A DNA stretch of 64,000 nt from a virus. Lineage: Duplodnaviria > Caudoviricetes. Where the stretch lies: positions 4,542-68,541 of IMG/VR virus record IMGVR_UViG_2671180616_000002. One strand, 5' to 3'. Shown here in pieces: positions 1 through 64,000 of this stretch. The position numbers and the translations under genes are program-made. Position 1 is the first letter of the stretch, and the number at the start of each line of letters is the position of its first letter. Below the pieces are notes generated by a model. The model had not been told where the DNA came from and ran no database searches. It saw only the letters and a list, made by a program, of their open reading frames with translations.

Positions 1-1
1 C

Positions 2-133
2 TGGATCCCCGGCATGGACTCCCCAGACCGCCTGGACGCCGCCGTCCACCTCATCACCGAACTGGCCGACCCGGCCTCCGCAGCCGTCGCCAGCACCCCG
101 TACAAAGACCAGCGGCTGGCCGGTCGCCGGTGA
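2..133 (+). CDS. Terminase large subunit, C-terminal fragment (5' truncated by the window edge)
   Basis: Frame 2 reads WIPGMDSPDRLDAAVHLITEL...RR*. SPDRLDA matches the acidic motif at the end of the TerL nuclease domain, and it lies just upstream of the portal. Confidence 0.8.
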   Translation, partial: WIPGMDSPDRLDAAVHLITELADPASAAVASTPYKDQRLAGRR

Positions 134-218
134 ACGCCCCGACCCGGGCCGAGAAGGGACCAGGGCACCGTCGTCCTGGCGGCCGACGGCCTCAGCCTGC
201 CTGACCTGCACAAAGAGC

Positions 219-251
219 AGTGACCACTTAGATGCCAAATAAGTGGTCACT
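219..251. repeat. AT-rich perfect inverted repeat, 12-bp arms and 9-bp asymmetric spacer
   Basis: AGTGACCACTTA-GATGCCAAA-TAAGTGGTCACT read directly from the sequence. Confidence 0.85.
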
Positions 252-697
252 TTGGGGGACCCAGTTTGGAGAAGCCCCGTGTGGAATCACCAGACGTGAA
301 TTAGATTGGGCGACGCCTCACTGAACGCACTGCACAGTGCGCTGGGGGTGAGGCAGAGAGAAGCCCGGGAACCGGCAACAGCCGGCCCCCGGGCCAAGTG
401 GTAGCGGCCGCCCTGAGTCAGAACCAGGGGATGTCGCGAACAAGACCGATAGCGCGGTCTACGTTCGCAACAAAACGACAGCCCCAACAGGATCTTGCTC
501 AGGGCCGCCCGCCACTTTGCACGCGGCTTCCGATGCCGTCCAGCCATGCTTGGTACTCCCTCCCTAGTGAGTTGCAGAGGGGGACCACAGGCTCGAGATG
601 GCGTGAGCCACCGCGCGAACCGAGCCTACGCACGGCCGCGTTCCACTGCGCCGCGAATCCAGAAATCTCCCGCCCGGGGAACGACCTGCGGATACGC

Positions 698-728
698 CCG
701 TACTCTGATCACAAGGCGCGGGGCCTGG
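698..728 (+). promoter_or_regulatory. Putative late promoter/leader motif upstream of the portal
   Basis: CCGTACTCTGATCAC recurs as CCGTAGTCTGATCAC at 19946-19960 (before the endolysin). TGATC..CA.GGCGCGGGGCCTGG recurs at 2652-2673 (before the scaffold). Confidence 0.5.
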
Positions 729-744
729 TACGGAGGAAAACTCT

Positions 745-2718
745 GTGGGCCTCAGAGAGATCGCCATCCACGCGTGGAGCTGGCTGAACTACAAGCCGGT
801 GTACTCCGACGCGCAAGGCATGCCCAGCCGCCGGGCGTTCCCTGAAGCGCAGGCCATGTGGGTGCCAGCCGACGCCGAGCACCGGCTCGCCGCCTACAAG
901 CTCCTGGCCGCCTACGACCACAACCAGGCCTCCGAGATCGCCGAGGTCGTTGACGGGCCGCTCGCCCGGGAGCGACGCGAGTTCGGCGACCCTTCGATGT
1001 TCATCGACACCCTCGTCGCGAACGTCCTGGGCCGGGACCAGAAGATCGTGGTCCCCGGCGCCGAGCAGACCGGCTCCAAAGAAGGCGAAGCCGCAGCGAC
1101 AGCCGCAGCCGAACGCGTCCAGAACCTCCTGCGCGCCTGGGCCAAGGCCGAGCTGCTCCCCATGCGCCTCCAGCAGTGCGAACGCAAGGCCGTCGCTCTC
1201 GGAGACGGTGTGTACCGCATGGCGTGGGACCCGGCCAAGCGCCGCCCCACTTTGCGCGTTACCGACCCCGGCTTCTACTTCCCCGTCATCGGCGAGGACG
1301 ACGACGACGGCGAGTACCCGCGGCGCGTCCACTTCGCGTGGGAACTGCCAGCCGATCCGAAGCGCGGGCTGAAGACCAGACTGCGGCGCATCACGTACGA
1401 GCTGGACTGGATCCGCCCCCTGACCGTGGCCGGGGTAGACGAGACGGGAACCCGCGCCGTGCGCGCCCTGCCGCCGCCGGCCCAGGCCCTGGACGGCGGT
1501 GAACTCGAGGAGCCCGCACCCCCCGTGCTGACGCCCGGTGACACGATCGAGCCCGTCTCCGGGGCCATCGCCCGCCAGTACGCGTGGAACGACGAGCCCT
1601 CGTACGTCACCTGCTACCTCACCGACGCCACCTGGGTCATCGACGACCTCAAGGGCCCCGTCGACGTCGACTCGCTGCCCCTGTCCCTGGCCACGTACGC
1701 CACCCGGTCCGACGGGGAAGTCCTCGACCACCTCGACCTGCTCATCGATTTCATCCCGGTCATCCACGTCCCCAACACGGTGCCGCCGGCCGAAGAGCAC
1801 TGGGGCCAGTCGTCCCTCGCGAAGGTCCTGCAAGTCTTCGACGAGCTCGCCGGCTCCGACACGGACTCCGCCCGGGCCTCGGCGACCACCGGTCTGCCCA
1901 TGCTCGCCATCTCCGGCGCCAACCCGCAGGAGGAAGTGTCGGCCAGGCCCGGCATGGTCTTCAAACTGGCGGACAACGGCCGCCTGACGGCCGTCGATAC
2001 CTCCGCGGCCCTCGCCGAGCTCCGCAACCACGTCGGCGAACTGAAAGAGCGGGCTGCCGCCATCGCCCGACTGCCCGCCGTGTCCCTGGGCACCCTCAGC
2101 CCCTCCGAAGTCCCCTCCGGTTTCGCCATGCAGATCTCCCTCGGCCCGCTGGACTCCCTCATCGGCAGCATGCGCCTGGCCCGCGAGTACAAAGAGAAGC
2201 TGCTCCTGAAGTTCGTCCAACGCCTCTACCTGGCAGGCCAGCACCCCGACTGGGCAGGCATCACCCCGCAGGACGCCGAACTCGTCCGCGGCCCCTACAC
2301 CCCCACCGACAAGGCGTCTGTCCTCGAGCAGGTCGCCAACGGCGTCTCCAAGGGCGTCATGTCCCTCGAGACGGGCGTACGGATGCTCACCGACGCCGGG
2401 TTCCCCATCGACGACATCGAGCAGGAAATCGAGCAGATCCAGGCCCGCCAGTTCGAGCAGGCCCGGTTCCTCGCCGACGCCCTCGGAAACCTTGACGAAG
2501 TCGCCGACTTCCTCGGACGCAAAGCCCCGAGACCCCGGACCCGCCCATACCGAACCTGCCGCCGGTTCCAGGCGGCGACGAAGACGAAAACCCGCTGGAG
2601 CCGGGGCGGCAGGCAACCGGGGGCAACGAATGAGCAGACTCGTGCTTTCCTTGATCTCAGGCGCGGGGCCTGGATACCTCTTGGGAGGACTTGCCCCTAT
2701 GCGCCGCCCCGCGCTTGA
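745..2718 (+). CDS. Portal protein; probable single-C loss at about 2525, true stop likely at 2633
   Basis: First long ORF after terL, GGAGG RBS, portal-like features (ALGDGVY, IPVIHVPN, WGQSSL, MSLETGV). The alternative frame after 2526 reads PETPDPPIPNLPPVPGGDEDENPLEPG...NE* with normal codon bias. Confidence 0.8.
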   Translation: MGLREIAIHAWSWLNYKPVYSDAQGMPSRRAFPEAQAMWVPADAEHRLAAYKLLAAYDHNQASEIAEVVDGPLARERREFGDPSMFIDTLVANVLGRDQKIVVPGAEQTGSKEGEAAATAAAERVQNLLRAWAKAELLPMRLQQCERKAVALGDGVYRMAWDPAKRRPTLRVTDPGFYFPVIGEDDDDGEYPRRVHFAWELPADPKRGLKTRLRRITYELDWIRPLTVAGVDETGTRAVRALPPPAQALDGGELEEPAPPVLTPGDTIEPVSGAIARQYAWNDEPSYVTCYLTDATWVIDDLKGPVDVDSLPLSLATYATRSDGEVLDHLDLLIDFIPVIHVPNTVPPAEEHWGQSSLAKVLQVFDELAGSDTDSARASATTGLPMLAISGANPQEEVSARPGMVFKLADNGRLTAVDTSAALAELRNHVGELKERAAAIARLPAVSLGTLSPSEVPSGFAMQISLGPLDSLIGSMRLAREYKEKLLLKFVQRLYLAGQHPDWAGITPQDAELVRGPYTPTDKASVLEQVANGVSKGVMSLETGVRMLTDAGFPIDDIEQEIEQIQARQFEQARFLADALGNLDEVADFLGRKAPRPRTRPYRTCRRFQAATKTKTRWSRGGRQPGATNEQTRAFLDLRRGAWIPLGRTCPYAPPRA

Positions 2719-3466
2719 CCGCATCACCGGACCCGTCGACACCACGGCGTGGGCCCACCCGTACCCGGCGGGCCCCTTCTCCCCGGTTTTCTACGCCTCC
2801 GGCGACCCCAGCCCGGATGCCGTGACCCCTCCGGCAGGTGACACCGACCCGGCAGACCCGCCCAAGCCCAAGGCGCCGGCCACCCGCCCCGGACCCGCGG
2901 ACGGCGAACTCATCGTCCGAAGCGACTGGCTCGAACAGAAACTCACCGCGGAAAAGGACTCCGGGCGCCGCAACGGCAACCAGCGCCTCGCCTCCGACCT
3001 CGGATTCGACGACGTCAACAGCCTGCGCCAGTACGTCGAAGACAAGAAGAAGGCCGAGCAGGCACAGCTGTCCGAGACCGAGCGCCGCGCGAAGGAACTC
3101 GAGGACCGGGAACGCAAGCTCGCAGAGAAGGAAACCCAGGCAGCCGCCCGCGAACGCGTCGCCAACCGCCGCGCCATCCTGGTCGGCCTCGGAGCAACCG
3201 GCACCGACCTGGACGACGCCACCGCACTTCTGCGAGTCGACAACGACGCCAGCGACGACGACGTCACGGCCGCCGCCGAAGCCCTCAAGGCCCGCCGGCC
3301 CGAACTCTTCGGCGTACGCCCGCAGACAGACCCGGCCGCCCCGCAGCTGCCGCCCGCCCCCGGCGGAGCACCCGCCGGCGGCGCCCCCGCACGCCAGGCC
3401 ACCACCGGCAAGCCCGGCGACCGCGGACGAGAAATGGCCCGCCTGCGCGGCCACAAGGCCGCCTGA
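2699..3466 (+). CDS. Capsid scaffolding protein
   Basis: GGAGG RBS at 2684. Coiled-coil segment (KKKAEQAQLSETERRAKELE), ARRPELF motif, Pro-rich tail; upstream of the decoration and capsid genes. Confidence 0.7.
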   Translation: MRRPALDRITGPVDTTAWAHPYPAGPFSPVFYASGDPSPDAVTPPAGDTDPADPPKPKAPATRPGPADGELIVRSDWLEQKLTAEKDSGRRNGNQRLASDLGFDDVNSLRQYVEDKKKAEQAQLSETERRAKELEDRERKLAEKETQAAARERVANRRAILVGLGATGTDLDDATALLRVDNDASDDDVTAAAEALKARRPELFGVRPQTDPAAPQLPPAPGGAPAGGAPARQATTGKPGDRGREMARLRGHKAA

Positions 3467-3575
3467 CCACCAGACTTCCCGGTCGCACAGCCGGGGTTGG
3501 GACCACGCCCTCTCCTCGTGGACGCGCACCCGCGGGTGCCGCTGGCACCAAACACGCCACATCACGAGGAGAGCT

Positions 3576-4328
3576 GTGAACGACTTCCAGCCCTACTCCT
3601 ACACGGACAGCGTCACAGCCGACAGGCCGTGGCTCGCGTCCCTGGTAGGAGTCCAGGACACCAACACCATCACCCTCGACCTGAGCAAGTTCGTCGCGGG
3701 CACCCACTACACCGTCTCGGCGAACCCGATGCTCCAGGGCCGAAACGTCATGCGCTCCGGCATCCCGCTGGGCAAGGTCACCGCATCCGGCCTGTACGCG
3801 CCGTACGCCGGCCCGACATCCGAAATCCAGACCGTCACCGTCACCGGTACGCCCACCGGCGGCACCTACACGCTGACGTTCTCCGGGCAGACCACCGCCG
3901 GCATCCCCTACAACGCCACCGCCGCACAGGTGAAGACAGCCCTCGAGGCCCTGTCGAACATCAACGCCGGTGACGTGCTCGTCTCCGGGGGCCCGCACCC
4001 CGGAACCGCGATCGTGGTCGCCTTCGCCGGCCAGTACCTGGGCGACGACCAGGCGCAGATGACCGCCTCCGCAGCCGGACTGACCGGCGGCACCACCCCC
4101 GCCGTGACCGTCACCACGACCACCGCAGGCGGCGGCGCGGCACCGGCGGACGGCACCGACATCCTCGCCGGATTCCTGGTGTCCGAGATCAGCTTCAACC
4201 CCGGCTCCACCAAGGCCGCCGGCGCGCTGCTGTGGCACGGCGAGATCTTCGCCGAACAGTGCCCCGTCCCGTTCGACCCCACCGATGTTGGGGCCACCGC
4301 GCCCGGCGTCAACATCCACTACCGATAG
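3576..4328 (+). CDS. Head decoration protein with an inserted ~105-aa beta-rich domain
   Basis: GAGGAG RBS and GTG start. SGIPLGKVTASGLYAPY and AGFL...ALLWHG resemble decoration-protein motifs; immediately precedes the capsid gene. Confidence 0.7.
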   Translation: MNDFQPYSYTDSVTADRPWLASLVGVQDTNTITLDLSKFVAGTHYTVSANPMLQGRNVMRSGIPLGKVTASGLYAPYAGPTSEIQTVTVTGTPTGGTYTLTFSGQTTAGIPYNATAAQVKTALEALSNINAGDVLVSGGPHPGTAIVVAFAGQYLGDDQAQMTASAAGLTGGTTPAVTVTTTTAGGGAAPADGTDILAGFLVSEISFNPGSTKAAGALLWHGEIFAEQCPVPFDPTDVGATAPGVNIHYR

Positions 4329-4343
4329 TAGGAGGAGCAGACG

Positions 4344-5396
4344 ATGGAAGCCCTTGAGCTCCTTCTGCGAGACACCAGCGCCACCGACCTGACCGTGTTC
4401 GCCCGCCAGATGGACACCCCCGCCAAGTACCGGCTGACCCGCGAAGTCCTGCCGGAGACGCAGATCCAGGGCATCAAGTTCCGCACCACCAGCGCAAAGC
4501 GCCGCGTCAACGCCGCGAAGTTCCGGGCCTACGACGCGCCGACCGCGATGGCCAAGCGGCAGGCCGAGCGAGTCGTCAACGAGGGCATGCTGCCCGCCCT
4601 CGGACAGACCCTCGCCGTCTCCGAGATGGACCAGATCCTCCTCGACGTCGGCCACGGCTCGGACACCGAGCGCTACATCGAACTCCTGTACTCGGATGCC
4701 GAGCGCCACGTGGAGTCCATCAAGACCGCCCAGGAACTCGCCGCCGGCCAGCTCCTGGCCACCGGCGCGGTCAACCTGCCGGGTCTGGGACTGGACGTCG
4801 ACTGGAACGTCCCGGCAGAGAACATGCCGACCGCGGCAATCCTGTGGGACGACCCCAACGCCACCCCCCTGTCCGACGAGCGCGCGTGGATCGACTACCT
4901 CGTCGACAACGGAGCCCCCGCGCCCCGTGAGGTCATCACCTCCCGCCGCGCCCGCGCACTCCTCGCCGCGAACGCGGAGTACCGGTCCGCGTTCTACGGC
5001 TCCTCCAGCACCGCCACCACACCCTCCGCGACGCTCGCACCCAACGAGGTCGACGCGGTCCGCGCCCGCTACGGCCTCCCCCCGATCGTCATCTACGACG
5101 TCCAGGTGTGGAACGACGACACCTACCAGCGGGTCCTGCCGGACAACAAGTGGATCCTCATCCCGGACGTGCCCGCCTCCGAATGGGCACAGACCCAGTA
5201 CGGGGTGACCCGCGAGGCAGCCCAGTTCACCTCCGGCACCAACCCGGCCCTCACCCGGCAGGAAGCCCCCGGCATCGTCGTCGTCACCCACGTCGACGAC
5301 AACCCGGTCCAGATCTACACCCGCGGCGCAGCGATCGGCATGCCCGTCCTCTACGTCCCCGACATCCACATCTCCGCAACTGTCCTCGGGGCGTGA
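4344..5396 (+). CDS. Major capsid protein (lambda gpE-like family)
   Basis: 350 aa, strong RBS, RAYDAPT and C-terminal AIGMPVL...I patterns typical of capsid E; expected position. Confidence 0.85.
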   Translation: MEALELLLRDTSATDLTVFARQMDTPAKYRLTREVLPETQIQGIKFRTTSAKRRVNAAKFRAYDAPTAMAKRQAERVVNEGMLPALGQTLAVSEMDQILLDVGHGSDTERYIELLYSDAERHVESIKTAQELAAGQLLATGAVNLPGLGLDVDWNVPAENMPTAAILWDDPNATPLSDERAWIDYLVDNGAPAPREVITSRRARALLAANAEYRSAFYGSSSTATTPSATLAPNEVDAVRARYGLPPIVIYDVQVWNDDTYQRVLPDNKWILIPDVPASEWAQTQYGVTREAAQFTSGTNPALTRQEAPGIVVVTHVDDNPVQIYTRGAAIGMPVLYVPDIHISATVLGA

Positions 5397-5401
5397 GCGT
5401 C

Positions 5402-5695
5402 ATGGCCAAGCTCAGCAAGGCCGTATACGTCCGCGACCCGGAACGCCACCGCACCGTCCTCCTCAAACCGGGGGAGGAACCGGCACCGCACCTCGCGGCC
5501 CTGGTCACCAACCCCGACTGCTGGGAAGACGGCAAGGTGCCGGGCACCGAAGACCACACCGCCACACAGTCCAAGGACCCGGAGCCCGACAAGGACACCG
5601 ACACCGAGGACACCAAGCCGGCCGCCCGCAAAACGGCGGCCAAGAAGCCGGCCCGGGGCCGGACGACCGCCGCTGAGGGCACCGGCGGTCAGTAA
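5402..5695 (+). CDS. Small virion-associated protein
   Basis: MAKLSKAVYVRDP..., Lys/Ala-rich tail, directly after the capsid gene. Confidence 0.55.
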   Translation: MAKLSKAVYVRDPERHRTVLLKPGEEPAPHLAALVTNPDCWEDGKVPGTEDHTATQSKDPEPDKDTDTEDTKPAARKTAAKKPARGRTTAAEGTGGQ

Positions 5696-5782
5696 GCGGC
5701 GTGCGGGCCCGACCCCTGGTGGGGCGCCAGACCGGGCCCGCACCTGCATCCCCTTCCCACCCACACCTGACCGGAGGACCTG

Positions 5783-6118
5783 GTGGACCCAGCCGTAACC
5801 GCCTGGCTGCTCTCCCAGCTTGGCCCCGACACCGACCTCACCGACCTCGCAGCCCGATACGCACGCCTCGCCACCGCCCGGGCAGTCGCCATCGAGGTGG
5901 TGCGAGAGCGCCTGGCCGCACTGCTCTCGTCACCCGGCACCGTGACCGTGTCCGGTGTCGTGTCCATCAACGTGTCCGCGAACATCGCCGCCTACGAACG
6001 GCAAGTGGCCGCCCTTGAGTCCGGTGAGCCACCCGCACCCGACGACCCGGCCGACAGCGATGACGACACGGGCGACGGGTTCGGTGTGATGTACCTGGTG
6101 GAACGGCCACGCCGATGA
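5783..6118 (+). CDS. Putative head-tail adaptor
   Basis: GGAGG RBS, 111 aa, position in the neck region. Confidence 0.5.
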   Translation: MDPAVTAWLLSQLGPDTDLTDLAARYARLATARAVAIEVVRERLAALLSSPGTVTVSGVVSINVSANIAAYERQVAALESGEPPAPDDPADSDDDTGDGFGVMYLVERPRR

Positions 6119-6951
6119 CCACCCCCACCCGGCGCCGCACCCTCCGCGCCCGCCTCCTCGACTTCATCCGGGACGCCACCAGCAGACTCACCGCAGCATG
6201 GCGCATCCTGACCGGCGCCCAAAGCCGGCTCCTGGACGCGCTCGCCCGAATCCGGCCCGGCCGCAACGCCCCCGCCCTGATCCGGGCCGCACAGACCGCA
6301 TTCCAGCAGTCGATCGCCGACTTCGACCGGGCCGCCACCGGATTCACCGAACGCTGGGCAGCCACCGACCTGCCCCTGGCCTACCGCGAAGGCGCCCTCG
6401 CAATGCTCGACCGGGCCGACCGGCCCCGCCGCTCCTGGTCCTGGACCACCCGGCACCAGAACACCGTCACCGCCCTGTCCGCCCAGTGCTACTCCGACCT
6501 CACCGGCCGCCTCACCGAAGCGACCCGCCGCGCCCGCGCCTTCATGCGCGCCGCCGTGGACGCCGCCCGCACTCGCCTGTCCCGCTTCGAAGTAGCCGCG
6601 TTCGACCGGAACGCACTTCGTAAGCAGCACCCCCTCGACACCGTCATCTACGCCAATAACGCCCGCCACCCCGTCCAAGCCTGGGCAGCCTCAGCCCTGT
6701 CATGGCAGGCCGTGACCGCCGCCAACGCCGGGGCCGTCGCCACCGCGTACGAACAGCTGGCCTGCACCCAGGTCAAAGTCCGAGACGGCCACGGCTGCGG
6801 ATGGGCGACACACAAGGACCCGGACACCGCGGACGGCACCATTCGCGACATCGACGACGCCCTCGCCCACCCCGTGGCCCACGCCCACTGCGTGCGCGAA
6901 TTTCTGCCCCACTTCGACAGGCCCACCCGACCTCTTGGAGCACCCGCATGA
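6115..6951 (+). CDS. Minor capsid/head morphogenesis (MuF-like) protein
   Basis: Helical N-terminus; C-terminal DGHGCG...ADG...HPVAHAHCVR resembles the MuF/minor-capsid Cys/His motif. Confidence 0.6.
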   Translation: MTTPTRRRTLRARLLDFIRDATSRLTAAWRILTGAQSRLLDALARIRPGRNAPALIRAAQTAFQQSIADFDRAATGFTERWAATDLPLAYREGALAMLDRADRPRRSWSWTTRHQNTVTALSAQCYSDLTGRLTEATRRARAFMRAAVDAARTRLSRFEVAAFDRNALRKQHPLDTVIYANNARHPVQAWAASALSWQAVTAANAGAVATAYEQLACTQVKVRDGHGCGWATHKDPDTADGTIRDIDDALAHPVAHAHCVREFLPHFDRPTRPLGAPA

Positions 6952-7340
6952 GCGAGCCGAGCCCGCCCCCGGCCACGCCCAGCGCGTACGGCGTGCGCAT
7001 CGACGCGCAGCCCGGCCACGCCTCCATCACCCTGGACGGTCACCGGATCCCACAGGGCCAGGTCGCCGGGTACACACTCCAGCACTCCATCCCCGACGCC
7101 CTGCCCACCCTGGTCCTCCACACCCGCCAGTCCGATGGCCTGCTCTGGGAAGGCATCGCCCGCGTCGCAGTCGCCACCGAGCAAGACCCCGGCGAAGCCA
7201 TCGCCGCCTTCCTCGGCAGCATCGATCCCACCGCGCTCAGCCAGGCCGCACTGAACCGGAACGATCTCGACGGCACCAAGCACGAGATCACCCGGGCGAT
7301 CCTCCAGCAGCTCGCCGACTGGGCGCAGGGGAGCATCTGA
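6948..7340 (+). CDS. Hypothetical virion-module protein
   Basis: ATGA overlap with the upstream gene, good codon bias. Confidence 0.55.
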   Translation: MSEPSPPPATPSAYGVRIDAQPGHASITLDGHRIPQGQVAGYTLQHSIPDALPTLVLHTRQSDGLLWEGIARVAVATEQDPGEAIAAFLGSIDPTALSQAALNRNDLDGTKHEITRAILQQLADWAQGSI

Positions 7341-7786
7341 TGGCCGGCCTGGACCAGGCGCTTGCTGGCGTCACACGGTGGATCGAGACCAACCTGCTGA
7401 TCGACACCGTGCGTATCACCCAGCCCGGCAGCGGCGAGCCCGTCCTGAACGCGGCCACCGGCCAGCTCGAGTACCCGCAGGGCACCGTCCTCTACGAGGG
7501 ACCGGGCGCCATCGTCCCTGGCTCCGCGACGATGGAACGCTCCGCCGTGCCTGACGCCACCCAGCCGTGGTTCCCCCAGACCCGGTCCACGTACGTTCTC
7601 CTCACCCCGATCGGGGCGCCCATCCCTCCGGAGCACGCCATCGCGTCCGCCGTCCAGGTCCACGACCCGACACGCACCTCCCTCCTGGGCCGGACATGGA
7701 TTTGCGCCGACCCCGGGCAGGCCAGCACCGTGGAGGTCGTCCGCCGTACCGCCCTGGACCAGAACCGGGCTGAGGGCACACCGTGA
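7340..7786 (+). CDS. Putative head-closure/stopper protein (DUF6093-like)
   Basis: LIDTVRITQPG...VLYEGPG pattern, TGATG overlap, neck position. Confidence 0.55.
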   Translation: MAGLDQALAGVTRWIETNLLIDTVRITQPGSGEPVLNAATGQLEYPQGTVLYEGPGAIVPGSATMERSAVPDATQPWFPQTRSTYVLLTPIGAPIPPEHAIASAVQVHDPTRTSLLGRTWICADPGQASTVEVVRRTALDQNRAEGTP

Positions 7787-8172
7787 CGCCCGATGAGCTG
7801 GCCGACCGGCTCGAGGCCGCAGCGGACAACCTGGGGGACGCCATCGCCCGCCGGGTCCAGCACACCGCCGAACTGGGCCGCGGCATGATCCGGGCCAACG
7901 CGACCGGCCGGCCCGGGCCAAACGTCATCACCGGCAGGTACCGGTCGTCCTGGGAAACCGTGACCCGCAGCATCCCGTACGGCGCCGAGTGCACCATCGG
8001 CACCAACCAGCCCCAGGGCAGACGCCTGGAATTCGGCTTCTACGACATGACAGACAGCCTCGGCCGGCACTACTACCAGCCGCCCTTCCCGCATGTCGGG
8101 CCAGCCGTACCGCGCATGGAGACCATGCTCAAGGCGCAGGTTCTGGCTGCCGCACAGGAGGTGCTCGGGTGA
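7783..8172 (+). CDS. HK97 gp10-like tail-completion protein
   Basis: TGRYRSSW...IGTNQPQGRRLEFG...PPFPHVGPA motifs. Confidence 0.75.
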   Translation: MTPDELADRLEAAADNLGDAIARRVQHTAELGRGMIRANATGRPGPNVITGRYRSSWETVTRSIPYGAECTIGTNQPQGRRLEFGFYDMTDSLGRHYYQPPFPHVGPAVPRMETMLKAQVLAAAQEVLG

Positions 8173-8618
8173 TCGCCCGCCTGCCCGTGACGATGGCCCT
8201 GTCCGCGCTCCTCGCCTCCGCCACACGCCTGCCGGTCGGACGCGGCCGCCAACCGGAGGGCGCAAAACCCCCGTATTACCTGCTGTACGCCATTACCAGC
8301 AACATCAGCGGCGCACCGTTCTCCGACCAGCACGAAGACTCCACCCTGGTCTACCAGGTCACCTCCGTGTCCGGGCCCGACCCGACCAGACCCGAATCGT
8401 ACGGAGTCGCGGACCAGGCAGAGTGGATGGCCGACCTCGCCCGCACCGCGATCCTGGGGCGGCACGCGGCGACCGGACTGTGGCTCCATGAACTGACCAT
8501 CCCCGGCGCCCGGGTGACCGGGCGCTCCCTGGACGCCGAACCGGGGGGAACGAATGATCCAGCCGATGCCATCATGAGTTACGTGCAGAGATTCAAGTTC
8601 GACCTGACCTCGACCTGA
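8169..8618 (+). CDS. Putative tail terminator
   Basis: PPYYLLY...YQVTSV pattern; lies between the gp10-like and tail tube genes. Confidence 0.55.
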   Translation: MIARLPVTMALSALLASATRLPVGRGRQPEGAKPPYYLLYAITSNISGAPFSDQHEDSTLVYQVTSVSGPDPTRPESYGVADQAEWMADLARTAILGRHAATGLWLHELTIPGARVTGRSLDAEPGGTNDPADAIMSYVQRFKFDLTST

Positions 8619-8760
8619 CTTCTGGTCAGGCAGTTTGACCGCACCGCGGCGGGACCCCACGCGGACGCGCCACCAGAGGTGGCCGCCAACCACACACATC
8701 ACGTGTAAAGGGGCCCCGTCCGCCGCATCGCGGAAGGCCCCGGGACAAAGGGGCCCACCC

Positions 8761-9558
8761 ATGCCAGTCAAGAAGTACATGAGGCGCGGAACCAGCGTCT
8801 TCAAGTTCGTACCCGTGATCGCTGCGTCCAGCATGATTCCCACCCGCAGCGAGCTCAACGGCGGAAGCAATCTCACCGAGTACATCGCCGGCCTCGATGG
8901 CTGGACGCAGACGAACAATGTGATCGAAACGCCGGACATGGCGGACACCTTCGATTCGAAGATCCCCGGATCCGATGCGGCTGACGACTCCAGCATGACG
9001 TTCTACGAGGACGAGGAGTCCGCGACCCTCGAGACGACCCTGGCCAAGGGCACGTCCGGCTACGTCGTGATCCTCCGCAAGGGCGACGTCCCCGCATCCG
9101 CGTCCATGGACATTTTCCCGGTCCGGGTGGCCTCGCAGTCGCCGCAGTACACCGCGGACAACGAAGCCGCGAAGTTTGTCGTCAATTTCACCATCACCTC
9201 CCGCCCGGTCCAGGGCGCCCCGGTGCCGGCAGCGGGCACAGACGAGGTCCAGAGCGTCGCCATCACCGGCTCCCCGACCGGCGGCACCTACACCCTCACG
9301 TTCGATACCCAGACCACTGCGGGCATCGCGTACAACGCCACGGCGGCCGCGGTGCAGTCCGCGCTCGAGGCGCTGTCGAACATCACCCCTGGAGACGTCG
9401 TCTGTGCGGGCGGCCCGCACCCGGGCACCCCGGTCACGGTCACCTTCGGCGGCCAGTACGACGGCCTGAACGTCACCGAGATGACCGGATCCGCGGCCGG
9501 CCTCACCGGCGGCACCACCCCGGCCGTCACGGTCACCACCACCACGCCGGGCGGCTGA
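8761..9558 (+). CDS. Major tail (tube) protein with a C-terminal appended domain
   Basis: TPDMADTFDSKIPG...MTFYED...GYVVILRKGD...DIFPV typical of actinophage tube proteins; precedes the chaperone and tape measure genes. Confidence 0.8.
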   Translation: MPVKKYMRRGTSVFKFVPVIAASSMIPTRSELNGGSNLTEYIAGLDGWTQTNNVIETPDMADTFDSKIPGSDAADDSSMTFYEDEESATLETTLAKGTSGYVVILRKGDVPASASMDIFPVRVASQSPQYTADNEAAKFVVNFTITSRPVQGAPVPAAGTDEVQSVAITGSPTGGTYTLTFDTQTTAGIAYNATAAAVQSALEALSNITPGDVVCAGGPHPGTPVTVTFGGQYDGLNVTEMTGSAAGLTGGTTPAVTVTTTTPGG

Positions 9559-9664
9559 CCCCAGCCCGCTCCGCATCAGCTCCCGGCCGGGCCCCTCACG
9601 GTGTGCTTGGGAAGGGGCGCCGTGAAGGCGCCCGGCCGGGTCCCCTTCCCTCCTGGAGGACCAC

Positions 9665-10219
9665 ATGCCTGCGCAGACCACCCCCACCGAGCCGCCCGCC
9701 GCCGCTGTCGCCAAGGACGCGCACTGGTCGGCGACCCGTGAGCGGCTGAACAACCGCAAGCGGCCGATCGCGACCCTGACGATCTGCGACGACCACGAGA
9801 TCAAGCAGGCGCTGGCCAAGGCGAAGTTCCTTCACCAGCGCGCCACCGCGCAGGCCGAGGAGTCCCCCGACGAGCCGGATACCGGCAAGGCGGTGGCGGA
9901 CGCGCAGGCCGCCCTGGACAAGGCGCAGCAGGCGTTCGACGAGGTCGCGGTGGTCCTGCGCTTCCAGGCCCTGGACCGGGAGTCATTCGAGGCGCTGAAG
10001 GCGGAGCACCCGCCGACGGAGGAGCAGGGCGAAGACGGCGCCGAGTGGAACATCGACACCTGGGGGCCCGCCCTGGTCGCCGCCGCTTCCCTGGACGGCA
10101 TGACCGTTGAAGACGCCGCCCACTACATGCGCACCTGGTCCCCGAACGAGGCCGTGGAGCTGTACGACGCCGCGTTCGGCGTCCAGGCGGTCTCCCGTAT
10201 GGACCTGGGAAAAGGCTGA
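9665..10219 (+). CDS. Tail assembly chaperone (gpG-like)
   Basis: Between tube and tape measure genes; ends in the slippery sequence G GGA AAA. Confidence 0.8.
   Translation: MPAQTTPTEPPAAAVAKDAHWSATRERLNNRKRPIATLTICDDHEIKQALAKAKFLHQRATAQAEESPDEPDTGKAVADAQAALDKAQQAFDEVAVVLRFQALDRESFEALKAEHPPTEEQGEDGAEWNIDTWGPALVAAASLDGMTVEDAAHYMRTWSPNEAVELYDAAFGVQAVSRMDLGKG
10207..10213 (+). other. Programmed -1 ribosomal frameshift site GGGAAAA
   Basis: X XXY YYZ heptamer in frame just before the stop; the -1 frame is open to 10596. Confidence 0.85.
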
Positions 10220-10596
10220 TCGCAGATGAACGTCTGCGCACCGAGCTGGAGCTGTGCGACAAGTGGGGCATCCCCCACTCCCAGTTCCTGGGGATCGGCG
10301 CCGGCCACTGGACGCCGCGCGACCGCGCCAAGGCCCTCGCCTACGCCGCTTACCTGCGCGCCGTGTGCCCGCAGTGCGGCACCCGTGAGGACGAGTGGCA
10401 GGACGAGGACGGGAACACCGTCGACGCCTACGTCGCCTCCAGCCACCTGTGCCTGGGTTGCAAGGAGATCAGCCGCAAGCAGGCGGAGATCCCCGAAGAA
10501 GCCGCCGCCGGCATGAAGGTCCTCCTGATCCCGCCCAGCGTCCACGCGGCGCTGATGTACGCGAAAGACCGCAGCACCACCTCACGCAAGCACTGA
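10207..10596 (+). CDS. Tail assembly chaperone frameshift extension (gpGT-like)
   Basis: -1 frame reads RLIADERLRTELELCDKWGIPHSQFLG...WTPRDRAKALAY...CPQCG...CLGC. Confidence 0.8.
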   Translation, partial: GKRLIADERLRTELELCDKWGIPHSQFLGIGAGHWTPRDRAKALAYAAYLRAVCPQCGTREDEWQDEDGNTVDAYVASSHLCLGCKEISRKQAEIPEEAAAGMKVLLIPPSVHAALMYAKDRSTTSRKH

Positions 10597-10617
10597 CAGG
10601 GAAGGGAGGGGCAGCCG

Positions 10618-13600
10618 GTGGCCAACTGGAATCTCTCGGTTGATCTGCGCGGTCAGGGCACCAGCCTGGTCCGGACCCTGCGCCAGTCCGCCACTCACGC
10701 CCGTACCCTGGCCGACGCCACCGACGATGCCCAGAGCAGCGTCCGTTCCCTGGGCCGTGCTTCCCAGACCGCCGCCCGCCACGTACGGTCCCTCGGCCGC
10801 GGGGCAGCGGACGCCCACGGCAACGTCACCCGCCTCGGCTCCGCCTCCGCGACCGCCCAACGCCGCCTGACCCGCCTGGCCGGGCAGGCCCGCAACGCTG
10901 CCCGGGACATGCGCCGCCTCGCCCGGGCAGCCGAGGACGCCGAAGCGCAGCTCCAGTCCGCGGGCGGCAGCATTCAGATCACCGCCGGGATCGACGACCA
11001 GACCGGTCCGGGCATGGCCGCCGTACGGGCCGCTGTTGCCCAGATCCAGGCACTGAGCCCGGTCCAGATCGACGTGCGCTTCGACGCCGACGCCGCTGGT
11101 GCGGCCGCAGCCCTGGCCGCCGTCCGCAGCGTCGCAGACGACACGTCCCTGACGCTGCGGGCTCTGCGGGCCCGGGCCGCCGCTACCGCAGACGCTCTCG
11201 ATGACCTCGCCGACCGGGCCCGCAACGCGGCCGGCGGTCTGCGCTCCCTGAACACCGCCGCCCGCAACGCCGATACCAGCCTGGCCTCCCTGTCCGACAG
11301 AACGCGCACCCTGCGCACCGACCTGGACGACCTGGACGGATCGGTACGCAGGGCCGGCGCCGGCATGGGCGGCCTCCGCGGGAACCTGGGATCAGTCAGC
11401 AGCTCCGCAGGGGCAGCCAGCGGTAACACCCGCACCCTGATGCTCGCCGCCATCGGCCTGGCCACCGCCCTGATCCCGGTGGCCGCCGCAACAGTGCCCA
11501 TCGCCGCGGGCCTGACCGCCGCCGGCGTGGCAGTCGGCGTGTTCGGCGCCGCGATCGGCGGGCAGATCAAGGCACTGGGCGAGGCGTCGGAGGCGGAGCA
11601 GAAATACGACGAGGCCGTGCGCGAGCACGGCAAGTCATCCGCCGAAGCGGCAAAGGCCGAAGCCGAGTACCTGCGCCTGATCGCCGAGATGCCGCCGGCC
11701 ACCCGCCAGGCCGCCGCCGCCGTCACGCACCTCAAGGACGAATACCAGGAGTGGTCCGACAGCCTGGCCAGCAGCACCATGCCCGTGGCCGTCAAGGGCA
11801 TGGGCCTCCTTGAGCAGGCCATGGAGCCCCTGAGCCCCCTGGTGCGCGGCACCTCGGTGGAGATGGACCGCTTCATGAACATCGCGGCCGGAGCCATGCA
11901 GACCGAGGGTTTCGACCAGTTCGTGGAAAAGTTCACCGCCTTCGCCGTCGAGTCCCTCGCCCGGGGCACCACCGGAGTCGTCCGGTTCACCCAGGCACTG
12001 GACTCCGGTGAAATCGGCAGCGACCTGCGCGAGTTCCTCGACTACGCCCGCGAGCACGCCCCCCTGGTGGGGGAGACCCTGGGGAATCTGGCCCGGGTGG
12101 TCCTGAACGTGGCCGTCGCCGGATCCGAGATGGGCGTCAGCGTCCTCCAGGTCGTCAACACCCTGGCTTCGCTGGTCAACGCCATCCCGGCAGACGCCCT
12201 CGCGATCATGGTGCAGTTGTATGCGGCGTTCAAACTCGCCGCGCTCGGCGCCGGCCTGCTGACCGCAGCCACTGGCGGCGCGGCGCTTGCCAGCCTGGCC
12301 GCTTTCGTACGCGCCGCCCGCTTCGGTGGTGTGGCCGCGGCCATCGGCGGTGTCACACAGCGCATGGGCGGCCTCGCTAAAGCCGCCGTCGGCCTGGGAA
12401 TCCTGACCGTCGCCGCCATCGGCATCAGCAAACTGGCCGAGAAGGCCAGAGGCGCGCCGCCGGACGTGGACAAGCTGACCACCAGCCTCAAGAACCTCTC
12501 CCTCACCGGGAAGTTCACCGGCGAGCTCAAGAAATCGTTCGGCGACATCGACGGCCTGGTCGACCAGGTCAACAAACTCGGCAAGGCGACGAAGGCGCAG
12601 GACGAGTACGTCGAATCGTTCGGCACCTCCGGCATCGGACCGCTGGACGACCTCCGCCGCAACGTCCACGACCTGTTCAGCGACTTCAAGGACGGCGAAG
12701 AGTCCACCACCGCCCTGACGGACCGGTTCAACGCCCTGGACGAGTCCATGGCGGGCATGGTCGGCAGCGGCAACGCACAGCAGGCCGGCGCCGACTTCCA
12801 GCTGATCAGCGACGCCCTGCGGAAAGCGGGCAAGTCCACCAGCGAGATCAAGGACTTGTTCCCCGAGTACAGCGCGGCCCTGGAAGAGCTGAAAGCCGAG
12901 CAGCAGCTGGCCGCGGCCGGTATGGGTGTCTTCGGGCAGCAGGCCCTGGACACGAAGAGCAAGCTCGATGCCCAGAAAGCGTCCGCGGACGGCCTGCGTA
13001 CGGCCATCGTCGCCCTGAATGACGTCAACCGGGCGGCGCTCGGCGGCATGGTCGGCTTCGAGGCCGGGATCGATGCGGCGGCCAAGGCGGCCAAGGAAAA
13101 CGCCGGCGCGCTGACGATGGTCAACGGCGAGCTGGACCTGAACTCCCCGAAAGCGCAGGCCGCAGCAACCGCCCTGGCGGACCTGGGAGCCAAGACCGAC
13201 GCCGCGGCCACCGCCGCCCGCGAGTCCGGCCGCTCCTGGGAGTACACCAACGGCATCTACGAGCGCGGCACCCAGGCCCTCATCACCTCCGGCATGCAGA
13301 TGGGCCTCACCCGAGCCCAGGCCACCGCCCTGGCCAAGACCATCCTCGACATCCCCGACAAGCACTCGACGACCATCGAGATGCGCCGCGAGGACGCCAT
13401 CGCCGGTCTCGACGCCGTCATCGCGAAGATCGAGGCAACACCGAACTCGAAATCGGTGACGGTCAATGCGCTGACCAAGGACGCCATCGCTCTGCTCAAC
13501 AGCCTCGGCTACAAAACCAAAACCTTGCCGGACGGCCGGGTGCAGGTCACCGCCAACACCGGCAACGCCCTGGGCGGTCTGGCGGCGGTCAAGCGGGCCC

Positions 13601-15093
13601 GGGACGGACTGAGCGACCGCACGATCACCATCACCACCCACTACCGGGTGACCGGCAGCACCGCCCGCCCGTCGGGGGGCGGATCCTACGGCTCGGAGCT
13701 GAAGGCGCAGGGCGGCCGCCTGCGCGGCTACGCCTCCGGCGGTGACGTGCAGATGTACCCCGACGGGGGCTACATCCAGGGCCCCGGCACGGGCACCAGC
13801 GACAGCATCTTCGCGATGTTCGGCTCCGGCGCCATGGCCCGCGTCTCCAACACCGAGTACGTGGTACGCGCGGCCGCCGTATCCAAGTACGGCGTGGGCT
13901 TCATGGACGCCATCAACCGCGGCACCCTCAAGGCCCCCGGATACGCCCAAGGGGGCGCCGTCACCGACTGGCGCTACGACCCGCAGTCCGGGTCCCTGTA
14001 CTCGCCGTCCGAGGCCGGTGCGGCCGGCCACAAAACCCGCAAGGTGAAGGTCAAGGGCAAGAACGGCAAGTTCACCACGAAGGAGGTCGATTACTTCGAC
14101 CTGGGGACGGTCGAGAAGAAGATCAAGTCGGCGTCGTCGGCTACCCGAAGCTGGAACAAAGACCTCGAGAAGGTCGCGGACCGGGTGGGCGGGGACGTCG
14201 CCGAGGCGCTCGCCGCGATGGGCAAGGACGGTGTCGCCCTCACGAAGAAGATGGCGAACGGGTCCACCAAGTACATCGAGGAGATGGCCGCGGCCCTGCG
14301 CGGCCTCGCGCAGACGGCCAAGGCCAGCCTGACGGACTACACCCGCCAGCTCGACAAGGCCACCAAAACAGACTCGGCGTTCGCCAAAAACCTGGCGACC
14401 TTGTCCGCCCAGGGCTACGGGGACCTCGCCGCACAACTGGCCGCCCAGGGCGATGAGGCGGCGCAGCAGCTGGCCGCGGCCGCCGTGAAGGACCAGGGCA
14501 AGGCAGCCAAGGCGAACAAGGCCGCCAAGACGGCGAACAACGCTTTGACCAGCGGCGAAGTGGAGCAGCTCGTCGCCATCATCGCCGCCGTCAAAACCAG
14601 CAAGACTGGACTGCACGACGTCGCGGACACGACGGGGCTGGGTGAAGACGAGATCATCGCCACCGCCGTGAAGGCCCGCGGGCAGATCAAGTCCTCCCTG
14701 GGATCCCGGGCAACCCGATTCCTTGCGGACCTGTCCAAGGCGGAGCGGGGCTTGGCGTACGCCAACGGCGGTATCCGCGAGGGCATCTACTCCACCCGCG
14801 GCGGCGCCGTTACTTTCGCGGAGCCCTCAACCGGTGGGGAGGCTTTCATCCCGCTCGGGGCGAACAAGCGCGGGCGGGCCACGAACGTCCTCAAGGACGT
14901 CGCGGGGCGCTTCGGGCTCGGGCTGACCGACGCTGCCGGATCCCGGGTCGTCATCATCCGCGAGCAGGGCCCCCTGATCGGCAGCGTGACCATCCCAGTG
15001 ACCCACACGAACGCCTCGGCGTACGACATCAGCCGGCAGGTCGAACGCCAGATCCGCCGCGCGCAGCGAGGGGGAGTGGCCGCCCGTGGCTGA
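10618..15093 (+). CDS. Tape measure protein
   Basis: 1491 aa, Ala-rich and helical, with GPGTGTSDSI/SNTEYVV and FAEPSTGGEAFIPL motifs. Confidence 0.9.
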   Translation: MANWNLSVDLRGQGTSLVRTLRQSATHARTLADATDDAQSSVRSLGRASQTAARHVRSLGRGAADAHGNVTRLGSASATAQRRLTRLAGQARNAARDMRRLARAAEDAEAQLQSAGGSIQITAGIDDQTGPGMAAVRAAVAQIQALSPVQIDVRFDADAAGAAAALAAVRSVADDTSLTLRALRARAAATADALDDLADRARNAAGGLRSLNTAARNADTSLASLSDRTRTLRTDLDDLDGSVRRAGAGMGGLRGNLGSVSSSAGAASGNTRTLMLAAIGLATALIPVAAATVPIAAGLTAAGVAVGVFGAAIGGQIKALGEASEAEQKYDEAVREHGKSSAEAAKAEAEYLRLIAEMPPATRQAAAAVTHLKDEYQEWSDSLASSTMPVAVKGMGLLEQAMEPLSPLVRGTSVEMDRFMNIAAGAMQTEGFDQFVEKFTAFAVESLARGTTGVVRFTQALDSGEIGSDLREFLDYAREHAPLVGETLGNLARVVLNVAVAGSEMGVSVLQVVNTLASLVNAIPADALAIMVQLYAAFKLAALGAGLLTAATGGAALASLAAFVRAARFGGVAAAIGGVTQRMGGLAKAAVGLGILTVAAIGISKLAEKARGAPPDVDKLTTSLKNLSLTGKFTGELKKSFGDIDGLVDQVNKLGKATKAQDEYVESFGTSGIGPLDDLRRNVHDLFSDFKDGEESTTALTDRFNALDESMAGMVGSGNAQQAGADFQLISDALRKAGKSTSEIKDLFPEYSAALEELKAEQQLAAAGMGVFGQQALDTKSKLDAQKASADGLRTAIVALNDVNRAALGGMVGFEAGIDAAAKAAKENAGALTMVNGELDLNSPKAQAAATALADLGAKTDAAATAARESGRSWEYTNGIYERGTQALITSGMQMGLTRAQATALAKTILDIPDKHSTTIEMRREDAIAGLDAVIAKIEATPNSKSVTVNALTKDAIALLNSLGYKTKTLPDGRVQVTANTGNALGGLAAVKRARDGLSDRTITITTHYRVTGSTARPSGGGSYGSELKAQGGRLRGYASGGDVQMYPDGGYIQGPGTGTSDSIFAMFGSGAMARVSNTEYVVRAAAVSKYGVGFMDAINRGTLKAPGYAQGGAVTDWRYDPQSGSLYSPSEAGAAGHKTRKVKVKGKNGKFTTKEVDYFDLGTVEKKIKSASSATRSWNKDLEKVADRVGGDVAEALAAMGKDGVALTKKMANGSTKYIEEMAAALRGLAQTAKASLTDYTRQLDKATKTDSAFAKNLATLSAQGYGDLAAQLAAQGDEAAQQLAAAAVKDQGKAAKANKAAKTANNALTSGEVEQLVAIIAAVKTSKTGLHDVADTTGLGEDEIIATAVKARGQIKSSLGSRATRFLADLSKAERGLAYANGGIREGIYSTRGGAVTFAEPSTGGEAFIPLGANKRGRATNVLKDVAGRFGLGLTDAAGSRVVIIREQGPLIGSVTIPVTHTNASAYDISRQVERQIRRAQRGGVAARG

Positions 15094-15982
15094 ACTCGAA
15101 GAGGGCCAGTGGGAGCTTGGGGGTGTCCTGATGGGCGCCGGAACCCAAATCCCGGTCGCGGAGGTGACTGGGCTGGGCCGGCCGTCGACACGGGGCGAGG
15201 ACATCGAGCAGCCCGGCATGGACGGCGTGTTCCTCGGCGTCGACTACTACGCGGCCCGCAGCATCGAGATCGACGCGGCCATCAAGGTCCCCGGCGACCC
15301 GGATGCCTGCTGGGCGCTGCTGTCCTCGTTGCAGACAGCGGCGGATGCGACCGCGGTGCGGTTGACCGGCGGGGCGACGATGCCGCTGAGGTACCGGCGT
15401 CGGGGCGCGGCCACCAAGCGGGTCGACGGCCGGCTGCGCCGCCTTGAGCCGCAGCTGTCCCAGGTCATTTACGGCTGGATGCCGCTGGATATCGAGTTCG
15501 TGGCCGCGGACGCCCGCTGGTACGGCGACGAGCAGCAGACCACGGAGATCCCCCTGGGCTGGATGTCGGGAGGCGGATTCACTGCCCCGGTGGCGGCCCC
15601 GATCCACGTCACCTCCGCAACCTCGGTGGCGGAGCGGCCCGGCTGGGTGGAAACCCACGGTGACGTCGCCACGTGGCCCGTCCTGCGGATCACTGGCCCG
15701 TGCTCCGCCCCGGCCATCACGCACGTCTCCACCGGCCGGACCCTGGCCCTGCCCACCCTGGTCCTGGGCGTGGGGCAGTGGGTGGAGCTCGATACCCGGC
15801 CCGGCCGCCGCCGGGTCGTGTGGAACAACGGCGGCAACGCCGAGTCGTACTTGACCCCGTCATCGCGCCTCGACCTTTTCTCCCTGCCGCCCGGTACCAG
15901 CGAACTGCGCTGGACTGCGGTCGACCCCACCAACACCTCCCGTCTGCGCGTCACCTGGCGCGACGCCTACCGAGCCGCGTAA
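15086..15982 (+). CDS. Distal tail protein (Dit-like)
   Basis: First gene after the tape measure; FVAADARWY, GDVATWPVLRITGP, LPPGTSELR and WRDAY patterns. Confidence 0.75.
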   Translation: MAELEEGQWELGGVLMGAGTQIPVAEVTGLGRPSTRGEDIEQPGMDGVFLGVDYYAARSIEIDAAIKVPGDPDACWALLSSLQTAADATAVRLTGGATMPLRYRRRGAATKRVDGRLRRLEPQLSQVIYGWMPLDIEFVAADARWYGDEQQTTEIPLGWMSGGGFTAPVAAPIHVTSATSVAERPGWVETHGDVATWPVLRITGPCSAPAITHVSTGRTLALPTLVLGVGQWVELDTRPGRRRVVWNNGGNAESYLTPSSRLDLFSLPPGTSELRWTAVDPTNTSRLRVTWRDAYRAA

Positions 15983-15993
15983 AGGAGACCCTG

Positions 15994-16929
15994 ATGGCCC
16001 TGTTCCCCCGCCCGCTGCTGGTTGACGGAGCAACGCACCCCGCCCAGCAATTCCGCATGATGATCCGCGACCTGACCGGCGGGTCGGAGGGAGTGACCGA
16101 GGGCGATGACCTGAAGGTCACCGCTTTGGCCACGCCGGGCAGCTCAGTGCAGATCGCTCCTGGCTCCGGTACGATCCGCGGCCGCGCGAACGTCTACCAA
16201 GGCTCGTACACGGCCTGCAACCTGGCGACGGACACGGTGCCGATCGCAGCGACCGGCGCGTCCGCGCGCAGTGACATGGTGGTGCTGCGCGTCCTGGATC
16301 CCGAGTACGAGGGCAGCCTCAACCCGGCAACGGACAACATCAACTACTTCGAAGTGATCTCCGGGGTGTCGTCGTCCGCGACCACGGTGCCCGGCGGCCG
16401 GACCGCGATCCCCCTGGCACGCATCACCATTCCGGCCAACACGTCCATCATCACCAACTCGTACATCACCGACCTGCGGAAAATCACCCGTCCGCGCCGG
16501 GAACGCAACCTGGTGATCCAGTCCCCGCCCTCCATATCGGGCCTGCTCGGCGGATCCACCACCTACAGCTACTTCTCCACCGCCGGGGGCTGGAACATCG
16601 CCGTCCCCAACTGGGCCACCACCGTCCGTATCAAAATCGACGTCAGCCCGCTGCGGTTCTCCGCCAACGATTTCTTCGGCAGCGTCCGGGCCACTTTCGG
16701 CAGCAGCCTCACCCTCCAGCCCACCCTGGTCGACGACAACCAGGGCACCGTGACCCGCCGGGTCGGCACCGTCATCGCCGACACCCTGACCCTGCCCGCC
16801 GATTACCGCGGCACAACCCAGCTGCTGCGCGTCCAGGGCGCCGGCGCCTCCGGGAACCTGGGCCGCATCAGCGTCGACTCCGGCACCGCCCTGGCCGCGG
16901 ACATCCAGTTCGAGGAGGCGCCCCGGTGA
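15994..16929 (+). CDS. Minor tail protein
   Basis: AAGGAG RBS; RSDMVVLRVLDPEY, IPLARITIPA and ITDLR typical of actinophage minor tail proteins. Confidence 0.7.
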   Translation: MALFPRPLLVDGATHPAQQFRMMIRDLTGGSEGVTEGDDLKVTALATPGSSVQIAPGSGTIRGRANVYQGSYTACNLATDTVPIAATGASARSDMVVLRVLDPEYEGSLNPATDNINYFEVISGVSSSATTVPGGRTAIPLARITIPANTSIITNSYITDLRKITRPRRERNLVIQSPPSISGLLGGSTTYSYFSTAGGWNIAVPNWATTVRIKIDVSPLRFSANDFFGSVRATFGSSLTLQPTLVDDNQGTVTRRVGTVIADTLTLPADYRGTTQLLRVQGAGASGNLGRISVDSGTALAADIQFEEAPR

Positions 16930-18022
16930 GCTCCCCGCTGAGAGTCCTCACCCAGCACGCCGTGACCGGAGACTGGCTGTCCAAGGCACTGCCCCTGTCC
17001 GACCTCGAATACGGGCCCGAACTGGACGGGCCCGGCGCCCTGAGCGGCAAGCTGTCCCCGCGCCTGATCGCCACCAACCCCAGCCTCCTCGACCCGGGCA
17101 CGACGCTGATCTACGTGGAGCAGGACGGGCAACTGCGCTGGGGCGGCCTGGTCTGGGACGCCCGCGCCGAAGGCGACACGTACAGCATCGAAGCCGCCGG
17201 CTGGACGTCGTACCTCCAAAAACGGTTCGACATCCACGGCCAGCTCAACGGCCGCGGCCCGTACACGCACGCGGACCGGTGCACCATCATGCGGGACATA
17301 TGGGACTACGCCCAGTCCGCCGCCGACGGCGACCTCGGCGTCACGGTCGACTCGACCACCTCCAAGTCCACCATCGGCACACCGGCCCAGCGGTACGACT
17401 TCTCATGGTGGGAATGGCCCAACCTCGGCGACCGTTTCGACGACCTCGTCTCCGCAGAAGCCGCCCCCCAGTACACGTGCACCACCTACTGGAACACCGC
17501 CCGCGACGCCCCCATCCGACGGGTACGGATCGGCTACCCGCGCCTCGGTACCCGCCGCACCGACATCAGCTTCGCGTCCGGCGTCAACATCATCGACCCG
17601 CCCACCGTGCCCCTGTCCGGCGACGAATACGCCCAAGTCGTCATCGCCTCCGGGGCCGGTGACGGCTCCGCGAAACGACGGGCCATCAGCGCCGTACGCA
17701 ACGGCCGGCTCCGACTCGAGCACGTGCTGGACCTGCCGCACATCAAAGGCAACGACGAACTCGCCTCCCGCGCCTCAGCCGAGCGGGCCTGGCGCCAGAC
17801 CATGGGCAACGTCGAAGAAATCACCGTCCGCGACCACCCCGCCGCCCCCTGGAATCCTGGCAGGTCGGCGACGACGTACGGGTACGTGTCCACAACGCCT
17901 GGACCGACTACACCGGCTGGTGCCGCATCACCGGCTGGACCAACCGCCCCCACGCCCCCGGCGGCCCCCAGGCCACGCTGAGCCTGCGCCCGGCCGCCGC
18001 CTACACCTACGGAGCCGCCTGA
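16926..18022 (+). CDS. Tail hub/minor tail protein; apparent single-C loss at about 17849
   Basis: Adding one C to the run at 17845-17849 continues the ORF as LESWQVGDDVRVRVHNAW...TYGAA*, ending in a TGATG overlap with the next gene. Confidence 0.7.
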
Positions 18023-19554
18023 TGTCTGCCACCGTGGGCCAGAGACTGGCCGCGCTCGAGAAGAGACTCAAGGACATGGAGCGGGCATCACGTCTGTCCC
18101 ACGCCGCCCTGGACAACACCGCGCTCGAGGTCCGCGACGACTCCGGCAGCCTGCGGGCGATCGTCGGACAGCAGGACGACGGCACCAGCGGCGTCAACGT
18201 CGTCAACGGCCCACCGCCCCCAGCACCCACACCCCCGACCGTCGAACCGGCCCTGGCCGCACTCGCGATCTCCTGGGACGGGACGTTCGCCGACGCCGTC
18301 GCAGCCCCCCTGGACTGGATGCGCTGCGAGGTCCACATCGGGCCGGACGCCGACTACACGCCCAGCCAGGACACGCTGCGCGACACCATCGAAACCCCCC
18401 AGGGCGGCACCGTCACCGTCCCCCTGCCGTACACCGAGTGGTTCGTGAAGCTGCGCTCCCGCACGACCAGCGGGGCCACATCGGCTGCGACCGCCGCCGT
18501 CGCGGCGACACCCCGCAAGGCCGACACCGAGGACCTCACCGCAGGGCTCATCACCGCGGACCTGATCGCCGTGGACGCCCTCACCGGTAAGGCCATCACC
18601 GGCGGCACGATCACCGGTTCCATCCTGCGCACCGCCACCAGCGGCGAACGAGTTGCGATCAACGAATCGTCCGGCAACGACATCAAGCTCTACGACGCCA
18701 CCGGCGTCCTGGTGGCGACCCTGGACGGCAGCGGGCTACGGCTGGTGGGGGACAACGGGTCCTCGATGACGCTCAACCCGGACAGCGTCTACCCCTATCT
18801 TCAGTTCTCCTCCGAGGACGGGCTGAGCAACGCCACCATCCGAGTCGCCGAGAGCACCCCAGGCGCCGCGAACCTCGAGCTGACCTGCGGCGCCTTCACC
18901 TCCGGCGTCTACACGGACATGCGGTGGCGAACGATCCTCGGATCGGACTACTGGGTCGCCGAGCGGTACACCAGCACCCCCTCCTACAAGGTCCTCGGCG
19001 GCCGTGTCGACCTTCGCCCCACCCACGGGACTTTCGGATACATGGACAACACCGGCAGCACCAGTGTGATCAGCCGCGTTGTCTTCTCCCCCGGCATGGG
19101 GCAAGTTGAAGCCCGGCTTCGCGTGGAGGCGCCCGCCAGCGACTCCAGTGCCCTGTACGCCCAGGCCGCCGCCGGCCACACCGGGTACCTGATGCGCCTG
19201 TACGACGCGAACGCGGCCGCCTACCGCTTCGCCGTCGACCTGGCCGGCAACACAGATGTCAACGGCGTCCTTAACGCGCGGAACATTGCCACCGGCACGG
19301 TGACCATCACCCCGTCCGCCGCCCACCAGTCCACCAGCACCATCGTCTCCGGCCTCAACGTCGCCGGAACCACCTTCCGCGGCTACGCCACCGCCAACAC
19401 GACCGTCGTCGGCGTCCGCTCCCCGCTGGGAGGCGGCGCGGCCGGCGTGACCGGCGTCGCCGTCACGTCCGTGTCCAGCACGGGCCTGACCGTGTGGGTC
19501 AACCGGGAGAACACCACGGCGACCGTCGTGAACTGGATGGTCATCGGCTCATGA
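18022..19554 (+). CDS. Tail fibre/receptor-binding minor tail protein
   Basis: N-terminal coiled coil, FnIII-like segment (ISWDGTF...EVHIG), GLITADLIA/ITGGTITG repeats, beta-rich C-terminus ending VNWMVIG. Confidence 0.7.
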   Translation: MSATVGQRLAALEKRLKDMERASRLSHAALDNTALEVRDDSGSLRAIVGQQDDGTSGVNVVNGPPPPAPTPPTVEPALAALAISWDGTFADAVAAPLDWMRCEVHIGPDADYTPSQDTLRDTIETPQGGTVTVPLPYTEWFVKLRSRTTSGATSAATAAVAATPRKADTEDLTAGLITADLIAVDALTGKAITGGTITGSILRTATSGERVAINESSGNDIKLYDATGVLVATLDGSGLRLVGDNGSSMTLNPDSVYPYLQFSSEDGLSNATIRVAESTPGAANLELTCGAFTSGVYTDMRWRTILGSDYWVAERYTSTPSYKVLGGRVDLRPTHGTFGYMDNTGSTSVISRVVFSPGMGQVEARLRVEAPASDSSALYAQAAAGHTGYLMRLYDANAAAYRFAVDLAGNTDVNGVLNARNIATGTVTITPSAAHQSTSTIVSGLNVAGTTFRGYATANTTVVGVRSPLGGGAAGVTGVAVTSVSSTGLTVWVNRENTTATVVNWMVIGS

Positions 19555-19577
19555 CCAGCAACGAAAGGAAGGCCACT

Positions 19578-19919
19578 ATGGCCGAAGCAGGGACCGAAGA
19601 GGCCGAGTCCGCCAACTCCACGCAGGGAGCGGAGGCAGAGAGCGACCCGATCCTCGACCCGGTCGAGCCCGAGCCGGAGACGCCTCCGCCGCCGCCCGCA
19701 CCGGAGGACCCGGCGCAGCCGATCGTCTTCGAGCCGTGGAAGTGGTACGACGCGACCGTCGCCTGCACTACCGCCACGTGCCCCAACCTGAACGTCGTGC
19801 TCCACCTGACCGAGGTGTACTCCAACGCAGGGCAGGTCACCTTCTACTGCGGCGTCTGCTCCAAGAGGCAGAAACTCCTGTCCGCCACGCTGATGGACCC
19901 CCAGCCCCCGGAGGAGTGA
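19578..19919 (+). CDS. Small acidic zinc-ribbon-like protein
   Basis: AAGGAAGG RBS; CTTATCPN...CGVC. Confidence 0.55.
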   Translation: MAEAGTEEAESANSTQGAEAESDPILDPVEPEPETPPPPPAPEDPAQPIVFEPWKWYDATVACTTATCPNLNVVLHLTEVYSNAGQVTFYCGVCSKRQKLLSATLMDPQPPEE

Positions 19920-20070
19920 GCGGGGGCAACCCCAAGGCTCCTGGACCGTAGTCTGATCACGAGGGCGACCCTCCGCCCGGCTCCATCCCCGAGGGACTGC
20001 CACCCGGCCCACCGGCCAGGGAGCAGACACCACCCATCAGTGGGCGCGGGGACAGAGAGCGAGACCGCCG

Positions 20071-21135
20071 ATGGCGACGCCACCGAGTGCTGCCACATTC
20101 CTGAAGGCCCTCCGCGACGAGGGGCTGAAGGTCGTCGAAGTCGGCGACTGGCGCACCCACAACCGCAACCACAAGGGCCCGTTCGGCCCGGTGCACGGTG
20201 TGATGATCCACCACACCGTCACCAAGGGCACCGCGAACACCGTCAAGATGTGCCGCGACGGGTACGCGGGCCTGCCCGGACCGCTGTGCCACGGCGTCAT
20301 TGCCAAGGACGGCACCGTCCACCTCGTCGGCTACGGCCGGGCCAACCACGCCGGCATGGGCGACGACGACGTCCTTAAGGCCGTCAAGGACCAGACCGCG
20401 CTGCCCGCGGACAACGAGGCCAACACCGACGGCAACCGGGCCTTCTACGGCTTCGAGTGCGAGAACCTCGGCGACGGCAAGGACCCGTGGCCCGAGGCGC
20501 AGCTGGAGGCCATCGAGAAGGCGGCCGCCGCCCTGTGCCGCCTCCACGGCTGGGACGCCGACAGGGTCATCGGGCACCTGGAGTGGCAGCCGGGCAAGGT
20601 CGACCCGCGCGGCTTCACCATGCGCTCCATGCGCGACCGCATCAACCAGCGACTCGGCAGCAGCAAGCCCACCCCGCCCCCCGGCCAGCCCGCGACCGGC
20701 GGTGGCACGGGGACGTACACCGTTCGTAAGGGCGACACCCTGTTCAACATCGCCAGGGCGCAGCAGACCACTGTCGCCAAGCTCGTCGACCTCAACGACC
20801 TGGACGACCCGAACGAGATCAGCGTCGGGCAGAAGCTGAAGGTGCCCGCGAAGAGCACGCCGGCCCCGGCCAAGCCGTCTCCGTCGTACGAGCCGTTCCC
20901 CGGCGCCAGCTTCTTCCATGGCGGCCGCCACAGCCCCATCATCACCGCCCTCGGCAGGCGCCTCGTAGCCCTCGGATTCGGCAGGCACTACAAGAACGGC
21001 CCCGGACCGAACTGGACGAACGCGGACAAGCGCAACGTCGAGGACTTCCAGCGTGCGCAGGGCTGGACCGGCTCGAACGCAGATGGCATCCCCGGACCGG
21101 AGACCTGGAAGCGACTCCGCATCCCCAAGGTCTGA
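20071..21135 (+). CDS. Endolysin: N-acetylmuramoyl-L-alanine amidase + LysM + peptidoglycan-binding domain
   Basis: VMIHHT, RANHAG, GFECEN, IGHLEW...KVDP (amidase_2); YTVRKGDTL...ISVGQKLKVP (LysM); FQRAQG...ADGIPGPETW (PG-binding). Confidence 0.92.
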   Translation: MATPPSAATFLKALRDEGLKVVEVGDWRTHNRNHKGPFGPVHGVMIHHTVTKGTANTVKMCRDGYAGLPGPLCHGVIAKDGTVHLVGYGRANHAGMGDDDVLKAVKDQTALPADNEANTDGNRAFYGFECENLGDGKDPWPEAQLEAIEKAAAALCRLHGWDADRVIGHLEWQPGKVDPRGFTMRSMRDRINQRLGSSKPTPPPGQPATGGGTGTYTVRKGDTLFNIARAQQTTVAKLVDLNDLDDPNEISVGQKLKVPAKSTPAPAKPSPSYEPFPGASFFHGGRHSPIITALGRRLVALGFGRHYKNGPGPNWTNADKRNVEDFQRAQGWTGSNADGIPGPETWKRLRIPKV

Positions 21136-21177
21136 CCACCTCACATCGCTCCGCCCTACCTCTCGAAGGAGAACCTC

Positions 21178-21540
21178 GTGAAGATCCTCGGACGCGAACC
21201 GGCTGTACTGCTGGGACTTGTAGCCGTCCTCATCAAGCTCGTCGCTGCGTTCGGTGTCGACGTCAGCGGCGAGCAGCAGGCCGTCATCAACGCCGTCGCA
21301 GCAGCCGCCGTCGGCGTCGCCCTCGCAGTCATGGCCAGCGACGGCCTCGGCGCCGCCCTGCTCGGCTTCGTCCAGGCCGCCCTCGCCCTCGCAGTTGGCT
21401 TCGGCCTCGACTGGTCCGCGGAGCAGCAGGCCGTTGTCCTCTCCGTCGGCGCAGCAGTCGTTGCCATGTGGGACCGCACCCAGGTCACCGCTCCCGTGCC
21501 AGCCTCTGCCGTCAAGCCGTCCGTCACCGCGGTCTCCTGA
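21178..21540 (+). CDS. Holin
   Basis: 120 aa with several hydrophobic segments, REPA start and RTQVT motif, directly after the endolysin. Confidence 0.75.
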   Translation: MKILGREPAVLLGLVAVLIKLVAAFGVDVSGEQQAVINAVAAAAVGVALAVMASDGLGAALLGFVQAALALAVGFGLDWSAEQQAVVLSVGAAVVAMWDRTQVTAPVPASAVKPSVTAVS

Positions 21541-21563
21541 CCCTTCGCAGATCCGGAATCGAC

Positions 21564-21875
21564 ATGGCTGATGAGCCGTCTCTGGGGGAGCTGGGGCGGC
21601 TCATCCAGCTCATGCGTGGCGACATTCGCGACGACATGGCGCAGATCAACTCCCGCCTCGACCGCATGGTGAGCACGGACGTGTACGGGGTGGAGAAAGC
21701 AGCCCTCGAACGGGAAATAGCCGACTTGAAGAAGGACGTGGAGAGCGTGCAAACGGAGAGGAACACGGACCGTGAGCGGGTCACCCAGACCCGGCGCTGG
21801 CTCTTCGCATCGGTCATCGTGCCCGTCCTCGGGCTGATTCTTCCCGTCGTCTTCTTCCTCGCCGGCACCAAGTGA
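21564..21875 (+). CDS. Lysis-cassette membrane protein (coiled coil + C-terminal TM)
   Basis: [12 protein letters not shown]..., terminal hydrophobic helix. Confidence 0.6.
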
Positions 21876-22615
21876 TGAGGGCCCAGAGCCGGGTGGAGGC
21901 CCGCAAGCAGCGCAAACGCGGAGACTACATAGCCGCAGGCGCCGCCCTGATCGCGGCGGTCGTACTGGGCATCACCCTCACGGCGTTCGTGCTCCTCTCC
22001 CGCAACCTCGACGAGGCCAACCTGGCCCGCGACGCTCTGGCCCGGCAGGTGCAGGCGCTTGGGGGCAAACCGGTGGCAGGGCCGCCCGGATCTCGCGGCG
22101 AGCCGGGACAGGGAGCTGTTGGCCCGCCGGGTCTTGCCGGCCCGCGCGGTCCGTCCGGTGAGCCCGGCAAGCCCGCCCCGACCCTCACCCCGAAGCCCGG
22201 CCCCCCTGGCCCTCCCGGACCGCAGGGCATCGTAGGGCCCGCATCTACCGTGCCCGGACCGGTCGGACCGACCGGTCTGCCCGGTCAGGACGGTGCGCCT
22301 GGTCAGGACGCCACGGGTGTACCGGGCCCACCCGGTACACCTGGGCAGGACGGCCAGGATGGTGCTCCGCCAGCGGCGTGGACGTACACGGACGCCGACG
22401 GGAACACCTACCAGTGCACGCCGGTCGAGGACTTCGACCCGGACAATCCGCGCTACCGGTGCACCCCGGACGATCCGCCACCGAGCGAACCGGCCCCGGA
22501 TCCTGCGCCTTCCCCTTCGGCGTCTGCTTCGCAGTCGTCTGAGCCCGACCCGTCCAAGGGAAACTCCGACGGTGCCCTGTTTCCGCTCAAGCTCCAAGAG
22601 CGTCGGCGCCCATGA
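21875..22615 (+). CDS. Membrane-anchored collagen-like protein
   Basis: N-terminal TM, Gly-X-Y repeats, C-terminal segment with two Cys. Confidence 0.75.
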
Positions 22616-22632
22616 TCACTGGCTTCGCCCAC

Positions 22633-22675
22633 TCTGTCTTATAGTTCCGCACAGCAAATAACGTGATCTTGCAAA
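22633..22675 (+). repeat. Left copy of a 43-bp inverted repeat
   Basis: TCTGTCTTATAGTTCCGCACAGCAAATAACGTGATCTTGCAAA matches the reverse complement of 36016-36058 at 42 of 43 positions. Confidence 0.95.
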
Positions 22676-22829
22676 TCTGATCGCTCCGCCTCTGACCTGC
22701 GCATACTCGGGTCAAAACCCCACTCCGAGGAGCCAGGCGCCACCTCGGCCGACCAGGCTGTTCCCCTAGGATGCACATGTGTCCCCGGCCGCTTTCCTCG
22801 GCCGGGGGCACACCATTCGCACTCGCTGA

Positions 22830-23072
22830 TCAGGCTCCGCGCAGGATCTCGTACCGCAGCTGAGCTTCAGGGGACCGGTCGTTCAGCCACCCTTCGCCGT
22901 GCTGGTCGCAGTTCTTGCTGTCGTCTTCGCTGCCGCGACGCAGCCAGCAGTGGCCGTGCTCGTCAACCCGGGGGCAGCAGCCGCAGGTGGCCTCGCAGCA
23001 CTCTTCACCGGGTGTGCAGTCAGCGCAGCGATCACCCGCGCAGTAAGGCTCTGGGGCCTCAGCCTGAGTCAT
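22830..23072 (-). CDS. Small Cys-rich hypothetical protein
   Basis: MTQAEAPEPYCAGDRCADC...CCEATCGCC...; last gene of the minus-strand operon. Confidence 0.5.
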   Translation of the reverse strand: MTQAEAPEPYCAGDRCADCTPGEECCEATCGCCPRVDEHGHCWLRRGSEDDSKNCDQHGEGWLNDRSPEAQLRYEILRGA

Positions 23073-23083
23073 GGTCACAGCCC

Positions 23084-23416
23084 TTACTCCCCGGTGGCCC
23101 AGGGTGCCTTTTGCATGTAGCCCCCGTTGCGGTTCTTGAAGTGCTCCGTCACCGAGATGCCCATCTTCACAAGTGGGCGCAGGGCGGCGGAGGCGGCGAC
23201 CTGAAGGTCGTACGCATCGGAGAGCGGTCCGGCGGACAGCTGATACTCCTCGACGGCGGGCCAGTCGTCGACGAGGTAGTGGATTCGCCACCCGTCGCCG
23301 TCGGGTTCGAAGGCGATGCCGACCTGGTGGCGGTGAGCGGTGGCGAGGAGGTCGCCCACGGCTTGCAACAGCTCGGGCGGGTAGGCGTTCGGCTCAGGGC
23401 TCAGGTTGTCGCTCAT
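23084..23416 (-). CDS. Hypothetical protein
   Basis: GAGGA RBS, MSDNLSPEP..., good codon bias. Confidence 0.6.
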   Translation of the reverse strand: MSDNLSPEPNAYPPELLQAVGDLLATAHRHQVGIAFEPDGDGWRIHYLVDDWPAVEEYQLSAGPLSDAYDLQVAASAALRPLVKMGISVTEHFKNRNGGYMQKAPWATGE

Positions 23417-23442
23417 GGTCGTGGTCCTCACTGCTCGGTGGT
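23414..23442. repeat. 29-bp direct repeat, copy 1 (gene junction)
   Basis: CATGGTCGTGGTCCTCACTGCTCGGTGGT, 27/29 identical to 23887-23915. Confidence 0.9.
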
Positions 23443-23889
23443 CAGGGCTTGCATGGGGAAGTTCACGGCTCGGGTGGCCGGCGGGTAGTCGGCGTCGGCC
23501 CCGCCGGTGAGTAGGGCGAGGGACCAGGCGGTAGTGGCGTGCTCGAAGTTCTGGCGGGTCTGGTGGTAGTCGGCTGCGGCCGCCTTGACGTACCGGGCAG
23601 CGGCGGTGCTGTACCGGGTGACTTCGCTGGTGCAGGTGAGGATGTCGCCTAGGAGACTGTCGACCGCCAGGTACCAGGAGTTGAGCATCCCGGCGTGCTC
23701 GCGCAGCATGTCGCGGGTCGTGTCCTGCCCGTACTCGGTCTCGTGCCAGCGGATGTGCTCAATGGTGAGCGAGGCGAAGCAGTCGCGGAGGCCGCTGCTT
23801 TGGACGGCGGCTTCGTAGTCGAAGATGGCACGGGTCTCGCCGGGGGTGAATGCCTCGGTGTCGTACTCGTAGATATCCAGGTCGGCCAT
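23428..23889 (-). CDS. Hypothetical protein flanked by 29-bp direct repeats
   Basis: GAGGA RBS, MADLDIYEYDTE...TTEQ*. Confidence 0.6.
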   Translation of the reverse strand: MADLDIYEYDTEAFTPGETRAIFDYEAAVQSSGLRDCFASLTIEHIRWHETEYGQDTTRDMLREHAGMLNSWYLAVDSLLGDILTCTSEVTRYSTAAARYVKAAAADYHQTRQNFEHATTAWSLALLTGGADADYPPATRAVNFPMQALTTEQ

Positions 23890-23915
23890 GGTCGGTGTCC
23901 TCACTGCTCGGTGGT
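23887..23915. repeat. 29-bp direct repeat, copy 2
   Basis: CATGGTCGGTGTCCTCACTGCTCGGTGGT. Confidence 0.9.
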
Positions 23916-24062
23916 GCGGTCGAGGTCCTTGTCGGTGGCCGGCACCAGCTTGGCGATGGGCTTCCCGTGCCGGGTGATCAGCACTTCCTCGCCCTGGAAG
24001 CCGACCTCGTTCAGCAGGTCGGCGAAGTTCCTGCGCGCCTCTTCGGCTGTCATCGTCTTCAT
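23901..24062 (-). CDS. Phd/YefM-family antitoxin-like protein (53 aa, not in the ORF track)
   Basis: Manual translation MKTMTAEEARRNFADLLNEVGFQGEEVLITRHGKPIAKLVPATDKDLDRTTEQ fits the Phd N-terminal DNA-binding consensus. Confidence 0.85.
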   Translation of the reverse strand: MKTMTAEEARRNFADLLNEVGFQGEEVLITRHGKPIAKLVPATDKDLDRTTEQ

Positions 24063-24120
24063 CCCTCGACTCTACCAGTCTGCTAGGATCTATAGAACCT
24101 TACAGAACTGGAGAAGTCGA

Positions 24121-24687
24121 GTGCAAGAGGCGCTGACACCCGAACTGGACCGGCTGTGTGGAAACTCGGAGTGCGAGGTGGACCTGTCGGCCGCCCTGGA
24201 GGCAGGGGACAAGTCGAAGTACTGCTCGACACGTTGCAAGGGGCGGGCGTACCGGGCCAATCGGCGTCGACGCGCTTCGGAACTGAGTAGCAAGTTCTGC
24301 ACAGGCTGCCAGGAGGAGAAGGGCATCGAGCACTTCTCGCAGCCGTGGGTGCACTACTGCCGCCCCTGTGCCAACGCGAGGAGCAGAGAGGACTACATCG
24401 CAAGGGGCGGCGCGGAGTACGCCTACGCCAAGGGGCTGAAGTACCACTACGGCCTGTCGGTTGACGAGTACGCGGCGCGCCTGGAAGCACAGGGTGGACG
24501 ATGCGCGATCTGCCGAGAAGAGTCGCCGCAACGGCTGCATGTGGATCACGACCATCGCACTGGCGCTGTGCGAGATCTTCTCTGCGAAGGATGCAACCAC
24601 GCGATCGGCAAGGCTCAAGAGGACCCGGCCCGGCTGCGCGCCATGGCCGACTATCTGGAGCGTCACACAGCTGCCCCTGAGCGATGA
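24121..24687 (+). CDS. Endonuclease VII-type HNH nuclease with N-terminal zinc fingers
   Basis: YGLSVDEY...QGGRCAIC...LHVDHDHRTGAVRDLLCEGCNHAIG. Start codon uncertain. Confidence 0.85.
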   Translation: MQEALTPELDRLCGNSECEVDLSAALEAGDKSKYCSTRCKGRAYRANRRRRASELSSKFCTGCQEEKGIEHFSQPWVHYCRPCANARSREDYIARGGAEYAYAKGLKYHYGLSVDEYAARLEAQGGRCAICREESPQRLHVDHDHRTGAVRDLLCEGCNHAIGKAQEDPARLRAMADYLERHTAAPER

Positions 24688-24854
24688 TTCCTGGTCGTCC
24701 CACACGGGCTGGCGTTCCTTAGGATCGATCCTGGAGAAGAATCGAACGGATCGAACGCTCTGTGGTCCGTTTTGGCGGGTCGGGGGGAACATCGCGTCTC
24801 ACTCCAAATAATGTTCCTTCTATGGAGCCAAGATCCGGAGCAGGGGAGACGGTC

Positions 24855-25187
24855 GTGGATGAGTCGGAGATGGTGGCTTTCTGGCGATGTCGCCTGGACG
24901 AAGACGAGCAGGCGGCACGCGAAGCGCTGGCCCGGACAACGACGACACGGCGCATGATCGGCGGACAATGGGTAGAGGACACAGTCCAGCCTCCAGAGTG
25001 GCGTCGCTCTACCTGGTCGCCTCAGCGTGTCCTCGCCGAAGTCGCAGCCAAGCGGCAGCGCCTGGCCCACCTCGCTGAAGCAGTAGAGGCCGGGCAGGAC
25101 TCCTACGACTTGGCATCGGTCCTGCTGCCGTATGAGCTGCTGCCGTACGCAAACCACCTGGCCTACAAGGAGAGCTGGCGGCCGTGA
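24855..25187 (+). CDS. DUF6221-like protein
   Basis: FWRCRLDEDEQAA...PQRVLAEVAAKR...LPYANH..YKESWRP. Confidence 0.65.
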   Translation: MDESEMVAFWRCRLDEDEQAAREALARTTTTRRMIGGQWVEDTVQPPEWRRSTWSPQRVLAEVAAKRQRLAHLAEAVEAGQDSYDLASVLLPYELLPYANHLAYKESWRP

Positions 25188-25432
25188 GCCCCGAGGACGA
25201 GGCGACCGCGCACCTGCTCGTGACTGCGGCCTTTCATGATGCCGCCGTCAGCGCTGACGAGCGGGGGGACGCCAGCGTTGGCGACTTCTCCCGGGCTGTC
25301 ATCCGGCTGTTCGAGGAGCACCAGCGCCTCGAAGGCTCGCTGTACCTGGTCGTGATGAAGTACGCGCTGGAGCACGCACCGCCCGAGGATGTGGCGGCCC
25401 TGCGGCGCTGGATCGCGGAGGTGGATGCGTGA
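25184..25432 (+). CDS. Hypothetical protein
   Basis: GTGA overlaps on both sides. Confidence 0.5.
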   Translation: MSPEDEATAHLLVTAAFHDAAVSADERGDASVGDFSRAVIRLFEEHQRLEGSLYLVVMKYALEHAPPEDVAALRRWIAEVDA

Positions 25433-26586
25433 CCGAGCATGCGGACGTGGTGGACGCGGAGTTGGTCGAGGAGGACCGGCTCCCGGCCATCCCCGAGGAC
25501 CGTGCCCCTGCCGTACGGCAGGAGGACGAGGACCCGGACGCGTGGCTGCCGCCCGAAGCTGAGGAGGACGTCAAGGCGGGCATCCCCCGGGACACCAGCC
25601 GGGCTTACGAGGGTGACATGCTGCGGTTCGCCCAGTGGTGTGAGCAGGTCGGCCGCCGGGTGATGCCCGCCGCACCGCAGACCGTGACCGCGTACATGTC
25701 GTACCTCAAGCGCACACCCCGGGAGAAGACCGGCCGCCCGTACGGCCCTTCCTCCATGGACCGGATCATCGCGTCCATCCGCTCCTCGCACCGGGCGGCG
25801 GGCTTCAAGCCGCCGGACACCATGGGCGCGCGGAAGGTCGTCGCCGGGTACAGGGCTGCCCTGTCCGTAGCCCAGGATCCGGCTGCGACAACGAAGAAGG
25901 CCACGCCGGCGCACCGGGCCGTCCTCCGCGAAGCGCTCGCCCACCTGGACCGCACCACGCTGGTCGGGAAGCGCGACGCTGCCTTGATGCTCCTGGGGCA
26001 CGCCCTCGCATCCCGTGGCAGCGAGCTCGCGCCGCTGGACTGGCCGGCCAGTTTCACCGAGCTGCCCGAGGGCGGGTTTCGGGTGCGGGTGTACCGCAAG
26101 AAGCGGAAGGTGTGGCAGAACGTGGAGGTGCTGCCCGACCCGGAGCCGGACGTGTGCACTGTCGCGGCCGTGCGCGCTCTCGTCGCGGCGCTGGCCGATG
26201 AGGGGCATCACTCGGGGCCGCTGTTTCTGCGCATCGACCAGTGGGGCTACATGGGCGCCGAGATGACCCGCAAGGGGAAGCCGGTTGGTGACCCGTCGGG
26301 GCGGATCAGCGTCAACGGTGCCTCGGATGTCGTGACGCGGTCCATCGGGCGCACGGGCCTGCCTGGGGAGTGGCGGTCGCACTCGCTGCGCCGCGGGTTC
26401 GTGAAGACCGCCCGGGACGCGGGCGTGGACATCGTCGACATCGGACGGCACGGTGGCTGGGACGACCGGTCCAAAGCCCTCATCGGATACATCGACGAGG
26501 AGGAGAGTACGGGGGAACGGAACCCGCTGGCGAAGATCGGAACGGCCGCTGTGAAGCAGAAACAGAAGGCAGAGGAGCAGCAGTGA
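25429..26586 (+). CDS. Cre-like tyrosine recombinase
   Basis: N-terminal core-binding domain (TSRAYEGDMLRFAQWC); RDAALMLLG...SRGSEL; HSLRRG; GGW; catalytic Tyr in LIGYID. The Trp in place of the second His matches P1 Cre. Confidence 0.88.
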   Translation: MTEHADVVDAELVEEDRLPAIPEDRAPAVRQEDEDPDAWLPPEAEEDVKAGIPRDTSRAYEGDMLRFAQWCEQVGRRVMPAAPQTVTAYMSYLKRTPREKTGRPYGPSSMDRIIASIRSSHRAAGFKPPDTMGARKVVAGYRAALSVAQDPAATTKKATPAHRAVLREALAHLDRTTLVGKRDAALMLLGHALASRGSELAPLDWPASFTELPEGGFRVRVYRKKRKVWQNVEVLPDPEPDVCTVAAVRALVAALADEGHHSGPLFLRIDQWGYMGAEMTRKGKPVGDPSGRISVNGASDVVTRSIGRTGLPGEWRSHSLRRGFVKTARDAGVDIVDIGRHGGWDDRSKALIGYIDEEESTGERNPLAKIGTAAVKQKQKAEEQQ

Positions 26587-27665
26587 CCGCCAAGGAGTAC
26601 AGGCCGGCGTCGGTGCGGCAGCTCGATGCGGTGGTGGATGCTCTGGCCGGGTCGGTGTCGGCGGGCCGGTTGCGGCAGCTGCGGATGACGGTGGGCATGT
26701 TCGCCCGGGCGGTGGGGCGTGAGGAGCTGGCCGGGCGGGGGTCGCGGAAGGCTGCCCGCTTGTTCGATCCGGATGTGCTGGGTGTGTTCTGGGAGCTGGC
26801 GGTGGCCGGTGAGCTGCGGCACTTCGACAAGGACGTGGGTAAGGAGTTGCCGCTGGCGTCGCAGCGGATCGTGCGTGACTGCTTGGCGATCCTGGCCCGT
26901 CAGGTGGTTCCGGGCCGGGTGGTGGGGTTGCCGTCGTTGCCGCAGGTGGAGTTGAAGGAGACCGTCGGCGGGCGGCAGGTGACGGCCCTGTACCGGGAGC
27001 TGGTGGAGTTGGCGTCCGGGGGGCCGTTGGAGTTTGGTGGGGCGGTGATGTCGTACGAGGACCGGACTCGGTTGCTGGCGATCGTGTCGGTGGTGCTGGA
27101 TTCGGGGGCCCGGTCGGGGGAGTTGGCGGCGATGGCGTTGGATGATCTGGGGCCGGGTGAGGTGTGGGTGGGGTTGCGCCGGCGTCAGCAGAAGGGGCCG
27201 CGTTCCCGGGCGGAGGAGATTGCCGCCCGGTTGGGGTTGTCGCCGGTGACGGTGCAGGAGGTGCTGTCGGAGCGGCCGCGGGGCATCTCGGCGTTCACGC
27301 AGTCGCGGGTGTGGGAGGTGGCGGCCGCGTTGGATCCGGTGCCGGAGGTGGAGCGGTACGAGCTGCGGGAGGGCTCACGGGTCGCTGTGCGCCGCTGGCT
27401 GCGGGTGCGGGAGCAGGTGGTGGCCCCGTTGGAGGGGGCGAAGACCGCCCTGTGGGTGCGGCTGTGGCCGAACCGGTACGGGCCGGCCGGGTTGCCGTTG
27501 CGGGCGCAGGGGCTGCGGCAGTCGTACGCGCGGGGCATGGGGGCGTTGAACATGCTGATGGCGGGGCAGTACGGGTGGTCGCCGATGCCGACGACGTTGG
27601 AGCAGCTGCGCCGGGCGGTGCCGGCCGTGCCGTTGGAGGAGCCGTCGGCTCAGTCGCCGTCGTAG
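26583..27665 (+). CDS. Tyrosine-recombinase-fold protein lacking the catalytic Tyr region, with an inserted LacI-type HTH
   Basis: RTRLLAIVSVVLDSGARSGEL (box I); AEEIAARLGLSPVTVQEVLS...ISAFTQSRVWEVAAAL (LacI-like HTH); ends shortly after TTLEQLRR. Confidence 0.7.
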   Translation: MTAKEYRPASVRQLDAVVDALAGSVSAGRLRQLRMTVGMFARAVGREELAGRGSRKAARLFDPDVLGVFWELAVAGELRHFDKDVGKELPLASQRIVRDCLAILARQVVPGRVVGLPSLPQVELKETVGGRQVTALYRELVELASGGPLEFGGAVMSYEDRTRLLAIVSVVLDSGARSGELAAMALDDLGPGEVWVGLRRRQQKGPRSRAEEIAARLGLSPVTVQEVLSERPRGISAFTQSRVWEVAAALDPVPEVERYELREGSRVAVRRWLRVREQVVAPLEGAKTALWVRLWPNRYGPAGLPLRAQGLRQSYARGMGALNMLMAGQYGWSPMPTTLEQLRRAVPAVPLEEPSAQSPS

Positions 27666-28180
27666 CCCCACATGTCGGGGGTGTCCCCGCAGCAGGCTGG
27701 GCACATGCAGCGGCAGGTGTTCTCCCGCCCGGTGCACGGCCCGGGCGTGCCGGGTTCACCGTCTTCGTGTGCCGCAGCTCCGGGGCAGTAGGGGCCCGGC
27801 TTCGGGCAGTCGGCCACCGCCATCTCGTGCGTGTTGCACCAGGTGCGCAGGGCGGTCTCAAGCTGGGCGTCGCCCCACGTGTGGCCGTAGCGGCGTGCGT
27901 TCTCCTCCCACGGGCATCGGGCTTCAACCTCCTGGGGCGGGCAGGAGGGGGCGGCGCCGTCTGGGTAGGTAGCCCAGCCGCCCTTTTCGGGGAAGGACGT
28001 CCAGCTGCGCCCGTCGGGGGCAACCCACTCCAGCCACTCCGGGGCGCCGGTGGCGGGGCGGCGTGTCAGGCGGCGCCAGACGGTGACCCCGCAGGCGGTA
28101 CACCGCGTAGCGTCCTGGCTGCCGCCTTCGAAGCAATGCTGGCCGGTGAGGTCGGCCAAGCGGATCTGGATGCCATGCAT
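27650..28180 (-). CDS. Cys-rich hypothetical protein
   Basis: GAAGGAGG RBS, MHGIQIRL..., multiple CxxC. Confidence 0.55.
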   Translation of the reverse strand: MHGIQIRLADLTGQHCFEGGSQDATRCTACGVTVWRRLTRRPATGAPEWLEWVAPDGRSWTSFPEKGGWATYPDGAAPSCPPQEVEARCPWEENARRYGHTWGDAQLETALRTWCNTHEMAVADCPKPGPYCPGAAAHEDGEPGTPGPCTGRENTCRCMCPACCGDTPDMWGYDGD

Positions 28181-28194
28181 GGTGGCCCCTCCTT

Positions 28195-28395
28195 CTACAC
28201 CCCGGGTATGGGGTCTTGGTCGACGTGGTGGCGTGGATGGCTGCCCTGGCGGTCTGGATCGCACTCAGGGCCCAGTCTTCTCGACCGAGAGATTGGGTCG
28301 GTCAAAGACCTTTTGCAGTCGGTACAGCGGACGGTGGGGAGGTGGGCGACGCGGGTGTCGTCCAGCGTGGGCTGCTGTGCGGGGCGTCTGGCCAT
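28195..28395 (-). CDS. DUF6011-like zinc-ribbon protein
   Basis: CTDCKRSLTDPISRSRRLGPEC. Confidence 0.65.
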   Translation of the reverse strand: MARRPAQQPTLDDTRVAHLPTVRCTDCKRSLTDPISRSRRLGPECDPDRQGSHPRHHVDQDPIPGV

Positions 28396-28472
28396 GGCTC
28401 TCATTGTGGCTTGGTGATCGGGGGTAGCGGCGTGGCGAGTAGATCCGCTACGCTGCGCGTGCGCGATCAGTA

Positions 28473-28509
28473 TGAAAAGGCCACTACCCGGTTCGGGGCA
28501 GTGGCCTTC
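28473..28509 (-). terminator. Intrinsic terminator for the WYL operon
   Basis: Minus strand GAAGGCCACTGCCCCGAACCGGGTAGTGGCCTTTTC. Confidence 0.65.
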
Positions 28510-28522
28510 TGCATGTCCAGGA

Positions 28523-28672
28523 TCAACCGGCGTGCGGCAGCCAGTGCTTGGGGTCATTGCCGGTTCCGCAGCAGGTCGGGCAGTTCCCAGTGTCCGGGTC
28601 GCAGCCGTCGCAGCCGGTTCCGTTGCACTGGGGGTGGGCGCCATCTCCCTGGCAGGTGCGGCAGTCGTACAT
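28523..28672 (-). CDS. 49-aa DnaJ-type CxxCxGxG zinc-finger microprotein (not in the ORF track)
   Basis: AGGAGG RBS; MYDCRTCQGDGAHPQCNGTGCDGCDPDTGNCPTCCGTGNDPKHWLPHAG*. Confidence 0.7.
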   Translation of the reverse strand: MYDCRTCQGDGAHPQCNGTGCDGCDPDTGNCPTCCGTGNDPKHWLPHAG

Positions 28673-28681
28673 GAGGTCCTC

Positions 28682-29098
28682 CTAGGCGGCGAGCGCGGCG
28701 TCGGTCTGGATAAGGGTGCGGGGGGTGTAGTCGGCGTCGTCCTGGTCGCGGGCGAGCTCGTAGAAGAAGAGGGCTTGCGCGTCCGTGGTCGGCGCGGGTG
28801 CGGGGCGGACGTACTTGGTGGGAGCCGGCCGGTCGAGGACGTAGGCGATGCGGTGGAGCGTGTACGCCTGGATGCCGGAGAGGTGGAACTGGCGCTCGTC
28901 GCCGCGGAGGCGGCACATGGCGACGATGGCGATGCTGCCGTTCTTCGTGGTGCGGACTTCGTGTACCTCGATGGTGCGGACGGTGGGCTCGGTCTCGCCG
29001 GGCTTGAGGTAGGTGATGGTGATGGCGTGCTGGTGGTCGAGGGCGCGGTAGAGGTCGGTGAGGGTCTTGGTGGTGGTCTGACGTCGTGTGATGCGCAT
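28682..29098 (-). CDS. Stand-alone WYL-domain protein
   Basis: ALDHQHAITITYLKPG...RTIEVHEV...IVAMCRLRGDERQFHLSGI fits the WYL pattern; no HTH. Confidence 0.75.
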   Translation of the reverse strand: MRITRRQTTTKTLTDLYRALDHQHAITITYLKPGETEPTVRTIEVHEVRTTKNGSIAIVAMCRLRGDERQFHLSGIQAYTLHRIAYVLDRPAPTKYVRPAPAPTTDAQALFFYELARDQDDADYTPRTLIQTDAALAA

Positions 29099-29140
29099 TT
29101 GGTGCCCCCGCTGCTTGGTGGTGTGGTTTCACCGTAGCAC

Positions 29141-29168
29141 GTAAGTCGTTGCGTGCGTAGCGATTTAC
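29141..29168. promoter_or_regulatory. 28-bp palindromic operator/promoter motif, copy 1
   Basis: GTAAGTCGTTGCGTGCGTAGCGATTTAC; a TACGGT -10 follows on the minus strand toward the WYL gene. Confidence 0.75.
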
Positions 29169-29214
29169 AGATACGGTTGGGAACAGCCGGACAGACACCG
29201 GCCACCAACCGGCT

Positions 29215-29242
29215 CGTAACGGTTGCGTGCGTAGCGACTTAT
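29215..29242. promoter_or_regulatory. 28-bp motif, copy 2 (left arm degenerate)
   Basis: CGTAACGGTTGCGTGCGTAGCGACTTAT. Confidence 0.7.
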
Positions 29243-29329
29243 TGAGGGAGACTTAGCGTGCCCACCACACACAGCAGCGGGCGCCCGCCCGGCCGCCGGG
29301 ACGGACGCCGGCCGCCGGAAGGACACGCC

Positions 29330-29901
29330 GTGCCCCGAACCAGCCTGCGAGCCCACGCAGTCGACGCCCTGCCCGACGCCAGGAAGGCCGTCACGTTCCT
29401 GGAGGAGGCCGGGCAGCCCGCCCTGGCCACCGCCGTCTCCAGGATCGTGGAATTCACCGAGGACCGTACCGGCGCCGAGATCAGGAACGCCCGACGGGAC
29501 GCCGACCTGGACCCCCCGGTCTCCCTGTTCGTCACGGAAGCGTTCAAGAACCACATCAAGGCGGCTCAGGACCCCAAGAAGCCGCTCGCCCAGGTCGTCA
29601 CCCCGTACCTGGACAAGTTCCTGGCCGGCCGGTGGACGCCGCCGGCACCGCCTGGCGTTCCGGTCGTCAAGGGTGTCGTGCCGACGCTGAAGCGCGCCCC
29701 GCGGGGGCCGCGCCCGCCAAGTCGTCCATGACGGTGCGTATCCCGCAGGACCTGTTCGAGAAGGTCGACGCCCGGGCGAAGGACCCGGCGCGGGCGGCAG
29801 AGCGCGGGTACGCGCTGAACGGCCGCATGGTGATGATCGCCGCCCTGGCTGAGGAGTTCAAAGTCCCGGACGACGCTCTGACCGGCGCCAAGAGCAAGTA
29901 G
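29330..29901 (+). CDS. Tandem ribbon-helix-helix regulator; apparent single-G loss at about 29705
   Basis: RHH1 PPVSLFVTEAFKNHIKAA...LAQVVTPYLDKFL. Adding one G joins RHH2 KSSMTVRIPQDLFEKVDARA...RMVMIAALAEEF. Confidence 0.65.
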
Positions 29902-29980
29902 GTACCGCGCGGGCGGGGCCTGGACGCCGACAACTGGGCCCCGACACCGCAGCACCCCGCACAACCACATAGGAGACCTC

Positions 29981-31222
29981 ATGGCCACGGCCACCGAGGC
30001 CCCCGCCAGCGTCACGGCGGAGGGCCCCACCTCGCACACCCAAAACCAGGCCGATGCGCTCGCGAAGCTGCGCGAGCCGTTCCAGCCCAACCAGATCTCC
30101 AAGCTTCCCAAGATCTGGTGCGGCAAGTGCTCCAAGTCCCAGTACAAGGTGTGCGATGACCACACCCGGGAGCGTTGCGACGTCTGCGCCGGGAAGATGA
30201 CCAGCGCGCACCTGCACCTCGACTATGTCGGTCACGCCGAGTTGACCGGCCGCCTGCTTGAGGCCGACCCCCTGTGGACGTGGGAGCCGATGGCGTTCGA
30301 CGCGGATGGGCTGCCCAAGTTCGACCAGCATGGCGGGCTGTGGATCCGGCTCACGGTCGCAGGGCACACCCGACTCGGCTACGGCGACGCCCAGGAAAAG
30401 ACGGGCCCGAACGCGGTCAAGGAAGCGATCGGGGACGCTCTACGGAACGCTGGCATGCGCTTCGGTGCCGCGCTCACGCTGTGGTCCAAGACGGACATGG
30501 ACGAGGCGGACGCGCAGAAGAAGAACCTGTCCACCGAGCCGTCCCGCGAGGACAGGCTGGAAGACCTGTACGGGCTGATGCAAAAGCGGTGGGGCCACCT
30601 GGGCGGCATGCGCGCCCTGAAGGTCATGGTCGGCGAGGAGTCCTTCCACGAGTCCCAGGTCCGCGACCCGGCCGGCCAGCTTCGCCTCTTCGGCCAGATC
30701 ATCGACGACCGCATCCTGGAGCTCCTGGACCAGGAGAAGACGCAGAAGTTCATGAGCGCCGCGCGCAGCGGGTGGAACGACCTCGCGGCGACGGAGAAGA
30801 ACTTGGAGGACGCCCGCGCGAAGAAGCTGCTGGACGTGACGATCCCGTTCGGCACCCCGGAGACCCCGACCCGGATCGAGGACCTGCTCGTCACCCGCAT
30901 CGCGGAGCTGAAGGGCAAGCCCAACGAGCCGTCGGCCACCGCAACCTCGGAGCAGGGGGCGGCCGGAAGTGACCCCATCGACCACCTGATGTCCCAGGTG
31001 CAGAACCACTGGGCCGACTTCACCGAGCTGACGAAGACGCTCGCCGAGGCCGGGCGCCGCAACCAGCTCGCCCGCGAGGTCGAAGGCCCGCTCGGCACCC
31101 AGGTGCAGTTCGGGGCCATGGTGACCGCCCGTATCGCCGAGCTGAAGGCGATGGCGCAGAAGCAGGCCCAGGACGCCGAGCAAGCCGCCCACACACGCGA
31201 CAGCCAGAGGAGCGCCGCCTGA
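29981..31222 (+). CDS. Rad52/Sak-like single-strand annealing protein with zinc insert and C-terminal repeats
   Basis: LREPF..., LDYVGHA, WTWEP, LWIRLTV, KEAIGDALRNAGMRFG..L.LW. Confidence 0.75.
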   Translation: MATATEAPASVTAEGPTSHTQNQADALAKLREPFQPNQISKLPKIWCGKCSKSQYKVCDDHTRERCDVCAGKMTSAHLHLDYVGHAELTGRLLEADPLWTWEPMAFDADGLPKFDQHGGLWIRLTVAGHTRLGYGDAQEKTGPNAVKEAIGDALRNAGMRFGAALTLWSKTDMDEADAQKKNLSTEPSREDRLEDLYGLMQKRWGHLGGMRALKVMVGEESFHESQVRDPAGQLRLFGQIIDDRILELLDQEKTQKFMSAARSGWNDLAATEKNLEDARAKKLLDVTIPFGTPETPTRIEDLLVTRIAELKGKPNEPSATATSEQGAAGSDPIDHLMSQVQNHWADFTELTKTLAEAGRRNQLAREVEGPLGTQVQFGAMVTARIAELKAMAQKQAQDAEQAAHTRDSQRSAA

Positions 31223-32637
31223 TGCTCGTCAACCGCCGCACGCTGGACGGAGATACGACGGACGCCTTCTGTGGCGCCGGTGGCTCGTCCGAGGGTGCCC
31301 GTCAGGTGGGCGTGAAGGTCCGTACCGCGCTGAACCACTGGCGGCTCGCTGTCGACGTCCACAACGCCAACCACGTGGAGACCACGCACGACTGTGCGGA
31401 TATCTCCCAGGTCGACCCCCGCCGGTACCCGACCACGACGTTCGCCTGGTTCTCCCCGTCCTGCACTAACCACTCCATCGCCAAGGGCCGTAAGCGGCAC
31501 ATCGACGCCACCCCCGACCTCTTCGAGGAGACGCTGCCCGACGAGGCCGCGGAACGCTCCCGCGCGACGATGTGGGACGTCGTGCGGTTCACCGAGTACC
31601 ACCGCTACCGGGCGGTCATCGTGGAAAACGTAGTCGATGCCCGCGACTGGATCCTGTGGCCCGCCTGGTTCACTGCCATGAAGGCCATGCGGTACCGGGC
31701 CAAGGTCGTCTACCTCAACTCGATGCACGCTCAGGCGCTGGGCCCGGGTGCCTGTCAGTCGCGGGACCGCATGTACGTGGTGTTCTGGCTGGAGGGTGAG
31801 AAGGAGCCGGACTTCGCCCGGTGGACGCGCCCGATGGCGCACTGCACCGGGTGCGACAAGGTCGTGCGGGCGGTCCAGGCGTGGAAGAACCCGGACCGGT
31901 CGTACGGCAAGTACAAGACGCAGTACGTATGGCGCTGCCCCACCGCCCGCTGTCACGCCGAGGTCTTCCCGGCAGTGAGGCCGGCCGCCGACGCGATCGA
32001 CTGGGCTCTGCCCGCGGTCCGGATCGGAGACCGGGAACGGCCTCTGGCGGACAAGACGATGAAGCGCATCCGGGACGGCTTCGAGGCGTACGCCCGCCCG
32101 ATGCTGGTGCCGGTTGAAGGCCGGGAGGGGAAGGTGGCCCGGCCGGCGGATCTGCCGATGCGGACCTGCACGGCCCGCAACGAGACCGGTCTGGCCGTCC
32201 CTCCGTACGTGGTGGAACTGCGCGGAGGTGGCTCCAGCCACCGCCCACTCAGCGAGCCGCTCGCCACCGTATGCGCCTCCGGCAACCACCACGGCCTGGT
32301 CGCCCCCGACTTGGTCCTGCCCTACTACGGCAACGCCACCGCCCGCCCCACCGACGAACCGATCCCGACCATTACCACCGTGGACCGGCACGCTCTCCTC
32401 AAGGGCGGCCCAGTCACCAGGGCCGAGGACCTCGGCTTCCGGATGCTGTCCCCGGCCGAGTATGCCGCGGCGATGGAGTTCCCCCAGTCGTACATCTGGC
32501 TGGGCAACAAGCGCGAGCGGGTCCGCATGGCGGGGAACGCCGTCACCCCGCCCGCTGCCCGTGATCTGTTCGCCTGCGTCGCCGAGGCAGTGCTCGGCGT
32601 CTCCTACGACACCCCCGAGCTCGTCACCGCGGCCTGA
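31222..32637 (+). CDS. DNA (cytosine-5) methyltransferase
   Basis: Motifs I FCGAGG, IV SPSC, VI ENV, VIII QSRDR, IX-X RMLSP...GNAV. Confidence 0.92.
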   Translation: MLVNRRTLDGDTTDAFCGAGGSSEGARQVGVKVRTALNHWRLAVDVHNANHVETTHDCADISQVDPRRYPTTTFAWFSPSCTNHSIAKGRKRHIDATPDLFEETLPDEAAERSRATMWDVVRFTEYHRYRAVIVENVVDARDWILWPAWFTAMKAMRYRAKVVYLNSMHAQALGPGACQSRDRMYVVFWLEGEKEPDFARWTRPMAHCTGCDKVVRAVQAWKNPDRSYGKYKTQYVWRCPTARCHAEVFPAVRPAADAIDWALPAVRIGDRERPLADKTMKRIRDGFEAYARPMLVPVEGREGKVARPADLPMRTCTARNETGLAVPPYVVELRGGGSSHRPLSEPLATVCASGNHHGLVAPDLVLPYYGNATARPTDEPIPTITTVDRHALLKGGPVTRAEDLGFRMLSPAEYAAAMEFPQSYIWLGNKRERVRMAGNAVTPPAARDLFACVAEAVLGVSYDTPELVTAA

Positions 32638-32692
32638 GCCTCCCGGCTCCGCCACCCACAAGCACGACCCGCCCCTTCCCAAGGAGATCACC

Positions 32693-33523
32693 GTGCTCAT
32701 CCCCAACACGCCGTCCAACAACGGCCCCGAGTACCACATCGTCAACGTCACCCCGGAGCTCGCCGAAAAGTGGCTGACGCAGAACACCCGCAACCGGAAG
32801 ATCCGCGAGACGGCGGTCGCCGGGTACGCCCGGGACATGGAGGCCGGCGCCTGGGCGGAGAACGGTGAGTCGCTGAAGTTCGCCATAGACGAGACGCTCC
32901 TGGACGGGCAGCACCGGCTGCGGGCCATCGTCCGCTCCGGGGTGACTCTGCGGATGCTGGTCATCACCGGGTTGCAGCCGGAGACGCAGGAGACCATGGA
33001 CGACGGCCGTAAGCGCACCGTCGCGGACGCGCTCGCGCTGCGGGGGGAGTCGAACGCCACCCAGCTGGGCGCGGTCGTACGGCGCTGCCTGATGTGGACG
33101 CAGGGCATCCAGCGCAACGTGGGCAACCGGCCGCCGACGAACACGGAGTGCCTGGCGTTCTTCGCCGCCCACCCGGAGCTGCGGGTCTCGACGTCTGTGG
33201 CGACGGGGATGCGCAAGTCCGCGGCGCTGCCAGCGTCGGTGCTGGGCCTGACGCACTGGGTGTTCAACCAGATCGACGCCGAGGACTGCGCCTGGTTCTT
33301 CGACCGCCTCGCCACGGGAGCGAACTTGGAGCAGTTCCACCCGGTGTGGACGCTCCGCAAGCGCACCTTCGAGATCAGCACCGACCAGGGCCGGGTCCCG
33401 GAAGACATGCTGCTGGCCTTCGTCATCAAGTCGTGGAACGCCTACCGCGACGGCATCCCGCTGAAGCTGCTGCGGTTCTCGCCGGGTGGCGCCAACCCGG
33501 AGAAGTTCCCGCAGCCCAAGTAA
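32693..33523 (+). CDS. ParB/Srx-superfamily (DGQHR) phage protein
   Basis: VTPELAEKWL..NTRNR...YARDM..GAW...LLDGQHRLRAI; AAGGAG RBS. Confidence 0.75.
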   Translation: MLIPNTPSNNGPEYHIVNVTPELAEKWLTQNTRNRKIRETAVAGYARDMEAGAWAENGESLKFAIDETLLDGQHRLRAIVRSGVTLRMLVITGLQPETQETMDDGRKRTVADALALRGESNATQLGAVVRRCLMWTQGIQRNVGNRPPTNTECLAFFAAHPELRVSTSVATGMRKSAALPASVLGLTHWVFNQIDAEDCAWFFDRLATGANLEQFHPVWTLRKRTFEISTDQGRVPEDMLLAFVIKSWNAYRDGIPLKLLRFSPGGANPEKFPQPK

Positions 33524-33637
33524 CCCACCACCAGCCCCGGGGCGCCCCGCATGGGTGTCGCCCCGGGGCTGTGCTGTACCCGCACCCCGCCCACCCCGCC
33601 GTCCGCCCGGGCCGGCGCCGCCTTGAGGAGGCTGGTC

Positions 33638-33898
33638 ATGTCCGATGCTCTGCTGCCCAGTGTCGTGGTCGTCCTGATCGCCATGGGCGGCCTGTACGCG
33701 GCCACCGAAGCCTGGTGGCGCCGCACGAACCCGAAGCCGCCCCCGCCGCACTCCCGTTCCGCCCTCCGACGCCGGGAGGTGGACCTGCTCATCGTCGCGG
33801 AGGCGATCGTCGCCGACCGGTACACGGTGATCGCCGACCTGTACGAGACCCCCGCCGAGCCGGTGCCCGCCCCGTTTCGGGTGCGGGCCGACCGCTGA
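33638..33898 (+). CDS. Small membrane protein
   Basis: GAGGAGG RBS, N-terminal TM. Confidence 0.5.
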   Translation: MSDALLPSVVVVLIAMGGLYAATEAWWRRTNPKPPPPHSRSALRRREVDLLIVAEAIVADRYTVIADLYETPAEPVPAPFRVRADR

Positions 33899-33923
33899 CC
33901 CCGTCCGCCGACTCGTCTGGGAG

Positions 33924-34211
33924 GTGAGTGTCTTGCTGATCTGGACCGCTGTACTCGCCCTGGCCGTCGCCGTGCTGGGCGTGACCGCGTGGTGGAGGGT
34001 GCGCCGCGCCCTGGCCGCGGAGCGTGCCCGCCGGCAGCTGACGGAGGCCATGCAGCACCGCGACCTGTGCGCGTTCACCGCCCGGGTGCAGGACCTGACC
34101 AACGCCCGCGCGGTGATGGACGCCGCCGCGGCCGTCGTCGACCAGGCCCTCGCCGCACTTCCCGCCCATCACCAGCCCGACCCGACCGAAGAGGAGGGGG
34201 GATCGTCATGA
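33924..34211 (+). CDS. Small membrane protein
   Basis: N-terminal TM followed by a coiled coil. Confidence 0.5.
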   Translation: MSVLLIWTAVLALAVAVLGVTAWWRVRRALAAERARRQLTEAMQHRDLCAFTARVQDLTNARAVMDAAAAVVDQALAALPAHHQPDPTEEEGGSS

Positions 34212-35140
34212 CACCCACCACGCCCCGTATACCGACAGCCCGTACCGCTGAGATCACGCTCGTCGACCACCCGTACTACCGCTACCGGGGGTGCGCCCCC
34301 GACCCTGAGCGGCCGGGCATGGCCGCGGGCGCCGACCTCCCCCACAACACGTGGATCGCCCCGGACGTGGACGGCGGGGAGGAGCAGACGGAGCGCCGCG
34401 CCCGTGAGAACGCCGCTATCGCCGTCTGCCACCGGTGCCCAGTGCTGCGCGAGTGCGCGGCGTTCGCCAACTCGGAGACGGACGACGGTCACCTGGCCCT
34501 GGAGTCCGGGATAGCCGGCGGCACCCGGGCCCTGGACCGCCACCGGGATCTGATCGCCCGCCGCCTTCAGGCCGGGCCCATCGCCGCACCGGACAAGCTG
34601 CCCGCCCAGGTCCACACCGCACAGAAGCAAGCCGTCCTGCGCGCCCTGGCCGCCCACGTCTCTGCGGAGGCGGTGGCGGAGGCCGCGGGGATGGATCTGC
34701 GGACCGCGGCCTGGCAGCGCTCCCGCCTGGTGACGCTGCTGGGCCTGGACAAGGCGACCGCGACCCGCCGCGAGCTCCTGGACGTGGCGGTGCGGGCCGG
34801 GCTGCTGGACGGGGTGCAGGTCGTGGCCTGTGACGGCACGGTGCCCGCGGTCCCCCCGCCGCCGGCCCCCGCACCAGCGCCCGTCCTCATCACCGCCGCC
34901 GCCCCGGCACCGGCCGCGCAGAACCCGCCCGCCCCCGCGGCGGCCCCGGGCCCGGCGCCTGCCGCGGCCGTCGACGACGCCGCCCCGTACGTCCCCGTGC
35001 GCATCCCCTCCCCGCGCCGGGCCCGCTTCACCAAGGTCCCCGGACAACTACAACTCCCCCTCCTCGACCCGGCCGGGCGTACCCGCCTGCACCTGGTCCC
35101 CACCCTGCCCGCCACCCACGCCCTGGAGCCCGCCGCATGA
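34208..35140 (+). CDS. WhiB-like Fe-S domain fused to a LuxR-like HTH and Pro/Ala tail
   Basis: YRGC...AIAVCHRCPVLREC...GIAGG; then TAQKQAVLRALA...AEAVAEAAGMDLRTA. Confidence 0.65.
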   Translation: MTPTTPRIPTARTAEITLVDHPYYRYRGCAPDPERPGMAAGADLPHNTWIAPDVDGGEEQTERRARENAAIAVCHRCPVLRECAAFANSETDDGHLALESGIAGGTRALDRHRDLIARRLQAGPIAAPDKLPAQVHTAQKQAVLRALAAHVSAEAVAEAAGMDLRTAAWQRSRLVTLLGLDKATATRRELLDVAVRAGLLDGVQVVACDGTVPAVPPPPAPAPAPVLITAAAPAPAAQNPPAPAAAPGPAPAAAVDDAAPYVPVRIPSPRRARFTKVPGQLQLPLLDPAGRTRLHLVPTLPATHALEPAA

Positions 35141-35568
35141 CCACCACCCCCACCCCCGCGCCCGCACCGGACGCCCCCGGCGCGGACCTCACTACGGCCG
35201 CCGACCATGTCCTGGCCGAACGGTGCGCGAACAGCGGTCAGTACATAGCTGGGCTCATCGCCGCCGGCATGCTCGACGCCGTCGGTACTCCGCGCCAGTT
35301 GCCCCGGTACCTGTTCCCCGACGTGGACCCCGCCGTCGCACAGGAAATCTTCGACCGGGGCGCGGCCACCGGCTACCGCGCCGCAATGCTGGCCGCCAAC
35401 CCCCAGTGGACCCGTGAAGGCATCGACCGCCTCCGTGCCGCGCTGCGCGACGCCGGGTACAGCGCCATGGGCGCCAGCGCCGACCGCACCGCCAACACCC
35501 TCCGCCCACTCGACCACCCCGCCGACACCGACCAGGGCACCGACACCGCCCGCGGCGAGCACTGGTGA
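35137..35568 (+). CDS. Hypothetical protein
   Basis: ATGA overlap, codon bias. Confidence 0.55.
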   Translation: MTTTPTPAPAPDAPGADLTTAADHVLAERCANSGQYIAGLIAAGMLDAVGTPRQLPRYLFPDVDPAVAQEIFDRGAATGYRAAMLAANPQWTREGIDRLRAALRDAGYSAMGASADRTANTLRPLDHPADTDQGTDTARGEHW

Positions 35569-35999
35569 GCGGGCGCCCCGGGCGAGGCCGGCCCGCGGTC
35601 TTCGACGAAGGCCGCCGCGAAAAGTACCTGGCCGCCATCACCGGCGGCATGAAAGCCCACGAAGCCGCCGTGCGCGCAGGCGTCTCTCGCAACATCCCCG
35701 CCCAGTACGCCAAGACCGACTCTGCTTTCGCCGCCGCCTTGGCCTTGGCGAAGAAGAAGGGGAGGGCCCAGCGCCTCGACGACATGCCGCACAACGTGTC
35801 CCGGTACGTCAACTACGGCTGCCGCTGCCCGACCTGCCGGGCCGACGCCACGAAAAAGCGCGCCGCAAGCCCCGACCGGAAACCGAAAGCCCGCCCCGCA
35901 CCGGCCCCCACGCCCGCCTCCCATGAGGTGATCCACATGCCCAAACCGGCCCCGCAAACGCCTACTTCTTTGCCGCTGCTGCTGGTCAGAGCCTCGTAG
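35565..35999 (+). CDS. HTH + zinc-finger protein
   Basis: GRPAVF...AHEAAVRAGVSR; HNVSRYVNYGCRCPTCR. Confidence 0.6.
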   Translation: MSGRPGRGRPAVFDEGRREKYLAAITGGMKAHEAAVRAGVSRNIPAQYAKTDSAFAAALALAKKKGRAQRLDDMPHNVSRYVNYGCRCPTCRADATKKRAASPDRKPKARPAPAPTPASHEVIHMPKPAPQTPTSLPLLLVRAS

Positions 36000-36015
36000 A
36001 GGCCGGTGGGCCAAC

Positions 36016-36058
36016 TTTGCAAGATCACGTTATTTGCTGTGCAGAACTATAAGACAGA
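36016..36058 (-). repeat. Right copy of the 43-bp inverted repeat
   Basis: TTTGCAAGATCACGTTATTTGCTGTGCAGAACTATAAGACAGA is the reverse complement of 22633-22675 with one mismatch. Confidence 0.95.
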
Positions 36059-36420
36059 CCCAGGGAACCGGACGGGCGTGCGATGACACGAAAAACCCAT
36101 GACCAGACCAGGAATCAACACGATGGCCGCAACAGAGGACACGTGGCGCCTCGAACCGGTAGGCTGCGCCTGACGCCAGACGACCACTCAGCTACACGGC
36201 CCGACGGTGCACCCCAGACACAGGTCCGGCCCCGCTGTAACTCCCAGGTGCGTCAACACCAGGGAAGCGGGGCCGGGTCGACACTCAACCCTTACGAAGG
36301 TGCCGACATGGCGAAGCGTACCCGGGGGACTCCCCCGTCAGACAGTGGGACCCGCAAGTCCGGCGTGAACATCACACCGCTGGCAAGTTCGGGCCCTGTC
36401 ACCACTACACGTCCCACACG

Positions 36421-36801
36421 ATGAGCAGCCAGGCCGGCGAGGACATCCTCAGCTGGCTGGACACCGCCATCACGAAGGCGGAAGCCGACGCCGACCGCTG
36501 GCACGACGCGGAGTGCTCGTCCCACGGCACCACCATCCTTGATCTCACCGTGCTTCAGGACGGTGCCACGCTGTGCGACTGCGAGGGCCCCTCCGCAGTG
36601 CGACGTCGCTGCGTCGCCGACCGGAAGCTGATCGCGGCCCATCCGATCACCCGCGACGTGATCGCCGTGCATCCCGATGGCACCCACGGCTTCGGCTGCT
36701 CCGTGTGCCACAACGAGGACCTGCTGACAACCGGCGACGGCTGGTGCGACAGCCTGCGCGCCCTGGCCGAGGGCTACGGCTGGACGGAGGGCGAGCGATG
36801 A
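36421..36801 (+). CDS. DUF6221-like protein
   Basis: ILSWLDTAITKAE...VRRRCVADRKLIAAH...CSVC...WCDSLRALAEGYG. Confidence 0.55.
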   Translation: MSSQAGEDILSWLDTAITKAEADADRWHDAECSSHGTTILDLTVLQDGATLCDCEGPSAVRRRCVADRKLIAAHPITRDVIAVHPDGTHGFGCSVCHNEDLLTTGDGWCDSLRALAEGYGWTEGER

Positions 36802-37092
36802 GCGCCCCCACCGAAGCGGCGCCGTGGTACGGACGCAGCACTGCGAACGGCCAAACTCTGGTAGTGGCTGGCTCCCCGACGCACTGGCACCAGGCCGACA
36901 TGTCCATTCCCGGCGGCTGGCCGATGGTCAACGACGGACGGGGCTGGCAGGACGATCGTGATGCTCGCCGGATCCCGTACTCGCCGCATCCGGACATCCC
37001 CTGGATTTCTCACACCCACAAGGGTGCTGAGCAGACCTCACCCAGTAAGGGAGATCAGGTGACTTAGCGACTTCCTGAGCGGGAGGTCCTGG

Positions 37093-37284
37093 GCCCCTTG
37101 GCGGGGGCGCTTCCTCTACCGCTGGCCGCTGGTGTTGGCGCACCGTGCGCGGCCACTTCCTACGGCTCGGTTTGGCGACCGAGCTAAGGCCCGTCTTCTG
37201 GATCCCGGTTTGGCGACCGAGGCCCGTCAGGACGAGCGACTTACAGGTTCTCCACGAACCCAGCACCGCCGAGGCGGGGCTTTT
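37093..37284 (+). promoter_or_regulatory. Structured rep leader: four TTGGCG-loop hairpins plus a terminator-like hairpin
   Basis: Loops at 37098, 37135, 37172 and 37210, each closed by a stem; AGCACCGCC-GA-GGCGGGGCT-TTT at 37262-37284. Confidence 0.75.
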
Positions 37285-37317
37285 GCCTTGCAGCACACAA
37301 ACGAAGGCAGGTACATA

Positions 37318-38619
37318 GTGCAGCACGCGCGCACCTCTTGTCAGCTTCAGCACGTCCACACGCCCGATTCATGCGGGAATTTCCCCTCCACGGGTGGCAT
37401 CCCGTGCCAGATTCAGCCCGTCCGTGGCACTGCCCAGGACCTCGAGAACACCGCCTCCCGGCGCACCGGACCCCGCAAGTGGCTTCGCTCCGTGGAGTGG
37501 CTCATCAACGCCGGCGTCCACCCGAAGGCCAACTCGACGACGCTCGCTGTCGCCCAGGACCTCGCCACGCGCATGGACTACGACACCGGGCATGCTCGCT
37601 ACTGCCTCGAGGACACCGCCGCCCGGCTCGGCGTCGACCGGTCCACCGTCAAGCGGCACGTCGCCGTTCTGCGCGAGATGGGCTCCCTCGCCTGGGTCGT
37701 CCATGGCACCCGCAGGAACATCCGGGCAGTCCTCGGCATGAAGGGGTATGCCGCCACGGCGACCGTGTACGCCGCGGTCATCCCGGCCGTCTACGACCAC
37801 GCCATGGGCCACCGCATCGTCGGCACCGGGTACACGGCCAGGGTCGTCATCGACCAGCGTGACCAGCAGAATCCTGTGGATAACCCGCCTGTGGACAACC
37901 CTGCTAGTGGATCTTGTGCGCCCCCTTCCCTGTCTTTGGTAAACGAAGAGGGGAAGATTCAGATGGGGGGTGGTTTTAACTACACCCCGCGCGAGCGCGC
38001 GAGCCGCACAACCGCCGCATCCCCCTCCCTCCCCTCCACGAACAAAGACGGCAGCAGCAAGGACGGTGCCCCTCGCCGTAGCCCGCTTCAGGTAGCCCAG
38101 GACATTCGCATCGCCCGCCGCGTCCGCGCCCTGGTGACCTGGACCCAGAAGGAGGGACTGCGCCGCCTCGCCTACGTCCTGCGGCCGCTCATCGACCGCG
38201 GCCTGGACGGCGACGCCATCGCCTCCGAGCTGGACGGCATGTGCCTGGGCTGGACACCGAAGAAGCCGGCCGCGTACATCCGTACCGCCCTGGCCCTCGA
38301 GGCCGCCCGCCTCGCCGAGCAGGCCGCCGACCAGGAACGCCGGGACAGCGCAGCCTGGCGCCACCAGAACCCCGAGGACGTCGCGTCCCTCCAGCGCCTC
38401 TTCGGCCTCCCCGAGCAGCAGGAAGAGGAGCCCGTGCGCACCGACTACGACCGGCGCATGGCCCGCCTCAACTGGAACAACTGGATCGAAGTCATCAACC
38501 ACTACGAAGAAGACCCCGACGACGCCCTCGACCTGTACGGAACCCGCTTGATCGCATTCGCCATCGGCAAGGACTGCCAGGCCAAGGACCGCCAGGCCCG
38601 TCAGGAGGCATGGGTATGA
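37318..38619 (+). CDS. Replication initiator (winged-HTH Rep); start uncertain
   Basis: LEDTAARLGVDRSTVKRHVAVLREMGSL HTH, internal DnaA boxes, followed by DciA-like and parAB genes. Confidence 0.7.
   Translation: MQHARTSCQLQHVHTPDSCGNFPSTGGIPCQIQPVRGTAQDLENTASRRTGPRKWLRSVEWLINAGVHPKANSTTLAVAQDLATRMDYDTGHARYCLEDTAARLGVDRSTVKRHVAVLREMGSLAWVVHGTRRNIRAVLGMKGYAATATVYAAVIPAVYDHAMGHRIVGTGYTARVVIDQRDQQNPVDNPPVDNPASGSCAPPSLSLVNEEGKIQMGGGFNYTPRERASRTTAASPSLPSTNKDGSSKDGAPRRSPLQVAQDIRIARRVRALVTWTQKEGLRRLAYVLRPLIDRGLDGDAIASELDGMCLGWTPKKPAAYIRTALALEAARLAEQAADQERRDSAAWRHQNPEDVASLQRLFGLPEQQEEEPVRTDYDRRMARLNWNNWIEVINHYEEDPDDALDLYGTRLIAFAIGKDCQAKDRQARQEAWV
37875..37898 (-). promoter_or_regulatory. Two tandem DnaA boxes inside rep (putative origin)
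   Basis: TGTGGATAA (reverse complement TTATCCACA) at 37875-37883 and TGTGGACAA (TTGTCCACA) at 37890-37898; a relatively AT-rich tract follows. Confidence 0.75.
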
Positions 38620-39413
38620 CGCAGCCGACCACCACGCCGGCCTCCGGCCGGGACTTGGCCCGCCAAGCACTGGCCCAGGCAAGGGCCGCAGCCAAGACCG
38701 CCCCCGCCGTACGCAAGAAGACCGCCCGCCACAGCCGGACCGACCGCGGCACCGGCCGCGACCCCGTAGGCGTCGGCTCCCTCCTGGCCCAACTCAACGT
38801 CCAGGAGGAATGGAACCTCGCCCTGGACGGCGGCAGCATCCACGACCGGTGGGCCGGCCTGTGCCCCCAGTTCGTCGGCCTGGCGCAGCCCGAGGGCTTC
38901 GACGCCGAGCAGGGCATCCTCCGCCTCCGCCCCGGCTCCCACGTCTACGCCACACAGCTCCGCATGTACGAACGGCAAGTGATCAAGCAGATCAACACCA
39001 AGCTCGGCCGCACCGCCGTACGCCGTATCGTGGTCCTGCCCGTAGGCCCCATCGCCACGGCGCCCCCACCAGAACTCACCCCCGAACCGCGGCCAGAGCC
39101 GGGGCCGGTACGTACACGGGAGACAGCGTCAGCCGGTTACCGCAGGACCCTGCAAGCCGCCCTGGACAACAAGCCGGCCCGCGACCCCCACGCCACCGCC
39201 CTCGTCCAGGCCGCGATCGACCGGCAGAACCGGGCCCTCACCAACCCCGACCGCCGCGAACCCAAGGACGCCTTCAGCGACGCGGTCGCTGAACGCCAGC
39301 GGCTGACCTCCAGCCAGACCCGCAGCCGCGCCGACGCCATCCGCCAGGCCGCCCTCCACCAGAAGCACACCGGCGGCAAGACCATCCAGACCGCGTTCCA
39401 GCAGACCGCCTGA
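38616..39413 (+). CDS. dciA: DciA/DUF721-family helicase-loader-like protein
   Basis: SGRDLARQALAQARAAA...RDPVGVGSLL...W...IHDRW...GILRLRPGSHVYATQLR...INTKLG fits the actinobacterial DUF721 pattern. Confidence 0.78.
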   Translation: MTQPTTTPASGRDLARQALAQARAAAKTAPAVRKKTARHSRTDRGTGRDPVGVGSLLAQLNVQEEWNLALDGGSIHDRWAGLCPQFVGLAQPEGFDAEQGILRLRPGSHVYATQLRMYERQVIKQINTKLGRTAVRRIVVLPVGPIATAPPPELTPEPRPEPGPVRTRETASAGYRRTLQAALDNKPARDPHATALVQAAIDRQNRALTNPDRREPKDAFSDAVAERQRLTSSQTRSRADAIRQAALHQKHTGGKTIQTAFQQTA

Positions 39414-39428
39414 ACCCAGGAGACCGTC

Positions 39429-39581
39429 ATGCCCACCCAGCAGCAGCCCCGCCCCATACAGACCGTGGGAATCCCCCGGCCGCCCCAGCCCAACTACAGC
39501 GGGCTGTTCCTCGAGCCGGACCTGCCGGACGGTCCTGAAGACGAAGATGAGGAAGAGGCGACTGTTGCAACCTTCGGGTGA
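39429..39581 (+). CDS. 50-aa acidic-tailed peptide
   Basis: AGGAG RBS; MPTQQQPRP...DGPEDEDEEEATVATFG*. Confidence 0.4.
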   Translation: MPTQQQPRPIQTVGIPRPPQPNYSGLFLEPDLPDGPEDEDEEEATVATFG

Positions 39582-39730
39582 ACGTATCCAGTTCTGACGA
39601 TGCGGGACTGACGTGGCGGTAGCGTGGCTCGTGCCGGACAGCATCGGAGGGCCGGCCGCGGATGAGCGTCAGGCGCCTGGCCTCGATCCGGTATCCAGAG
39701 GGTGTGGGGCGCCCACTCCGAACAGCAAAG

Positions 39731-39763
39731 AAGCCGTCCCGGCCGTACGCCGGGGCGGCTTTT
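39731..39763. terminator. Intrinsic terminator (possibly bidirectional)
   Basis: AAGCCGTCCCGGC-CGTAC-GCCGGGGCGGCTT-TT. Confidence 0.7.
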
Positions 39764-39869
39764 GCGTTGGTTCAGCAAGGAGCTGGCTCAGCCACCATGC
39801 GAGTGAAACGTCATCGCAAACGACGAACCGGATGCCTCCCCCCACCAGAGGAGTCAGTAAGGTGACGCC

Positions 39870-41030
39870 ATGGCCTCTCCCTACCCTGATGGCGACCGGG
39901 AAAAGGTGGCGTCCAAGCTGCCCCCGGCCCTTCGTCAAGAACTCAAGATCCGCGCAGCCGAACTCGGCCTGGACATCCAGGACGCCGTCACCACCGCAGT
40001 CACGGACTGGCAGCAACTGCCCGGCGCCACGCCCGTCGTCGACACCGCAGGCTCCGACTCCTTCAGCACGTGGCTCCCCGCCGGGCTGTACGACGCCTTC
40101 AAGGTGACTTGCACTGAGCGGGATGTCTCCTACACCCAGGGCCTCGCCCAGTCCGTACGGCGGTGGCTGGACGCCAATCCCTCACCCAGCCACCGCCCCG
40201 CCACCGGCGCCCCCCAGCGGAAAATTGTCTGCAACCAGAAGGGCGGTGTCGGCAAGACCGCGGTGTCCGCCGGCATCGCCCAGGCATACGCCGAGGAAGG
40301 CAAGCGGGTCCTCCTCGTCGACTACGACCCCCAGGGCCACCTCAGCGAGCAACTCGCCATCCCGCAGATCCAGCCCGGTCACGACAGCCTCGTCTCTCAC
40401 ATGTGCGAGGAGGGCAAGGGCGATCTGCGCGACCTCGTCATGGTCATAGACGATCCGCGGTTCGAGAAGCGCCTGCACATTCTGCCCGCATGCTTCGACG
40501 GCTTTCTCCTCGATGCAAAGATCGCCATCCATGCCATGAACAAACGCGGAGCGCAGAAAGAGACCGCCCTCGAGCGCGCACTCGCCCCGCTCGAAGCCGA
40601 CTTCGACGTCATCGTCATCGACTGCCCGCCCAGCCTCGGCATCGCTATGGACGCAGCCCTCTACTACGGGCGCCGTCGCCAGGGGGAGCCCAGCGGTGTC
40701 TCCGGCATCATCATCCCCGTCCTCGCCGAAGACTCCTCCGCCACCGCCTACTCGATGCTCGCCGGCCAGATCGAAGACATCCGCTCCGACCTCGGCCTCG
40801 ACATCGACTACCTCGGCCTGGTCGTCAATCTCTACGACAGCCGCCGCGGATTCGTCGCAACCTCCTCCCTCAAGCAGTGGCGCGACATCGGCGACCCCCG
40901 CGTCCTTGCCGTCATCGGCGACCTGAAGGAGCAGCGCGAAGCCGTCCGCATGACCAAGCCCCTGCTGTCCTACGCACCGCGGTCCGACCAGGCTGAGGCC
41001 ATGCGGCAGATCGCGAGGCTGGCGTCATGA
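39870..41030 (+). CDS. parA: ParA partition ATPase with N-terminal tandem RHH domains
   Basis: NQKGGVGKT, LLVDYDPQG, IVIDCPPSLG; N-terminus has two RHH-like units. Confidence 0.93.
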   Translation: MASPYPDGDREKVASKLPPALRQELKIRAAELGLDIQDAVTTAVTDWQQLPGATPVVDTAGSDSFSTWLPAGLYDAFKVTCTERDVSYTQGLAQSVRRWLDANPSPSHRPATGAPQRKIVCNQKGGVGKTAVSAGIAQAYAEEGKRVLLVDYDPQGHLSEQLAIPQIQPGHDSLVSHMCEEGKGDLRDLVMVIDDPRFEKRLHILPACFDGFLLDAKIAIHAMNKRGAQKETALERALAPLEADFDVIVIDCPPSLGIAMDAALYYGRRRQGEPSGVSGIIIPVLAEDSSATAYSMLAGQIEDIRSDLGLDIDYLGLVVNLYDSRRGFVATSSLKQWRDIGDPRVLAVIGDLKEQREAVRMTKPLLSYAPRSDQAEAMRQIARLAS

Positions 41031-42184
41031 GCAAGGCCGACATGCTCGGCGCCTCCACCGCCTTCAGCCAGGCCGGCGCCGCCCGCAGTGCTCGCCGCAC
41101 TCTGATCGACCAGACCATGGGCGTCGACACGAGCGCCCCTGGTCCCCTGCTGAATCTGCGGGACATCGCAGACAACCCGGAGAACCCCCGCGGCCACATC
41201 GACACGAATGCCCCCGACTTCCAGGCCCTCGTGGAGAGCATCGCCGAGATCGGCGTCACCAGCCCCATCTCCGTATGCCGCGCGGAAGCGTTCCTCGAGC
41301 ACCACCCCGAACACCGGGAAGCAGTCGGCGACCGCAAGTACGTCCTGCTCGCCGGCCACCGCCGCGTCACCGCGGCACGCCTGGCCCACCGCCACACCGT
41401 GCCCGCCCAAGTTGATGACACCGGCGCCGACGAGCCCCTGGTGTGGGCCCTTGCAGAGAACGGCTTGCGCGCCGACCTCAACCCGATGCAGCAAGCGCGC
41501 ACCCTGAAGAAGCTGACCGACAAGCCCCCACTGGGCAAGGGAATGTCCCAGAGCAAGGTGGGCAGGTCCATCGGCCGGAGCCAGCCCAACATCTCCCAGC
41601 TGCTGAGCCTGCTGAAGCTGGCGCCCGAGTTGCAGGACCTGATCGAAAGCGGCGAGCTCAAGCAAGGGGAGGTCCGCCCCTGGGTCAAGCTCCCCTACGA
41701 CGCCCAACTGGCTGCCTACCAGCAGTTCCGTGAGCAGGCCAGCAAGCCGTCCGCGGCCGCAACCCAGACGCCAGACGACCTTGAGCGGCCCGTACTCCCC
41801 ACCCAGACCCATAACTCAGTTATGACTTCCGGGCCTGGGGAAGCCGCCGGACGCCCTGCCGCAGGACCCGCCACTCCGGACCCGACCCATAACTCAGTTA
41901 TGGGTCTGCCTCACCCGCCGGCCGACAGTGAGGCAGCTCCATCGGCTCCCATCCCGGCGCCAACCCATAACTCAGTTATGGGTTCGACGGCCGAGACGAA
42001 GAATCCCGAGCCCGCAAAACCCGCTCACACCCATAACTCAGTTATGGATCAGCCTGGGGACGCGCAGGGCGTGGACGCCCTTCCCTGGGACGGCGAACCC
42101 GCGGTGCTGGGCAAGGCGCTGGCCGAGCGGGTGGGCAAGGAGAAGCTCCCGGCCCTGATCGATGTCCTGATGGGACTGTGCTGA
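41027..42184 (+). CDS. parB: ParB partition protein
   Basis: NPENPR, LVESIAEIGV, LLAGHRR, ENGLRADLNPM, HTH MSQSKVGRSIGRSQPNISQLL. Confidence 0.92.
   Translation: MSKADMLGASTAFSQAGAARSARRTLIDQTMGVDTSAPGPLLNLRDIADNPENPRGHIDTNAPDFQALVESIAEIGVTSPISVCRAEAFLEHHPEHREAVGDRKYVLLAGHRRVTAARLAHRHTVPAQVDDTGADEPLVWALAENGLRADLNPMQQARTLKKLTDKPPLGKGMSQSKVGRSIGRSQPNISQLLSLLKLAPELQDLIESGELKQGEVRPWVKLPYDAQLAAYQQFREQASKPSAAATQTPDDLERPVLPTQTHNSVMTSGPGEAAGRPAAGPATPDPTHNSVMGLPHPPADSEAAPSAPIPAPTHNSVMGSTAETKNPEPAKPAHTHNSVMDQPGDAQGVDALPWDGEPAVLGKALAERVGKEKLPALIDVLMGLC
41810..42046. repeat. Four identical 15-bp palindromes CATAACT-C-AGTTATG inside parB (candidate parS array)
   Basis: Copies start at 41810, 41888, 41966 and 42032; each lies in the same frame, within a THNSVM peptide repeat. 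Confidence 0.9.
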
Positions 42185-42199
42185 CCGCAGCGATGTAAG

Positions 42200-42247
42200 A
42201 CGGCCTCGTTCTCCTGCTTGTCGCAGGGGAGCGGGGCCGCTTCTTTA
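42200..42247 (+). terminator. Terminator after parAB
   Basis: CGGCCTCGTTCTCCTGC-TTGTC-GCAGGGGAGCGGGGCCG-CTTCTTT. Confidence 0.7.
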
Positions 42248-42677
42248 CGTGGGCCACTTTTCGGACGAGAATGCGCGCCTTGCCGGGGTAAATCCGCAGG
42301 GGCCTAAAGCCAGCCCGGGCCGGTGCTGCACAAGCCTTCCGCCGTGGCGAGTCCCGGCGCTACACTGCCCGTGTTGTACACGTCATGAGCCAGCGCTTCG
42401 GCGCAGGGCCGTGAGGTCTCGCGCCCCCGGCGCGCAGGTGGGTATTGTCGGCAAAACTCTGCCCCCTGCATACCGGGGGCGTTTGTGTGCCCGCCCCACC
42501 ACAGCCCGTAGTAAACGGCCGGAATCCGCTCGCAACCTGATCACGGAGCCATCAAAAGCCCGCCGCGACTCCCACAGCACGGGTTCCAGATGTCACAGTG
42601 GCCGTCCGGGGTTGGCTGGCAGACCCGCCCTGGGCCAGCCAGGCGCCCCTTCCCTCTCTGCCATGAGCGGAGCCCTC

Positions 42678-43052
42678 ATGCCCGGAGATCCTGCCGGCCC
42701 TATCGAGGCGGGCCCCATGCCCCGCCGCCCCGGCACCGTCACCCACCTCCACGACCGGCGACCACCCAGGTCACTCAATTCCGGCGGACCACCGGGGGGC
42801 CAGCCGGCCCCGGGGGCCCGGACACCGGTACCGGACAGCCGGCTGACCGAGCTCGTCCAGGCGCTGTTTCTGCACCGCGACCTGTCCCTCGCCGACCGGG
42901 ACACGGCCGCAGCGTTCTTCGCCTCGCTCGAGGCGGTGGAAGTCCTCGTCGACGGGGCGGCCGCCGTGGGGCAGATCGAAGAGGAGCAGCAGCTCGTCAT
43001 GCGCGGCCACATCCAGGCCCTGCGGGACGTACCCGTACAGTTCGGGACCTGA
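42678..43052 (+). CDS. Hypothetical protein (start uncertain)
   Basis: Codon bias improves from about 42680; GGAG upstream. Confidence 0.45.
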   Translation: MPGDPAGPIEAGPMPRRPGTVTHLHDRRPPRSLNSGGPPGGQPAPGARTPVPDSRLTELVQALFLHRDLSLADRDTAAAFFASLEAVEVLVDGAAAVGQIEEEQQLVMRGHIQALRDVPVQFGT

Positions 43053-43264
43053 GGTGATGGTGAGCCAGATGTGACGGCCCGGCAACAGCCCGTGCATATG
43101 CCTAGATCAAATCGCACAACTCGTTCAACACTGGCCCACCGCGTGCCACTATGGGTCGTCCGGAACAGCACCCGGAGTGACAGCCTCCGGCCTCCCGGGC
43201 GCGCGCGCTTCCCCCAAAAGCCACCCTGCGCCCATGGCAGGCCACGACGGAACGGGGAACCGCC

Positions 43265-43819
43265 ATGGGTAACAGCCGTACAGAGGACGCAGCCGTCCAA
43301 GCCAAGCTCGCCGGCCACCGGCTGCGCCTCCTGAAGGAGGTGTTCGTCACCCCGCCCCGCCAAGCCGACCCCGGCCGCCGGGCCCGCGCATCCACCCCGT
43401 CCACACCCATCCGCCCGGGCGTCCTCGACCACGCGGCCGCCTCGGTCGACGAGATCATCACGCACACCCGGGCCGAAGTCCCCCGCGTCTCACCCGCACC
43501 GCGCAACGACTCCGTGTACCAGTGGGCCCTCGACAACACCCGGCACCTGGACCCGGAACGCCAGCGCGCCCTGGACGCCAAGATCTACCAGCAGTCCCTG
43601 GAACACGCCCTGATGATGGGCGACGACCTCGCCATCCGGCGCCACAGCTGCCCCGCCTGCGGATGCTGGGGCCTCTTCTGGATGGCTGCCACCCAGGCCG
43701 CCGGCTGCGTCAACCGGCACTGCGCCGACAAAGACGGCCGCCCCAACACCTGGACGCTCCAGCAGCTCGCCGAACGCCACGTGAGCGCAGCAAATACTGC
43801 ACGCCGCAACGCAACCTGA
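43265..43819 (+). CDS. Zinc-ribbon-containing hypothetical protein
   Basis: CPACGCWGL...CVNRHC. Confidence 0.6.
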   Translation: MGNSRTEDAAVQAKLAGHRLRLLKEVFVTPPRQADPGRRARASTPSTPIRPGVLDHAAASVDEIITHTRAEVPRVSPAPRNDSVYQWALDNTRHLDPERQRALDAKIYQQSLEHALMMGDDLAIRRHSCPACGCWGLFWMAATQAAGCVNRHCADKDGRPNTWTLQQLAERHVSAANTARRNAT

Positions 43820-43967
43820 CAGGCCCCCCGGGGGTCTACTCAGCATCACCACCACTGCGCCCCAACCGCACCACCGCACCACCCGGGCCTCACCAGGGTC
43901 CGGTCGTATCACCCGTATCGGCCGCCGGAGCTGCGAACGATGGCCTCGTCGATGCTGGGAGCACGTC

Positions 43968-44198
43968 ATGGCCATACCGTCCCTCACCCCGTACGTTGCC
44001 CCCGACGACATGATCAGCCTTGAGGATTGCAGCGATCTGCTGAGGCAGACCGGCCACTCGAGGTCGCTGACAACGCTTCGCCGATGGATCGCTGAGCACC
44101 CCGACATGTGCAGCGAGCGGCGCCGCGGCGGGAAGATCTACGTGTCCTTCAGCGACATCCTCGTAGTGCACCGCGACGAAGTCCGCCGACGCGACTAA
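43968..44198 (+). CDS. Small MerR/excisionase-type HTH protein
   Basis: ISLEDCSDLL...SLTTLRRWI...GGKIYVSFSDI. Confidence 0.55.
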   Translation: MAIPSLTPYVAPDDMISLEDCSDLLRQTGHSRSLTTLRRWIAEHPDMCSERRRGGKIYVSFSDILVVHRDEVRRRD

Positions 44199-44213
44199 CA
44201 GCCCAGCCCAGTT

Positions 44214-44249
44214 CAGCCCCGTCCCGATGCCCGGGGGCGGGGCTGTTTT
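44214..44249 (+). terminator. Intrinsic terminator
   Basis: CAGCCCCGTCCC...GGGGCGGGGCTG-TTTT. Confidence 0.7.
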
Positions 44250-44261
44250 CATGACCAGTGC

Positions 44262-44299
44262 TTAAGTTATTGCGTACGTAGCGACTTACGGGCTATGGT
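44262..44299 (+). promoter_or_regulatory. Promoter with overlapping 28-bp palindromic operator, copy 3
   Basis: TTAAGTTATTGCGTACGTAGCGACTTAC; TTGCGT-N18-TATGGT. Confidence 0.8.
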
Positions 44300-44358
44300 G
44301 GTCGAGCCGACAAGGTCAGCCCCAAAAGGCAGACCGAGTAACCGAATTGAGGTCTGCC

Positions 44359-44697
44359 ATGACCGTCATCGACGATGCCCCCGCACTCCCCACCGTCATC
44401 CGCCGTGCCCAGCTGGAAACGGCCGTCCAGACAGCATTCGAAAAGCTCATGGACGACGCCGACACCGCAGCCGAACACCGCGAACTCACCAGCTACGGCC
44501 TCCTCCACGCACAAGCCGCCAACCTCATCGGCATCCGAACCCCCGCCTGCGGGGAACTGGCCCGCTGCACCTGCATGAAGTGCTACTGCGACGCCATCTT
44601 CGACGCCGCCAAAGCCCGCACCTACCTCGACGGCAGCGTGGAAGTCGTCCAGTGCGAGACCTGCGCTGGCGAACACCGCGGCACCGGCAACGAGTAG
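44359..44697 (+). CDS. Cys-rich hypothetical protein
   Basis: GAGG RBS; first gene after the promoter. Confidence 0.55.
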   Translation: MTVIDDAPALPTVIRRAQLETAVQTAFEKLMDDADTAAEHRELTSYGLLHAQAANLIGIRTPACGELARCTCMKCYCDAIFDAAKARTYLDGSVEVVQCETCAGEHRGTGNE

Positions 44698-44803
44698 CAC
44701 CCCCAAACCCCCGGCCCCGAGTCGAGTACCCCGCCCCCAGGGCGCGGCAGTAGCTCCCGGGGCCGGGTGCCCACCCTCACCACGCACGCACCGGGAGACC
44801 GCC

Positions 44804-45238
44804 ATGCCCAGGACCAGCACCGGCACCGTCCTCAACGTCACCTGCCAGCTCCTCAACTACTACGGCCTCGAGCGCCAGCTCATCGCCAACCCCGCCGACG
44901 GAGCGCTCAGCATCGAAGCCGCACTCTTCCGCGCCACCACCGACCGCACCCCCAACGCCTTCCTCGGCGACGACGCGCTCGCACAGCTGCTGATCGACAC
45001 CAACGAAACCGTCCAGGGCGCACTCCGCTGGATCTCCGCCGCCCTCCCCACCGACGCCCCCCACGACCCGAACACCGACATCGACGACCACCTCGAGCAC
45101 ATCCGCACCTGGGTCAACGACATCGACTTCTTCACCCAGCGCCAGCCGTCCGTGTCCGACGTCATCGGCGTCCTCAAGCGCGCCGCCCAGCTGGCGAACA
45201 CCCTCACCGACATCCCCGCCCCCCGCGCCGCCGCCTAA
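44804..45238 (+). CDS. Hypothetical protein
   Basis: GGGAG RBS, strong codon bias. Confidence 0.6.
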   Translation: MPRTSTGTVLNVTCQLLNYYGLERQLIANPADGALSIEAALFRATTDRTPNAFLGDDALAQLLIDTNETVQGALRWISAALPTDAPHDPNTDIDDHLEHIRTWVNDIDFFTQRQPSVSDVIGVLKRAAQLANTLTDIPAPRAAA

Positions 45239-45281
45239 CCCCCCACCGCCCACGCCCCAGCAGACGAAAGGCCCCACCCCA

Positions 45282-45587
45282 ATGACCACCATGACCCTCG
45301 CGCTCGGCCTCAACGGCGACCCGAACGATCAGGCCCGCGGCCGCGCCGACGCCTACGACGAGCACACGGCCGGCGCCGACCTCGAGACCCTCGAAACCCG
45401 CTACGAGTGGATGGCCGACCCCACCTCCGCGTACGCCGCCGACCAGCTCGTCAGCAGCGGCTACATCGACGGCTACCTCGCCTACATCCAGGACGTACGC
45501 GCCGGCCAGGTATACGCCACCCTGGTCGCCGCCCGCGACTACGCCGCCTGGGCCGCCCGCACCGACCGAAAGCCGGTCAGCCGATGA
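45282..45587 (+). CDS. Hypothetical protein
   Basis: Codon bias; ATGA overlap with the next gene. Confidence 0.55.
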   Translation: MTTMTLALGLNGDPNDQARGRADAYDEHTAGADLETLETRYEWMADPTSAYAADQLVSSGYIDGYLAYIQDVRAGQVYATLVAARDYAAWAARTDRKPVSR

Positions 45588-46378
45588 CCACCCGCCACGT
45601 CGTCATGTGGTCCGGCGGCATTACCAGCTGGGCCACCGCCCGCCACGTCATTGAACGGCACGGGGCGGCCAGCACGACGCTCCTCTTCGCGGACACACTC
45701 GTCGAGGACGAGGACCTGTACGCCTTCAACGAGCAGGCCAGCAAGCAGCTCGGCGTACCGATCACTCGCGTCGCTGACGGCCGCGACCCGTGGCAGGTCT
45801 TCGAGGACAAGCGCTGGCTCGGCAATACCCGCATCGCCCAGTGCTCGATGGAGCTGAAGCTCAAGCCGTGCAAGGTGTGGCTCGCAGCCAGCCCGAACCA
45901 CACGTTCGGCAACACGACGCTGTACGTCGGCATCGACTGGACTGAGACCGAGCGCATGCCCGCCATCGTCAAGGGCTGGGCGCCCTGGACCGTCGCCGCC
46001 CCGCTCACCGAGCCTCCGTACCGCGACAAGGCGCAGCTCCTCAACGAAGCCCGCGCGGCTGGCCTCATGCGGCCGAGGCTGTACCGGCTCGGCTTCGCTC
46101 ACAACAACTGCGGCGGAGCCTGCGTCAAGGGCGGCGTCGCCCAGTGGGTGCGCGTCCTTGAGGTCTTCCCCGAACGGTACGCCAGAGCCGAAGCCGCCGA
46201 AGTGAAGATGCGCGCCCTGCTCGGCAAGGACGTCTCAATCCTCCGCGACCGAACCGGCGGAACCACCACGCCGCTCACGCTCACCGCACTCCGAGCCCGC
46301 ATCGAGGAGCAGCCCGATCAGCTCGACCTGTTCGACGAAGGCGGCTGCGGCTGCTTCACCGAAGACGTCGCCGCATGA
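45584..46378 (+). CDS. PAPS-reductase-like adenine-nucleotide alpha-hydrolase
   Basis: PP-loop WSGGITS, LLFADT, LYRLGFAHNNCGGACVKGG, terminal GCGCF. Confidence 0.75.
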   Translation: MTTRHVVMWSGGITSWATARHVIERHGAASTTLLFADTLVEDEDLYAFNEQASKQLGVPITRVADGRDPWQVFEDKRWLGNTRIAQCSMELKLKPCKVWLAASPNHTFGNTTLYVGIDWTETERMPAIVKGWAPWTVAAPLTEPPYRDKAQLLNEARAAGLMRPRLYRLGFAHNNCGGACVKGGVAQWVRVLEVFPERYARAEAAEVKMRALLGKDVSILRDRTGGTTTPLTLTALRARIEEQPDQLDLFDEGGCGCFTEDVAA

Positions 46379-46481
46379 CCTGGCCCGAAGGCATCGCCGC
46401 CGCCATGATCGCCCTCTCCCAGCACGGCTTAGCCCCCCGCAACACCCCCAGCCCGCACGACCAGCCGGACGGAGACCCGTC

Positions 46482-47030
46482 GTGAGCACCAGGACCCGCA
46501 AGCCCCGCACCGCCAAGAAAGCCACGCCGGCCCCCGCACCCGAGCGCCCGAACCTCACCCTCGTCGACCTCCGCCACCCCCTCCCCGTACGACGCCGCAC
46601 CATCGGCCCCGCCTCCCCCCAGGTCCTCGCCGAAGCCCGCGCCGCCCGCGCCTCCGCCTGGTGCCGCCTCCCCATACCCGTCCTCGCCTGGCACGCCATA
46701 CCCGGCACCGCCTACGCCCGCCTCCACGACGGAACCCTGATCGTCCACACCGGCGGCCACACCAACCAGTTCACCGCCTGGACCCCCTGCCGGCACGGCG
46801 CCCACCACGCACACCAGGTCGACAGCCACGGGGCCCTGAACGCCGCCCGGGGTGAAGCCGCCGCCTGCACCACGCCCCACGCGGAGACCGACGCCCACCA
46901 GGCCCTCACCACGGCCATCACGGCTGCCGAGCCCGAGCCCACGTCCAGGCCCCGCCTCACGGCCCAGCTCAAGACCGTCAAGAACGGCCGCTCCCTCGCC
47001 GACACCCCCAAGGAGCACCCCCATGGCTGA
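46482..47030 (+). CDS. Hypothetical protein
   Basis: GGAG RBS, codon bias. Confidence 0.5.
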   Translation: MSTRTRKPRTAKKATPAPAPERPNLTLVDLRHPLPVRRRTIGPASPQVLAEARAARASAWCRLPIPVLAWHAIPGTAYARLHDGTLIVHTGGHTNQFTAWTPCRHGAHHAHQVDSHGALNAARGEAAACTTPHAETDAHQALTTAITAAEPEPTSRPRLTAQLKTVKNGRSLADTPKEHPHG

Positions 47031-47367
47031 CATCCCCAAGCCGACCGTCAAGGCCGTGGAGTACACCGTCAACTGCGTCCCCGACGACGGCATCGACGGC
47101 AACCTCTTCGAGATCCGCGTCCAGTACCGGGGCGCCGAGCGCTACGCGGTCACCCGGCACGGCCAGCAGTGCCTCGGCGCTGACGGAACCTGGGACCAGG
47201 GAGTCAAGGAGTACGACCGCGGCCTCGACTGGCTCAATGCCCACCGCTTCGACCTCGACACCGCCCTCGAGATGGCTAAGCAGGCAGCGCCGTTTGTCAC
47301 CGTCAACGGCTTCACCGTCGCCGACGCCATCGCCATGCAGGAGAAGCGGGCTGAGCGCCATGGCTGA
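47023..47367 (+). CDS. Hypothetical protein
   Basis: AAGGAG RBS, MADIPKPTV. Confidence 0.6.
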   Translation: MADIPKPTVKAVEYTVNCVPDDGIDGNLFEIRVQYRGAERYAVTRHGQQCLGADGTWDQGVKEYDRGLDWLNAHRFDLDTALEMAKQAAPFVTVNGFTVADAIAMQEKRAERHG

Positions 47368-47710
47368 CCACGACCACACGTACGTCGCCATGCTCGCCGC
47401 CGCCCTCGAAATGGCCACCGAATTCCGCATCCCCTGCCCCGGCCACCACTACGGCCACCTCGCCGACCTCCGCGTCACACGCCGCACCGACGGCCACGGC
47501 AACGGATGGGCCCTCCTCAACGACGACAACCACGCCTGGACCGGCACCCGCTGGCTCCCCCAGGGAGTCCTCGCCCCCTCCGACATCTACCGCTACGACC
47601 GGCAGACCGCCCTCGACGAAGCCCAACGCATTGCACCCCTCGTAACCGCCGCCTTCCAGATGCAGGTCCAGCGGATCCGCTCCGAGTACCAGGAGAAAAC
47701 GAATGGCTGA
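47360..47710 (+). CDS. Hypothetical protein
   Basis: Overlapping start MADHDH, codon bias. Confidence 0.55.
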   Translation: MADHDHTYVAMLAAALEMATEFRIPCPGHHYGHLADLRVTRRTDGHGNGWALLNDDNHAWTGTRWLPQGVLAPSDIYRYDRQTALDEAQRIAPLVTAAFQMQVQRIRSEYQEKTNG

Positions 47711-48655
47711 CAAGACCGGCATCGAGTGGACCGAGCAGACCTGGAATCCGACCACCGGCTGCGACCGCGTCAGCCCCGGGTGCGACAACTGCTACGCCCT
47801 CACCATGGCCAAGCGCCTCAAGGGCATGGGCTCCGCCAAGTACCAGACCGACGGCGACCCGCGCACCTCTGGTCCCGGCTTCGGTGTCGGCATGCACGAG
47901 GACACGCTCACCGACCCGCTGCGCTGGTCGAAGCCGCGGCGAGTGTTCGTGAACTCAATGAGCGATCTGTTCCACACCAAGGTGACGGACGACTTCATCG
48001 CCCGCGTGTTCGCTGTCATGGCGCTCACCCCGCAGCACACCTACCAGCTGCTCACGAAGCGGCACGGGCGGATGCGGTCCCTGCTGTCCAGTGCCTCGTT
48101 CCGGACCGCGTGCGAGAAGGCCGAAGCCCAGCTTGTGGGCGACCCGGCCACGCCTGGCCTGCCGCGGTACAAGCGGGAGCAGTACGCCACCCAATGGTGG
48201 AGCAACTTCGCCAAGCCGCTTCCCAACGTCTGGCTGGGTGTATCCGTCGAAGACCAAGGATGGGCAGACGTCCGCATCCCCGCGCTCGTAAAGACGCCCG
48301 CCGCCGTCCGGTTCCTGTCCTGCGAGCCCCTCACCGGCCCCGTCCAGCTCCACCGCGGACACGGCCACTGCCCCACCCACGACTTCTCCGGCGGGTTCTG
48401 CACCGGCTACTGCCCCGACATGGTCTTCCCGGACTGGGTCATCATCGGCGGCGAGTCCGGCCCCGGGGCCCGCGAGTTCAACCCCAAGTGGGCGGCCGAC
48501 CTAATCGCCGACTCCCGCAACGCCGGAGCAGCCCCTTCGTGAAGCAGCTCGGCTCCGTCTGGGCCCGCGAGAACAGCGCCTCGGACGGGAAGGGCGGCAA
48601 GCCGGCCGACTGGCCCGAGGACCTCCGAGTCCGCGAATTTCCCAAGCCGCGGTGA
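47703..48655 (+). CDS. Phage Gp37/Gp68 (DUF5131) family protein; apparent single-C loss at about 48533
   Basis: TGIEWT..TWNPTTGCDRVSPGCDNCYA, FVNSMSDLFH, LTKR, RFLSCEPL, WVIIGGESG; the shifted frame gives PFVKQLG...VREFP. Confidence 0.88.
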
Positions 48656-48873
48656 CCGAGTACGAGGTGTCCTGCCTCGGCAAGACCCGCTTCCCCAGCC
48701 GCCGCGCAGCCCGACGCCGCAGACGACAGATACGCGGAGAAGGCGGACCCAACTTCCGCACCTACCGCTGCCGGTACTGCCTCCGCGTCCACATGGGCCA
48801 CCGAACCGGCGAAGCCACCTACGTACGGACCACACCCCACGGCGTCATCCCCATCCAGGAGCTCACCCAATGA
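48652..48873 (+). CDS. Small zinc-finger-like protein
   Basis: CLGKTRF...YRCRYCLRVHMGH. Confidence 0.55.
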   Translation: MTEYEVSCLGKTRFPSRRAARRRRRQIRGEGGPNFRTYRCRYCLRVHMGHRTGEATYVRTTPHGVIPIQELTQ

Positions 48874-49889
48874 CCACCTACTACGAAGACGACCAGGTGA
48901 CCCTGCTCCTCGGCGACGCCCTGGAGACCGTGCAGGCGCTGCCCGACCGCTCCGTCGACTGCATCGTCACCTCGCCCCCCTACTTTGGCCTCCGCGACTA
49001 CGGCACCGCAGGGCAGTACGGGCTCGAGGCCACGCCCGCCCAGTACGTCGAGACGATGCGGCGACTCTTCGCAGAAGCCCGGCGTGTCTTGGCCGACGAC
49101 GGCACCCTGTGGCTCAACCTCGGCGACTCTTACAGCTCCGGCCAGGGCGCCCTCAACACCGGCTTCAACGAGCGGTGGCACGGCGAAGGAAACGGCGGGC
49201 AGCGCAAGCAGGAGAAGGGCCGCCCATCACGCCGGCGAGACGGCGCCGAAGTGGCGGCCGCGCGCAGGACCGTCACAGGCCTGCCCCCCAAGAACCTCCT
49301 GATGATCCCGGAACGCACGGCCATGGCCCTCCAGGACGACGGGTGGATCCTCCGCAACAAGATCGTGTGGCACAAGACCAACGCCATGCCGTCCTCCGTA
49401 CAAGACCGCCTCTCCAACAGGTACGAGCACCTCTTCCTCTTCGCGAAGTCCGAGCGCTACGCCTTCGACCTGGACCCCATCCGCGAACCCCACACCATGC
49501 GCCCCCAGCGCAGGCCTTCCGGACACAAGGCACGCCAGAAGCTCGGCGTCCTGCCCGCCCAGACCTACTCGACCTCACAGCGCGACGAGCCCGGAGTCGA
49601 CGGCCACCCCCTCGGCAGAAACCCCGGCGACGTCTGGTCAATCCCCACCCGCCCCTACCCCCAGGCCCACTTCGCCGTCTTCCCCATCGACATCCCGCTC
49701 CGCTGCATCAAGGCCGGCTGCAAGCCCAACGGCACCGTCCTCGACCCCTTCAGCGGCTCAGGAACCACCGGCGCCGCAGCACGACAGCTCAACCGCAAGT
49801 ACATCGGCATCGACCTCAACCCCACCTACCACGACCTCGCCAAGGAGCGCTTCGCCCAAGGCGTCCTGGACTTCGGAGGAGCCGCATGA
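48870..49889 (+). CDS. DNA amino-methyltransferase (N4-C/N6-A, beta class)
   Basis: VTSPPY, NLGD, IVWHK, HFAVFP, VLDPFSGSGTTG. Confidence 0.93.
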   Translation: MTTYYEDDQVTLLLGDALETVQALPDRSVDCIVTSPPYFGLRDYGTAGQYGLEATPAQYVETMRRLFAEARRVLADDGTLWLNLGDSYSSGQGALNTGFNERWHGEGNGGQRKQEKGRPSRRRDGAEVAAARRTVTGLPPKNLLMIPERTAMALQDDGWILRNKIVWHKTNAMPSSVQDRLSNRYEHLFLFAKSERYAFDLDPIREPHTMRPQRRPSGHKARQKLGVLPAQTYSTSQRDEPGVDGHPLGRNPGDVWSIPTRPYPQAHFAVFPIDIPLRCIKAGCKPNGTVLDPFSGSGTTGAAARQLNRKYIGIDLNPTYHDLAKERFAQGVLDFGGAA

Positions 49890-50401
49890 CCCTCACCCTC
49901 CCCGACCTCACCACCCCGTACGACTGGGAGCCCGCCCCCCGCATCCACGTCGTCGTCCACGGCATCGCAGGCCCCCAAGGCAGCAAGACCGCCGTCGGCT
50001 ACGGACGAAGCCGCAAGACCGGCCGGACCATCCCCCTCATGCGCGAGTCCTCCGCCAAGGTCAAGCCCTGGCGAGACAAGGTCACCGACGCCATCAAGGC
50101 CGCCATCCTCCGCGGGGAAGCCCAGCCCATCGTCGGCCCCGTCTACGCCGAGATCACCTTCACCATGACCAAGCCCGTCCGCGCACCCAAACGCCGGCGC
50201 ACCTACCCCGCCGTCACGCCCGACATCGACAAGCTCGAACGCTCCACCTACGACGCCATCACCAAAGCCCTCGCCTGGAAAGACGACGGCAGCGTCATCG
50301 AGAACCACAACCGCAAGGTCTACCCCGGCGAGCACCCCGACGCCCTTGCCGAGCCCGGAGCGATCATCCGCCTCTACGCCCTCAACGGAGCCCTCTCATG
50401 A
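49886..50401 (+). CDS. rusA: RusA-family Holliday junction resolvase
   Basis: GPQGSK, KVKPWR, PDIDKLERSTYDAI...WKDDGSV. Confidence 0.85.
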   Translation: MTLTLPDLTTPYDWEPAPRIHVVVHGIAGPQGSKTAVGYGRSRKTGRTIPLMRESSAKVKPWRDKVTDAIKAAILRGEAQPIVGPVYAEITFTMTKPVRAPKRRRTYPAVTPDIDKLERSTYDAITKALAWKDDGSVIENHNRKVYPGEHPDALAEPGAIIRLYALNGALS

Positions 50402-50931
50402 CCACAGCCCACGCCCCCGTGGAGACCGCGCGCAGCACCGCAACTGGCCGCGCCACAACAAAGGCCGCGCAGAGCACCCGTACGGCCCTTCCCGAGCCGG
50501 CCGTCAGCGGCTGGTGGAACCTGGCCGCGTGCCGGGAGGTGGACCCTGAGCTTTTCTTCCCGGCCAACTGCAACGACCTGGCCCGGAACGCGAAGAAGGT
50601 GTGCGGAGGCTGCCCCGTGCAGCTGGAGTGCTTGCAGTGGGCGTTGGATGCCCGGCAGGACTTCGGGGTGTGGGGCGGGCTGACGGAGCGGGAGCGGCGC
50701 CAGCTGCACCGCAGGAAGCCACGGATGTACAACACGTCGATCCTGTCGGCGGTGGATCACATCCTGGCTTACCGGCTGGATGAGTTCCGTGCGGCGCAGG
50801 CGCGGGGGCTGACTTCGGGGCAGATGGCGAGGGAGCTGGGAACGAATGTGCAGACGATCAGCAAGGTGGCGGCGGCGCTGAAGGGCGCGGAGGCCCTGGA
50901 CGCGGCCGCGGAGGCGGTGGACTCGGCATGA
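50398..50931 (+). CDS. whiB: WhiB-family transcription factor
   Basis: AACREVDPELFF...AKKVCGGCPVQLEC...GVWGGLTERERR. Confidence 0.92.
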   Translation: MTTAHAPVETARSTATGRATTKAAQSTRTALPEPAVSGWWNLAACREVDPELFFPANCNDLARNAKKVCGGCPVQLECLQWALDARQDFGVWGGLTERERRQLHRRKPRMYNTSILSAVDHILAYRLDEFRAAQARGLTSGQMARELGTNVQTISKVAAALKGAEALDAAAEAVDSA

Positions 50932-51479
50932 CGGCAATGAGCGCTGAGGAGCGCGGGGACCTGGCGCAGGCGCTGCTTCCGGAGGCCGCCGGCCTAGTGT
51001 GCGCGGTGCGGGAGGAGAGGCCGGAGCAAATCGCCGCACGTCTGCGGGGCCTGTCACGGTACGAGCTGGAGGCGCTGGCTGTAGTGCTGGCGGCGATCGT
51101 CGACCCGGACCGTGGGCTGAAGGAAGCTTTGTCGTGGGTCGACTTCGATGAGTACGGAGAGCCGACGAAGTACCGGCCGTCGACCCGTCGGACTGTACGT
51201 GAAGCCGCCCCGGATGTGGCGCCTCGAGGCCGCGGCGTTGACCGGGTTGCAGTGGAGCGGGCCCTGCGCGGCGGCCAGGTCAACCTCAATGCCGCCGAAC
51301 GTTCCATGGCTGTGGACATCGGGCTCCGGCGCGGCATGAGCTACGACGACGTTGCCGCGGCGCTGCGCATGGACCGGGAGGCGGTCAAGCGGTCGTGGGA
51401 GCGGTCGAAGACCAGGGCGCGGAAGGAAGGGCGCTGGGTTCCTCCGATGCAGGTCGGCGAGATCAGCGGTGTGGCGTGA
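50928..51479 (+). CDS. HTH-containing protein
   Basis: GMSYDDVAAALRMDREAVKRSW. Confidence 0.6.
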   Translation: MTAMSAEERGDLAQALLPEAAGLVCAVREERPEQIAARLRGLSRYELEALAVVLAAIVDPDRGLKEALSWVDFDEYGEPTKYRPSTRRTVREAAPDVAPRGRGVDRVAVERALRGGQVNLNAAERSMAVDIGLRRGMSYDDVAAALRMDREAVKRSWERSKTRARKEGRWVPPMQVGEISGVA

Positions 51480-51539
51480 CCGAGTACAGCCCCAGGCGCC
51501 GTGTGGTCCTGGGTCAACCGAGTTGAGGAGTGCAGCCTG

Positions 51540-52046
51540 ATGGCTGGAGAGTGCGTGATCACAATCGTCGGGAACCTGGTGGACGACGTGGAGCTGCGAT
51601 TCACCCCGGCCGGCGCCGCGGTCGCGAAGTTCCGGATCGCTTCGACGCCGCGGGTGTTCGACAAGCAGACGAACGAGTGGAAGGACGGCGAGGGCCTGTT
51701 CCTGTCGTGCTCGGTGTGGCGTCAGGCGGCTGAGAACGTCGCTGAGAGTCTCACTCGGGGCATGCGGGTCATTGTGCAGGGCCGGTTGAAGCAGAGGTCG
51801 TACGAGGACCGTGAGGGTGTGAAGCGCACGGTGTACGAGCTGGATGTGGAGGAGGTCGGCCCGTCGCTGAAGAGCGCGACGGCGAAGGTGACGAAGGCGT
51901 CGGGTGGTCAGGGGCGTGCGGGTGAGCAGGCGCGGCCAGCTCCTGGTGCCGGGGCGGGGGATCCGTGGGCGTCGGCTGCGCAGGGGGCTGCTCAGCAGGG
52001 GGCTGGCGGTTGGGGTGCTGGGCGGGAGGACGAGCCGCCTTTCTGA
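51540..52046 (+). CDS. ssb: Single-stranded DNA-binding protein
   Basis: [32 protein letters not shown], terminal DEPPF. Confidence 0.95.
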
Positions 52047-52063
52047 TCATGGCGGTGTGGTGT

Positions 52064-52097
52064 GGGGCCCGGTCCTGGGTTGGGGCCGGGTCCTTTT
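52064..52097 (+). terminator. Terminator after ssb
   Basis: GGGGCCCGGTCCT-GGGTT-GGGGCCGGGTCC-TTTT. Confidence 0.65.
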
Positions 52098-52115
52098 GTG
52101 TGGAACCCCCCGTGC

Positions 52116-52152
52116 GTAAGTCATTGCGTACGTAGCGACTTACGGCTAGTCT
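52116..52152 (+). promoter_or_regulatory. Promoter with overlapping 28-bp palindromic operator, copy 4
   Basis: GTAAGTCATTGCGTACGTAGCGACTTAC; TTGCGT-N17-TAGTCT. Confidence 0.8.
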
Positions 52153-52209
52153 GGTGGAGCCGACAACGACCCGCACACCGCGGGCCGGAGTACCCAAAAG
52201 GGGCCCACC

Positions 52210-52407
52210 ATGCAGGAACTCCGCCTCATCGACCCGTATGGCTACACCGTCCCCGGCACCGTCCAGTCCAACGTCCCGGACGCCAACGCCGGCCAGGTCA
52301 CCGACCGCCTCCTCCACGAAGTCGCCCCCGGGCACGCCGCCGCGTGGGACAGCGCCCAGCACCGCTTCGACGCCCGCGACTACACGGTCCAGCCCACCCG
52401 GGTCTGA
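52210..52407 (+). CDS. Hypothetical protein
   Basis: First ORF after the promoter, codon bias. Confidence 0.55.
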   Translation: MQELRLIDPYGYTVPGTVQSNVPDANAGQVTDRLLHEVAPGHAAAWDSAQHRFDARDYTVQPTRV

Positions 52408-52453
52408 CCCCCTCAGCAGGCGCTCCCTTCACCACCCCTCAACGGAGGACACC

Positions 52454-52678
52454 ATGCCGAACTACCACCCCACCGCCGGAGACCGCGTCCGTGTCACCCG
52501 CACCAGGCCCAACGGCTCCACCCACTTCATCAAGACCGGCACGATCCTCAGCACCGACCGGCCCGACATCTTCGGGTACCACTTCCAGGACGACACCGGG
52601 CCCCGCGTGCACATGGCAACCGGTGCGCAGCTGGCCCAGTCGATGCGCGGCTGGACTCAGGTGATCCGGCCCCTCTAG
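52454..52678 (+). CDS. Hypothetical protein
   Basis: GGAGG RBS, MPNYHPTAGDRVRV. Confidence 0.55.
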   Translation: MPNYHPTAGDRVRVTRTRPNGSTHFIKTGTILSTDRPDIFGYHFQDDTGPRVHMATGAQLAQSMRGWTQVIRPL

Positions 52679-52823
52679 CGGCGCCGGGGGCGGCCTCGCC
52701 GCCCCCCTCATGACCGGTCTCCCCTCGCCCCCTTGCGGGGAGACCCTGCCGCCGTACGCCCCGGCATCCCCCACCGGGGCGTACGGCCCACCCCTCGCAC
52801 TGCCACCGCGCGAAAGGCGCCCC

Positions 52824-53285
52824 ATGGCCACGTCAGACCCCACGAAGCACCTGCTCGGCTACGGGCGGCAGGACCCGGCGACCGGCATGCTCCACGGCCA
52901 CGTCCGCCACCCCGACGGCAACCCGCCCGTTCCTTACGGCTGCCGCTGGTGCGGCACCGCCCAGGGAGGTCACGGCCGCCGGTGGAAGCCCGGACAGGGG
53001 ATGCACGCGTGGGAGCAGCCCACCCAGGCGCAGATCAAGGCCCGCATGCTCGCCCGCCGCAACGCCCGACTGACCGCCGAGCCGGCCAAGTACCACGCCA
53101 CCACGAACTGGGCCGCAGACCTCACTGGAGAAGAGGGCATCCCGTACTGCGCGGACTGCAAGACGGACACGTGCTTCCGCTGGATGCGCATCCAGGCCCG
53201 CCTGGACCCCGAGGGTTGGGGCGTTCCCCGGCCCAGCGGCCGTACGCCTGGCGGCTGGGGCTGCGACGCCACCTCGCCCTGGTGA
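52824..53285 (+). CDS. Hypothetical protein with CxxC/His motifs
   Basis: PYGCRWCG...HAWEQPT..QIKARM. Confidence 0.55.
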   Translation: MATSDPTKHLLGYGRQDPATGMLHGHVRHPDGNPPVPYGCRWCGTAQGGHGRRWKPGQGMHAWEQPTQAQIKARMLARRNARLTAEPAKYHATTNWAADLTGEEGIPYCADCKTDTCFRWMRIQARLDPEGWGVPRPSGRTPGGWGCDATSPW

Positions 53286-53376
53286 CCACGTGCCTGCTGT
53301 GGCCGCTGGCCGCCCTCCACCTCACCCCCCGCGCCCTCACCCACTTGTACCGCGCCCTCACTCCGAAGAAGGCCCC

Positions 53377-53835
53377 ATGAACCCGTACAGCCCTGCACAG
53401 GCCCGCGACGACGTCACCCTCCAATGGACCCGCCGCATGACGAACAAGGGGCGCATGCCCGCCCCGCTGGACTGGGACACCAGCACCGCAGCGGACGGCT
53501 CCCCGCTCGTGTCCGCTCGTATCGACAGCCCCTTCGCGAACAGCTCCCTGCTGATCTTCGTCCAGGTAGGGACGCTGGTCTTGGACGAGTCGGGGCCGTG
53601 TCAGCAGCCGCAGTTCGACTACAGCATCCCGGGCCGCACGGCGTGCCTGTGGCGTACGGGCGGGGTGTGGGTGGAGCTCTGGCACCCCGAGTCCGCCCTG
53701 GCCGTCCCCGCCCAGCCTGCCGCCCCTGCGCTGGCCTCCGTGCGGAAGCCCCGCCTGCCGCGGTTCAGCCCGTCCGCACGACTCCCGCTTCGCCGCAAGC
53801 AGCGCGCCGCTGCCCGCACCACCAAGGAGAACTGA
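53377..53835 (+). CDS. Hypothetical protein
   Basis: Codon bias, operon context. Confidence 0.5.
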   Translation: MNPYSPAQARDDVTLQWTRRMTNKGRMPAPLDWDTSTAADGSPLVSARIDSPFANSSLLIFVQVGTLVLDESGPCQQPQFDYSIPGRTACLWRTGGVWVELWHPESALAVPAQPAAPALASVRKPRLPRFSPSARLPLRRKQRAAARTTKEN

Positions 53836-53838
53836 CCT

Positions 53839-54225
53839 ATGAGCGACACCGCCCTCGAGCCCGGCCCGTTCAACCTGTCCGCCGGCCCCGGCCACCAGCC
53901 CTACACCGTCGAAGCCATCCAGCCCCAGCCCGGCCTGTATGTGTACCGCTACCCCGAGGACATCCCCGACCAGGACCCCCTGTACCGGTGGCGCCTCGGC
54001 CACCACTCCGGGTTCTCCATCGCCAAGTTCGAGTACCCCGGTGACGCCCAGGACGCCGCTTGGTACCTGCGGGACGTGGCGGACTGGACGGCGGAGGCAG
54101 ATGCCTTGAGGGCCCAGGAAGGGCTCGGCGACAAGATCCGCGACCTGATCTACGACACCCCTGGCGTGTTCATGAGCCGCCCCGACACCGCCAAGCAGAC
54201 CACCCCGAAGCGGAGTGACCGATGA
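53839..54225 (+). CDS. Hypothetical protein
   Basis: AAGGAG RBS. Confidence 0.6.
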   Translation: MSDTALEPGPFNLSAGPGHQPYTVEAIQPQPGLYVYRYPEDIPDQDPLYRWRLGHHSGFSIAKFEYPGDAQDAAWYLRDVADWTAEADALRAQEGLGDKIRDLIYDTPGVFMSRPDTAKQTTPKRSDR

Positions 54226-54734
54226 GCGCCCACAAACCCGGTACGCGCATCGCCGCCGTACGTAATGCCGACGACACCACCGTGTACTTGTACGGGCGTG
54301 GCGTGTACGCCGGCGACTTCCCCCGCCCCGGATCCGGGAACTGGCCGGAGAGCACCCGCCAGATGGCCCGCAACGTCATCGAGGGCGAGGACGACAACGT
54401 CGATGAGCTGCGGGCCGCTGACGATGCCTGGATGGTGCGGAAGCTGGCCGAGACAGTCGAGGCGGGCAAGCGGACTCAGGAGGAAGCCGACCGTGAGCTC
54501 GCTGAGTACCGGCGTATCCGTCTTGAGCGTGAGGCCCGCCGTGCGGCCATGTCCGTGGAGGACCAGGTCGTCGAGCTGCTCACGAACATGGACCTGAACC
54601 CGCGCCTGGACCTGGACGGTGGGGGCACGGTGTGGGGCTGCGAGTGCTGGTGGATGCCGGAGGAGGAGTTCGACAAGTTCCTCGGCGGCCGCACGGTCGT
54701 GGAGGTTCCCGAGCCGAAGCGGGATGGGTCATGA
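54222..54734 (+). CDS. Hypothetical protein
   Basis: ATGA overlap; NPRLDLDGGGTVWGCECWW motif. Confidence 0.6.
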   Translation: MSAHKPGTRIAAVRNADDTTVYLYGRGVYAGDFPRPGSGNWPESTRQMARNVIEGEDDNVDELRAADDAWMVRKLAETVEAGKRTQEEADRELAEYRRIRLEREARRAAMSVEDQVVELLTNMDLNPRLDLDGGGTVWGCECWWMPEEEFDKFLGGRTVVEVPEPKRDGS

Positions 54735-55132
54735 CCGCCCTCGCCCGCGCGTTGGTGGGCCCGTCGCCTTCGGGTGGCGGGCCCGTCCCGTCCCTGACCG
54801 ACCGCGAACTTGAGCTGCTCCAGCGCGTTGCTGATGGGACGACCTACGTGCAGCTCGCGGAGGAGTGGGTGCTGGCCGAGGTGTCAGTGCGTTCCATCGG
54901 GGCGCGGGTGCTGCGGAAGCTGGGCGCGGCCACGATCGCCCATGCCGTGTATCTGGCCTGCCAGGCCGATCTGCTGGATGGCCGGCCGCGCCGTCATGGG
55001 GACCATGCGGGTTTCCGTGCGCATGAGCGCCGCGGTGAGGACCCGTGGCTGTGCCCGCCGTGCGCTCAGGGGGAGCGGGCGTACCGGGCTGCGCGGAAGG
55101 CCCCGGCACGGCAGCTTTCTGACGCTGCGTAG
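54731..55132 (+). CDS. LuxR-type HTH regulator with C-terminal His/Cys motif
   Basis: LTDRELELLQRVADGTT...LRKLGAATIAHAV. Confidence 0.75.
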   Translation: MTALARALVGPSPSGGGPVPSLTDRELELLQRVADGTTYVQLAEEWVLAEVSVRSIGARVLRKLGAATIAHAVYLACQADLLDGRPRRHGDHAGFRAHERRGEDPWLCPPCAQGERAYRAARKAPARQLSDAA

Positions 55133-55245
55133 CTGTCGTAGCGCCGTATCGGCCCGTTGGTGATCTCTGGGCGCGGGGTGGAGACCCCTACCCGCCAGTA
55201 CCGCGCCCGTTTCAGTAACCCACCGTCACACCCCTGGAGTTCGTC

Positions 55246-55614
55246 ATGCGTTACCGCCCCTTCGTTGTGTTCTCCCTCCTCGCCGCCCTCCTCGGGGCTG
55301 GCTTCGCCCTGGTGTGGATAGCCGCCACCGGCGAGTACCGGCCCCCGATCTGGGTCACCTGCCTGGCCGCCATCGGGACCGGGTGGGTCGCCGACGTCCT
55401 CGAGCAGGCCCTCGCCCGTCGGCACACCCGCAAGGCCCGCGCCCACGTGGAGGGCCCCAAGCCCACGAACCCTGACGGCACCCCGTACGGCTACCACCAG
55501 ATCAGGGCCTTCGGTTGGGAGCACTGCGACGGCTGCCACAAATGGGGCCAGACCTGGACCCCTGAGAACCCGCACGAGTGCCGACAGACCTACACGAAAG
55601 GACCGGTCGCATGA
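55246..55614 (+). CDS. Membrane protein
   Basis: Two TM segments, GGAG RBS. Confidence 0.55.
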   Translation: MRYRPFVVFSLLAALLGAGFALVWIAATGEYRPPIWVTCLAAIGTGWVADVLEQALARRHTRKARAHVEGPKPTNPDGTPYGYHQIRAFGWEHCDGCHKWGQTWTPENPHECRQTYTKGPVA

Positions 55615-55973
55615 ACGACTGGTACACCGCAGGCTGTGCCCGAGCCTGCACCATCAACCACACCCGCAAGCCCGGCGAGTGCTTCTACGCCCGCACCACC
55701 GACCCCGAGCCCTGCCTCACCGTCCTGCGCACAGAGAGCGCGTCAGACGGGGGGATGTCGATCGTCGGCGTCACGTACACGCTGACCGAGCTGGCCACCC
55801 TGCTGGAGGTCGCGATGCGGGAGGTGGGCCTCACGCTCAGCCCGACGTCGCTGGCCGCGCTCAAGGCCGGGAACCGGATGGACCTGCCCGGCGCCGAGTA
55901 CCAGGCCCTCGCGCTGACTGCCGCACGGTCCCTGATCAAGCCCGACAACCCCACCGGAGGCCCCAATGCCTGA
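55611..55973 (+). CDS. Hypothetical protein
   Basis: ATGA overlap. Confidence 0.5.
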   Translation: MNDWYTAGCARACTINHTRKPGECFYARTTDPEPCLTVLRTESASDGGMSIVGVTYTLTELATLLEVAMREVGLTLSPTSLAALKAGNRMDLPGAEYQALALTAARSLIKPDNPTGGPNA

Positions 55974-56541
55974 CCAGCCCGCAACCGTGAAGCCCACGCC
56001 CCTCTGGGAGCGCCTCACCGAACTGTCCAAGCTGGAGCCCGGTTGGCTGGATGGCCACGGGGCGGCGCCCTCCACTGAGGTCCTGGAACTCACCAGCCGG
56101 CTCGTCTCTGCTCTGCCCCAGGATCTTGCGCCGATCCTGGTGTGCCCCACGGAGGCAGGCGGCGTGCAGCTGGAGTGGAAGGACCAGCATGGTGGGCACG
56201 AGATCGAGATCCTGCCCGACCTGCATCTCTTCCTCCTTACGGTGGAACCTGGCGGGCAGGAGCACGTCTGCAAGCCCGGCGCCAGCCTCTACTACTGCCC
56301 CACCGTGGGTGAGGTCGAGTCCGACTGCCACGGCGGGTTCGACGTCTGCTGCGGCAAGCCCGAGCTGCACGTCCCCATCGACCGCACGGCGCACGAACTG
56401 GCCCAGCTACGCGCCGAGGTTGCGGCCGCCCGCCAGTACGCGGCTGAGATGCGGGACTTCGCCTCCCCACACGGTGTGTCCGTGCACTACGCGGACGCCC
56501 TCCTCGAGGCCATGGACCACGCGAAGGAGCAGAGCCGATGA
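55966..56541 (+). CDS. Hypothetical protein
   Basis: LEPGWLDGHGAAP...PTEAGGVQLEW motif; GGAGG RBS. Confidence 0.6.
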   Translation: MPDQPATVKPTPLWERLTELSKLEPGWLDGHGAAPSTEVLELTSRLVSALPQDLAPILVCPTEAGGVQLEWKDQHGGHEIEILPDLHLFLLTVEPGGQEHVCKPGASLYYCPTVGEVESDCHGGFDVCCGKPELHVPIDRTAHELAQLRAEVAAARQYAAEMRDFASPHGVSVHYADALLEAMDHAKEQSR

Positions 56542-56575
56542 ACGAGAAGCCCGACCAGGAAGTACGGGAGCGCGG

Positions 56576-57160
56576 ATGAGCGTCTACGGCAGCATCCCCG
56601 GCGTCGACGCGGAAGAGGAGTGTGGGCCCCCGTGGGTGTACCTCGGGTCGCACATCCTGCCCGCCGACGAAGACCCCCGCGGCGGGCAGATCACGCTGGC
56701 GGAGATTCCTTCGCACATCACCCGGGACGGGCGTGACGACCAGCCGGAGGACGGGGTGCCGTGGCCGTGGCTCCGAGTGTCCGTTGATCCTGACGACCGC
56801 ACGTGCGAGCCGACCATCCTTCTTAATCCGAAACAAGCCCGACACCTCGCCGACCAACTCACCGCATGGGCCGACAGCACTGAATGCGCGGGAGCAGCCG
56901 TGACCTGGACCCCGCCTCCGCCTGGCAGTACCGCCGAGCAGCTCCCCGACGATGTCCTCGCTCTCCTGCTGCCGGGCCGGTACTACCTGTCGACGGCGTG
57001 CCAGACGTCCCAGTACATCGACGGGGCGGTCATCCGGAACCCGGAGCGGGAGGATTTGCCGGGGTGGTCGGAGCGCATGCATGCCCGGTGCCGGCTGAAT
57101 CACAAGTTCACCGGCACGTTGTGCGCCTGCCACTGCCACCGGCCTGAGGGGGAGCAGTGA
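56576..57160 (+). CDS. Hypothetical protein
   Basis: GGGAG RBS, MSVYGSI. Confidence 0.55.
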   Translation: MSVYGSIPGVDAEEECGPPWVYLGSHILPADEDPRGGQITLAEIPSHITRDGRDDQPEDGVPWPWLRVSVDPDDRTCEPTILLNPKQARHLADQLTAWADSTECAGAAVTWTPPPPGSTAEQLPDDVLALLLPGRYYLSTACQTSQYIDGAVIRNPEREDLPGWSERMHARCRLNHKFTGTLCACHCHRPEGEQ

Positions 57161-57789
57161 GCGCCGCGGGAAGGTCGGCGGACGCGTGGGCTAAGTCGTT
57201 GCGCGCGGGGGCCAGGCGGGGCCTGTGGCGGCGCCTCCTGGCCTGGCTGGGGGTGGGCTCGTACGTGCGGCGCGCGGAGGCTCAGGCGGCCCAGGCGGAG
57301 GCTGGGGCGGAGGGAGAGCGGCGTACCGCAGCACTGCTGGCCCCGTTGGCTGAGGAGGGCTGGTACGGGCTGTACGACCGGGCGCTGCCCCGCGGTGGGA
57401 AAGCGAACGCGGACTTCGTGCTTGTGCCGCCGTGTGGCCGGCTGGTGGTGAACGTGGACGCGAAGCTGTGGTCGGGGCGGTGGGAGGTCCACTGCGAGGG
57501 CGGCCCGCTGTTCCACGGAACCCATGACCGGTCCCGGTCCGTGAGCTCGCTGCTGTACGAGACGCGGGAGATCGTGGCTGCCCTGGGTGTTCCGGTGGTG
57601 CCGGTGATGGCGGTGCATAACGCGCCGGTGGCCGACGGCCGGTTCGTCACGGCGGGGATCACGGTGCTGCCCGCGGATCAGCTGGTGGTCTTCCTGCGGT
57701 CTCTGGTGGGCCGGCCGGATCCGGGGCGGGCGGCTTCTTTGGCTGGTGCGGCGGGGCGGGTGCTGCTCCCTTACGTGGAGCGTGGGTAG
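57157..57789 (+). CDS. NERD nuclease-related domain protein
   Basis: GAEGERRTA..L...YDRALP...NADFVLV...VDAKLWSG. Confidence 0.75.
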   Translation: MSAAGRSADAWAKSLRAGARRGLWRRLLAWLGVGSYVRRAEAQAAQAEAGAEGERRTAALLAPLAEEGWYGLYDRALPRGGKANADFVLVPPCGRLVVNVDAKLWSGRWEVHCEGGPLFHGTHDRSRSVSSLLYETREIVAALGVPVVPVMAVHNAPVADGRFVTAGITVLPADQLVVFLRSLVGRPDPGRAASLAGAAGRVLLPYVERG

Positions 57790-57918
57790 GGCGTACGGTG
57801 GCGGTCACCGCGAGGGGGCTACCCGCTGGCGGGAGCGGTCCGGCATTCCTGGGGGATTGCCGGGCCGCTTTCGTGTGCCTGGGGGTGTTGTCAGACCCGG
57901 CGCTTAGCATCCTGACCT

Positions 57919-58203
57919 GTGGCGAAGAAGAAAGAACTGGGCGATGAAGAGCGTGCCGAGCTTGAGGCGCGTGAGCCGCTGGTGGAGTTGAAGCGGTCCG
58001 TGGAGGCGGCTCGGGCGGAGGCGGTGTCGCAGCCGTACACGAAGGCGGGGTGGGCGCCGTGGTTGGCGGCGGCTGAGGAGCTGGAGGTCGCGGTGACGGA
58101 GCACGCGGACCGGTATGGGGTGAGCCGGCTGGTGGTGCACGAGTACGTCTCCTCGCGGGTGCTGCACCCGGAGCTGCATGCCGGGTCGGAGGCTGCGGAG
58201 TAG
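57919..58203 (+). CDS. Hypothetical protein
   Basis: Probably leaderless after a TAGCAT -10. Confidence 0.5.
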   Translation: MAKKKELGDEERAELEAREPLVELKRSVEAARAEAVSQPYTKAGWAPWLAAAEELEVAVTEHADRYGVSRLVVHEYVSSRVLHPELHAGSEAAE

Positions 58204-58412
58204 CGAGCGAGGGGGCAGCTGCCCGGCGCGGGCGGAACGTTTCGGCGCCCGCTCCCTGAGGTCAGTAGGGGGCGGGCGCCGACGTGCGCCACCGTGGTGG
58301 CGAGGCCGGACGGGCTGGGGATCCGTCCGATGGGGTACCTGGCACGATTGTGACACCAGTGGCCGAAAATGCACCCTGTTACGCGGGAATCAAGCACGCT
58401 TCATCCCGTCCG

Positions 58413-58772
58413 TCACCGCGCCCCTCTCTGGTCATCACCGTCGAGCTTTACGATCATCGGGTCGACCACGGCCTGGCCCGACTGGAGGTCGTAGATCGCC
58501 TCACCCCCGTCGTAGTCGCCTCCGTGGCGGATGACGATCTCCTCAACCTCTAGGTGCCGCTCCACCAGGCCACTGATCTCAACGTCACGCGCGGCCAGGA
58601 GCAGCCACCGCGGGACGCCCCCAATCGGCTCACGGACGCGTGTCACGTAGTCCGCCAGGCCCTGCGCGCACTGCTCGGCGCTGGACCGGTCTGGGAAGTA
58701 CGCCCAGTGCGTGTAGGGGATCTTCAGAGCTCTCTCCACGTCGGGAAGGGGGCAGGGCCAGTCTGCCCACAC
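58413..58772 (-). CDS. RraB-like fold protein
   Basis: HWAYFPDRSSAEQCAQGL...VEEIVIRHGGDYDGGE resembles the RraB-like pattern. Confidence 0.5.
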   Translation of the reverse strand: MWADWPCPLPDVERALKIPYTHWAYFPDRSSAEQCAQGLADYVTRVREPIGGVPRWLLLAARDVEISGLVERHLEVEEIVIRHGGDYDGGEAIYDLQSGQAVVDPMIVKLDGDDQRGAR

Positions 58773-58894
58773 AGGCAGCGGCGAGCGTTCGCGCGCCGCA
58801 GGTCATTCCACCGCTGCGTCGCCATACGGGCCGCCGTTGTTCTTGGCCAGCACGACCGGCATGACCTGCTCGCACTCGGCCCCCTCCTGGCCAC

Positions 58895-59272
58895 TCATAC
58901 GGGAATCCACCGGCCGCTGCTACTCATGGTCATACGCGCGCCGCACAGCGGGCAGGTTTCCGGCCGCTCCTCCGGGTCGTCGAAGACCAGCATGCTGTGT
59001 GGGCAGTGGCTCTCGAGGATGTGCCAGACGAGGGTGCCGTACGGGGTGATGGCCGTCGCAACGTGCGAGGCGCCGGCAGGGATGGACTGCCCGGTGCCGA
59101 CGACCTGGAACGTGCGGTGCATCGGCTCCATCCTCTCGGGCCGCGCGTACGCCCACACGTCGACCACGCCGTGGCGCCGGCACGCGGCGTGCAGAATGCT
59201 GCCGATCAGGTCGATGAGGTGCGGCCGGTCGTCGATGGGGATCTCGAAGCGGTCAATGACCCGGGTGTCCAT
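58895..59272 (-). CDS. Hypothetical phage protein
   Basis: RTFQVVGTGQSIP...LVWHILE; TGATG overlap. Confidence 0.6.
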   Translation of the reverse strand: MDTRVIDRFEIPIDDRPHLIDLIGSILHAACRRHGVVDVWAYARPERMEPMHRTFQVVGTGQSIPAGASHVATAITPYGTLVWHILESHCPHSMLVFDDPEERPETCPLCGARMTMSSSGRWIPV

Positions 59273-59847
59273 CAGCCGGTTCCCTTGACTCTGAGCTCGG
59301 CCAGCTTGGCGTGGCCCTTGTCGGTGAGCCAGCTGGTGCGGAGGCTGACGCCGCACTCAAGGTGGCCGCGGTCGTCTTCGCGGATGTATGCGGCGGTGAC
59401 GACCTTCTCGGGGTAGGCGGTGCCCAGGATCCACCAGGCGCCGGGAAGTTCCCACCTGTACTTGCCCAGCGGCACCTCACGGGTCGCGTGGTCGTCGATG
59501 GCCGTGAGGAGCGCGAGGGTGGTGATGTCGCTGCGCTTGGGCTGGGGCGGCCGGGTCTTCAGCGGGGTGCTGCGCGCTTCTGAAGCGGGCTGGTTCGGGC
59601 TCTCCGGGGTGACGTACCTGTGCCCGGTGGCGTTGCGGAGGTGCACGGTGTGGTGAATGGCCTGGGTGCCGTCAGGCGTGGTGATGATGCTGAGCGGTTC
59701 GTCCACGGACACGTCGGCCGGGTCGATGCCGTTGTCGGCCAGCCAGGCGTTGAGCGCCTTGTGCCGGGGTGTGCCGGCGATGTACGGCCACGTCTCGGGG
59801 GTGACCAGCAGCTCTGTGGTGGGCTCTTGGGCGTCCGCCTTGGCCAT
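59272..59847 (-). CDS. Hypothetical protein
   Basis: TGATG overlaps, codon bias. Confidence 0.6.
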   Translation of the reverse strand: MAKADAQEPTTELLVTPETWPYIAGTPRHKALNAWLADNGIDPADVSVDEPLSIITTPDGTQAIHHTVHLRNATGHRYVTPESPNQPASEARSTPLKTRPPQPKRSDITTLALLTAIDDHATREVPLGKYRWELPGAWWILGTAYPEKVVTAAYIREDDRGHLECGVSLRTSWLTDKGHAKLAELRVKGTG

Positions 59848-60347
59848 CAGCTGCTCGCCTCCGCCTCAGCGGCCCGCGGGACCGACTTGGACCGGTGGAG
59901 GGGCGTGGTCAGCAGGTCACCTGCGGCTTCCTGCTCGGACAGCAGGTAGTACGTCTTGCCGCCGTCCTGGCTGAAGGCTTCCGAGTTGCGTACGGACTGC
60001 CAGAGCGGGGAGGGAGCCATCCCCTCGGCGTGCCGGTCGATCCACTCGGCCGGGTCGTCGGTGAGCTCGGACAGCGGCTGGTACCGGAGGAGCTTGTCCA
60101 GGTACTGGGCGGCGAAGTGGGCGCTGCTTCCGCTGTGTCCCATGTTGGCGAACGCCTGGACGACTTTGCAGAGGCCGCGGATGGTGTCTCGGTCCTCGCC
60201 GATGATGCGGAGTTCGCGTCGGGCGTGGGCGACGAGGTTCGATTCGTGAGTGCGGGCGGCGGCGCGGCTGCGGCGTCCTGCCGGGGCCGACTCGAGTGCA
60301 CCGGGAACGGCGGGGGCGTCAGGGCTGCTCTTCGGGGAGGGGGCCAT
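59847..60347 (-). CDS. Hypothetical phage protein
   Basis: SNLVAHARREL...FANMGHSGSSA...PLSELT motif. Confidence 0.6.
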   Translation of the reverse strand: MAPSPKSSPDAPAVPGALESAPAGRRSRAAARTHESNLVAHARRELRIIGEDRDTIRGLCKVVQAFANMGHSGSSAHFAAQYLDKLLRYQPLSELTDDPAEWIDRHAEGMAPSPLWQSVRNSEAFSQDGGKTYYLLSEQEAAGDLLTTPLHRSKSVPRAAEAEASS

Positions 60348-60490
60348 GTCCCCATGCTGGCGCTGATTCGGGGTTTCGTTCCCCCCGCCCAGTCTCGGTG
60401 CCCGGCGGCGGCATCGGCTTCGAGGTGACGGGCGCCGCCGGGCAACTGGTCCAGGGTGACACGGGGCACTGACAACGGGCCGGCCGCGGG

Positions 60491-61399
60491 TCAGCTGGGG
60501 CCGGGGCAGAGGAACGGGTACGGCGGGTTGGTGCCGTCGCAGGCCGGGCAGTCTTCGGCGTTCCCGCCGACGTGGGCGGGGGTCTCCCTGTCCTGGATTT
60601 CCACGACGCCGTTGGGGTGTCCGAGCTGGGCGAGCTTGAAGAGGGCCTCGTCCCGCTGGCGTTCCGCACGAACGGCCCGCTCGGACAGTTCGCGGGCCTG
60701 GACGTGGTCGTAGCGGCCGGTGTGCCCGCGGTACAGCTCCTCCCAGGCCCGCTGGAGGTCCCGGAAGCGCTGGCGGATCTCTTCGGGGTCGTGTTCGGCG
60801 CGGAGTTCGGCGTTCTCCTGCTCGAGGCGCCGCATGTCCTCGGCGGTCCACTTGGCCTGCCTCTCCTTGCCCCTGTCCCAGCCGCGGCGGAACGCGGCCC
60901 GGCGCTCCTCCCGGGGCGCCGCCTGGATGTACGGGAGGAGGGCGTGGGCGGCGTCCATGTGCTTGCGGGCGTCTTCAGGGCTCTCCTGGAGCGTCTCGTC
61001 GTAGCCCACGCCGTACGTGTAGGCGTGGCACAGCTCCTCGGCAAGCTCGAGGAGGCGCTGCTCCTTGGTGCGCTCCGGGGCGTCGTCCTCGGGCGGCTGG
61101 CCTGCTGCCTGTCGGCGCAGTCGGCTGAACTCGGCCAGGAGCGCCTCGGACTCCTTCGGGTTCTGGGACTGGGCGGCGCGGGCCTCAAGGTCGGCAAGGT
61201 GGGCTTCCAGGCCGGGGGTGCGGGCGATGGCGTACTGGGTCTCCCACAGGCGCATGAACGCGGGAACGGCGGCGAGGTCGAACGCGTCCCCGATCGTGCG
61301 GTGCCAGTGTGCTTCGAAGTCGGGTAGCAGGTGCGGGGCGTGTTCCTGGATGGCGAGGCGCAGGGCTTTGGGGGTGCGGTCGGGCGGCTGCTCACTCAT
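60491..61399 (-). CDS. DUF6247-like N-terminal domain protein
   Basis: PDRTPKALRLAI...PHLLPDFEAHW...FDLAAVPAF. Confidence 0.55.
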   Translation of the reverse strand: MSEQPPDRTPKALRLAIQEHAPHLLPDFEAHWHRTIGDAFDLAAVPAFMRLWETQYAIARTPGLEAHLADLEARAAQSQNPKESEALLAEFSRLRRQAAGQPPEDDAPERTKEQRLLELAEELCHAYTYGVGYDETLQESPEDARKHMDAAHALLPYIQAAPREERRAAFRRGWDRGKERQAKWTAEDMRRLEQENAELRAEHDPEEIRQRFRDLQRAWEELYRGHTGRYDHVQARELSERAVRAERQRDEALFKLAQLGHPNGVVEIQDRETPAHVGGNAEDCPACDGTNPPYPFLCPGPS

Positions 61400-61560
61400 G
61401 GGGGGCCTCGGTCCTGTTCGAGGGTGGAATGGGCCGGCCCTCGTCGAACAGGGCGCCCTGCTGCCAGGTGAGGTTGAGCGGCAGGGCGGCCTGTCCGGCC
61501 AGGGGTTCGGGTGTGGGGGTGGTGAGCTGCTCCTTGAGGGTGCGGAGCCGGGCCCGGGTC

Positions 61561-62328
61561 TCAGGCGTCGTCACCCGCAGTCCCCAGGTTGCCGACGACA
61601 AGGCGGAGCCGTGCCCGTTGCGGCACCGGGTCCTGTCCAGGGATGGGCCAGTCGTCTGCTCGGACGCCGTACACGGCAGGTGGTTCCCACGTTGGGTTGT
61701 GGGTGGCCCACCGGTAGAGCTCGGTCCATTCGGATTCGAAGTACGACGGCAGGAGACCACCGCGGTTCGGGACCGGCGGGGGTGCGGCCGCGTTCTGTTC
61801 GGCGATTTGCGCAGCGACGCGCTTCAGGTGGTCTTGATGCCGGGTGCAGAACCAGTGATTGGTGTGCCATCCGGTGACCGGGTCCTTCTCCACGACCATG
61901 TCGTGGGTCTTCTCTCCGCAGATCTTCATCTTGTTGCGGAAGTCGTCCGGGCCGTTGGGGTGTACGCGAACACGGGGGCCGCGGCACCTCTGATCCAGGA
62001 CGTTGCTGCGTGACCACCGCCCGGGCGGCTCGTAGCGGGGGACGTCCTGCCGGACGCAGCTGCGCAGGTCGTCCCAGCCGCGGACGGAACTCCCGATGGC
62101 GTTGCAGATGGCCCGCCACACGGTGGTCTCTTCGTCCAGAGCGGCCATGGTGACGGCGTAGGCGGTGGCGAGGAGGAGTTGCCGGGCCTGAGTGTCGGCT
62201 CGTTCGTCTTGGTAGATGCGGTGGGCGATCTCGGCGAACTTGCTGCCGTCTCCGCCGCCGGTGCGCTTCGGCCGGCGCTTCTTCACCGGGGCCTGGTGCA
62301 CGTGGGCCAGGTGCAGGGCTGCTCCCAT
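61561..62328 (-). CDS. Hypothetical protein
   Basis: 255-aa ORF with Cys/His motifs, GAGGAG upstream. Confidence 0.6.
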   Translation of the reverse strand: MGAALHLAHVHQAPVKKRRPKRTGGGDGSKFAEIAHRIYQDERADTQARQLLLATAYAVTMAALDEETTVWRAICNAIGSSVRGWDDLRSCVRQDVPRYEPPGRWSRSNVLDQRCRGPRVRVHPNGPDDFRNKMKICGEKTHDMVVEKDPVTGWHTNHWFCTRHQDHLKRVAAQIAEQNAAAPPPVPNRGGLLPSYFESEWTELYRWATHNPTWEPPAVYGVRADDWPIPGQDPVPQRARLRLVVGNLGTAGDDA

Positions 62329-62335
62329 GCGTTAC

Positions 62336-63118
62336 TCAGCTCCTCTCGGCCGGGGCGGCCTTCGCTTCGGGATCGGAGATGGCGTCGAGGGTGGGGCACG
62401 GGTGCGGGATGAAGGCCACCCATTCCTCGTCCCGGGGGCCGGTGGAGCGGCGTACGGAGCATGCGGAGCACCAGGTCTGGCCAAGGTGCTGGACGGGCTG
62501 GTGCAGGGCGGTGACCTGGTCCAGCTTGGTGCGGAGGCGGTCGAGTTCGGGCTGGACGATGGCCATGGCCTCGTCGGCGGCCGCCTGGGAGTCCTCGGGG
62601 TGGCCGTCGTTCTCGAAGCGCAGGTAGTAGGCGCCGACGATGCGCTGCCACAGGTCGTCCCGCAGGTCTTCGGGGAGCGGCTTCGGGGAGCACAGGGTGC
62701 CGAGCGCCTGGGCGACGTCGGCTGTGCGGATCGTGTCGGGCAGGTTCACCAGCCACGCGTGGGCGGTCTGCTTGACCTGCCGGATGAGCTGCCGGATCGC
62801 GGCCGCGTACTGGGCCCGCTCGAAGGCCAGGCGGTGCTGCTCGTCCTCGGTGGGCTGCGTCTCGGTGCTGATGGCCGGGTACAGGTCGGGGAACGCCATG
62901 CACTCGCCGACGACTTCGGCGAGGACGTGACTGTCCTTGGGGTGCGGCTCGCCCTTCGGGTGCGTCTTGCCGCGGACGTAGCCCATGACGGCGGCGTCCT
63001 TGATCAGGGCTCGCTCCCAGTCGGTGTACGAGGCCAGCTTGGCGGCGAGAGTGTTGGCGCGCCGGTCGTCTTGCCGTTCCAGGTAGGCGACCAGTTCCGC
63101 GGGGAGGGCGTTCGTCAT
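62336..63118 (-). CDS. Hypothetical protein
   Basis: AAGGAG RBS; C-terminal H...CSAC...PCPTL. Confidence 0.6.
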   Translation of the reverse strand: MTNALPAELVAYLERQDDRRANTLAAKLASYTDWERALIKDAAVMGYVRGKTHPKGEPHPKDSHVLAEVVGECMAFPDLYPAISTETQPTEDEQHRLAFERAQYAAAIRQLIRQVKQTAHAWLVNLPDTIRTADVAQALGTLCSPKPLPEDLRDDLWQRIVGAYYLRFENDGHPEDSQAAADEAMAIVQPELDRLRTKLDQVTALHQPVQHLGQTWCSACSVRRSTGPRDEEWVAFIPHPCPTLDAISDPEAKAAPAERS

Positions 63119-63176
63119 GGGGTCGGCTCCTTGCGTGCTGCGCGTCGTACGGCGGTGGCGATGCTCGGGCCTGCCA

Positions 63177-63587
63177 TCAGAATCGCCACCAGCCGTCGTA
63201 GCCGTCGGGTACGGCCGGGAAGCTGGCGAGCATCGGCTCCAGCACGGTCATGTCGAGCGCCATGCGGAAGGGCTCTTGTGCACCCCAGTAGCGCTCGCCG
63301 TCCCAGCGCGCATGGCAGTCGCCGCCGTAGCGGCCATCCAGGTCTGCGTTGAGCACGGCCACCGGGTCGCTGGCGTCCAACGGCTCAGTCAGATAGTGGC
63401 GCCACAACTTGAGCGAGCCCATGCATGCCCGGGTGATTCCTGCCTTGCGCCGAAACCAAAGGGCGTCCGCCGATCCGCTGAACGAGTAGCGGCCGGAATC
63501 GCCGTGCTTCTGGCCCGAGCCGGACAGGGTCGAGAGATCGATGGCATAGGGCTTGTTGGAGATCAGGAAGCGGTCTTCGCGGATCAT
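63177..63587 (-). CDS. Hypothetical protein
   Basis: AGGAG RBS, MIREDRF; lower GC. Confidence 0.5.
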   Translation of the reverse strand: MIREDRFLISNKPYAIDLSTLSGSGQKHGDSGRYSFSGSADALWFRRKAGITRACMGSLKLWRHYLTEPLDASDPVAVLNADLDGRYGGDCHARWDGERYWGAQEPFRMALDMTVLEPMLASFPAVPDGYDGWWRF

Positions 63588-64000
63588 CGGGTCGGCTCCT
63601 GCTCGAGCTGCTGGTGGATGGCGTGCAGGACGTCGGCGGGCGGTGTCCAGAAGCTGAGCGCTCCCTTGCACGGGACGGGGACGGCCAGGGCGGTCACGTT
63701 GTCGAGGGTCCAGTGGTAGGCGTTCTCGAATCCCCAGGGGCCGCAGCATTGGCCGTCGTCGGACCAGTGGCAGTCGGTGAGGGTGGCGGTGCCGATGATC
63801 GCGCCGTACACGCCGAGGTTCGGGCCGTAGATGGTGGCGTTCGGGTCGAGCTGGGCGCCGGCGTGGATGAGGATGCGTGCGCCGTGCTGCTTGGCGGGGA
63901 GTTTCCAGGTGCGGTTCTCGACCCGCTTCGTCAGGTGGACAATAGCGCCGGCCCAGGGTTGACGGATCGTGAGGGCGCGTGGTTTGTCTGTGGTGGGCAT
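63584..64000 (-). CDS. ASCH-domain protein
   Basis: ALTIRQPWAGAI...KRVENRTW...ILIHAG...GAIIG...KGALSFW. Confidence 0.85.
   Translation of the reverse strand: MPTTDKPRALTIRQPWAGAIVHLTKRVENRTWKLPAKQHGARILIHAGAQLDPNATIYGPNLGVYGAIIGTATLTDCHWSDDGQCCGPWGFENAYHWTLDNVTALAVPVPCKGALSFWTPPADVLHAIHQQLEQEPTR

Follow-up and report, generated by a model that had tools for sequence, protein, structure and literature searches.

The window, by which we mean the whole stretch of 64,000 nucleotides that was analysed, is part of a pZL12-type Streptomyces phage-plasmid. Elements of this type are about 90 kb in size and are maintained as plasmids. The closest named phage is pZL12 (51% identity), and among the homologues of gene 2 that were listed, most lie on contigs of 86-98 kb, several of which are labelled plasmids. 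In the present study, two overlapping genes of this element were analysed together with a putative core site upstream of them and two inverted 43-bp sites that bracket them. The features are as follows, with the evidence for each in brackets.

22633..22675, plus strand: left 43-bp AT-rich site, with the inner arm AAATAACGTGATCTTGC at 22656-22672 (site comparison)
24148..24687, plus strand: gene for recombination endonuclease VII, first in the run of genes on this strand (Pfam PF02945, E 2.6e-24)
24802..24827, plus strand: probable recombination core site of gene 1, with 10-bp imperfect inverted arms (8/10 complementary) and a 6-bp spacer (comparison of type A loci)
24855..25187, plus strand: DUF6221 protein, between the core site and gene 1 (Pfam PF19730, E 1.1e-14)
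25184..25432, plus strand: small unknown protein, also between the core site and gene 1 (ORF list)
25429..26586, plus strand: gene 1, a complete Cre-like tyrosine recombinase of 385 aa, here called type A (PDB matches, catalytic positions, PHROG 1)
26583..27665, plus strand: gene 2, a tyrosine-less recombinase-fold protein of 360 aa with a LacI-type headpiece insert (homologue alignment, AlphaFold2, Foldseek, PHROG 6657)
27195..27338, plus strand: LacI-type helix-turn-helix headpiece, about residues 205-252 of gene 2 (model, profile matches, absence from insert-less relatives)
27597..27614, plus strand: probable degenerate box II LEQLRR, residues 339-344 of gene 2, with His replaced by Glu and Arg kept (homologue alignment, Pfam coordinates of insert-less relatives)
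36016..36058, minus strand: right 43-bp site, an inverted copy of the left one with 42/43 identical positions and its inner arm at 36019-36035 (site comparison)

Judged from its sequence, gene 1 is predicted to encode an active tyrosine recombinase of the Cre kind. Variants of Cre or Tre account for all 17 PDB sequence matches, the best of them at E 1.1e-3, and residues 67-357 of gene 1 align with residues 52-327 of Cre. In this alignment, SHSLRR coincides with box II of Cre, and GGW and IGY cover its tryptophan and its tyrosine, respectively. The 11 recombinases taken from the position of gene 1 all share R196, H318 and Y354, and nearly all share K225 and R321; W344 is invariant across 10 type A sequences. 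Thus, the R, HxLR, W and Y catalytic positions that the original prediction had assigned were confirmed by the Cre alignment and the positional homologues, and the full tyrosine recombinase set of Arg I, beta-hairpin Lys, His-x-x-Arg, His/Trp and Tyr is present. Cre is the nearest solved recombinase and a Trp replaces the second His, both of which place gene 1 in the Cre-like subgroup. The PHROG 1 integrase profile was also matched (E 5.7e-8). The match to Pfam PF00589 reached 21 bits, under the curated cut-off of 27.1; since the gene 1 family is divergent, the catalytic residues and not this cut-off decide the assignment. A structure model of gene 1, for which 10 close sequences were used, reached a pLDDT of 45.7, which is too low for a comparison of folds.

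The core motif of type A was found upstream of the recombinase in 11/11 type A loci and in 0 other loci. It is single-copy in the window, in the 68.5-kb record and in 5/5 host genomes checked, and its single copy genome-wide in these hosts indicates that there is no chromosomal attachment site. Core sites also accompany the other recombinase types. The type B site is present in 6/6 type B loci, with a remnant in L017, and a site common to types C and D is present in 4/5 type C and 1/3 type D loci, and remnants of it persist in three loci whose recombinase is of type A or B. In phage P1, Cre acts at a single lox site and serves in multimer resolution and re-circularisation. Gene 1 would most likely act by itself, at the one 26-bp core site that lies 600 bp upstream of it. 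By analogy with Cre, its role there may be the resolution of plasmid multimers or the re-circularisation of incoming DNA.

The start codon of gene 2 (GTG, 26583-26585) overlaps the stop codon of gene 1 (TGA, 26584-26586), and these coordinates give the 4-bp GTGA overlap that had been predicted; the N-terminus of the gene 2 homologues corresponds to the same start. Box I (DSGARSGEL) is kept as claimed, with R177 and E180 invariant in 24/24 aligned sequences. The AlphaFold2 model of gene 2 had a pLDDT of 81. Its best Foldseek matches in the PDB were XerA, Cre, XerH and Tn1549 Int (probability 1.0), and XerC clusters in the ESM Atlas were matched with TM 0.58-0.61. Gene 2 therefore has the two-domain recombinase fold, made up of a core-binding and a catalytic domain. 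It belongs to PHROG 6657 (E 1.6e-23), which is listed there as of unknown function.

In the model, strands 195-199 and 256-260 enclose three helices (206-217, 221-228 and 237-249), and the headpiece is inserted between both strands of the beta2-beta3 hairpin. The Pfam LacI model matched gene 2 alone at E 0.11 only. A precomputed PF00356 match is recorded for 24 of the 120 gene 2 homologues listed, and the family profile matches the PDB headpieces of Cra/FruR, CytR, LacI and PurR (E 2e-3 to 4e-2). In addition, distant relatives of gene 2 lack exactly the headpiece stretch (profile positions about 228-272). The idea of a LacI-like helix-turn-helix inserted in the catalytic domain is thus supported by the family profile, the model and the insert-less relatives together. 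Members of the LacI/GalR family join an N-terminal headpiece to a periplasmic-binding-protein-like effector domain. Gene 2 is not one of them, as it has a headpiece-like insert only and Pfam finds no effector domain in it. NCBI labels some of its homologues 'LacI family'; because the headpiece is an insert within another fold and there is no sugar-binding core, this annotation is misleading.

The C-terminus of gene 2 lies 16 residues past LEQLRR. Within this motif the 24 aligned sequences all share R343 and R344, and nearly all share E340 and Q341; Glu340 stands at the position of the His. The insert-less relatives cover positions 9-124 of the 172-position Phage_integrase model of Pfam, and two of them exceed its curated cut-off (P0158, 36.2 bits; P0156, 27.9 bits). 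By these coordinates (M/L)EQLRR would be box II, with no space left for the helices that carry Trp/His and Tyr. The assignment in gene 2 is taken from the coordinates of the relatives and from the sequence in which helices and strands follow one another in the model. A profile-profile alignment of gene 2 with the recombinases by hhalign gave a different register, with weak E values of 0.066 and 0.015. In that register, which was one structural element off, QGLRQ would be box II and Q341 would take the place of the tyrosine; we set it aside in favour of the Pfam coordinates and the order of elements. The proposed degenerate box II followed by a stop, with no tyrosine, agrees with the Pfam coordinates and with the homologues. 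Since gene 2 ends just past box II, it has neither the Trp/His nor the tyrosine nucleophile and cannot cut DNA alone.

Gene 2 belongs to a conserved family of Streptomyces and related actinobacteria whose framework is the two-domain recombinase clamp. Both of the arginines predicted to bind phosphate are retained in the family, and the LacI-type headpiece is found in the clade of the window. All 24 aligned sequences terminate within about 35 residues past box II. Among the 271 family proteins collected, 188 carry the box II motif; 165 of these end less than 40 residues past it, and the canonical His/Trp...Tyr segment was found in none of the 188. A local truncation had been raised as a concern for this copy, and homologues without a tyrosine extension show that gene 2 of the window is not a truncated copy. 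Furthermore, dN/dS was 0.15-0.26 in 8 of 9 gene 2 pairs, and 0.57 in the ninth (the window against L002). Gene 2 is under purifying selection and is a working gene.

A recombinase HMM gave exactly one match immediately upstream of gene 2 in 26/26 evaluable phage-plasmid loci, with both genes on the same strand, and a 4-bp overlap with the upstream recombinase recurs in at least 7 loci spanning types A to D. This adjacency, together with the overlaps, argues for co-expression and makes a functional link conceivable. Gene 2 might accordingly be an architectural, targeting or directionality subunit that forms a complex with whichever recombinase lies upstream, and its retained recombinase fold and both arginines would suit such a role. 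Moreover, the family lacks the donated C-terminal helices and, to go by known Cre and Xer structures, could accept one from a neighbour. We nevertheless hold a heteromeric partner to be unlikely, as the upstream recombinases are of five unrelated types, 18-29% identical to gene 1, and these types are scattered randomly over the gene 2 tree with no co-phylogeny. Type A requires 8 changes on this tree against a shuffled mean of 8.6, and the marked sister pairs differ in recombinase type. In 8 of 35 related loci gene 2 stands without a nearby tyrosine recombinase, and the recombinase HMM gave no match in these eight standalone loci, so the expected dependence of gene 2 on gene 1 did not hold. A sample of 201 Streptomyces genomes contained a single full-length standalone case (G001), which was already among the counted loci. 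In the window, moreover, the surroundings of the recombinase core site contain no gene 2 motif, and type A and type B recombinases share identical 43-bp-type sites. The recombinase genes of these phage-plasmids appear to be exchangeable cassettes.

The inverted 43-bp sites of the original prediction are real (22633-22675 and 36058-36016), and their 17-nt inner part has 2 copies in the window against 0.01 expected. The left site falls between two convergent gene ends, and the right site ends 25 nt ahead of the ATG of the gene at 36083. Left and right copies are 93% identical within an element against 68% between elements, which amounts to concerted evolution. Such likeness within each element is what strand exchange would require, and the two sites are inverted, almost identical and bracket both genes; they could be recombination sites, with genes 1 and 2 inverting the 13.3 kb of DNA that the sites enclose. 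This is highly improbable, since none of the 26 related phage-plasmid loci departs from the same gene order and orientation across both sites, the sites show no dependence on the type of recombinase and lack the two-inverted-arm symmetry of the known core sites, and gene 1 possesses a core site of its own. Public sequencing contigs on 21500-36800 (four sets from one study, covering 5-12% of the sampled words and coming from related elements) contained skips but no strand-changing joints at the sites; rare isomers are invisible in contigs, so these data neither support nor exclude inversion. The claim that the gene pair acts on the 43-bp sites does not fit the evidence on two counts, namely the separate core site of gene 1 and the sharing of the sites by types A and B. 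What does hold is an association of gene 2 with the inner arm, seen in the motif search.

For this search, a motif matrix was trained on the left sites of the phage-plasmids only. It gave 54 matches in 719 kb against 1 in shuffled DNA, and it detected the motif upstream of standalone gene 2 homologues in L019, L021, L023, L025 and L027. When at most one mismatch was allowed, each of three genomes of 7.4-9.9 Mb contained one copy, always adjoining the gene 2 homologue. A fourth genome contained two copies, both adjoining the homologue, and a fifth contained five, of which two flank the homologue and three lie away from any. The reversed control pattern gave 0 matches in the same genome search. 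The chromosomal copies lack both the outer arm and the central part of the 43-bp sites, and gene 2 therefore cannot account for the whole 43-bp site.

It may be argued that the motif serves as a promoter, or as the operator for some different protein, and merely travels with gene 2, and that the gene 2 protein binds other targets. The chromosomal motif does occupy the position expected for the homologue's own promoter, and the short distance from the right site to the ATG at 36083 is of the same kind. A co-variation test, in which site similarity was compared with the similarity of gene 2 and of the proteins at 36083, 35565 and 37132 (the WYL protein was left out), was likewise non-specific. 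The correlations were modest (rho 0.02-0.54; 0.06 for gene 2 against the inner arm) and followed linkage, so no binder was singled out. We regard an unrelated motif as quite unlikely, because a sigma-70 scan predicted no promoter at the left or the right 43-bp site, and a promoter at the left site, between convergent gene ends, would have nothing to read. Furthermore, none of the marker proteins of the window, including the one encoded at 36083, was found in the standalone loci, and yet the motif is present there and unique or nearly unique genome-wide.

Taken together, the swapping of recombinases, their own core sites, the standalone loci and the motif at standalone homologues make gene 2 most likely a sequence-specific DNA binder. 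Our preferred reading, to which we give a probability of roughly 55%, is that gene 2 is a DNA-binding regulator recognising the 17-bp motif, with gene 1 working alone on its own core site. On the sequence evidence, gene 2 is most likely neither catalytic nor a dedicated partner of gene 1. The earlier suggestion of a repurposed DNA-binding regulator fits the evidence, and only its companion idea, a partnership with gene 1 at the 43-bp sites, is given up. As a regulator, the gene 2 protein would recognise AAATAACGTGATCTTGC. Its position on chromosomes, directly ahead of the gene 2 homologue, suggests autoregulation. In the phage-plasmids the motif is part of two inverted sites, as their inner arm, and these sites lie where the two outward-reading gene runs of the 11-14 kb early or maintenance region reach their 3' ends. 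Bound there, the protein might block read-through out of this region, or it might pair both sites.

Some observations sit less easily beside the regulator model. Both active-site arginines are invariant, and a pure transcription factor has no obvious need for them. The model does not explain the concerted evolution of the left and right sites, nor the three motif copies that lie away from any gene 2 homologue in one genome.

Flp subunits receive their tyrosine in trans. It can be imagined, and we consider it very doubtful, that gene 2 encodes a recombinase subunit of universal use which does not cut DNA. Such a subunit would clamp the conserved inner arms through its Arg-Arg pocket and LacI module and serve any upstream recombinase, either by pairing the sites or by accepting the neighbour's tyrosine in trans. 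If this were true, gene 2 would govern the topology of the phage-plasmid or its copy number, and the concerted evolution of both sites would be the footprint of the reaction.

With gene 2 taken as a regulator, a concrete target is at hand in the 17-bp motif, which is unique or nearly so in genomes of 7-10 Mb. The gene 2 family is spread across a group of about 90-kb Streptomyces phage-plasmids and also occurs as single genes in Streptomyces chromosomes, and the database names 'LacI family regulator' and 'integrase' given to it are corrected here. In addition, the recombinase and core-site pairs (A, B and C/D) could serve as new tools for Streptomyces genetics.

Gene 1 resembles Cre of P1 in that Cre is its sole solved relative, Trp occupies the His/Trp position, the gene is carried by a plasmid-prophage, and a single core site lies near the gene with no chromosomal copy. 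It differs in its low identity to Cre (E about 1e-3) and in a putative site with 10-bp arms and a 6-bp spacer, and its activity is predicted. As in XerC/XerD, two recombinase-fold genes lie side by side and the DNA sites are asymmetric. However, both Xer proteins keep the tyrosine and co-evolve, whereas gene 2 is tyrosine-less, other recombinases can stand in place of gene 1 and the pair is conserved only in the phage-plasmids. With the LacI/GalR repressors gene 2 shares the same kind of DNA-reading headpiece, but it has no sugar-binding core.

The nearest parallel is MrpR/YopR of SPbeta, a protein of tyrosine-recombinase fold that lacks recombinase activity and recognises a 15-bp element repeated in the phage genome (PMC10516654). 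It retains 3/7 catalytic residues, with the lysine and tyrosine kept and the arginines and histidine lost (PMC10516654). SroF is the same kind of protein (bioRxiv 10.1101/2025.11.27.690993). Like this master repressor of SPbeta-like Bacillus phages, gene 2 encodes a phage protein with the two-domain recombinase fold, for which DNA binding is predicted. MrpR/SroF is a repressor of lytic genes, and gene 2 is likened to it by fold and motif association only. No kinship in sequence was detected, and MrpR is not among the PDB matches of the gene 2 family profile (E up to 10) or among the Foldseek matches listed. Compared with MrpR, gene 2 is the reverse in that it keeps both arginines and lacks the C-terminal part bearing Trp/His and Tyr; it also carries a LacI headpiece insert, and has two sites per element as an inverted pair against the nine peaks of MrpR. 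A literature search for tyrosine-less recombinase relatives returned MrpR and the domestication of eukaryotic Cryptons and not the gene 2 family, which is no proof that the family is undescribed. To our knowledge, recombinase-fold proteins turned DNA-binding regulators have so far come from one group of Bacillus phages. Gene 2 points to a second, independent recombinase-fold regulator with a different anatomy, in which the catalytic end is missing, the arginines are kept and a LacI head is set in the hairpin.

In the present study, 35 related loci (L numbers) were fetched for comparison with the window, which has a G+C content of ~69% and comes from a virus record of 68.5 kb listed as a provirus fragment. 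Most homologues of gene 2 are on Streptomyces contigs of 86-98 kb, several of which bear a plasmid label. The plasmid-phage pZL12 is the only named phage carrying both genes, in the order integrase, endonuclease VII gene and a 'hypothetical protein' with 51% identity to gene 2; reportedly it is a plasmid replicon whose packaged DNA has largely random ends, as in P1. A related plasmid of 86 kb, pSLE1, reportedly shares synteny with pZL12 and carries 'two putative integrases' (PMC4487206).

Features of the window under discussion
22633-22675: left 43-bp site, inverted relative to the right copy
24802-24827: probable core site of type A, single copy
25429-26586 (+): gene 1, Cre-like recombinase of type A
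26583-27665 (+): gene 2, tyrosine-less recombinase-fold protein; its GTG start overlaps the TGA of gene 1
36016-36058: right 43-bp site, inverted relative to the left copy

By its sequence, gene 1 encodes a complete tyrosine recombinase. The 17 PDB matches were all Cre or Tre variants, aligned over residues 67-357; its box II, tryptophan and tyrosine fall on their Cre counterparts, and in an alignment of 11 recombinases from this position R196, H318 and Y354 were invariant and K225 and R321 nearly so. These results uphold the catalytic positions named in the original prediction. PHROG 1 'integrase' also matches, and the Pfam integrase model scored under its cut-off; gene 1 is an ordinary, if divergent, Cre-like recombinase.

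The predicted structure of gene 2 (pLDDT 81) matches XerA, Cre, XerH and the Tn1549 integrase across both domains, and its ESM Atlas model gave TM values of 0.58-0.61 against XerC clusters. In 24 aligned homologues R177, E180, R343 and R344 are invariant, and all of them end soon after (M/L)EQLRR. A search of 1.84 billion representatives with the gene 2 profile returned only 204 clusters at E ≤1e-3, many of which have 300-340 residues and lack profile positions ~228-272, the insert. Two such insert-less relatives exceed the Pfam integrase cut-off and align to model positions 9-124 of 172, which places the long helix preceding (M/L)EQLRR ahead of box II and the motif at box II, as had been proposed for LEQLRR. 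None of the 188 motif-bearing homologues collected has a His/Trp...Tyr segment; 165 end within 40 residues past the motif, the longer tails being unrelated add-ons, and the predicted lack of a downstream tyrosine therefore holds beyond this copy. The insert matches LacI-family headpieces (profile against PDB) and lies between strands 195-199 and 256-260 of the structure model, in agreement with the LacI-like HTH first read there. The dN/dS of 0.15-0.26 in 8 of 9 pairs indicates that gene 2 is a working protein and not a decaying copy.

On Streptomyces chromosomes, copies of a perfect palindrome (AAACGACGTCGTTT core) come after insert-less relatives of gene 2, as pairs ~670 bp apart in L045 and L046. 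Judged from these sequences, other branches of the tyrosine-less family may have their own DNA motifs.

Positions of the AAACGACGTCGTTT-core palindromes
L045: 375 and 1047
L046: 2462 and 3134
L051: 2458

Gene 2 had been proposed as a possible partner of gene 1. With an HMM built from all five upstream recombinase types, the 26 evaluable phage-plasmid loci gave exactly one recombinase each, lying in every case immediately upstream of gene 2 and on the same strand, with a 4-bp overlap in at least seven loci of types A to D. These recombinases are of five types, 18-29% identical to gene 1, and are scattered over the gene 2 tree: type A requires 8 changes, where shuffling averages 8.6, and the types differ within the starred sister pairs L012/L013 and L015/L016. 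Neither a recombinase (HMM, within the fetched flanks) nor phage marker genes were found in eight standalone loci (L011, L019, L021, L023, L025, L027, L033 and L035), where the neighbours of gene 2 include oxidoreductases, regulators, UbiD, a DNA glycosylase and a nuclease; 5 of the 6 standalone sequences on the tree form one well-supported clade. Gene 2 thus occurs independently of gene 1, an outcome that the original prediction had itself listed as refuting.

Recombinases of type A, of type B and of types C/D jointly are each accompanied, a few hundred bases upstream, by an AT-rich near-palindrome of their own. The type A site, with 10-12-bp inverted arms flanking TGTTCC, was present in 11/11 type A loci and in no other locus. 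The different type B site was found in 6/6 type B loci, with a remnant in L017, and a third site is common to types C and D (4/5 and 1/3 loci); three loci of other types hold remnants of it.

Core sites just upstream of the recombinase
Type B (TATAA-TTTCCC-TTGTA-like): L003:4784, L005:8440, L007:8579, L010:8452, L012:8441, L030:8164
Type C/D (GCGATAAG-N-TCACATATCGC): L001:6319, L016:1138, L020:7899, L028:8493, L032:8665

The foreign core-site remnants (L005, L006, L017 and L031) suggest that recombinase and core site were swapped together as cassettes. The site at 24802-24827 is the likely target of gene 1. Its 16-nt core is the sole copy in the 7.3-8.8 Mb of 5/5 host genomes with a type A element, so that a chromosomal attachment site is absent; by analogy with P1, a single-site role such as multimer resolution or re-circularisation would be the natural reading.

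The pair of 43-bp sites is a conserved feature of the whole phage-plasmid group. Scans for low G+C and with a weight matrix put one site 3-5 kb upstream of gene 2 and a second, inverted one 7-9 kb downstream; in 20 loci the two were both found, and 26 of 27 gave at least one. In the consensus, ~11 variable bases separate an outer block TGTCCTAYAR from an inner block WAATAAS-NNGATCWWGC. The identity of left and right sites across the 20 loci is 93% when both come from one element (92% in the middle 12 bases) and 68% when they come from different elements (50%), a pattern of concerted evolution. An identical site sequence was seen with type A and type B recombinases, so that the sites are not the recombinase's, and the suggestion that the gene 1/gene 2 pair acts on them is not sustained. 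No inversion between the sites was seen, gene order across both being identical in 26/26 related phage-plasmid loci; hence none has been fixed.

The weight matrix was trained on the left sites of phage-plasmids only, and the 17-bp inner-arm motif was picked up directly upstream of standalone chromosomal gene 2 homologues in L019, L021, L023, L025 and L027, and also at the 3' end of the homologue in L021 and L025. The whole genomes of these loci were searched with the motif pattern, one mismatch being allowed. In three genomes (7.4-9.9 Mb) the motif is single-copy and always adjoins the gene 2 homologue; a fourth has two copies, both adjoining it, and the fifth has five, two flanking the homologue and three elsewhere. 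The reversed control pattern gave 0 matches in the whole genomes searched. This placement beside gene 2, an association at the sequence level, is the strongest evidence that motif and protein belong together.

Motif copies in one genome (G001) without a gene 2 homologue nearby (loci L039-L041)
G001:C2:161456
G001:C12:644035
G001:C23:509292

Two of these three appear intergenic, and they could be additional targets.

The region enclosed by the 43-bp sites holds the Phd/YefM antitoxin gene, endonuclease VII, gene 1, gene 2, the WYL regulator and a cytosine methylase. Several other elements of the window were observed.

21872-22615 (+): membrane-anchored collagen-like repeat protein, ending the lysis/structural gene block just before the left site; kept in most relatives
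23428-24062 (-): Phd/YefM-type antitoxin gene (23901-24062, -; Pfam E 6e-13), then an unknown 158-aa gene with a 4-bp overlap; probably a toxin-antitoxin pair for plasmid maintenance
29134-29170, 29217-29248, 44255-44291, 52109-52145: ~30-37-nt repeat (TTGCGTGCGTAGCGA core)
41788-42055: 21-bp palindrome-containing repeat in four copies (CCCATAACTCAGTTATGGG core; spacings 78, 78 and 66 bp), inside or adjoining ORF 41027-42184; the array resembles iterons or a partition site

Two TTGCGTGCGTAGCGA-core copies fall between the WYL-domain regulator gene (28682-29098, -) and the next gene, relatives have palindromes at the same place, and these repeats are possibly operators of that regulator.

The left 43-bp site lies past the end of a leftward-reading run (24062-22830) and the right one past the end of a rightward-reading run (29981-35999), ahead of a gene at 36083, and transcription exiting the enclosed region meets both 'inner arm first'. 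We propose that the gene 2 protein would clamp DNA via its recombinase-like domains and read the inner arm with the help of the LacI module, and that chromosomal homologues would regulate themselves. This geometry would be compatible with a polar roadblock or with the two sites being paired; the orientation-dependent 'stoperator' sites of mycobacteriophage repressors are a loose parallel. Such a mechanism leaves the concerted evolution of the two copies unexplained, and no explanation so far accounts for this together with a segment that is never inverted.

The closest precedent for gene 2 is MrpR/YopR (SroF) of SPbeta-like phages, described as a master repressor which has the recombinase fold, lacks recombinase activity and binds a 15-bp repeated element (PMC10516654; bioRxiv 10.1101/2025.11.27.690993). 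No sequence link between the two was found by the family profile against PDB, nor by Foldseek among the matches listed. As far as these sources describe it, MrpR retains the lysine and tyrosine but no longer has the arginines and histidine, whereas gene 2 shows the reverse and has the LacI insert in addition.

Follow-up and report, generated by a model that had tools for sequence, protein, structure and literature searches.

The window, i.e., the whole stretch of 64,000 nucleotides that was analysed, belongs to a Streptomyces phage-plasmid and contains a rep-like gene in the gene order rep–DciA–ParA–ParB, and before it lies a non-coding, portable cassette of ~365 bp (about 37047–37410), the core of which is a row of four hairpins. 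The product of the rep-like gene is homologous to pZL12.20c and has weak matches to HTH_5 (E 0.0016) and HTH_11, both under the Pfam cut-off; NCBIfam gave no match to it. Only two DnaA-box matches were found in the window, both within rep at 37875–37898, which gives the origin another plausible home. There is no GC skew switch near 37 kb, and the skew tracks gene orientation. The features of the locus, numbered from the first letter of the window, are the following:

37047–37067, plus strand: Shine–Dalgarno (SD)-like AAGGGAG, then the minimal ORF GTG-ACT-TAG (37059–37067), from the sequence and 68 aligned elements
37079–37122, plus strand: helix P0, GCGGGAGG (37079–37086) with CCTC-TA-CCGC (37113–37122), from RNAalifold
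37093–37108, plus strand: hairpin 1, GCCCC / TTGGCG loop / GGGGC, loop start 37098
37124–37154, plus strand: hairpin 2, outer GGCCGC/GCGGCC and inner TGGTG/CACCG, TTGGCG loop at 37135–37140
37165–37184, plus strand: hairpin 3, GCTCGGT / TTGGCG loop / ACCGAGC, loop start 37172
37189–37237, plus strand: hairpin 4, outer stem, long helix GC-CGTCTT / AGGACG-GC
37206–37219, plus strand: hairpin 4, inner part, CGGT / TTGGCG loop / ACCG, loop start 37210
37246–37260, plus strand: hairpin 5, GGTTC / variable loop of 4–6 nt / GAACC, from the alignment
37274–37291, plus strand: hairpin 6, GCGGGGC / TTTT loop / GCCTTGC, with covarying stems in homologues
37303–37320, plus strand: rep ribosome-binding region GAAGGCAGG (37303–37311) and start codon GTG (37318–37320)
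37315–37344, minus strand: candidate countertranscript promoter, −35 CTGACA (37344–37339) and −10 CACTAT (37320–37315), 18-nt spacer
37318–38619, plus strand: rep-like gene, 433 aa, winged-HTH (wHTH), family A, from the translation
37338–37410, no strand assigned: right conserved flank, made up of TTGTCAGCTT, a small hairpin, and an A/T-rich word

An earlier note on this DNA had described four TTGGCG-loop hairpins spaced by 37, 37, and 38 nt upstream of rep, with stems that differ yet stay paired around an invariant loop. All of this can be read in the sequence: the loops start at 37098, 37135, 37172, and 37210, and the wHTH Rep-like gene begins at GTG 37318. The arrangement is far above chance, as three TTGGCG words separated by gaps of 28–34 nt occur twice in the window (overlapping, both in the array) against 0.00 in 100 shuffles. 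The word is found 18 times on the plus strand of the 64-kb window, and the four copies that sit in loops closed by at least four Watson–Crick pairs are all in the array; a stem of that kind around a 6-nt loop exists at just 0.56% of window positions. No TTGGCG or CGCCAA hairpin loop was found elsewhere in the 64-kb window, and this confinement to the array fits a self-contained sense/antisense pair.

Homologues of the cassette were collected from several sources. A 301-bp query matched 53 plasmid records, all of Streptomyces; a pattern scan gave 47 true elements out of 120 genome-contig loci, with 73 random matches discarded; and 21 of 26 IMG/VR loci carry the rep-start tail. The carriers are mainly pZL12-like phage-plasmids of ~85–100 kb plus some larger plasmids, and their replicon size ranges from 59 kb to 429 kb, the 429-kb ones being linear plasmids. 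The element set excludes the false positive L132 and the duplicates L030, L060, L068, and L147 (same records as L007, L023, L006, and L010, respectively); alignment A2 also leaves out L148 (same as L006), L149 (identical to L061), L073 (no rep-start tail), and L114 (truncated at the locus end), and pZL12 is kept out of the stem-arm tables and the loop-class table. The homologue alignments have 335 and 449 columns. Downstream of every element with a readable flank lies a rep-like gene, belonging to family A or B in 56 of 68 elements (24 A, 32 B, and 12 assigned to neither) and to a third wHTH family in two more. DNA homology extends ~90 nt beyond the rep start, after which the Rep body belongs to different families. 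No fewer than three divergent families of wHTH Rep are encoded downstream of the cassette.

The stems of the array are conserved as pairs. Over the 48 pairs in 68 sequences, pairing is kept in 93.4% of cells (90.5% in shuffled data), 17 pairs are changed on both sides (7.2 ± 1.8 shuffled), and 63 cells are double-changed (15.7 ± 3.0 shuffled). Each of these three values was matched in 0 of 500 shuffles, and slid controls were 35–47% paired. A covariance search upstream of homologous rep genes had been suggested as a check, and the stems do covary across the 68 aligned copies. Either strand of the cassette folds into six hairpins with covarying stems, four of which show one hexaloop, U-UGNC-G, and the view of the hairpins as selected structures with an invariant loop is supported.

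Compensatory variants of hairpin 1, e.g., CGCTCCC/GGGAGCG, are seen in UGCC-class elements. Hairpin 2 has its core, GGTG-TTGGCG-CACC, at 37131–37144, and GGCCGC/GCGGCC lengthens the stem to 37124–37154; one inner pair is changed on both sides, from GC to AU, in 6 of 68 elements, and in the UGCC class, the hairpin is ~18 nt longer with pairing retained. The stem of hairpin 3 is the most variable, reading GCTCGAAG/CTTCGAGC, GCTCGGAT/ATCCGAGC, and GACTCAGC/GCCGAGTC in homologues, with double changes at four of its seven pairs, and it persists in homologues without the loop word. Hairpin 4 has an outer pair changed from CG to AU in 15 of 68 elements and double changes at all four inner pairs. The loop of hairpin 5 is TCCAC in the window, differing from the repeated word, and CTGGCG in a few homologues (L002, L106). 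Helix P0 surrounds hairpin 1 with both strands near-invariant: 98.9% of cells are paired in the 68 sequences with zero double changes, which makes covariation uninformative there. P0 replaces a formerly drawn hairpin 0 (ACTTCC with GGAGGT), the 5' arm of which is unconserved in the alignment. A periodic ACTTCC motif was also set aside as being out of phase with the loops (28, 24, 18, and 16 nt to the next loop), and the motif is partly accounted for as P0 sequence (3' strand) and as the outer stem of hairpin 4 (5' strand).

The unit of SD-like sequence, start, one codon, and stop at the left edge persists where the upstream gene is another one or is missing; in the window, its TAG doubles as the stop of the upstream ORF 36573–37067. 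Its start codon is GTG in ~47, TTG in ~10, ATG in ~11, and never CTG among 68 aligned elements, as counted from alignment rows of which two TTG rows seem mis-registered; codon 2 is ACN in 64 of 68, and the stop is TAG or TAA in 66 of 68. At the right edge, rep starts with GTG in 58 of the 68 elements and with TTG in the other 10, and the conserved flank, with an invariant TGTCA, sits in the first ~30 codons of rep. Two ORFs cross the array, 36928–37359 on the minus strand and 37132–38619 on the plus strand (with its upstream part), and a coding function of the array was rejected, as homologues show many indels of 1–2 nt and of 18 nt. A hairpin at 36247–36260, GGTG-CGTCAA-CACC, is the exact reverse complement of the UGAC-class hairpin 2 and was considered as a partner; it is absent in L001, L002, and the first 50 kb of pZL12 and is treated as a coincidence or local feature.

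Folding energy does not single out a strand. The whole region folds no better than shuffles on the plus (z 0.18) or the minus strand (z −0.41), and in 27 homologues, there is no strand bias in folding energy (mean difference −1.2 ± 5.4 kcal/mol; the plus strand has the lower energy in 17 of them; Wilcoxon p 0.23). This result does not favour RNA over single-stranded or extruded DNA. The minus strand is predicted to fold into mirror hairpins with CGCCAA loops, and wobble pairs are present on both strands; this, together with the lack of a better-folding strand, is what two RNAs that both must fold would be expected to show. An Rfam scan of 36000–38500 on both strands with E up to 10 gave no match on the array, its five matches in that range having E ≥ 1.1 and lying far under gathering scores.

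The loop word varies by element, with UUGGCG, UUGACG, and UUGCCG found and a flipped CGCCAA in pZL12, where three loops carry it. Among 68 elements, all four loops are alike in 33 elements for UGGC, in 5 for UGAC, and in 4 for the UGCC type, and three of four are alike in a further 14, 2, and 2, respectively. Since UGAC makes up 29 of 272 loops, four UGAC loops together are beyond chance. The pair L023 and L061 differ in 49 of 383 columns, of which four lie in loops, every one of them at loop position 4 with G against A. Three separate origins of UGAC may be suggested, as a weak case, by the loop-masked tree, on which the class takes three changes under parsimony and the starred branches force one only. 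The UGGC, UGAC, and UGCC classes are each found with both Rep families A and B, while pZL12 combines the flipped CGCCAA loops with family A, and L078 has them in part together with family B. The HTH string SERTVEYHLGMLREAGLL is common to L009 and L010 (UGAC) and L015 (UGGC), and loop class is also unlinked to the conserved N-terminal ~30 residues of Rep. Co-resident elements pair GGC loops in one with GAC loops in the other in 4 of 4 strains examined (NBC_00873, NBC_00842, NBC_01240, and NBC_01369), a count that excludes the same-strain pairs of NBC_01238 and NBC_01525 present in the match list and amounts to at most ~3 independent cases because L148 equals L006 and NBC_00873 and NBC_00842 share one place. 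The loop word is a specificity determinant that switches in four loops together and independently of Rep. From the earlier proposal of a system setting the level of Rep, this part stands, as loops that behave like specificity determinants of a replication-control element, but attenuator termination and CGCCGA pairing do not.

An opposing RNA has a candidate source in a pair of promoter-like hexamers on the minus strand, which lies across the start of rep. The spacer measures 18 nt in every one of the 68 elements, the −35 hexamer is CTGACA in 64, ATGACA in 2, and GTGACA in 2, and the −10 hexamer (CAnnAT) is CACTAT in 58 and CAAGAT in 10. This pair could be the source of an RNA with CGCCAA loops, and the start of the candidate countertranscript is inferred to lie near 37308, from where it would run leftwards across hairpins 6 to 1. 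A stricter consensus promoter scan of 36800–37700 did not call this pair or any other promoter-like site on either strand, and no terminator of the countertranscript was identified. As a side observation, TGT and CTT codons make up the minus-strand −35 region. Both are rare codons in high-GC Streptomyces. Among public sequencing runs, no RNA run contains the stretch, the nine rows listed being DNA or metagenome with ≤0.09 of words each, and the pSLE1 paper contains no text on transcription start sites or RNA-seq.

The probable role of the cassette is to set copy number and compatibility, and an opposing RNA is the likeliest means. It is read here, tentatively and at somewhat below an even chance, as a rep-leader cassette for copy control and incompatibility that would act through loop–loop recognition with a countertranscript. 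The plus strand would be the leader RNA of rep, and the countertranscript from near 37308 would bear the CGCCAA loops together with the complement of the rep ribosome-binding site; rapid multivalent kissing of loops, followed by duplex formation, would lower Rep as copy number climbs. With identical loops, any antisense loop may meet any target loop, so escape from the countertranscript of a co-resident relative would need all four loops changed, which would explain the concerted switches and make the loop word an incompatibility label. More speculatively, the start/one-codon/stop unit at 37059–37067 may bring a terminating ribosome up to the fold's 5' edge and may couple to rep translation via a possible helix of 37059–37065 with 37309–37316, a candidate that is 96.6% paired with zero covariation and is equal to shuffles. 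The full version, i.e., a protein-independent cassette with four kissing loops, a compatibility label, mini-ORF gating via the long-range helix, and free recombination before unrelated Reps, is doubtful. A cis-encoded antisense stays complementary whatever the loop, so concerted change requires the cross-talk argument, and a loop-binding protein explains concerted change equally well. A CGUCAA antisense may also still pair with a UUGGCG target through G-U, and the insulation between GGC and GAC could be one-way or partial.

The protein explanation, judged unlikely, holds that a plasmid- or host-encoded protein reads UUGNCG loops in leader RNA or in extruded or unwound DNA hairpins, its four sites being titrated or cooperatively bound and its variants defining the loop classes. 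A common ligand predicts identical loops on differing stems and their concerted change, fits the GGC/GAC difference between co-residents just as well, and agrees with the lack of strand bias; the flipped loops of pZL12 would merely shift the bound hairpin to the opposite strand. However, Rep, the obvious candidate, is untied to loop class by family, HTH string, or N-terminal ~30 residues, and because the cassette moves among three Rep families on replicons of 59–429 kb, its partner must co-travel or be the host's, and a host protein would not predict differing loop classes within one cell. The same independence of Rep family and HTH disfavours the iteron alternative, Rep-bound duplex repeats, which the earlier note had named as the case against its own proposal. 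Here, duplex origin DNA would provide iteron-like sites for the wHTH Rep, with palindromes that are incidental or serve fold-back. The position of the array directly 5' of rep in a rep-DciA-ParA-ParB module, the lack of strand bias, and the precedent of Streptomyces pWTY27, with its RepA-bound repeats upstream of rep (PMC3583192), agree with it, but it is considered improbable: the units share only 6 nt, in place of direct repeats of ~17–22 bp co-evolving with Rep; covarying stems indicate selection for pairing, not for protein-read sequence; a period of 37–38 bp, ~3.5 helical turns, would be expected to alternate faces; one array serves at least three Rep families; and the DnaA boxes lie inside rep and the GC skew has no switch at 37 kb.

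Two further RNA-based explanations can be weighed against the countertranscript reading. In a transcription attenuator, the UUGGCG loops would pair with either an antisense RNA or the CGCCGA of a terminator at 37262–37284, a ColIb-P9-like pseudoknot deciding on read-through into rep. CGCCGA (37267–37272), which can form six base pairs with UUGGCG (including a G-U), and the T-run (37281–37284) are literally present in the terminator-like hairpin that the earlier note had placed there, and rep starts with GTG or TTG as in ColIb-P9 (PMC4705826). However, a terminator scan of 36800–37700 found 0 sites, and a crude per-sequence fold puts the T-run in a tail in only 9 of 68 homologues, in a loop in 35, and in neither in 24; the overlapping hairpin 6, which covaries in homologues, holds it in the loop, which speaks against termination at about 37284. 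The proposed activating loop–CGCCGA pairing fares no better, since most homologues carry a mismatching CCACCGAAGCGGG where the window has CGCCGA, and no UGAC-class element has the matching CGTC word at that site, i.e., the word is lost in homologues and does not track loop class. There is also no CGCC beside the rep SD at 37303–37311, the nearest candidate being CGCCGA at 37267–37272. The attenuator is thus given a very small probability. Smaller still is that of a trans-acting master RNA or decoy, the loops of which would base-pair to words of the CGCCA type where many of the element's genes start. The window does have 63 copies of TTGGCG and its complement, where shuffles have 42.75 ± 6.93, 45 of the 63 being plus-strand CGCCAA, but no enrichment is seen at gene starts: between −40 and +6 relative to the start, CGCCA is present in 9 of 66 genes against 8.4 ± 2.8 in random windows (crude gene calls), CGCCAA in 2 against 1.8, and CCGCCA in 5 against 3.0; and 0 of the 45 plus-strand CGCCAA words lie in a hairpin loop with at least four pairs.

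Should the countertranscript reading be true, the compatibility of many Streptomyces phage-plasmids and plasmids would be readable from four six-letter loops (GGC, GAC, GCC, and flipped), and the ~365-bp cassette with its loop classes would be usable for mutually compatible Streptomyces vectors. As a countertranscript system of copy control, it would be the first on record for Streptomyces replicons, with no described case found in the literature searched, and a case in which the enterobacterial UUGGCG kissing loop has arisen again, in multivalent form, in a high-GC Gram-positive host. It would also provide a natural experiment on identical repeated loops that force concerted evolution. Even with a protein ligand, the comparative result holds, namely, a modular element of specificity distinct from Rep.

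In Streptomyces, a comparable arrangement is that of pWTY27, with direct and inverted repeats immediately 5' of rep that are bound by RepA (PMC3583192). The present cassette resembles it in having repeats and inverted repeats at that place, but its shared unit is a 6-nt loop, its stems covary, and its repeats are untied to Rep family. In ColE1, three hairpin loops of RNA I and RNA II kiss their complements, and changes in the loops give new compatibility types. Several hairpin loops for kissing on an opposing transcript are thus a likeness, whereas ColE1 has no Rep, its RNA II is a primer, and its three loops are unlike one another, in contrast to the four identical loops followed by rep in the present case. 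PMC7157519 outlines RNA I and RNA II.

Antisense RNA to the rep leader sets copy number in R1 (CopA/CopT), pT181, pIP501, pMV158, and the Corynebacterium plasmids pGA1/pCG1; YUNR U-turn loops hasten pairing, and the tap leader peptide of R1 is a case of translational coupling. They differ from the present cassette by carrying one or two loops on small plasmids with other Rep families. The pMV158 countertranscript is treated in PMC4485353.

The nearest likeness in the loop itself is to ColIb-P9 and the I-complex (IncB, IncK). The Inc-RNA target of ColIb-P9 has a UUGGCG loop, as given in the title of reference 37 of PMC4705826, and a single loop nucleotide decides compatibility between IncK1 and IncK2 (PMC10724649). 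Both share with the present cassette a UUGGCG hairpin loop in the rep leader, a weak GUG or UUG rep start, a short upstream ORF that ends in the leader, and loop sequence as incompatibility determinant, for the present cassette a probable one (PMC4705826, PMC10724649). In comparison with ColIb-P9, the countertranscript is here a predicted one, the CGCC pseudoknot partner beside the rep SD is unconserved, and the upstream ORF, ~250 nt away from rep, consists of a start, a single codon, and a stop. The Rep is an unrelated wHTH protein without a family match, not of RepZ/RepA type, and the carrier is a ~90-kb phage-plasmid of a high-GC actinobacterium. Where ColIb-P9 has a single loop, the present cassette carries four copies of it (three in pZL12), each on a different stem.

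The segment 36500-38700 of this pZL12-like Streptomyces phage-plasmid matches Streptomyces phage ZL12 and also 40 Streptomyces plasmid records. The four TTGGCG-loop hairpins reported in the earlier note are present at 37093-37219 as described, with loops starting at 37098, 37135, 37172, and 37210. The array is not a product of chance, since a triple TTGGCG at comparable gaps appeared in 0 of 100 shuffles, and 4 of the 18 plus-strand TTGGCG words in the 64 kb, all four in the array, are loops closed by four or more Watson-Crick pairs (background for such a stem, 0.56% of window positions). Over the whole window, CGCCAA (45) is commoner than TTGGCG (18) on the plus strand; together they number 63, above every shuffle (42.75 ± 6.93). 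No link of these words to gene starts was found in the window, and their excess is probably one of codon and strand composition.

The array precedes a rep-like gene that starts with GTG at 37318 and encodes a protein of 433 aa, a homologue of pZL12.20c with a weak winged helix-turn-helix (wHTH) signal; a DciA-domain ORF, ParA, and ParB follow in that order. A 301-bp query (37030-37330) matched 53 plasmid records, all from Streptomyces, with 80% or more of the query length covered in 29. Homologous copies were aligned as sets of 27 and 68, the latter drawn from plasmid and phage collections plus genome contigs (47 true elements among 120 pattern matches) and backed up by 21 IMG/VR contigs with the cassette. 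The non-coding DNA of the cassette is more conserved than its flanks, and comprises, with the start of rep:

37047-37067, plus strand: left end of the cassette (~37047-37410), with a Shine-Dalgarno-like word, then a start codon, one codon, and a stop
Around hairpin 1, plus strand: nearly invariant helix of GCGGGAGG with CCTC-TA-CCGC
37093-37219 (loops region), plus strand: hairpins 1 to 4, with 2 and 4 carried on longer stems
Between hairpins 4 and 6, plus strand: hairpin 5 (GGTTC/GAACC) with a variable loop
Between hairpin 5 and the rep ribosome-binding region, plus strand: hairpin 6, from the alignments
3' of hairpin 6, plus strand: rep ribosome-binding region and start codon, from the alignments
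To ~37410: conserved stretch of ~90 bases beyond the rep start, from the alignments

Hairpins 5 and 6 are separated by a conserved word, CCACCGAAGCGGG (CACCGCCGAGGCGGGG at 37262-37275 of the window), that folds at best into a weak mini-hairpin with a GNA-type loop. Within the first rep codons, 3' of a small covarying hairpin, lies an A/T-rich word at 37370-37385 (GGGAATTTCC in the window, GGCAAAAGTC or GGCTTATCTCC in homologues), which could be an operator or an upstream portion of the candidate minus-strand promoter described below. L149, on a 372-kb linear plasmid, and L061, on a 537-kb contig from a differently named species, are identical over the cassette region.

Covariation was assessed over 48 hand-specified pairs in the 68 sequences against 500 shuffles. 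Paired cells amounted to 93.4% (90.5% shuffled), pairs changed on both sides to 17 (7.2 ± 1.8), and double-changed cells to 63 (15.7 ± 3.0); none of the 500 shuffles attained any of these values, and slid-partner controls were 35-47% paired. Because MAFFT puts the inner pairs of hairpins 3 and 4 out of register, these figures are conservative. The loop-anchored stem tables are partly circular, each hairpin being drawn from the fold of its own sequence. The stem of hairpin 3 is kept even in elements that have lost its loop word. The observation that stems differ and stay paired thus extends to homologues upstream of rep, and this pattern indicates that the hairpin structure is selected. The terminator proposed at 37262-37284 did not hold up: a scan found none, and the covarying hairpin of the homologues holds its T-run in the loop (by a crude count over 68 elements, loop 35, tail 9, neither 24). 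Most relatives have a different word in place of its CGCCGA, the suggested partner of the loops, and the word there does not track loop class; an attenuator of that kind is very unlikely.

The analysis asked whether the loops follow Rep, whether they change together on a tree, and whether co-resident elements differ. The loop core is common to the four loops of an element and differs between elements, being UGGC in most, UGAC or UGCC-type in others, and the reverse complement CGCCAA in pZL12. Among the 68 elements, all four loops agree in 33 UGGC, five UGAC, and four UGCC-type cases, and three of four agree in a further 14, two, and two, respectively. UGAC accounts for only 29 of 272 loops, so four UGAC loops together are not independent draws. 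A tree computed from the alignment with its loop columns masked requires three parsimony changes for the UGAC class, of which strongly supported branches force only one. Between loci L023 and L061, 49 of 383 columns differ; just four of these lie in loops, and every one is a difference of G versus A at loop position 4. Judged by these alignments, the loops serve as a label of specificity.

One and the same cassette stands in front of wHTH proteins of at least three divergent kinds: family A in the window and pZL12; family B in pCQ3, pCQ4, and pSLE1; and a third type at L022 and L025, on linear plasmids of 144 kb and 210 kb. Assignment of the 68 gave 24 A, 32 B, and 12 that could not be assigned. 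The UGGC, UGAC, and UGCC classes each occur with both A and B, and the flipped CGCCAA loops with A in pZL12 and in part with B in L078. The HTH string SERTVEYHLGMLREAGLL is common to two UGAC elements (L009, L010) and a UGGC element (L015), and the ~30 conserved N-terminal Rep residues do not track loop class either. Because loop class is independent of all three, the evidence speaks against iterons read by Rep, the contrary reading that the earlier note had itself raised and an unlikely one; on this comparative footing, the label is not that of Rep. Repeated recombination between cassette and rep body was observed; L108, for instance, groups with L009-L011 by cassette, yet has a family A Rep where theirs is family B. 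In two of the 27 copies (L007 and L016), the reading frame of the first ~30 conserved codons does not continue into the Rep body; either a C-run was misassembled or the gene truly starts farther downstream.

The only DnaA-box matches in the window also lie inside rep:

37875-37898, minus strand: two matches, TTATCCACA and TTGTCCACA, 15 bp apart

The Rep protein reads PVDNPPVDNP there, and most relatives with a family A Rep have VDN-type repeats in it as well; given both the boxes and the repeats, the origin may be intragenic to rep.

In the plasmid collection, strains with two elements carried one GGC and one GAC element in 4 of 4 examined, about three independent cases, as two pairs are near-copies from one site. 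The pairs are L006 and L010 in NBC_00873 (L010 being GAC in three of four loops), L148 and L011 in NBC_00842, L013 and L009 in NBC_01240, and L149 and L150 in NBC_01369. Since GAC elements make up about a tenth of the total, chance is an unlikely source of this split, and a loop difference between co-resident elements is what an incompatibility determinant would predict.

The evidence on which molecule reads the loops points, indirectly, to RNA against RNA, and a countertranscript recognized loop to loop is tentatively favored. UUGGCG is reported as the kissing loop of the ColIb-P9 Inc-RNA target (PMC4705826), and IncK compatibility as decided by one loop nucleotide (PMC10724649). The same reading is suggested by a label that travels with the cassette and needs no covarying protein, by the finding that no other hairpin in the 64-kb window has TTGGCG or its complement in its loop, and by a promoter-like minus-strand pair, CTGACA and CAnnAT, spaced exactly 18 nt apart in 68 of 68. 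The second hexamer varies only in its two middle bases (CACTAT 58, CAAGAT 10), and the same bases encode the rep start (GTG 58, TTG 10); a consensus scan did not call a promoter at this pair. A candidate countertranscript would start ~7 nt past CAnnAT, near 37308, would run antisense to all six hairpins and to the ribosome-binding region of rep, and is predicted to fold into mirror hairpins with CGCCAA loops. A cis-encoded sense/antisense pair stays complementary whatever the loop becomes; concerted switches therefore need the added argument that identical loops would cross-react, so that escape from a co-resident relative's element would require changing all of them. Folding energy gives no strand preference, and wobble pairs occur on both strands; a search of public sequencing runs turned up no RNA data set containing the segment. 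A loop-binding protein is a serious rival, although a less probable one.

Upstream, 36040-36420 looks non-coding because its third codon positions, by eye, are not G+C-rich, although a 113-aa ORF (36083-36424) is called there. It holds a long hairpin, CCCCGC...GCGGGG, whose top (GGTG-CGTCAA-CACC, 36247-36260), when reverse-complemented, is identical to hairpin 2 of UGAC-class elements. The loop of this top might base-pair with UUGGCG if one G-U is allowed. Neither L001 and L002 nor the first 50 kb of pZL12 showed a comparable hairpin.

The minimal ORF (37059-37067) begins with GTG, TTG, or ATG across the 68 copies and never with CTG, the common Leu codon of Streptomyces. Its second codon is ACN in 64 of 68 and its stop TAG or TAA in 66 of 68, and it is kept in elements without an upstream gene ending there. 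RNAalifold pairs 37059-37065 with 37309-37316 (96.6% paired); as this long-range helix lacks covariation, the idea that a ribosome terminating at the minimal ORF is coupled to initiation of rep, as in ColIb-P9, is only a suggestion.

The searchable literature yielded no description of this cassette, nor any example of a Streptomyces plasmid under countertranscript control. By analogy, the cassette would work most like the Inc RNA and rep leader of the I-complex and like ColE1 with its several kissing loops, but it is a member of neither family. It differs from the known families in having no pseudoknot partner, an unrelated initiator, four copies of the loop, and a new host and replicon type.
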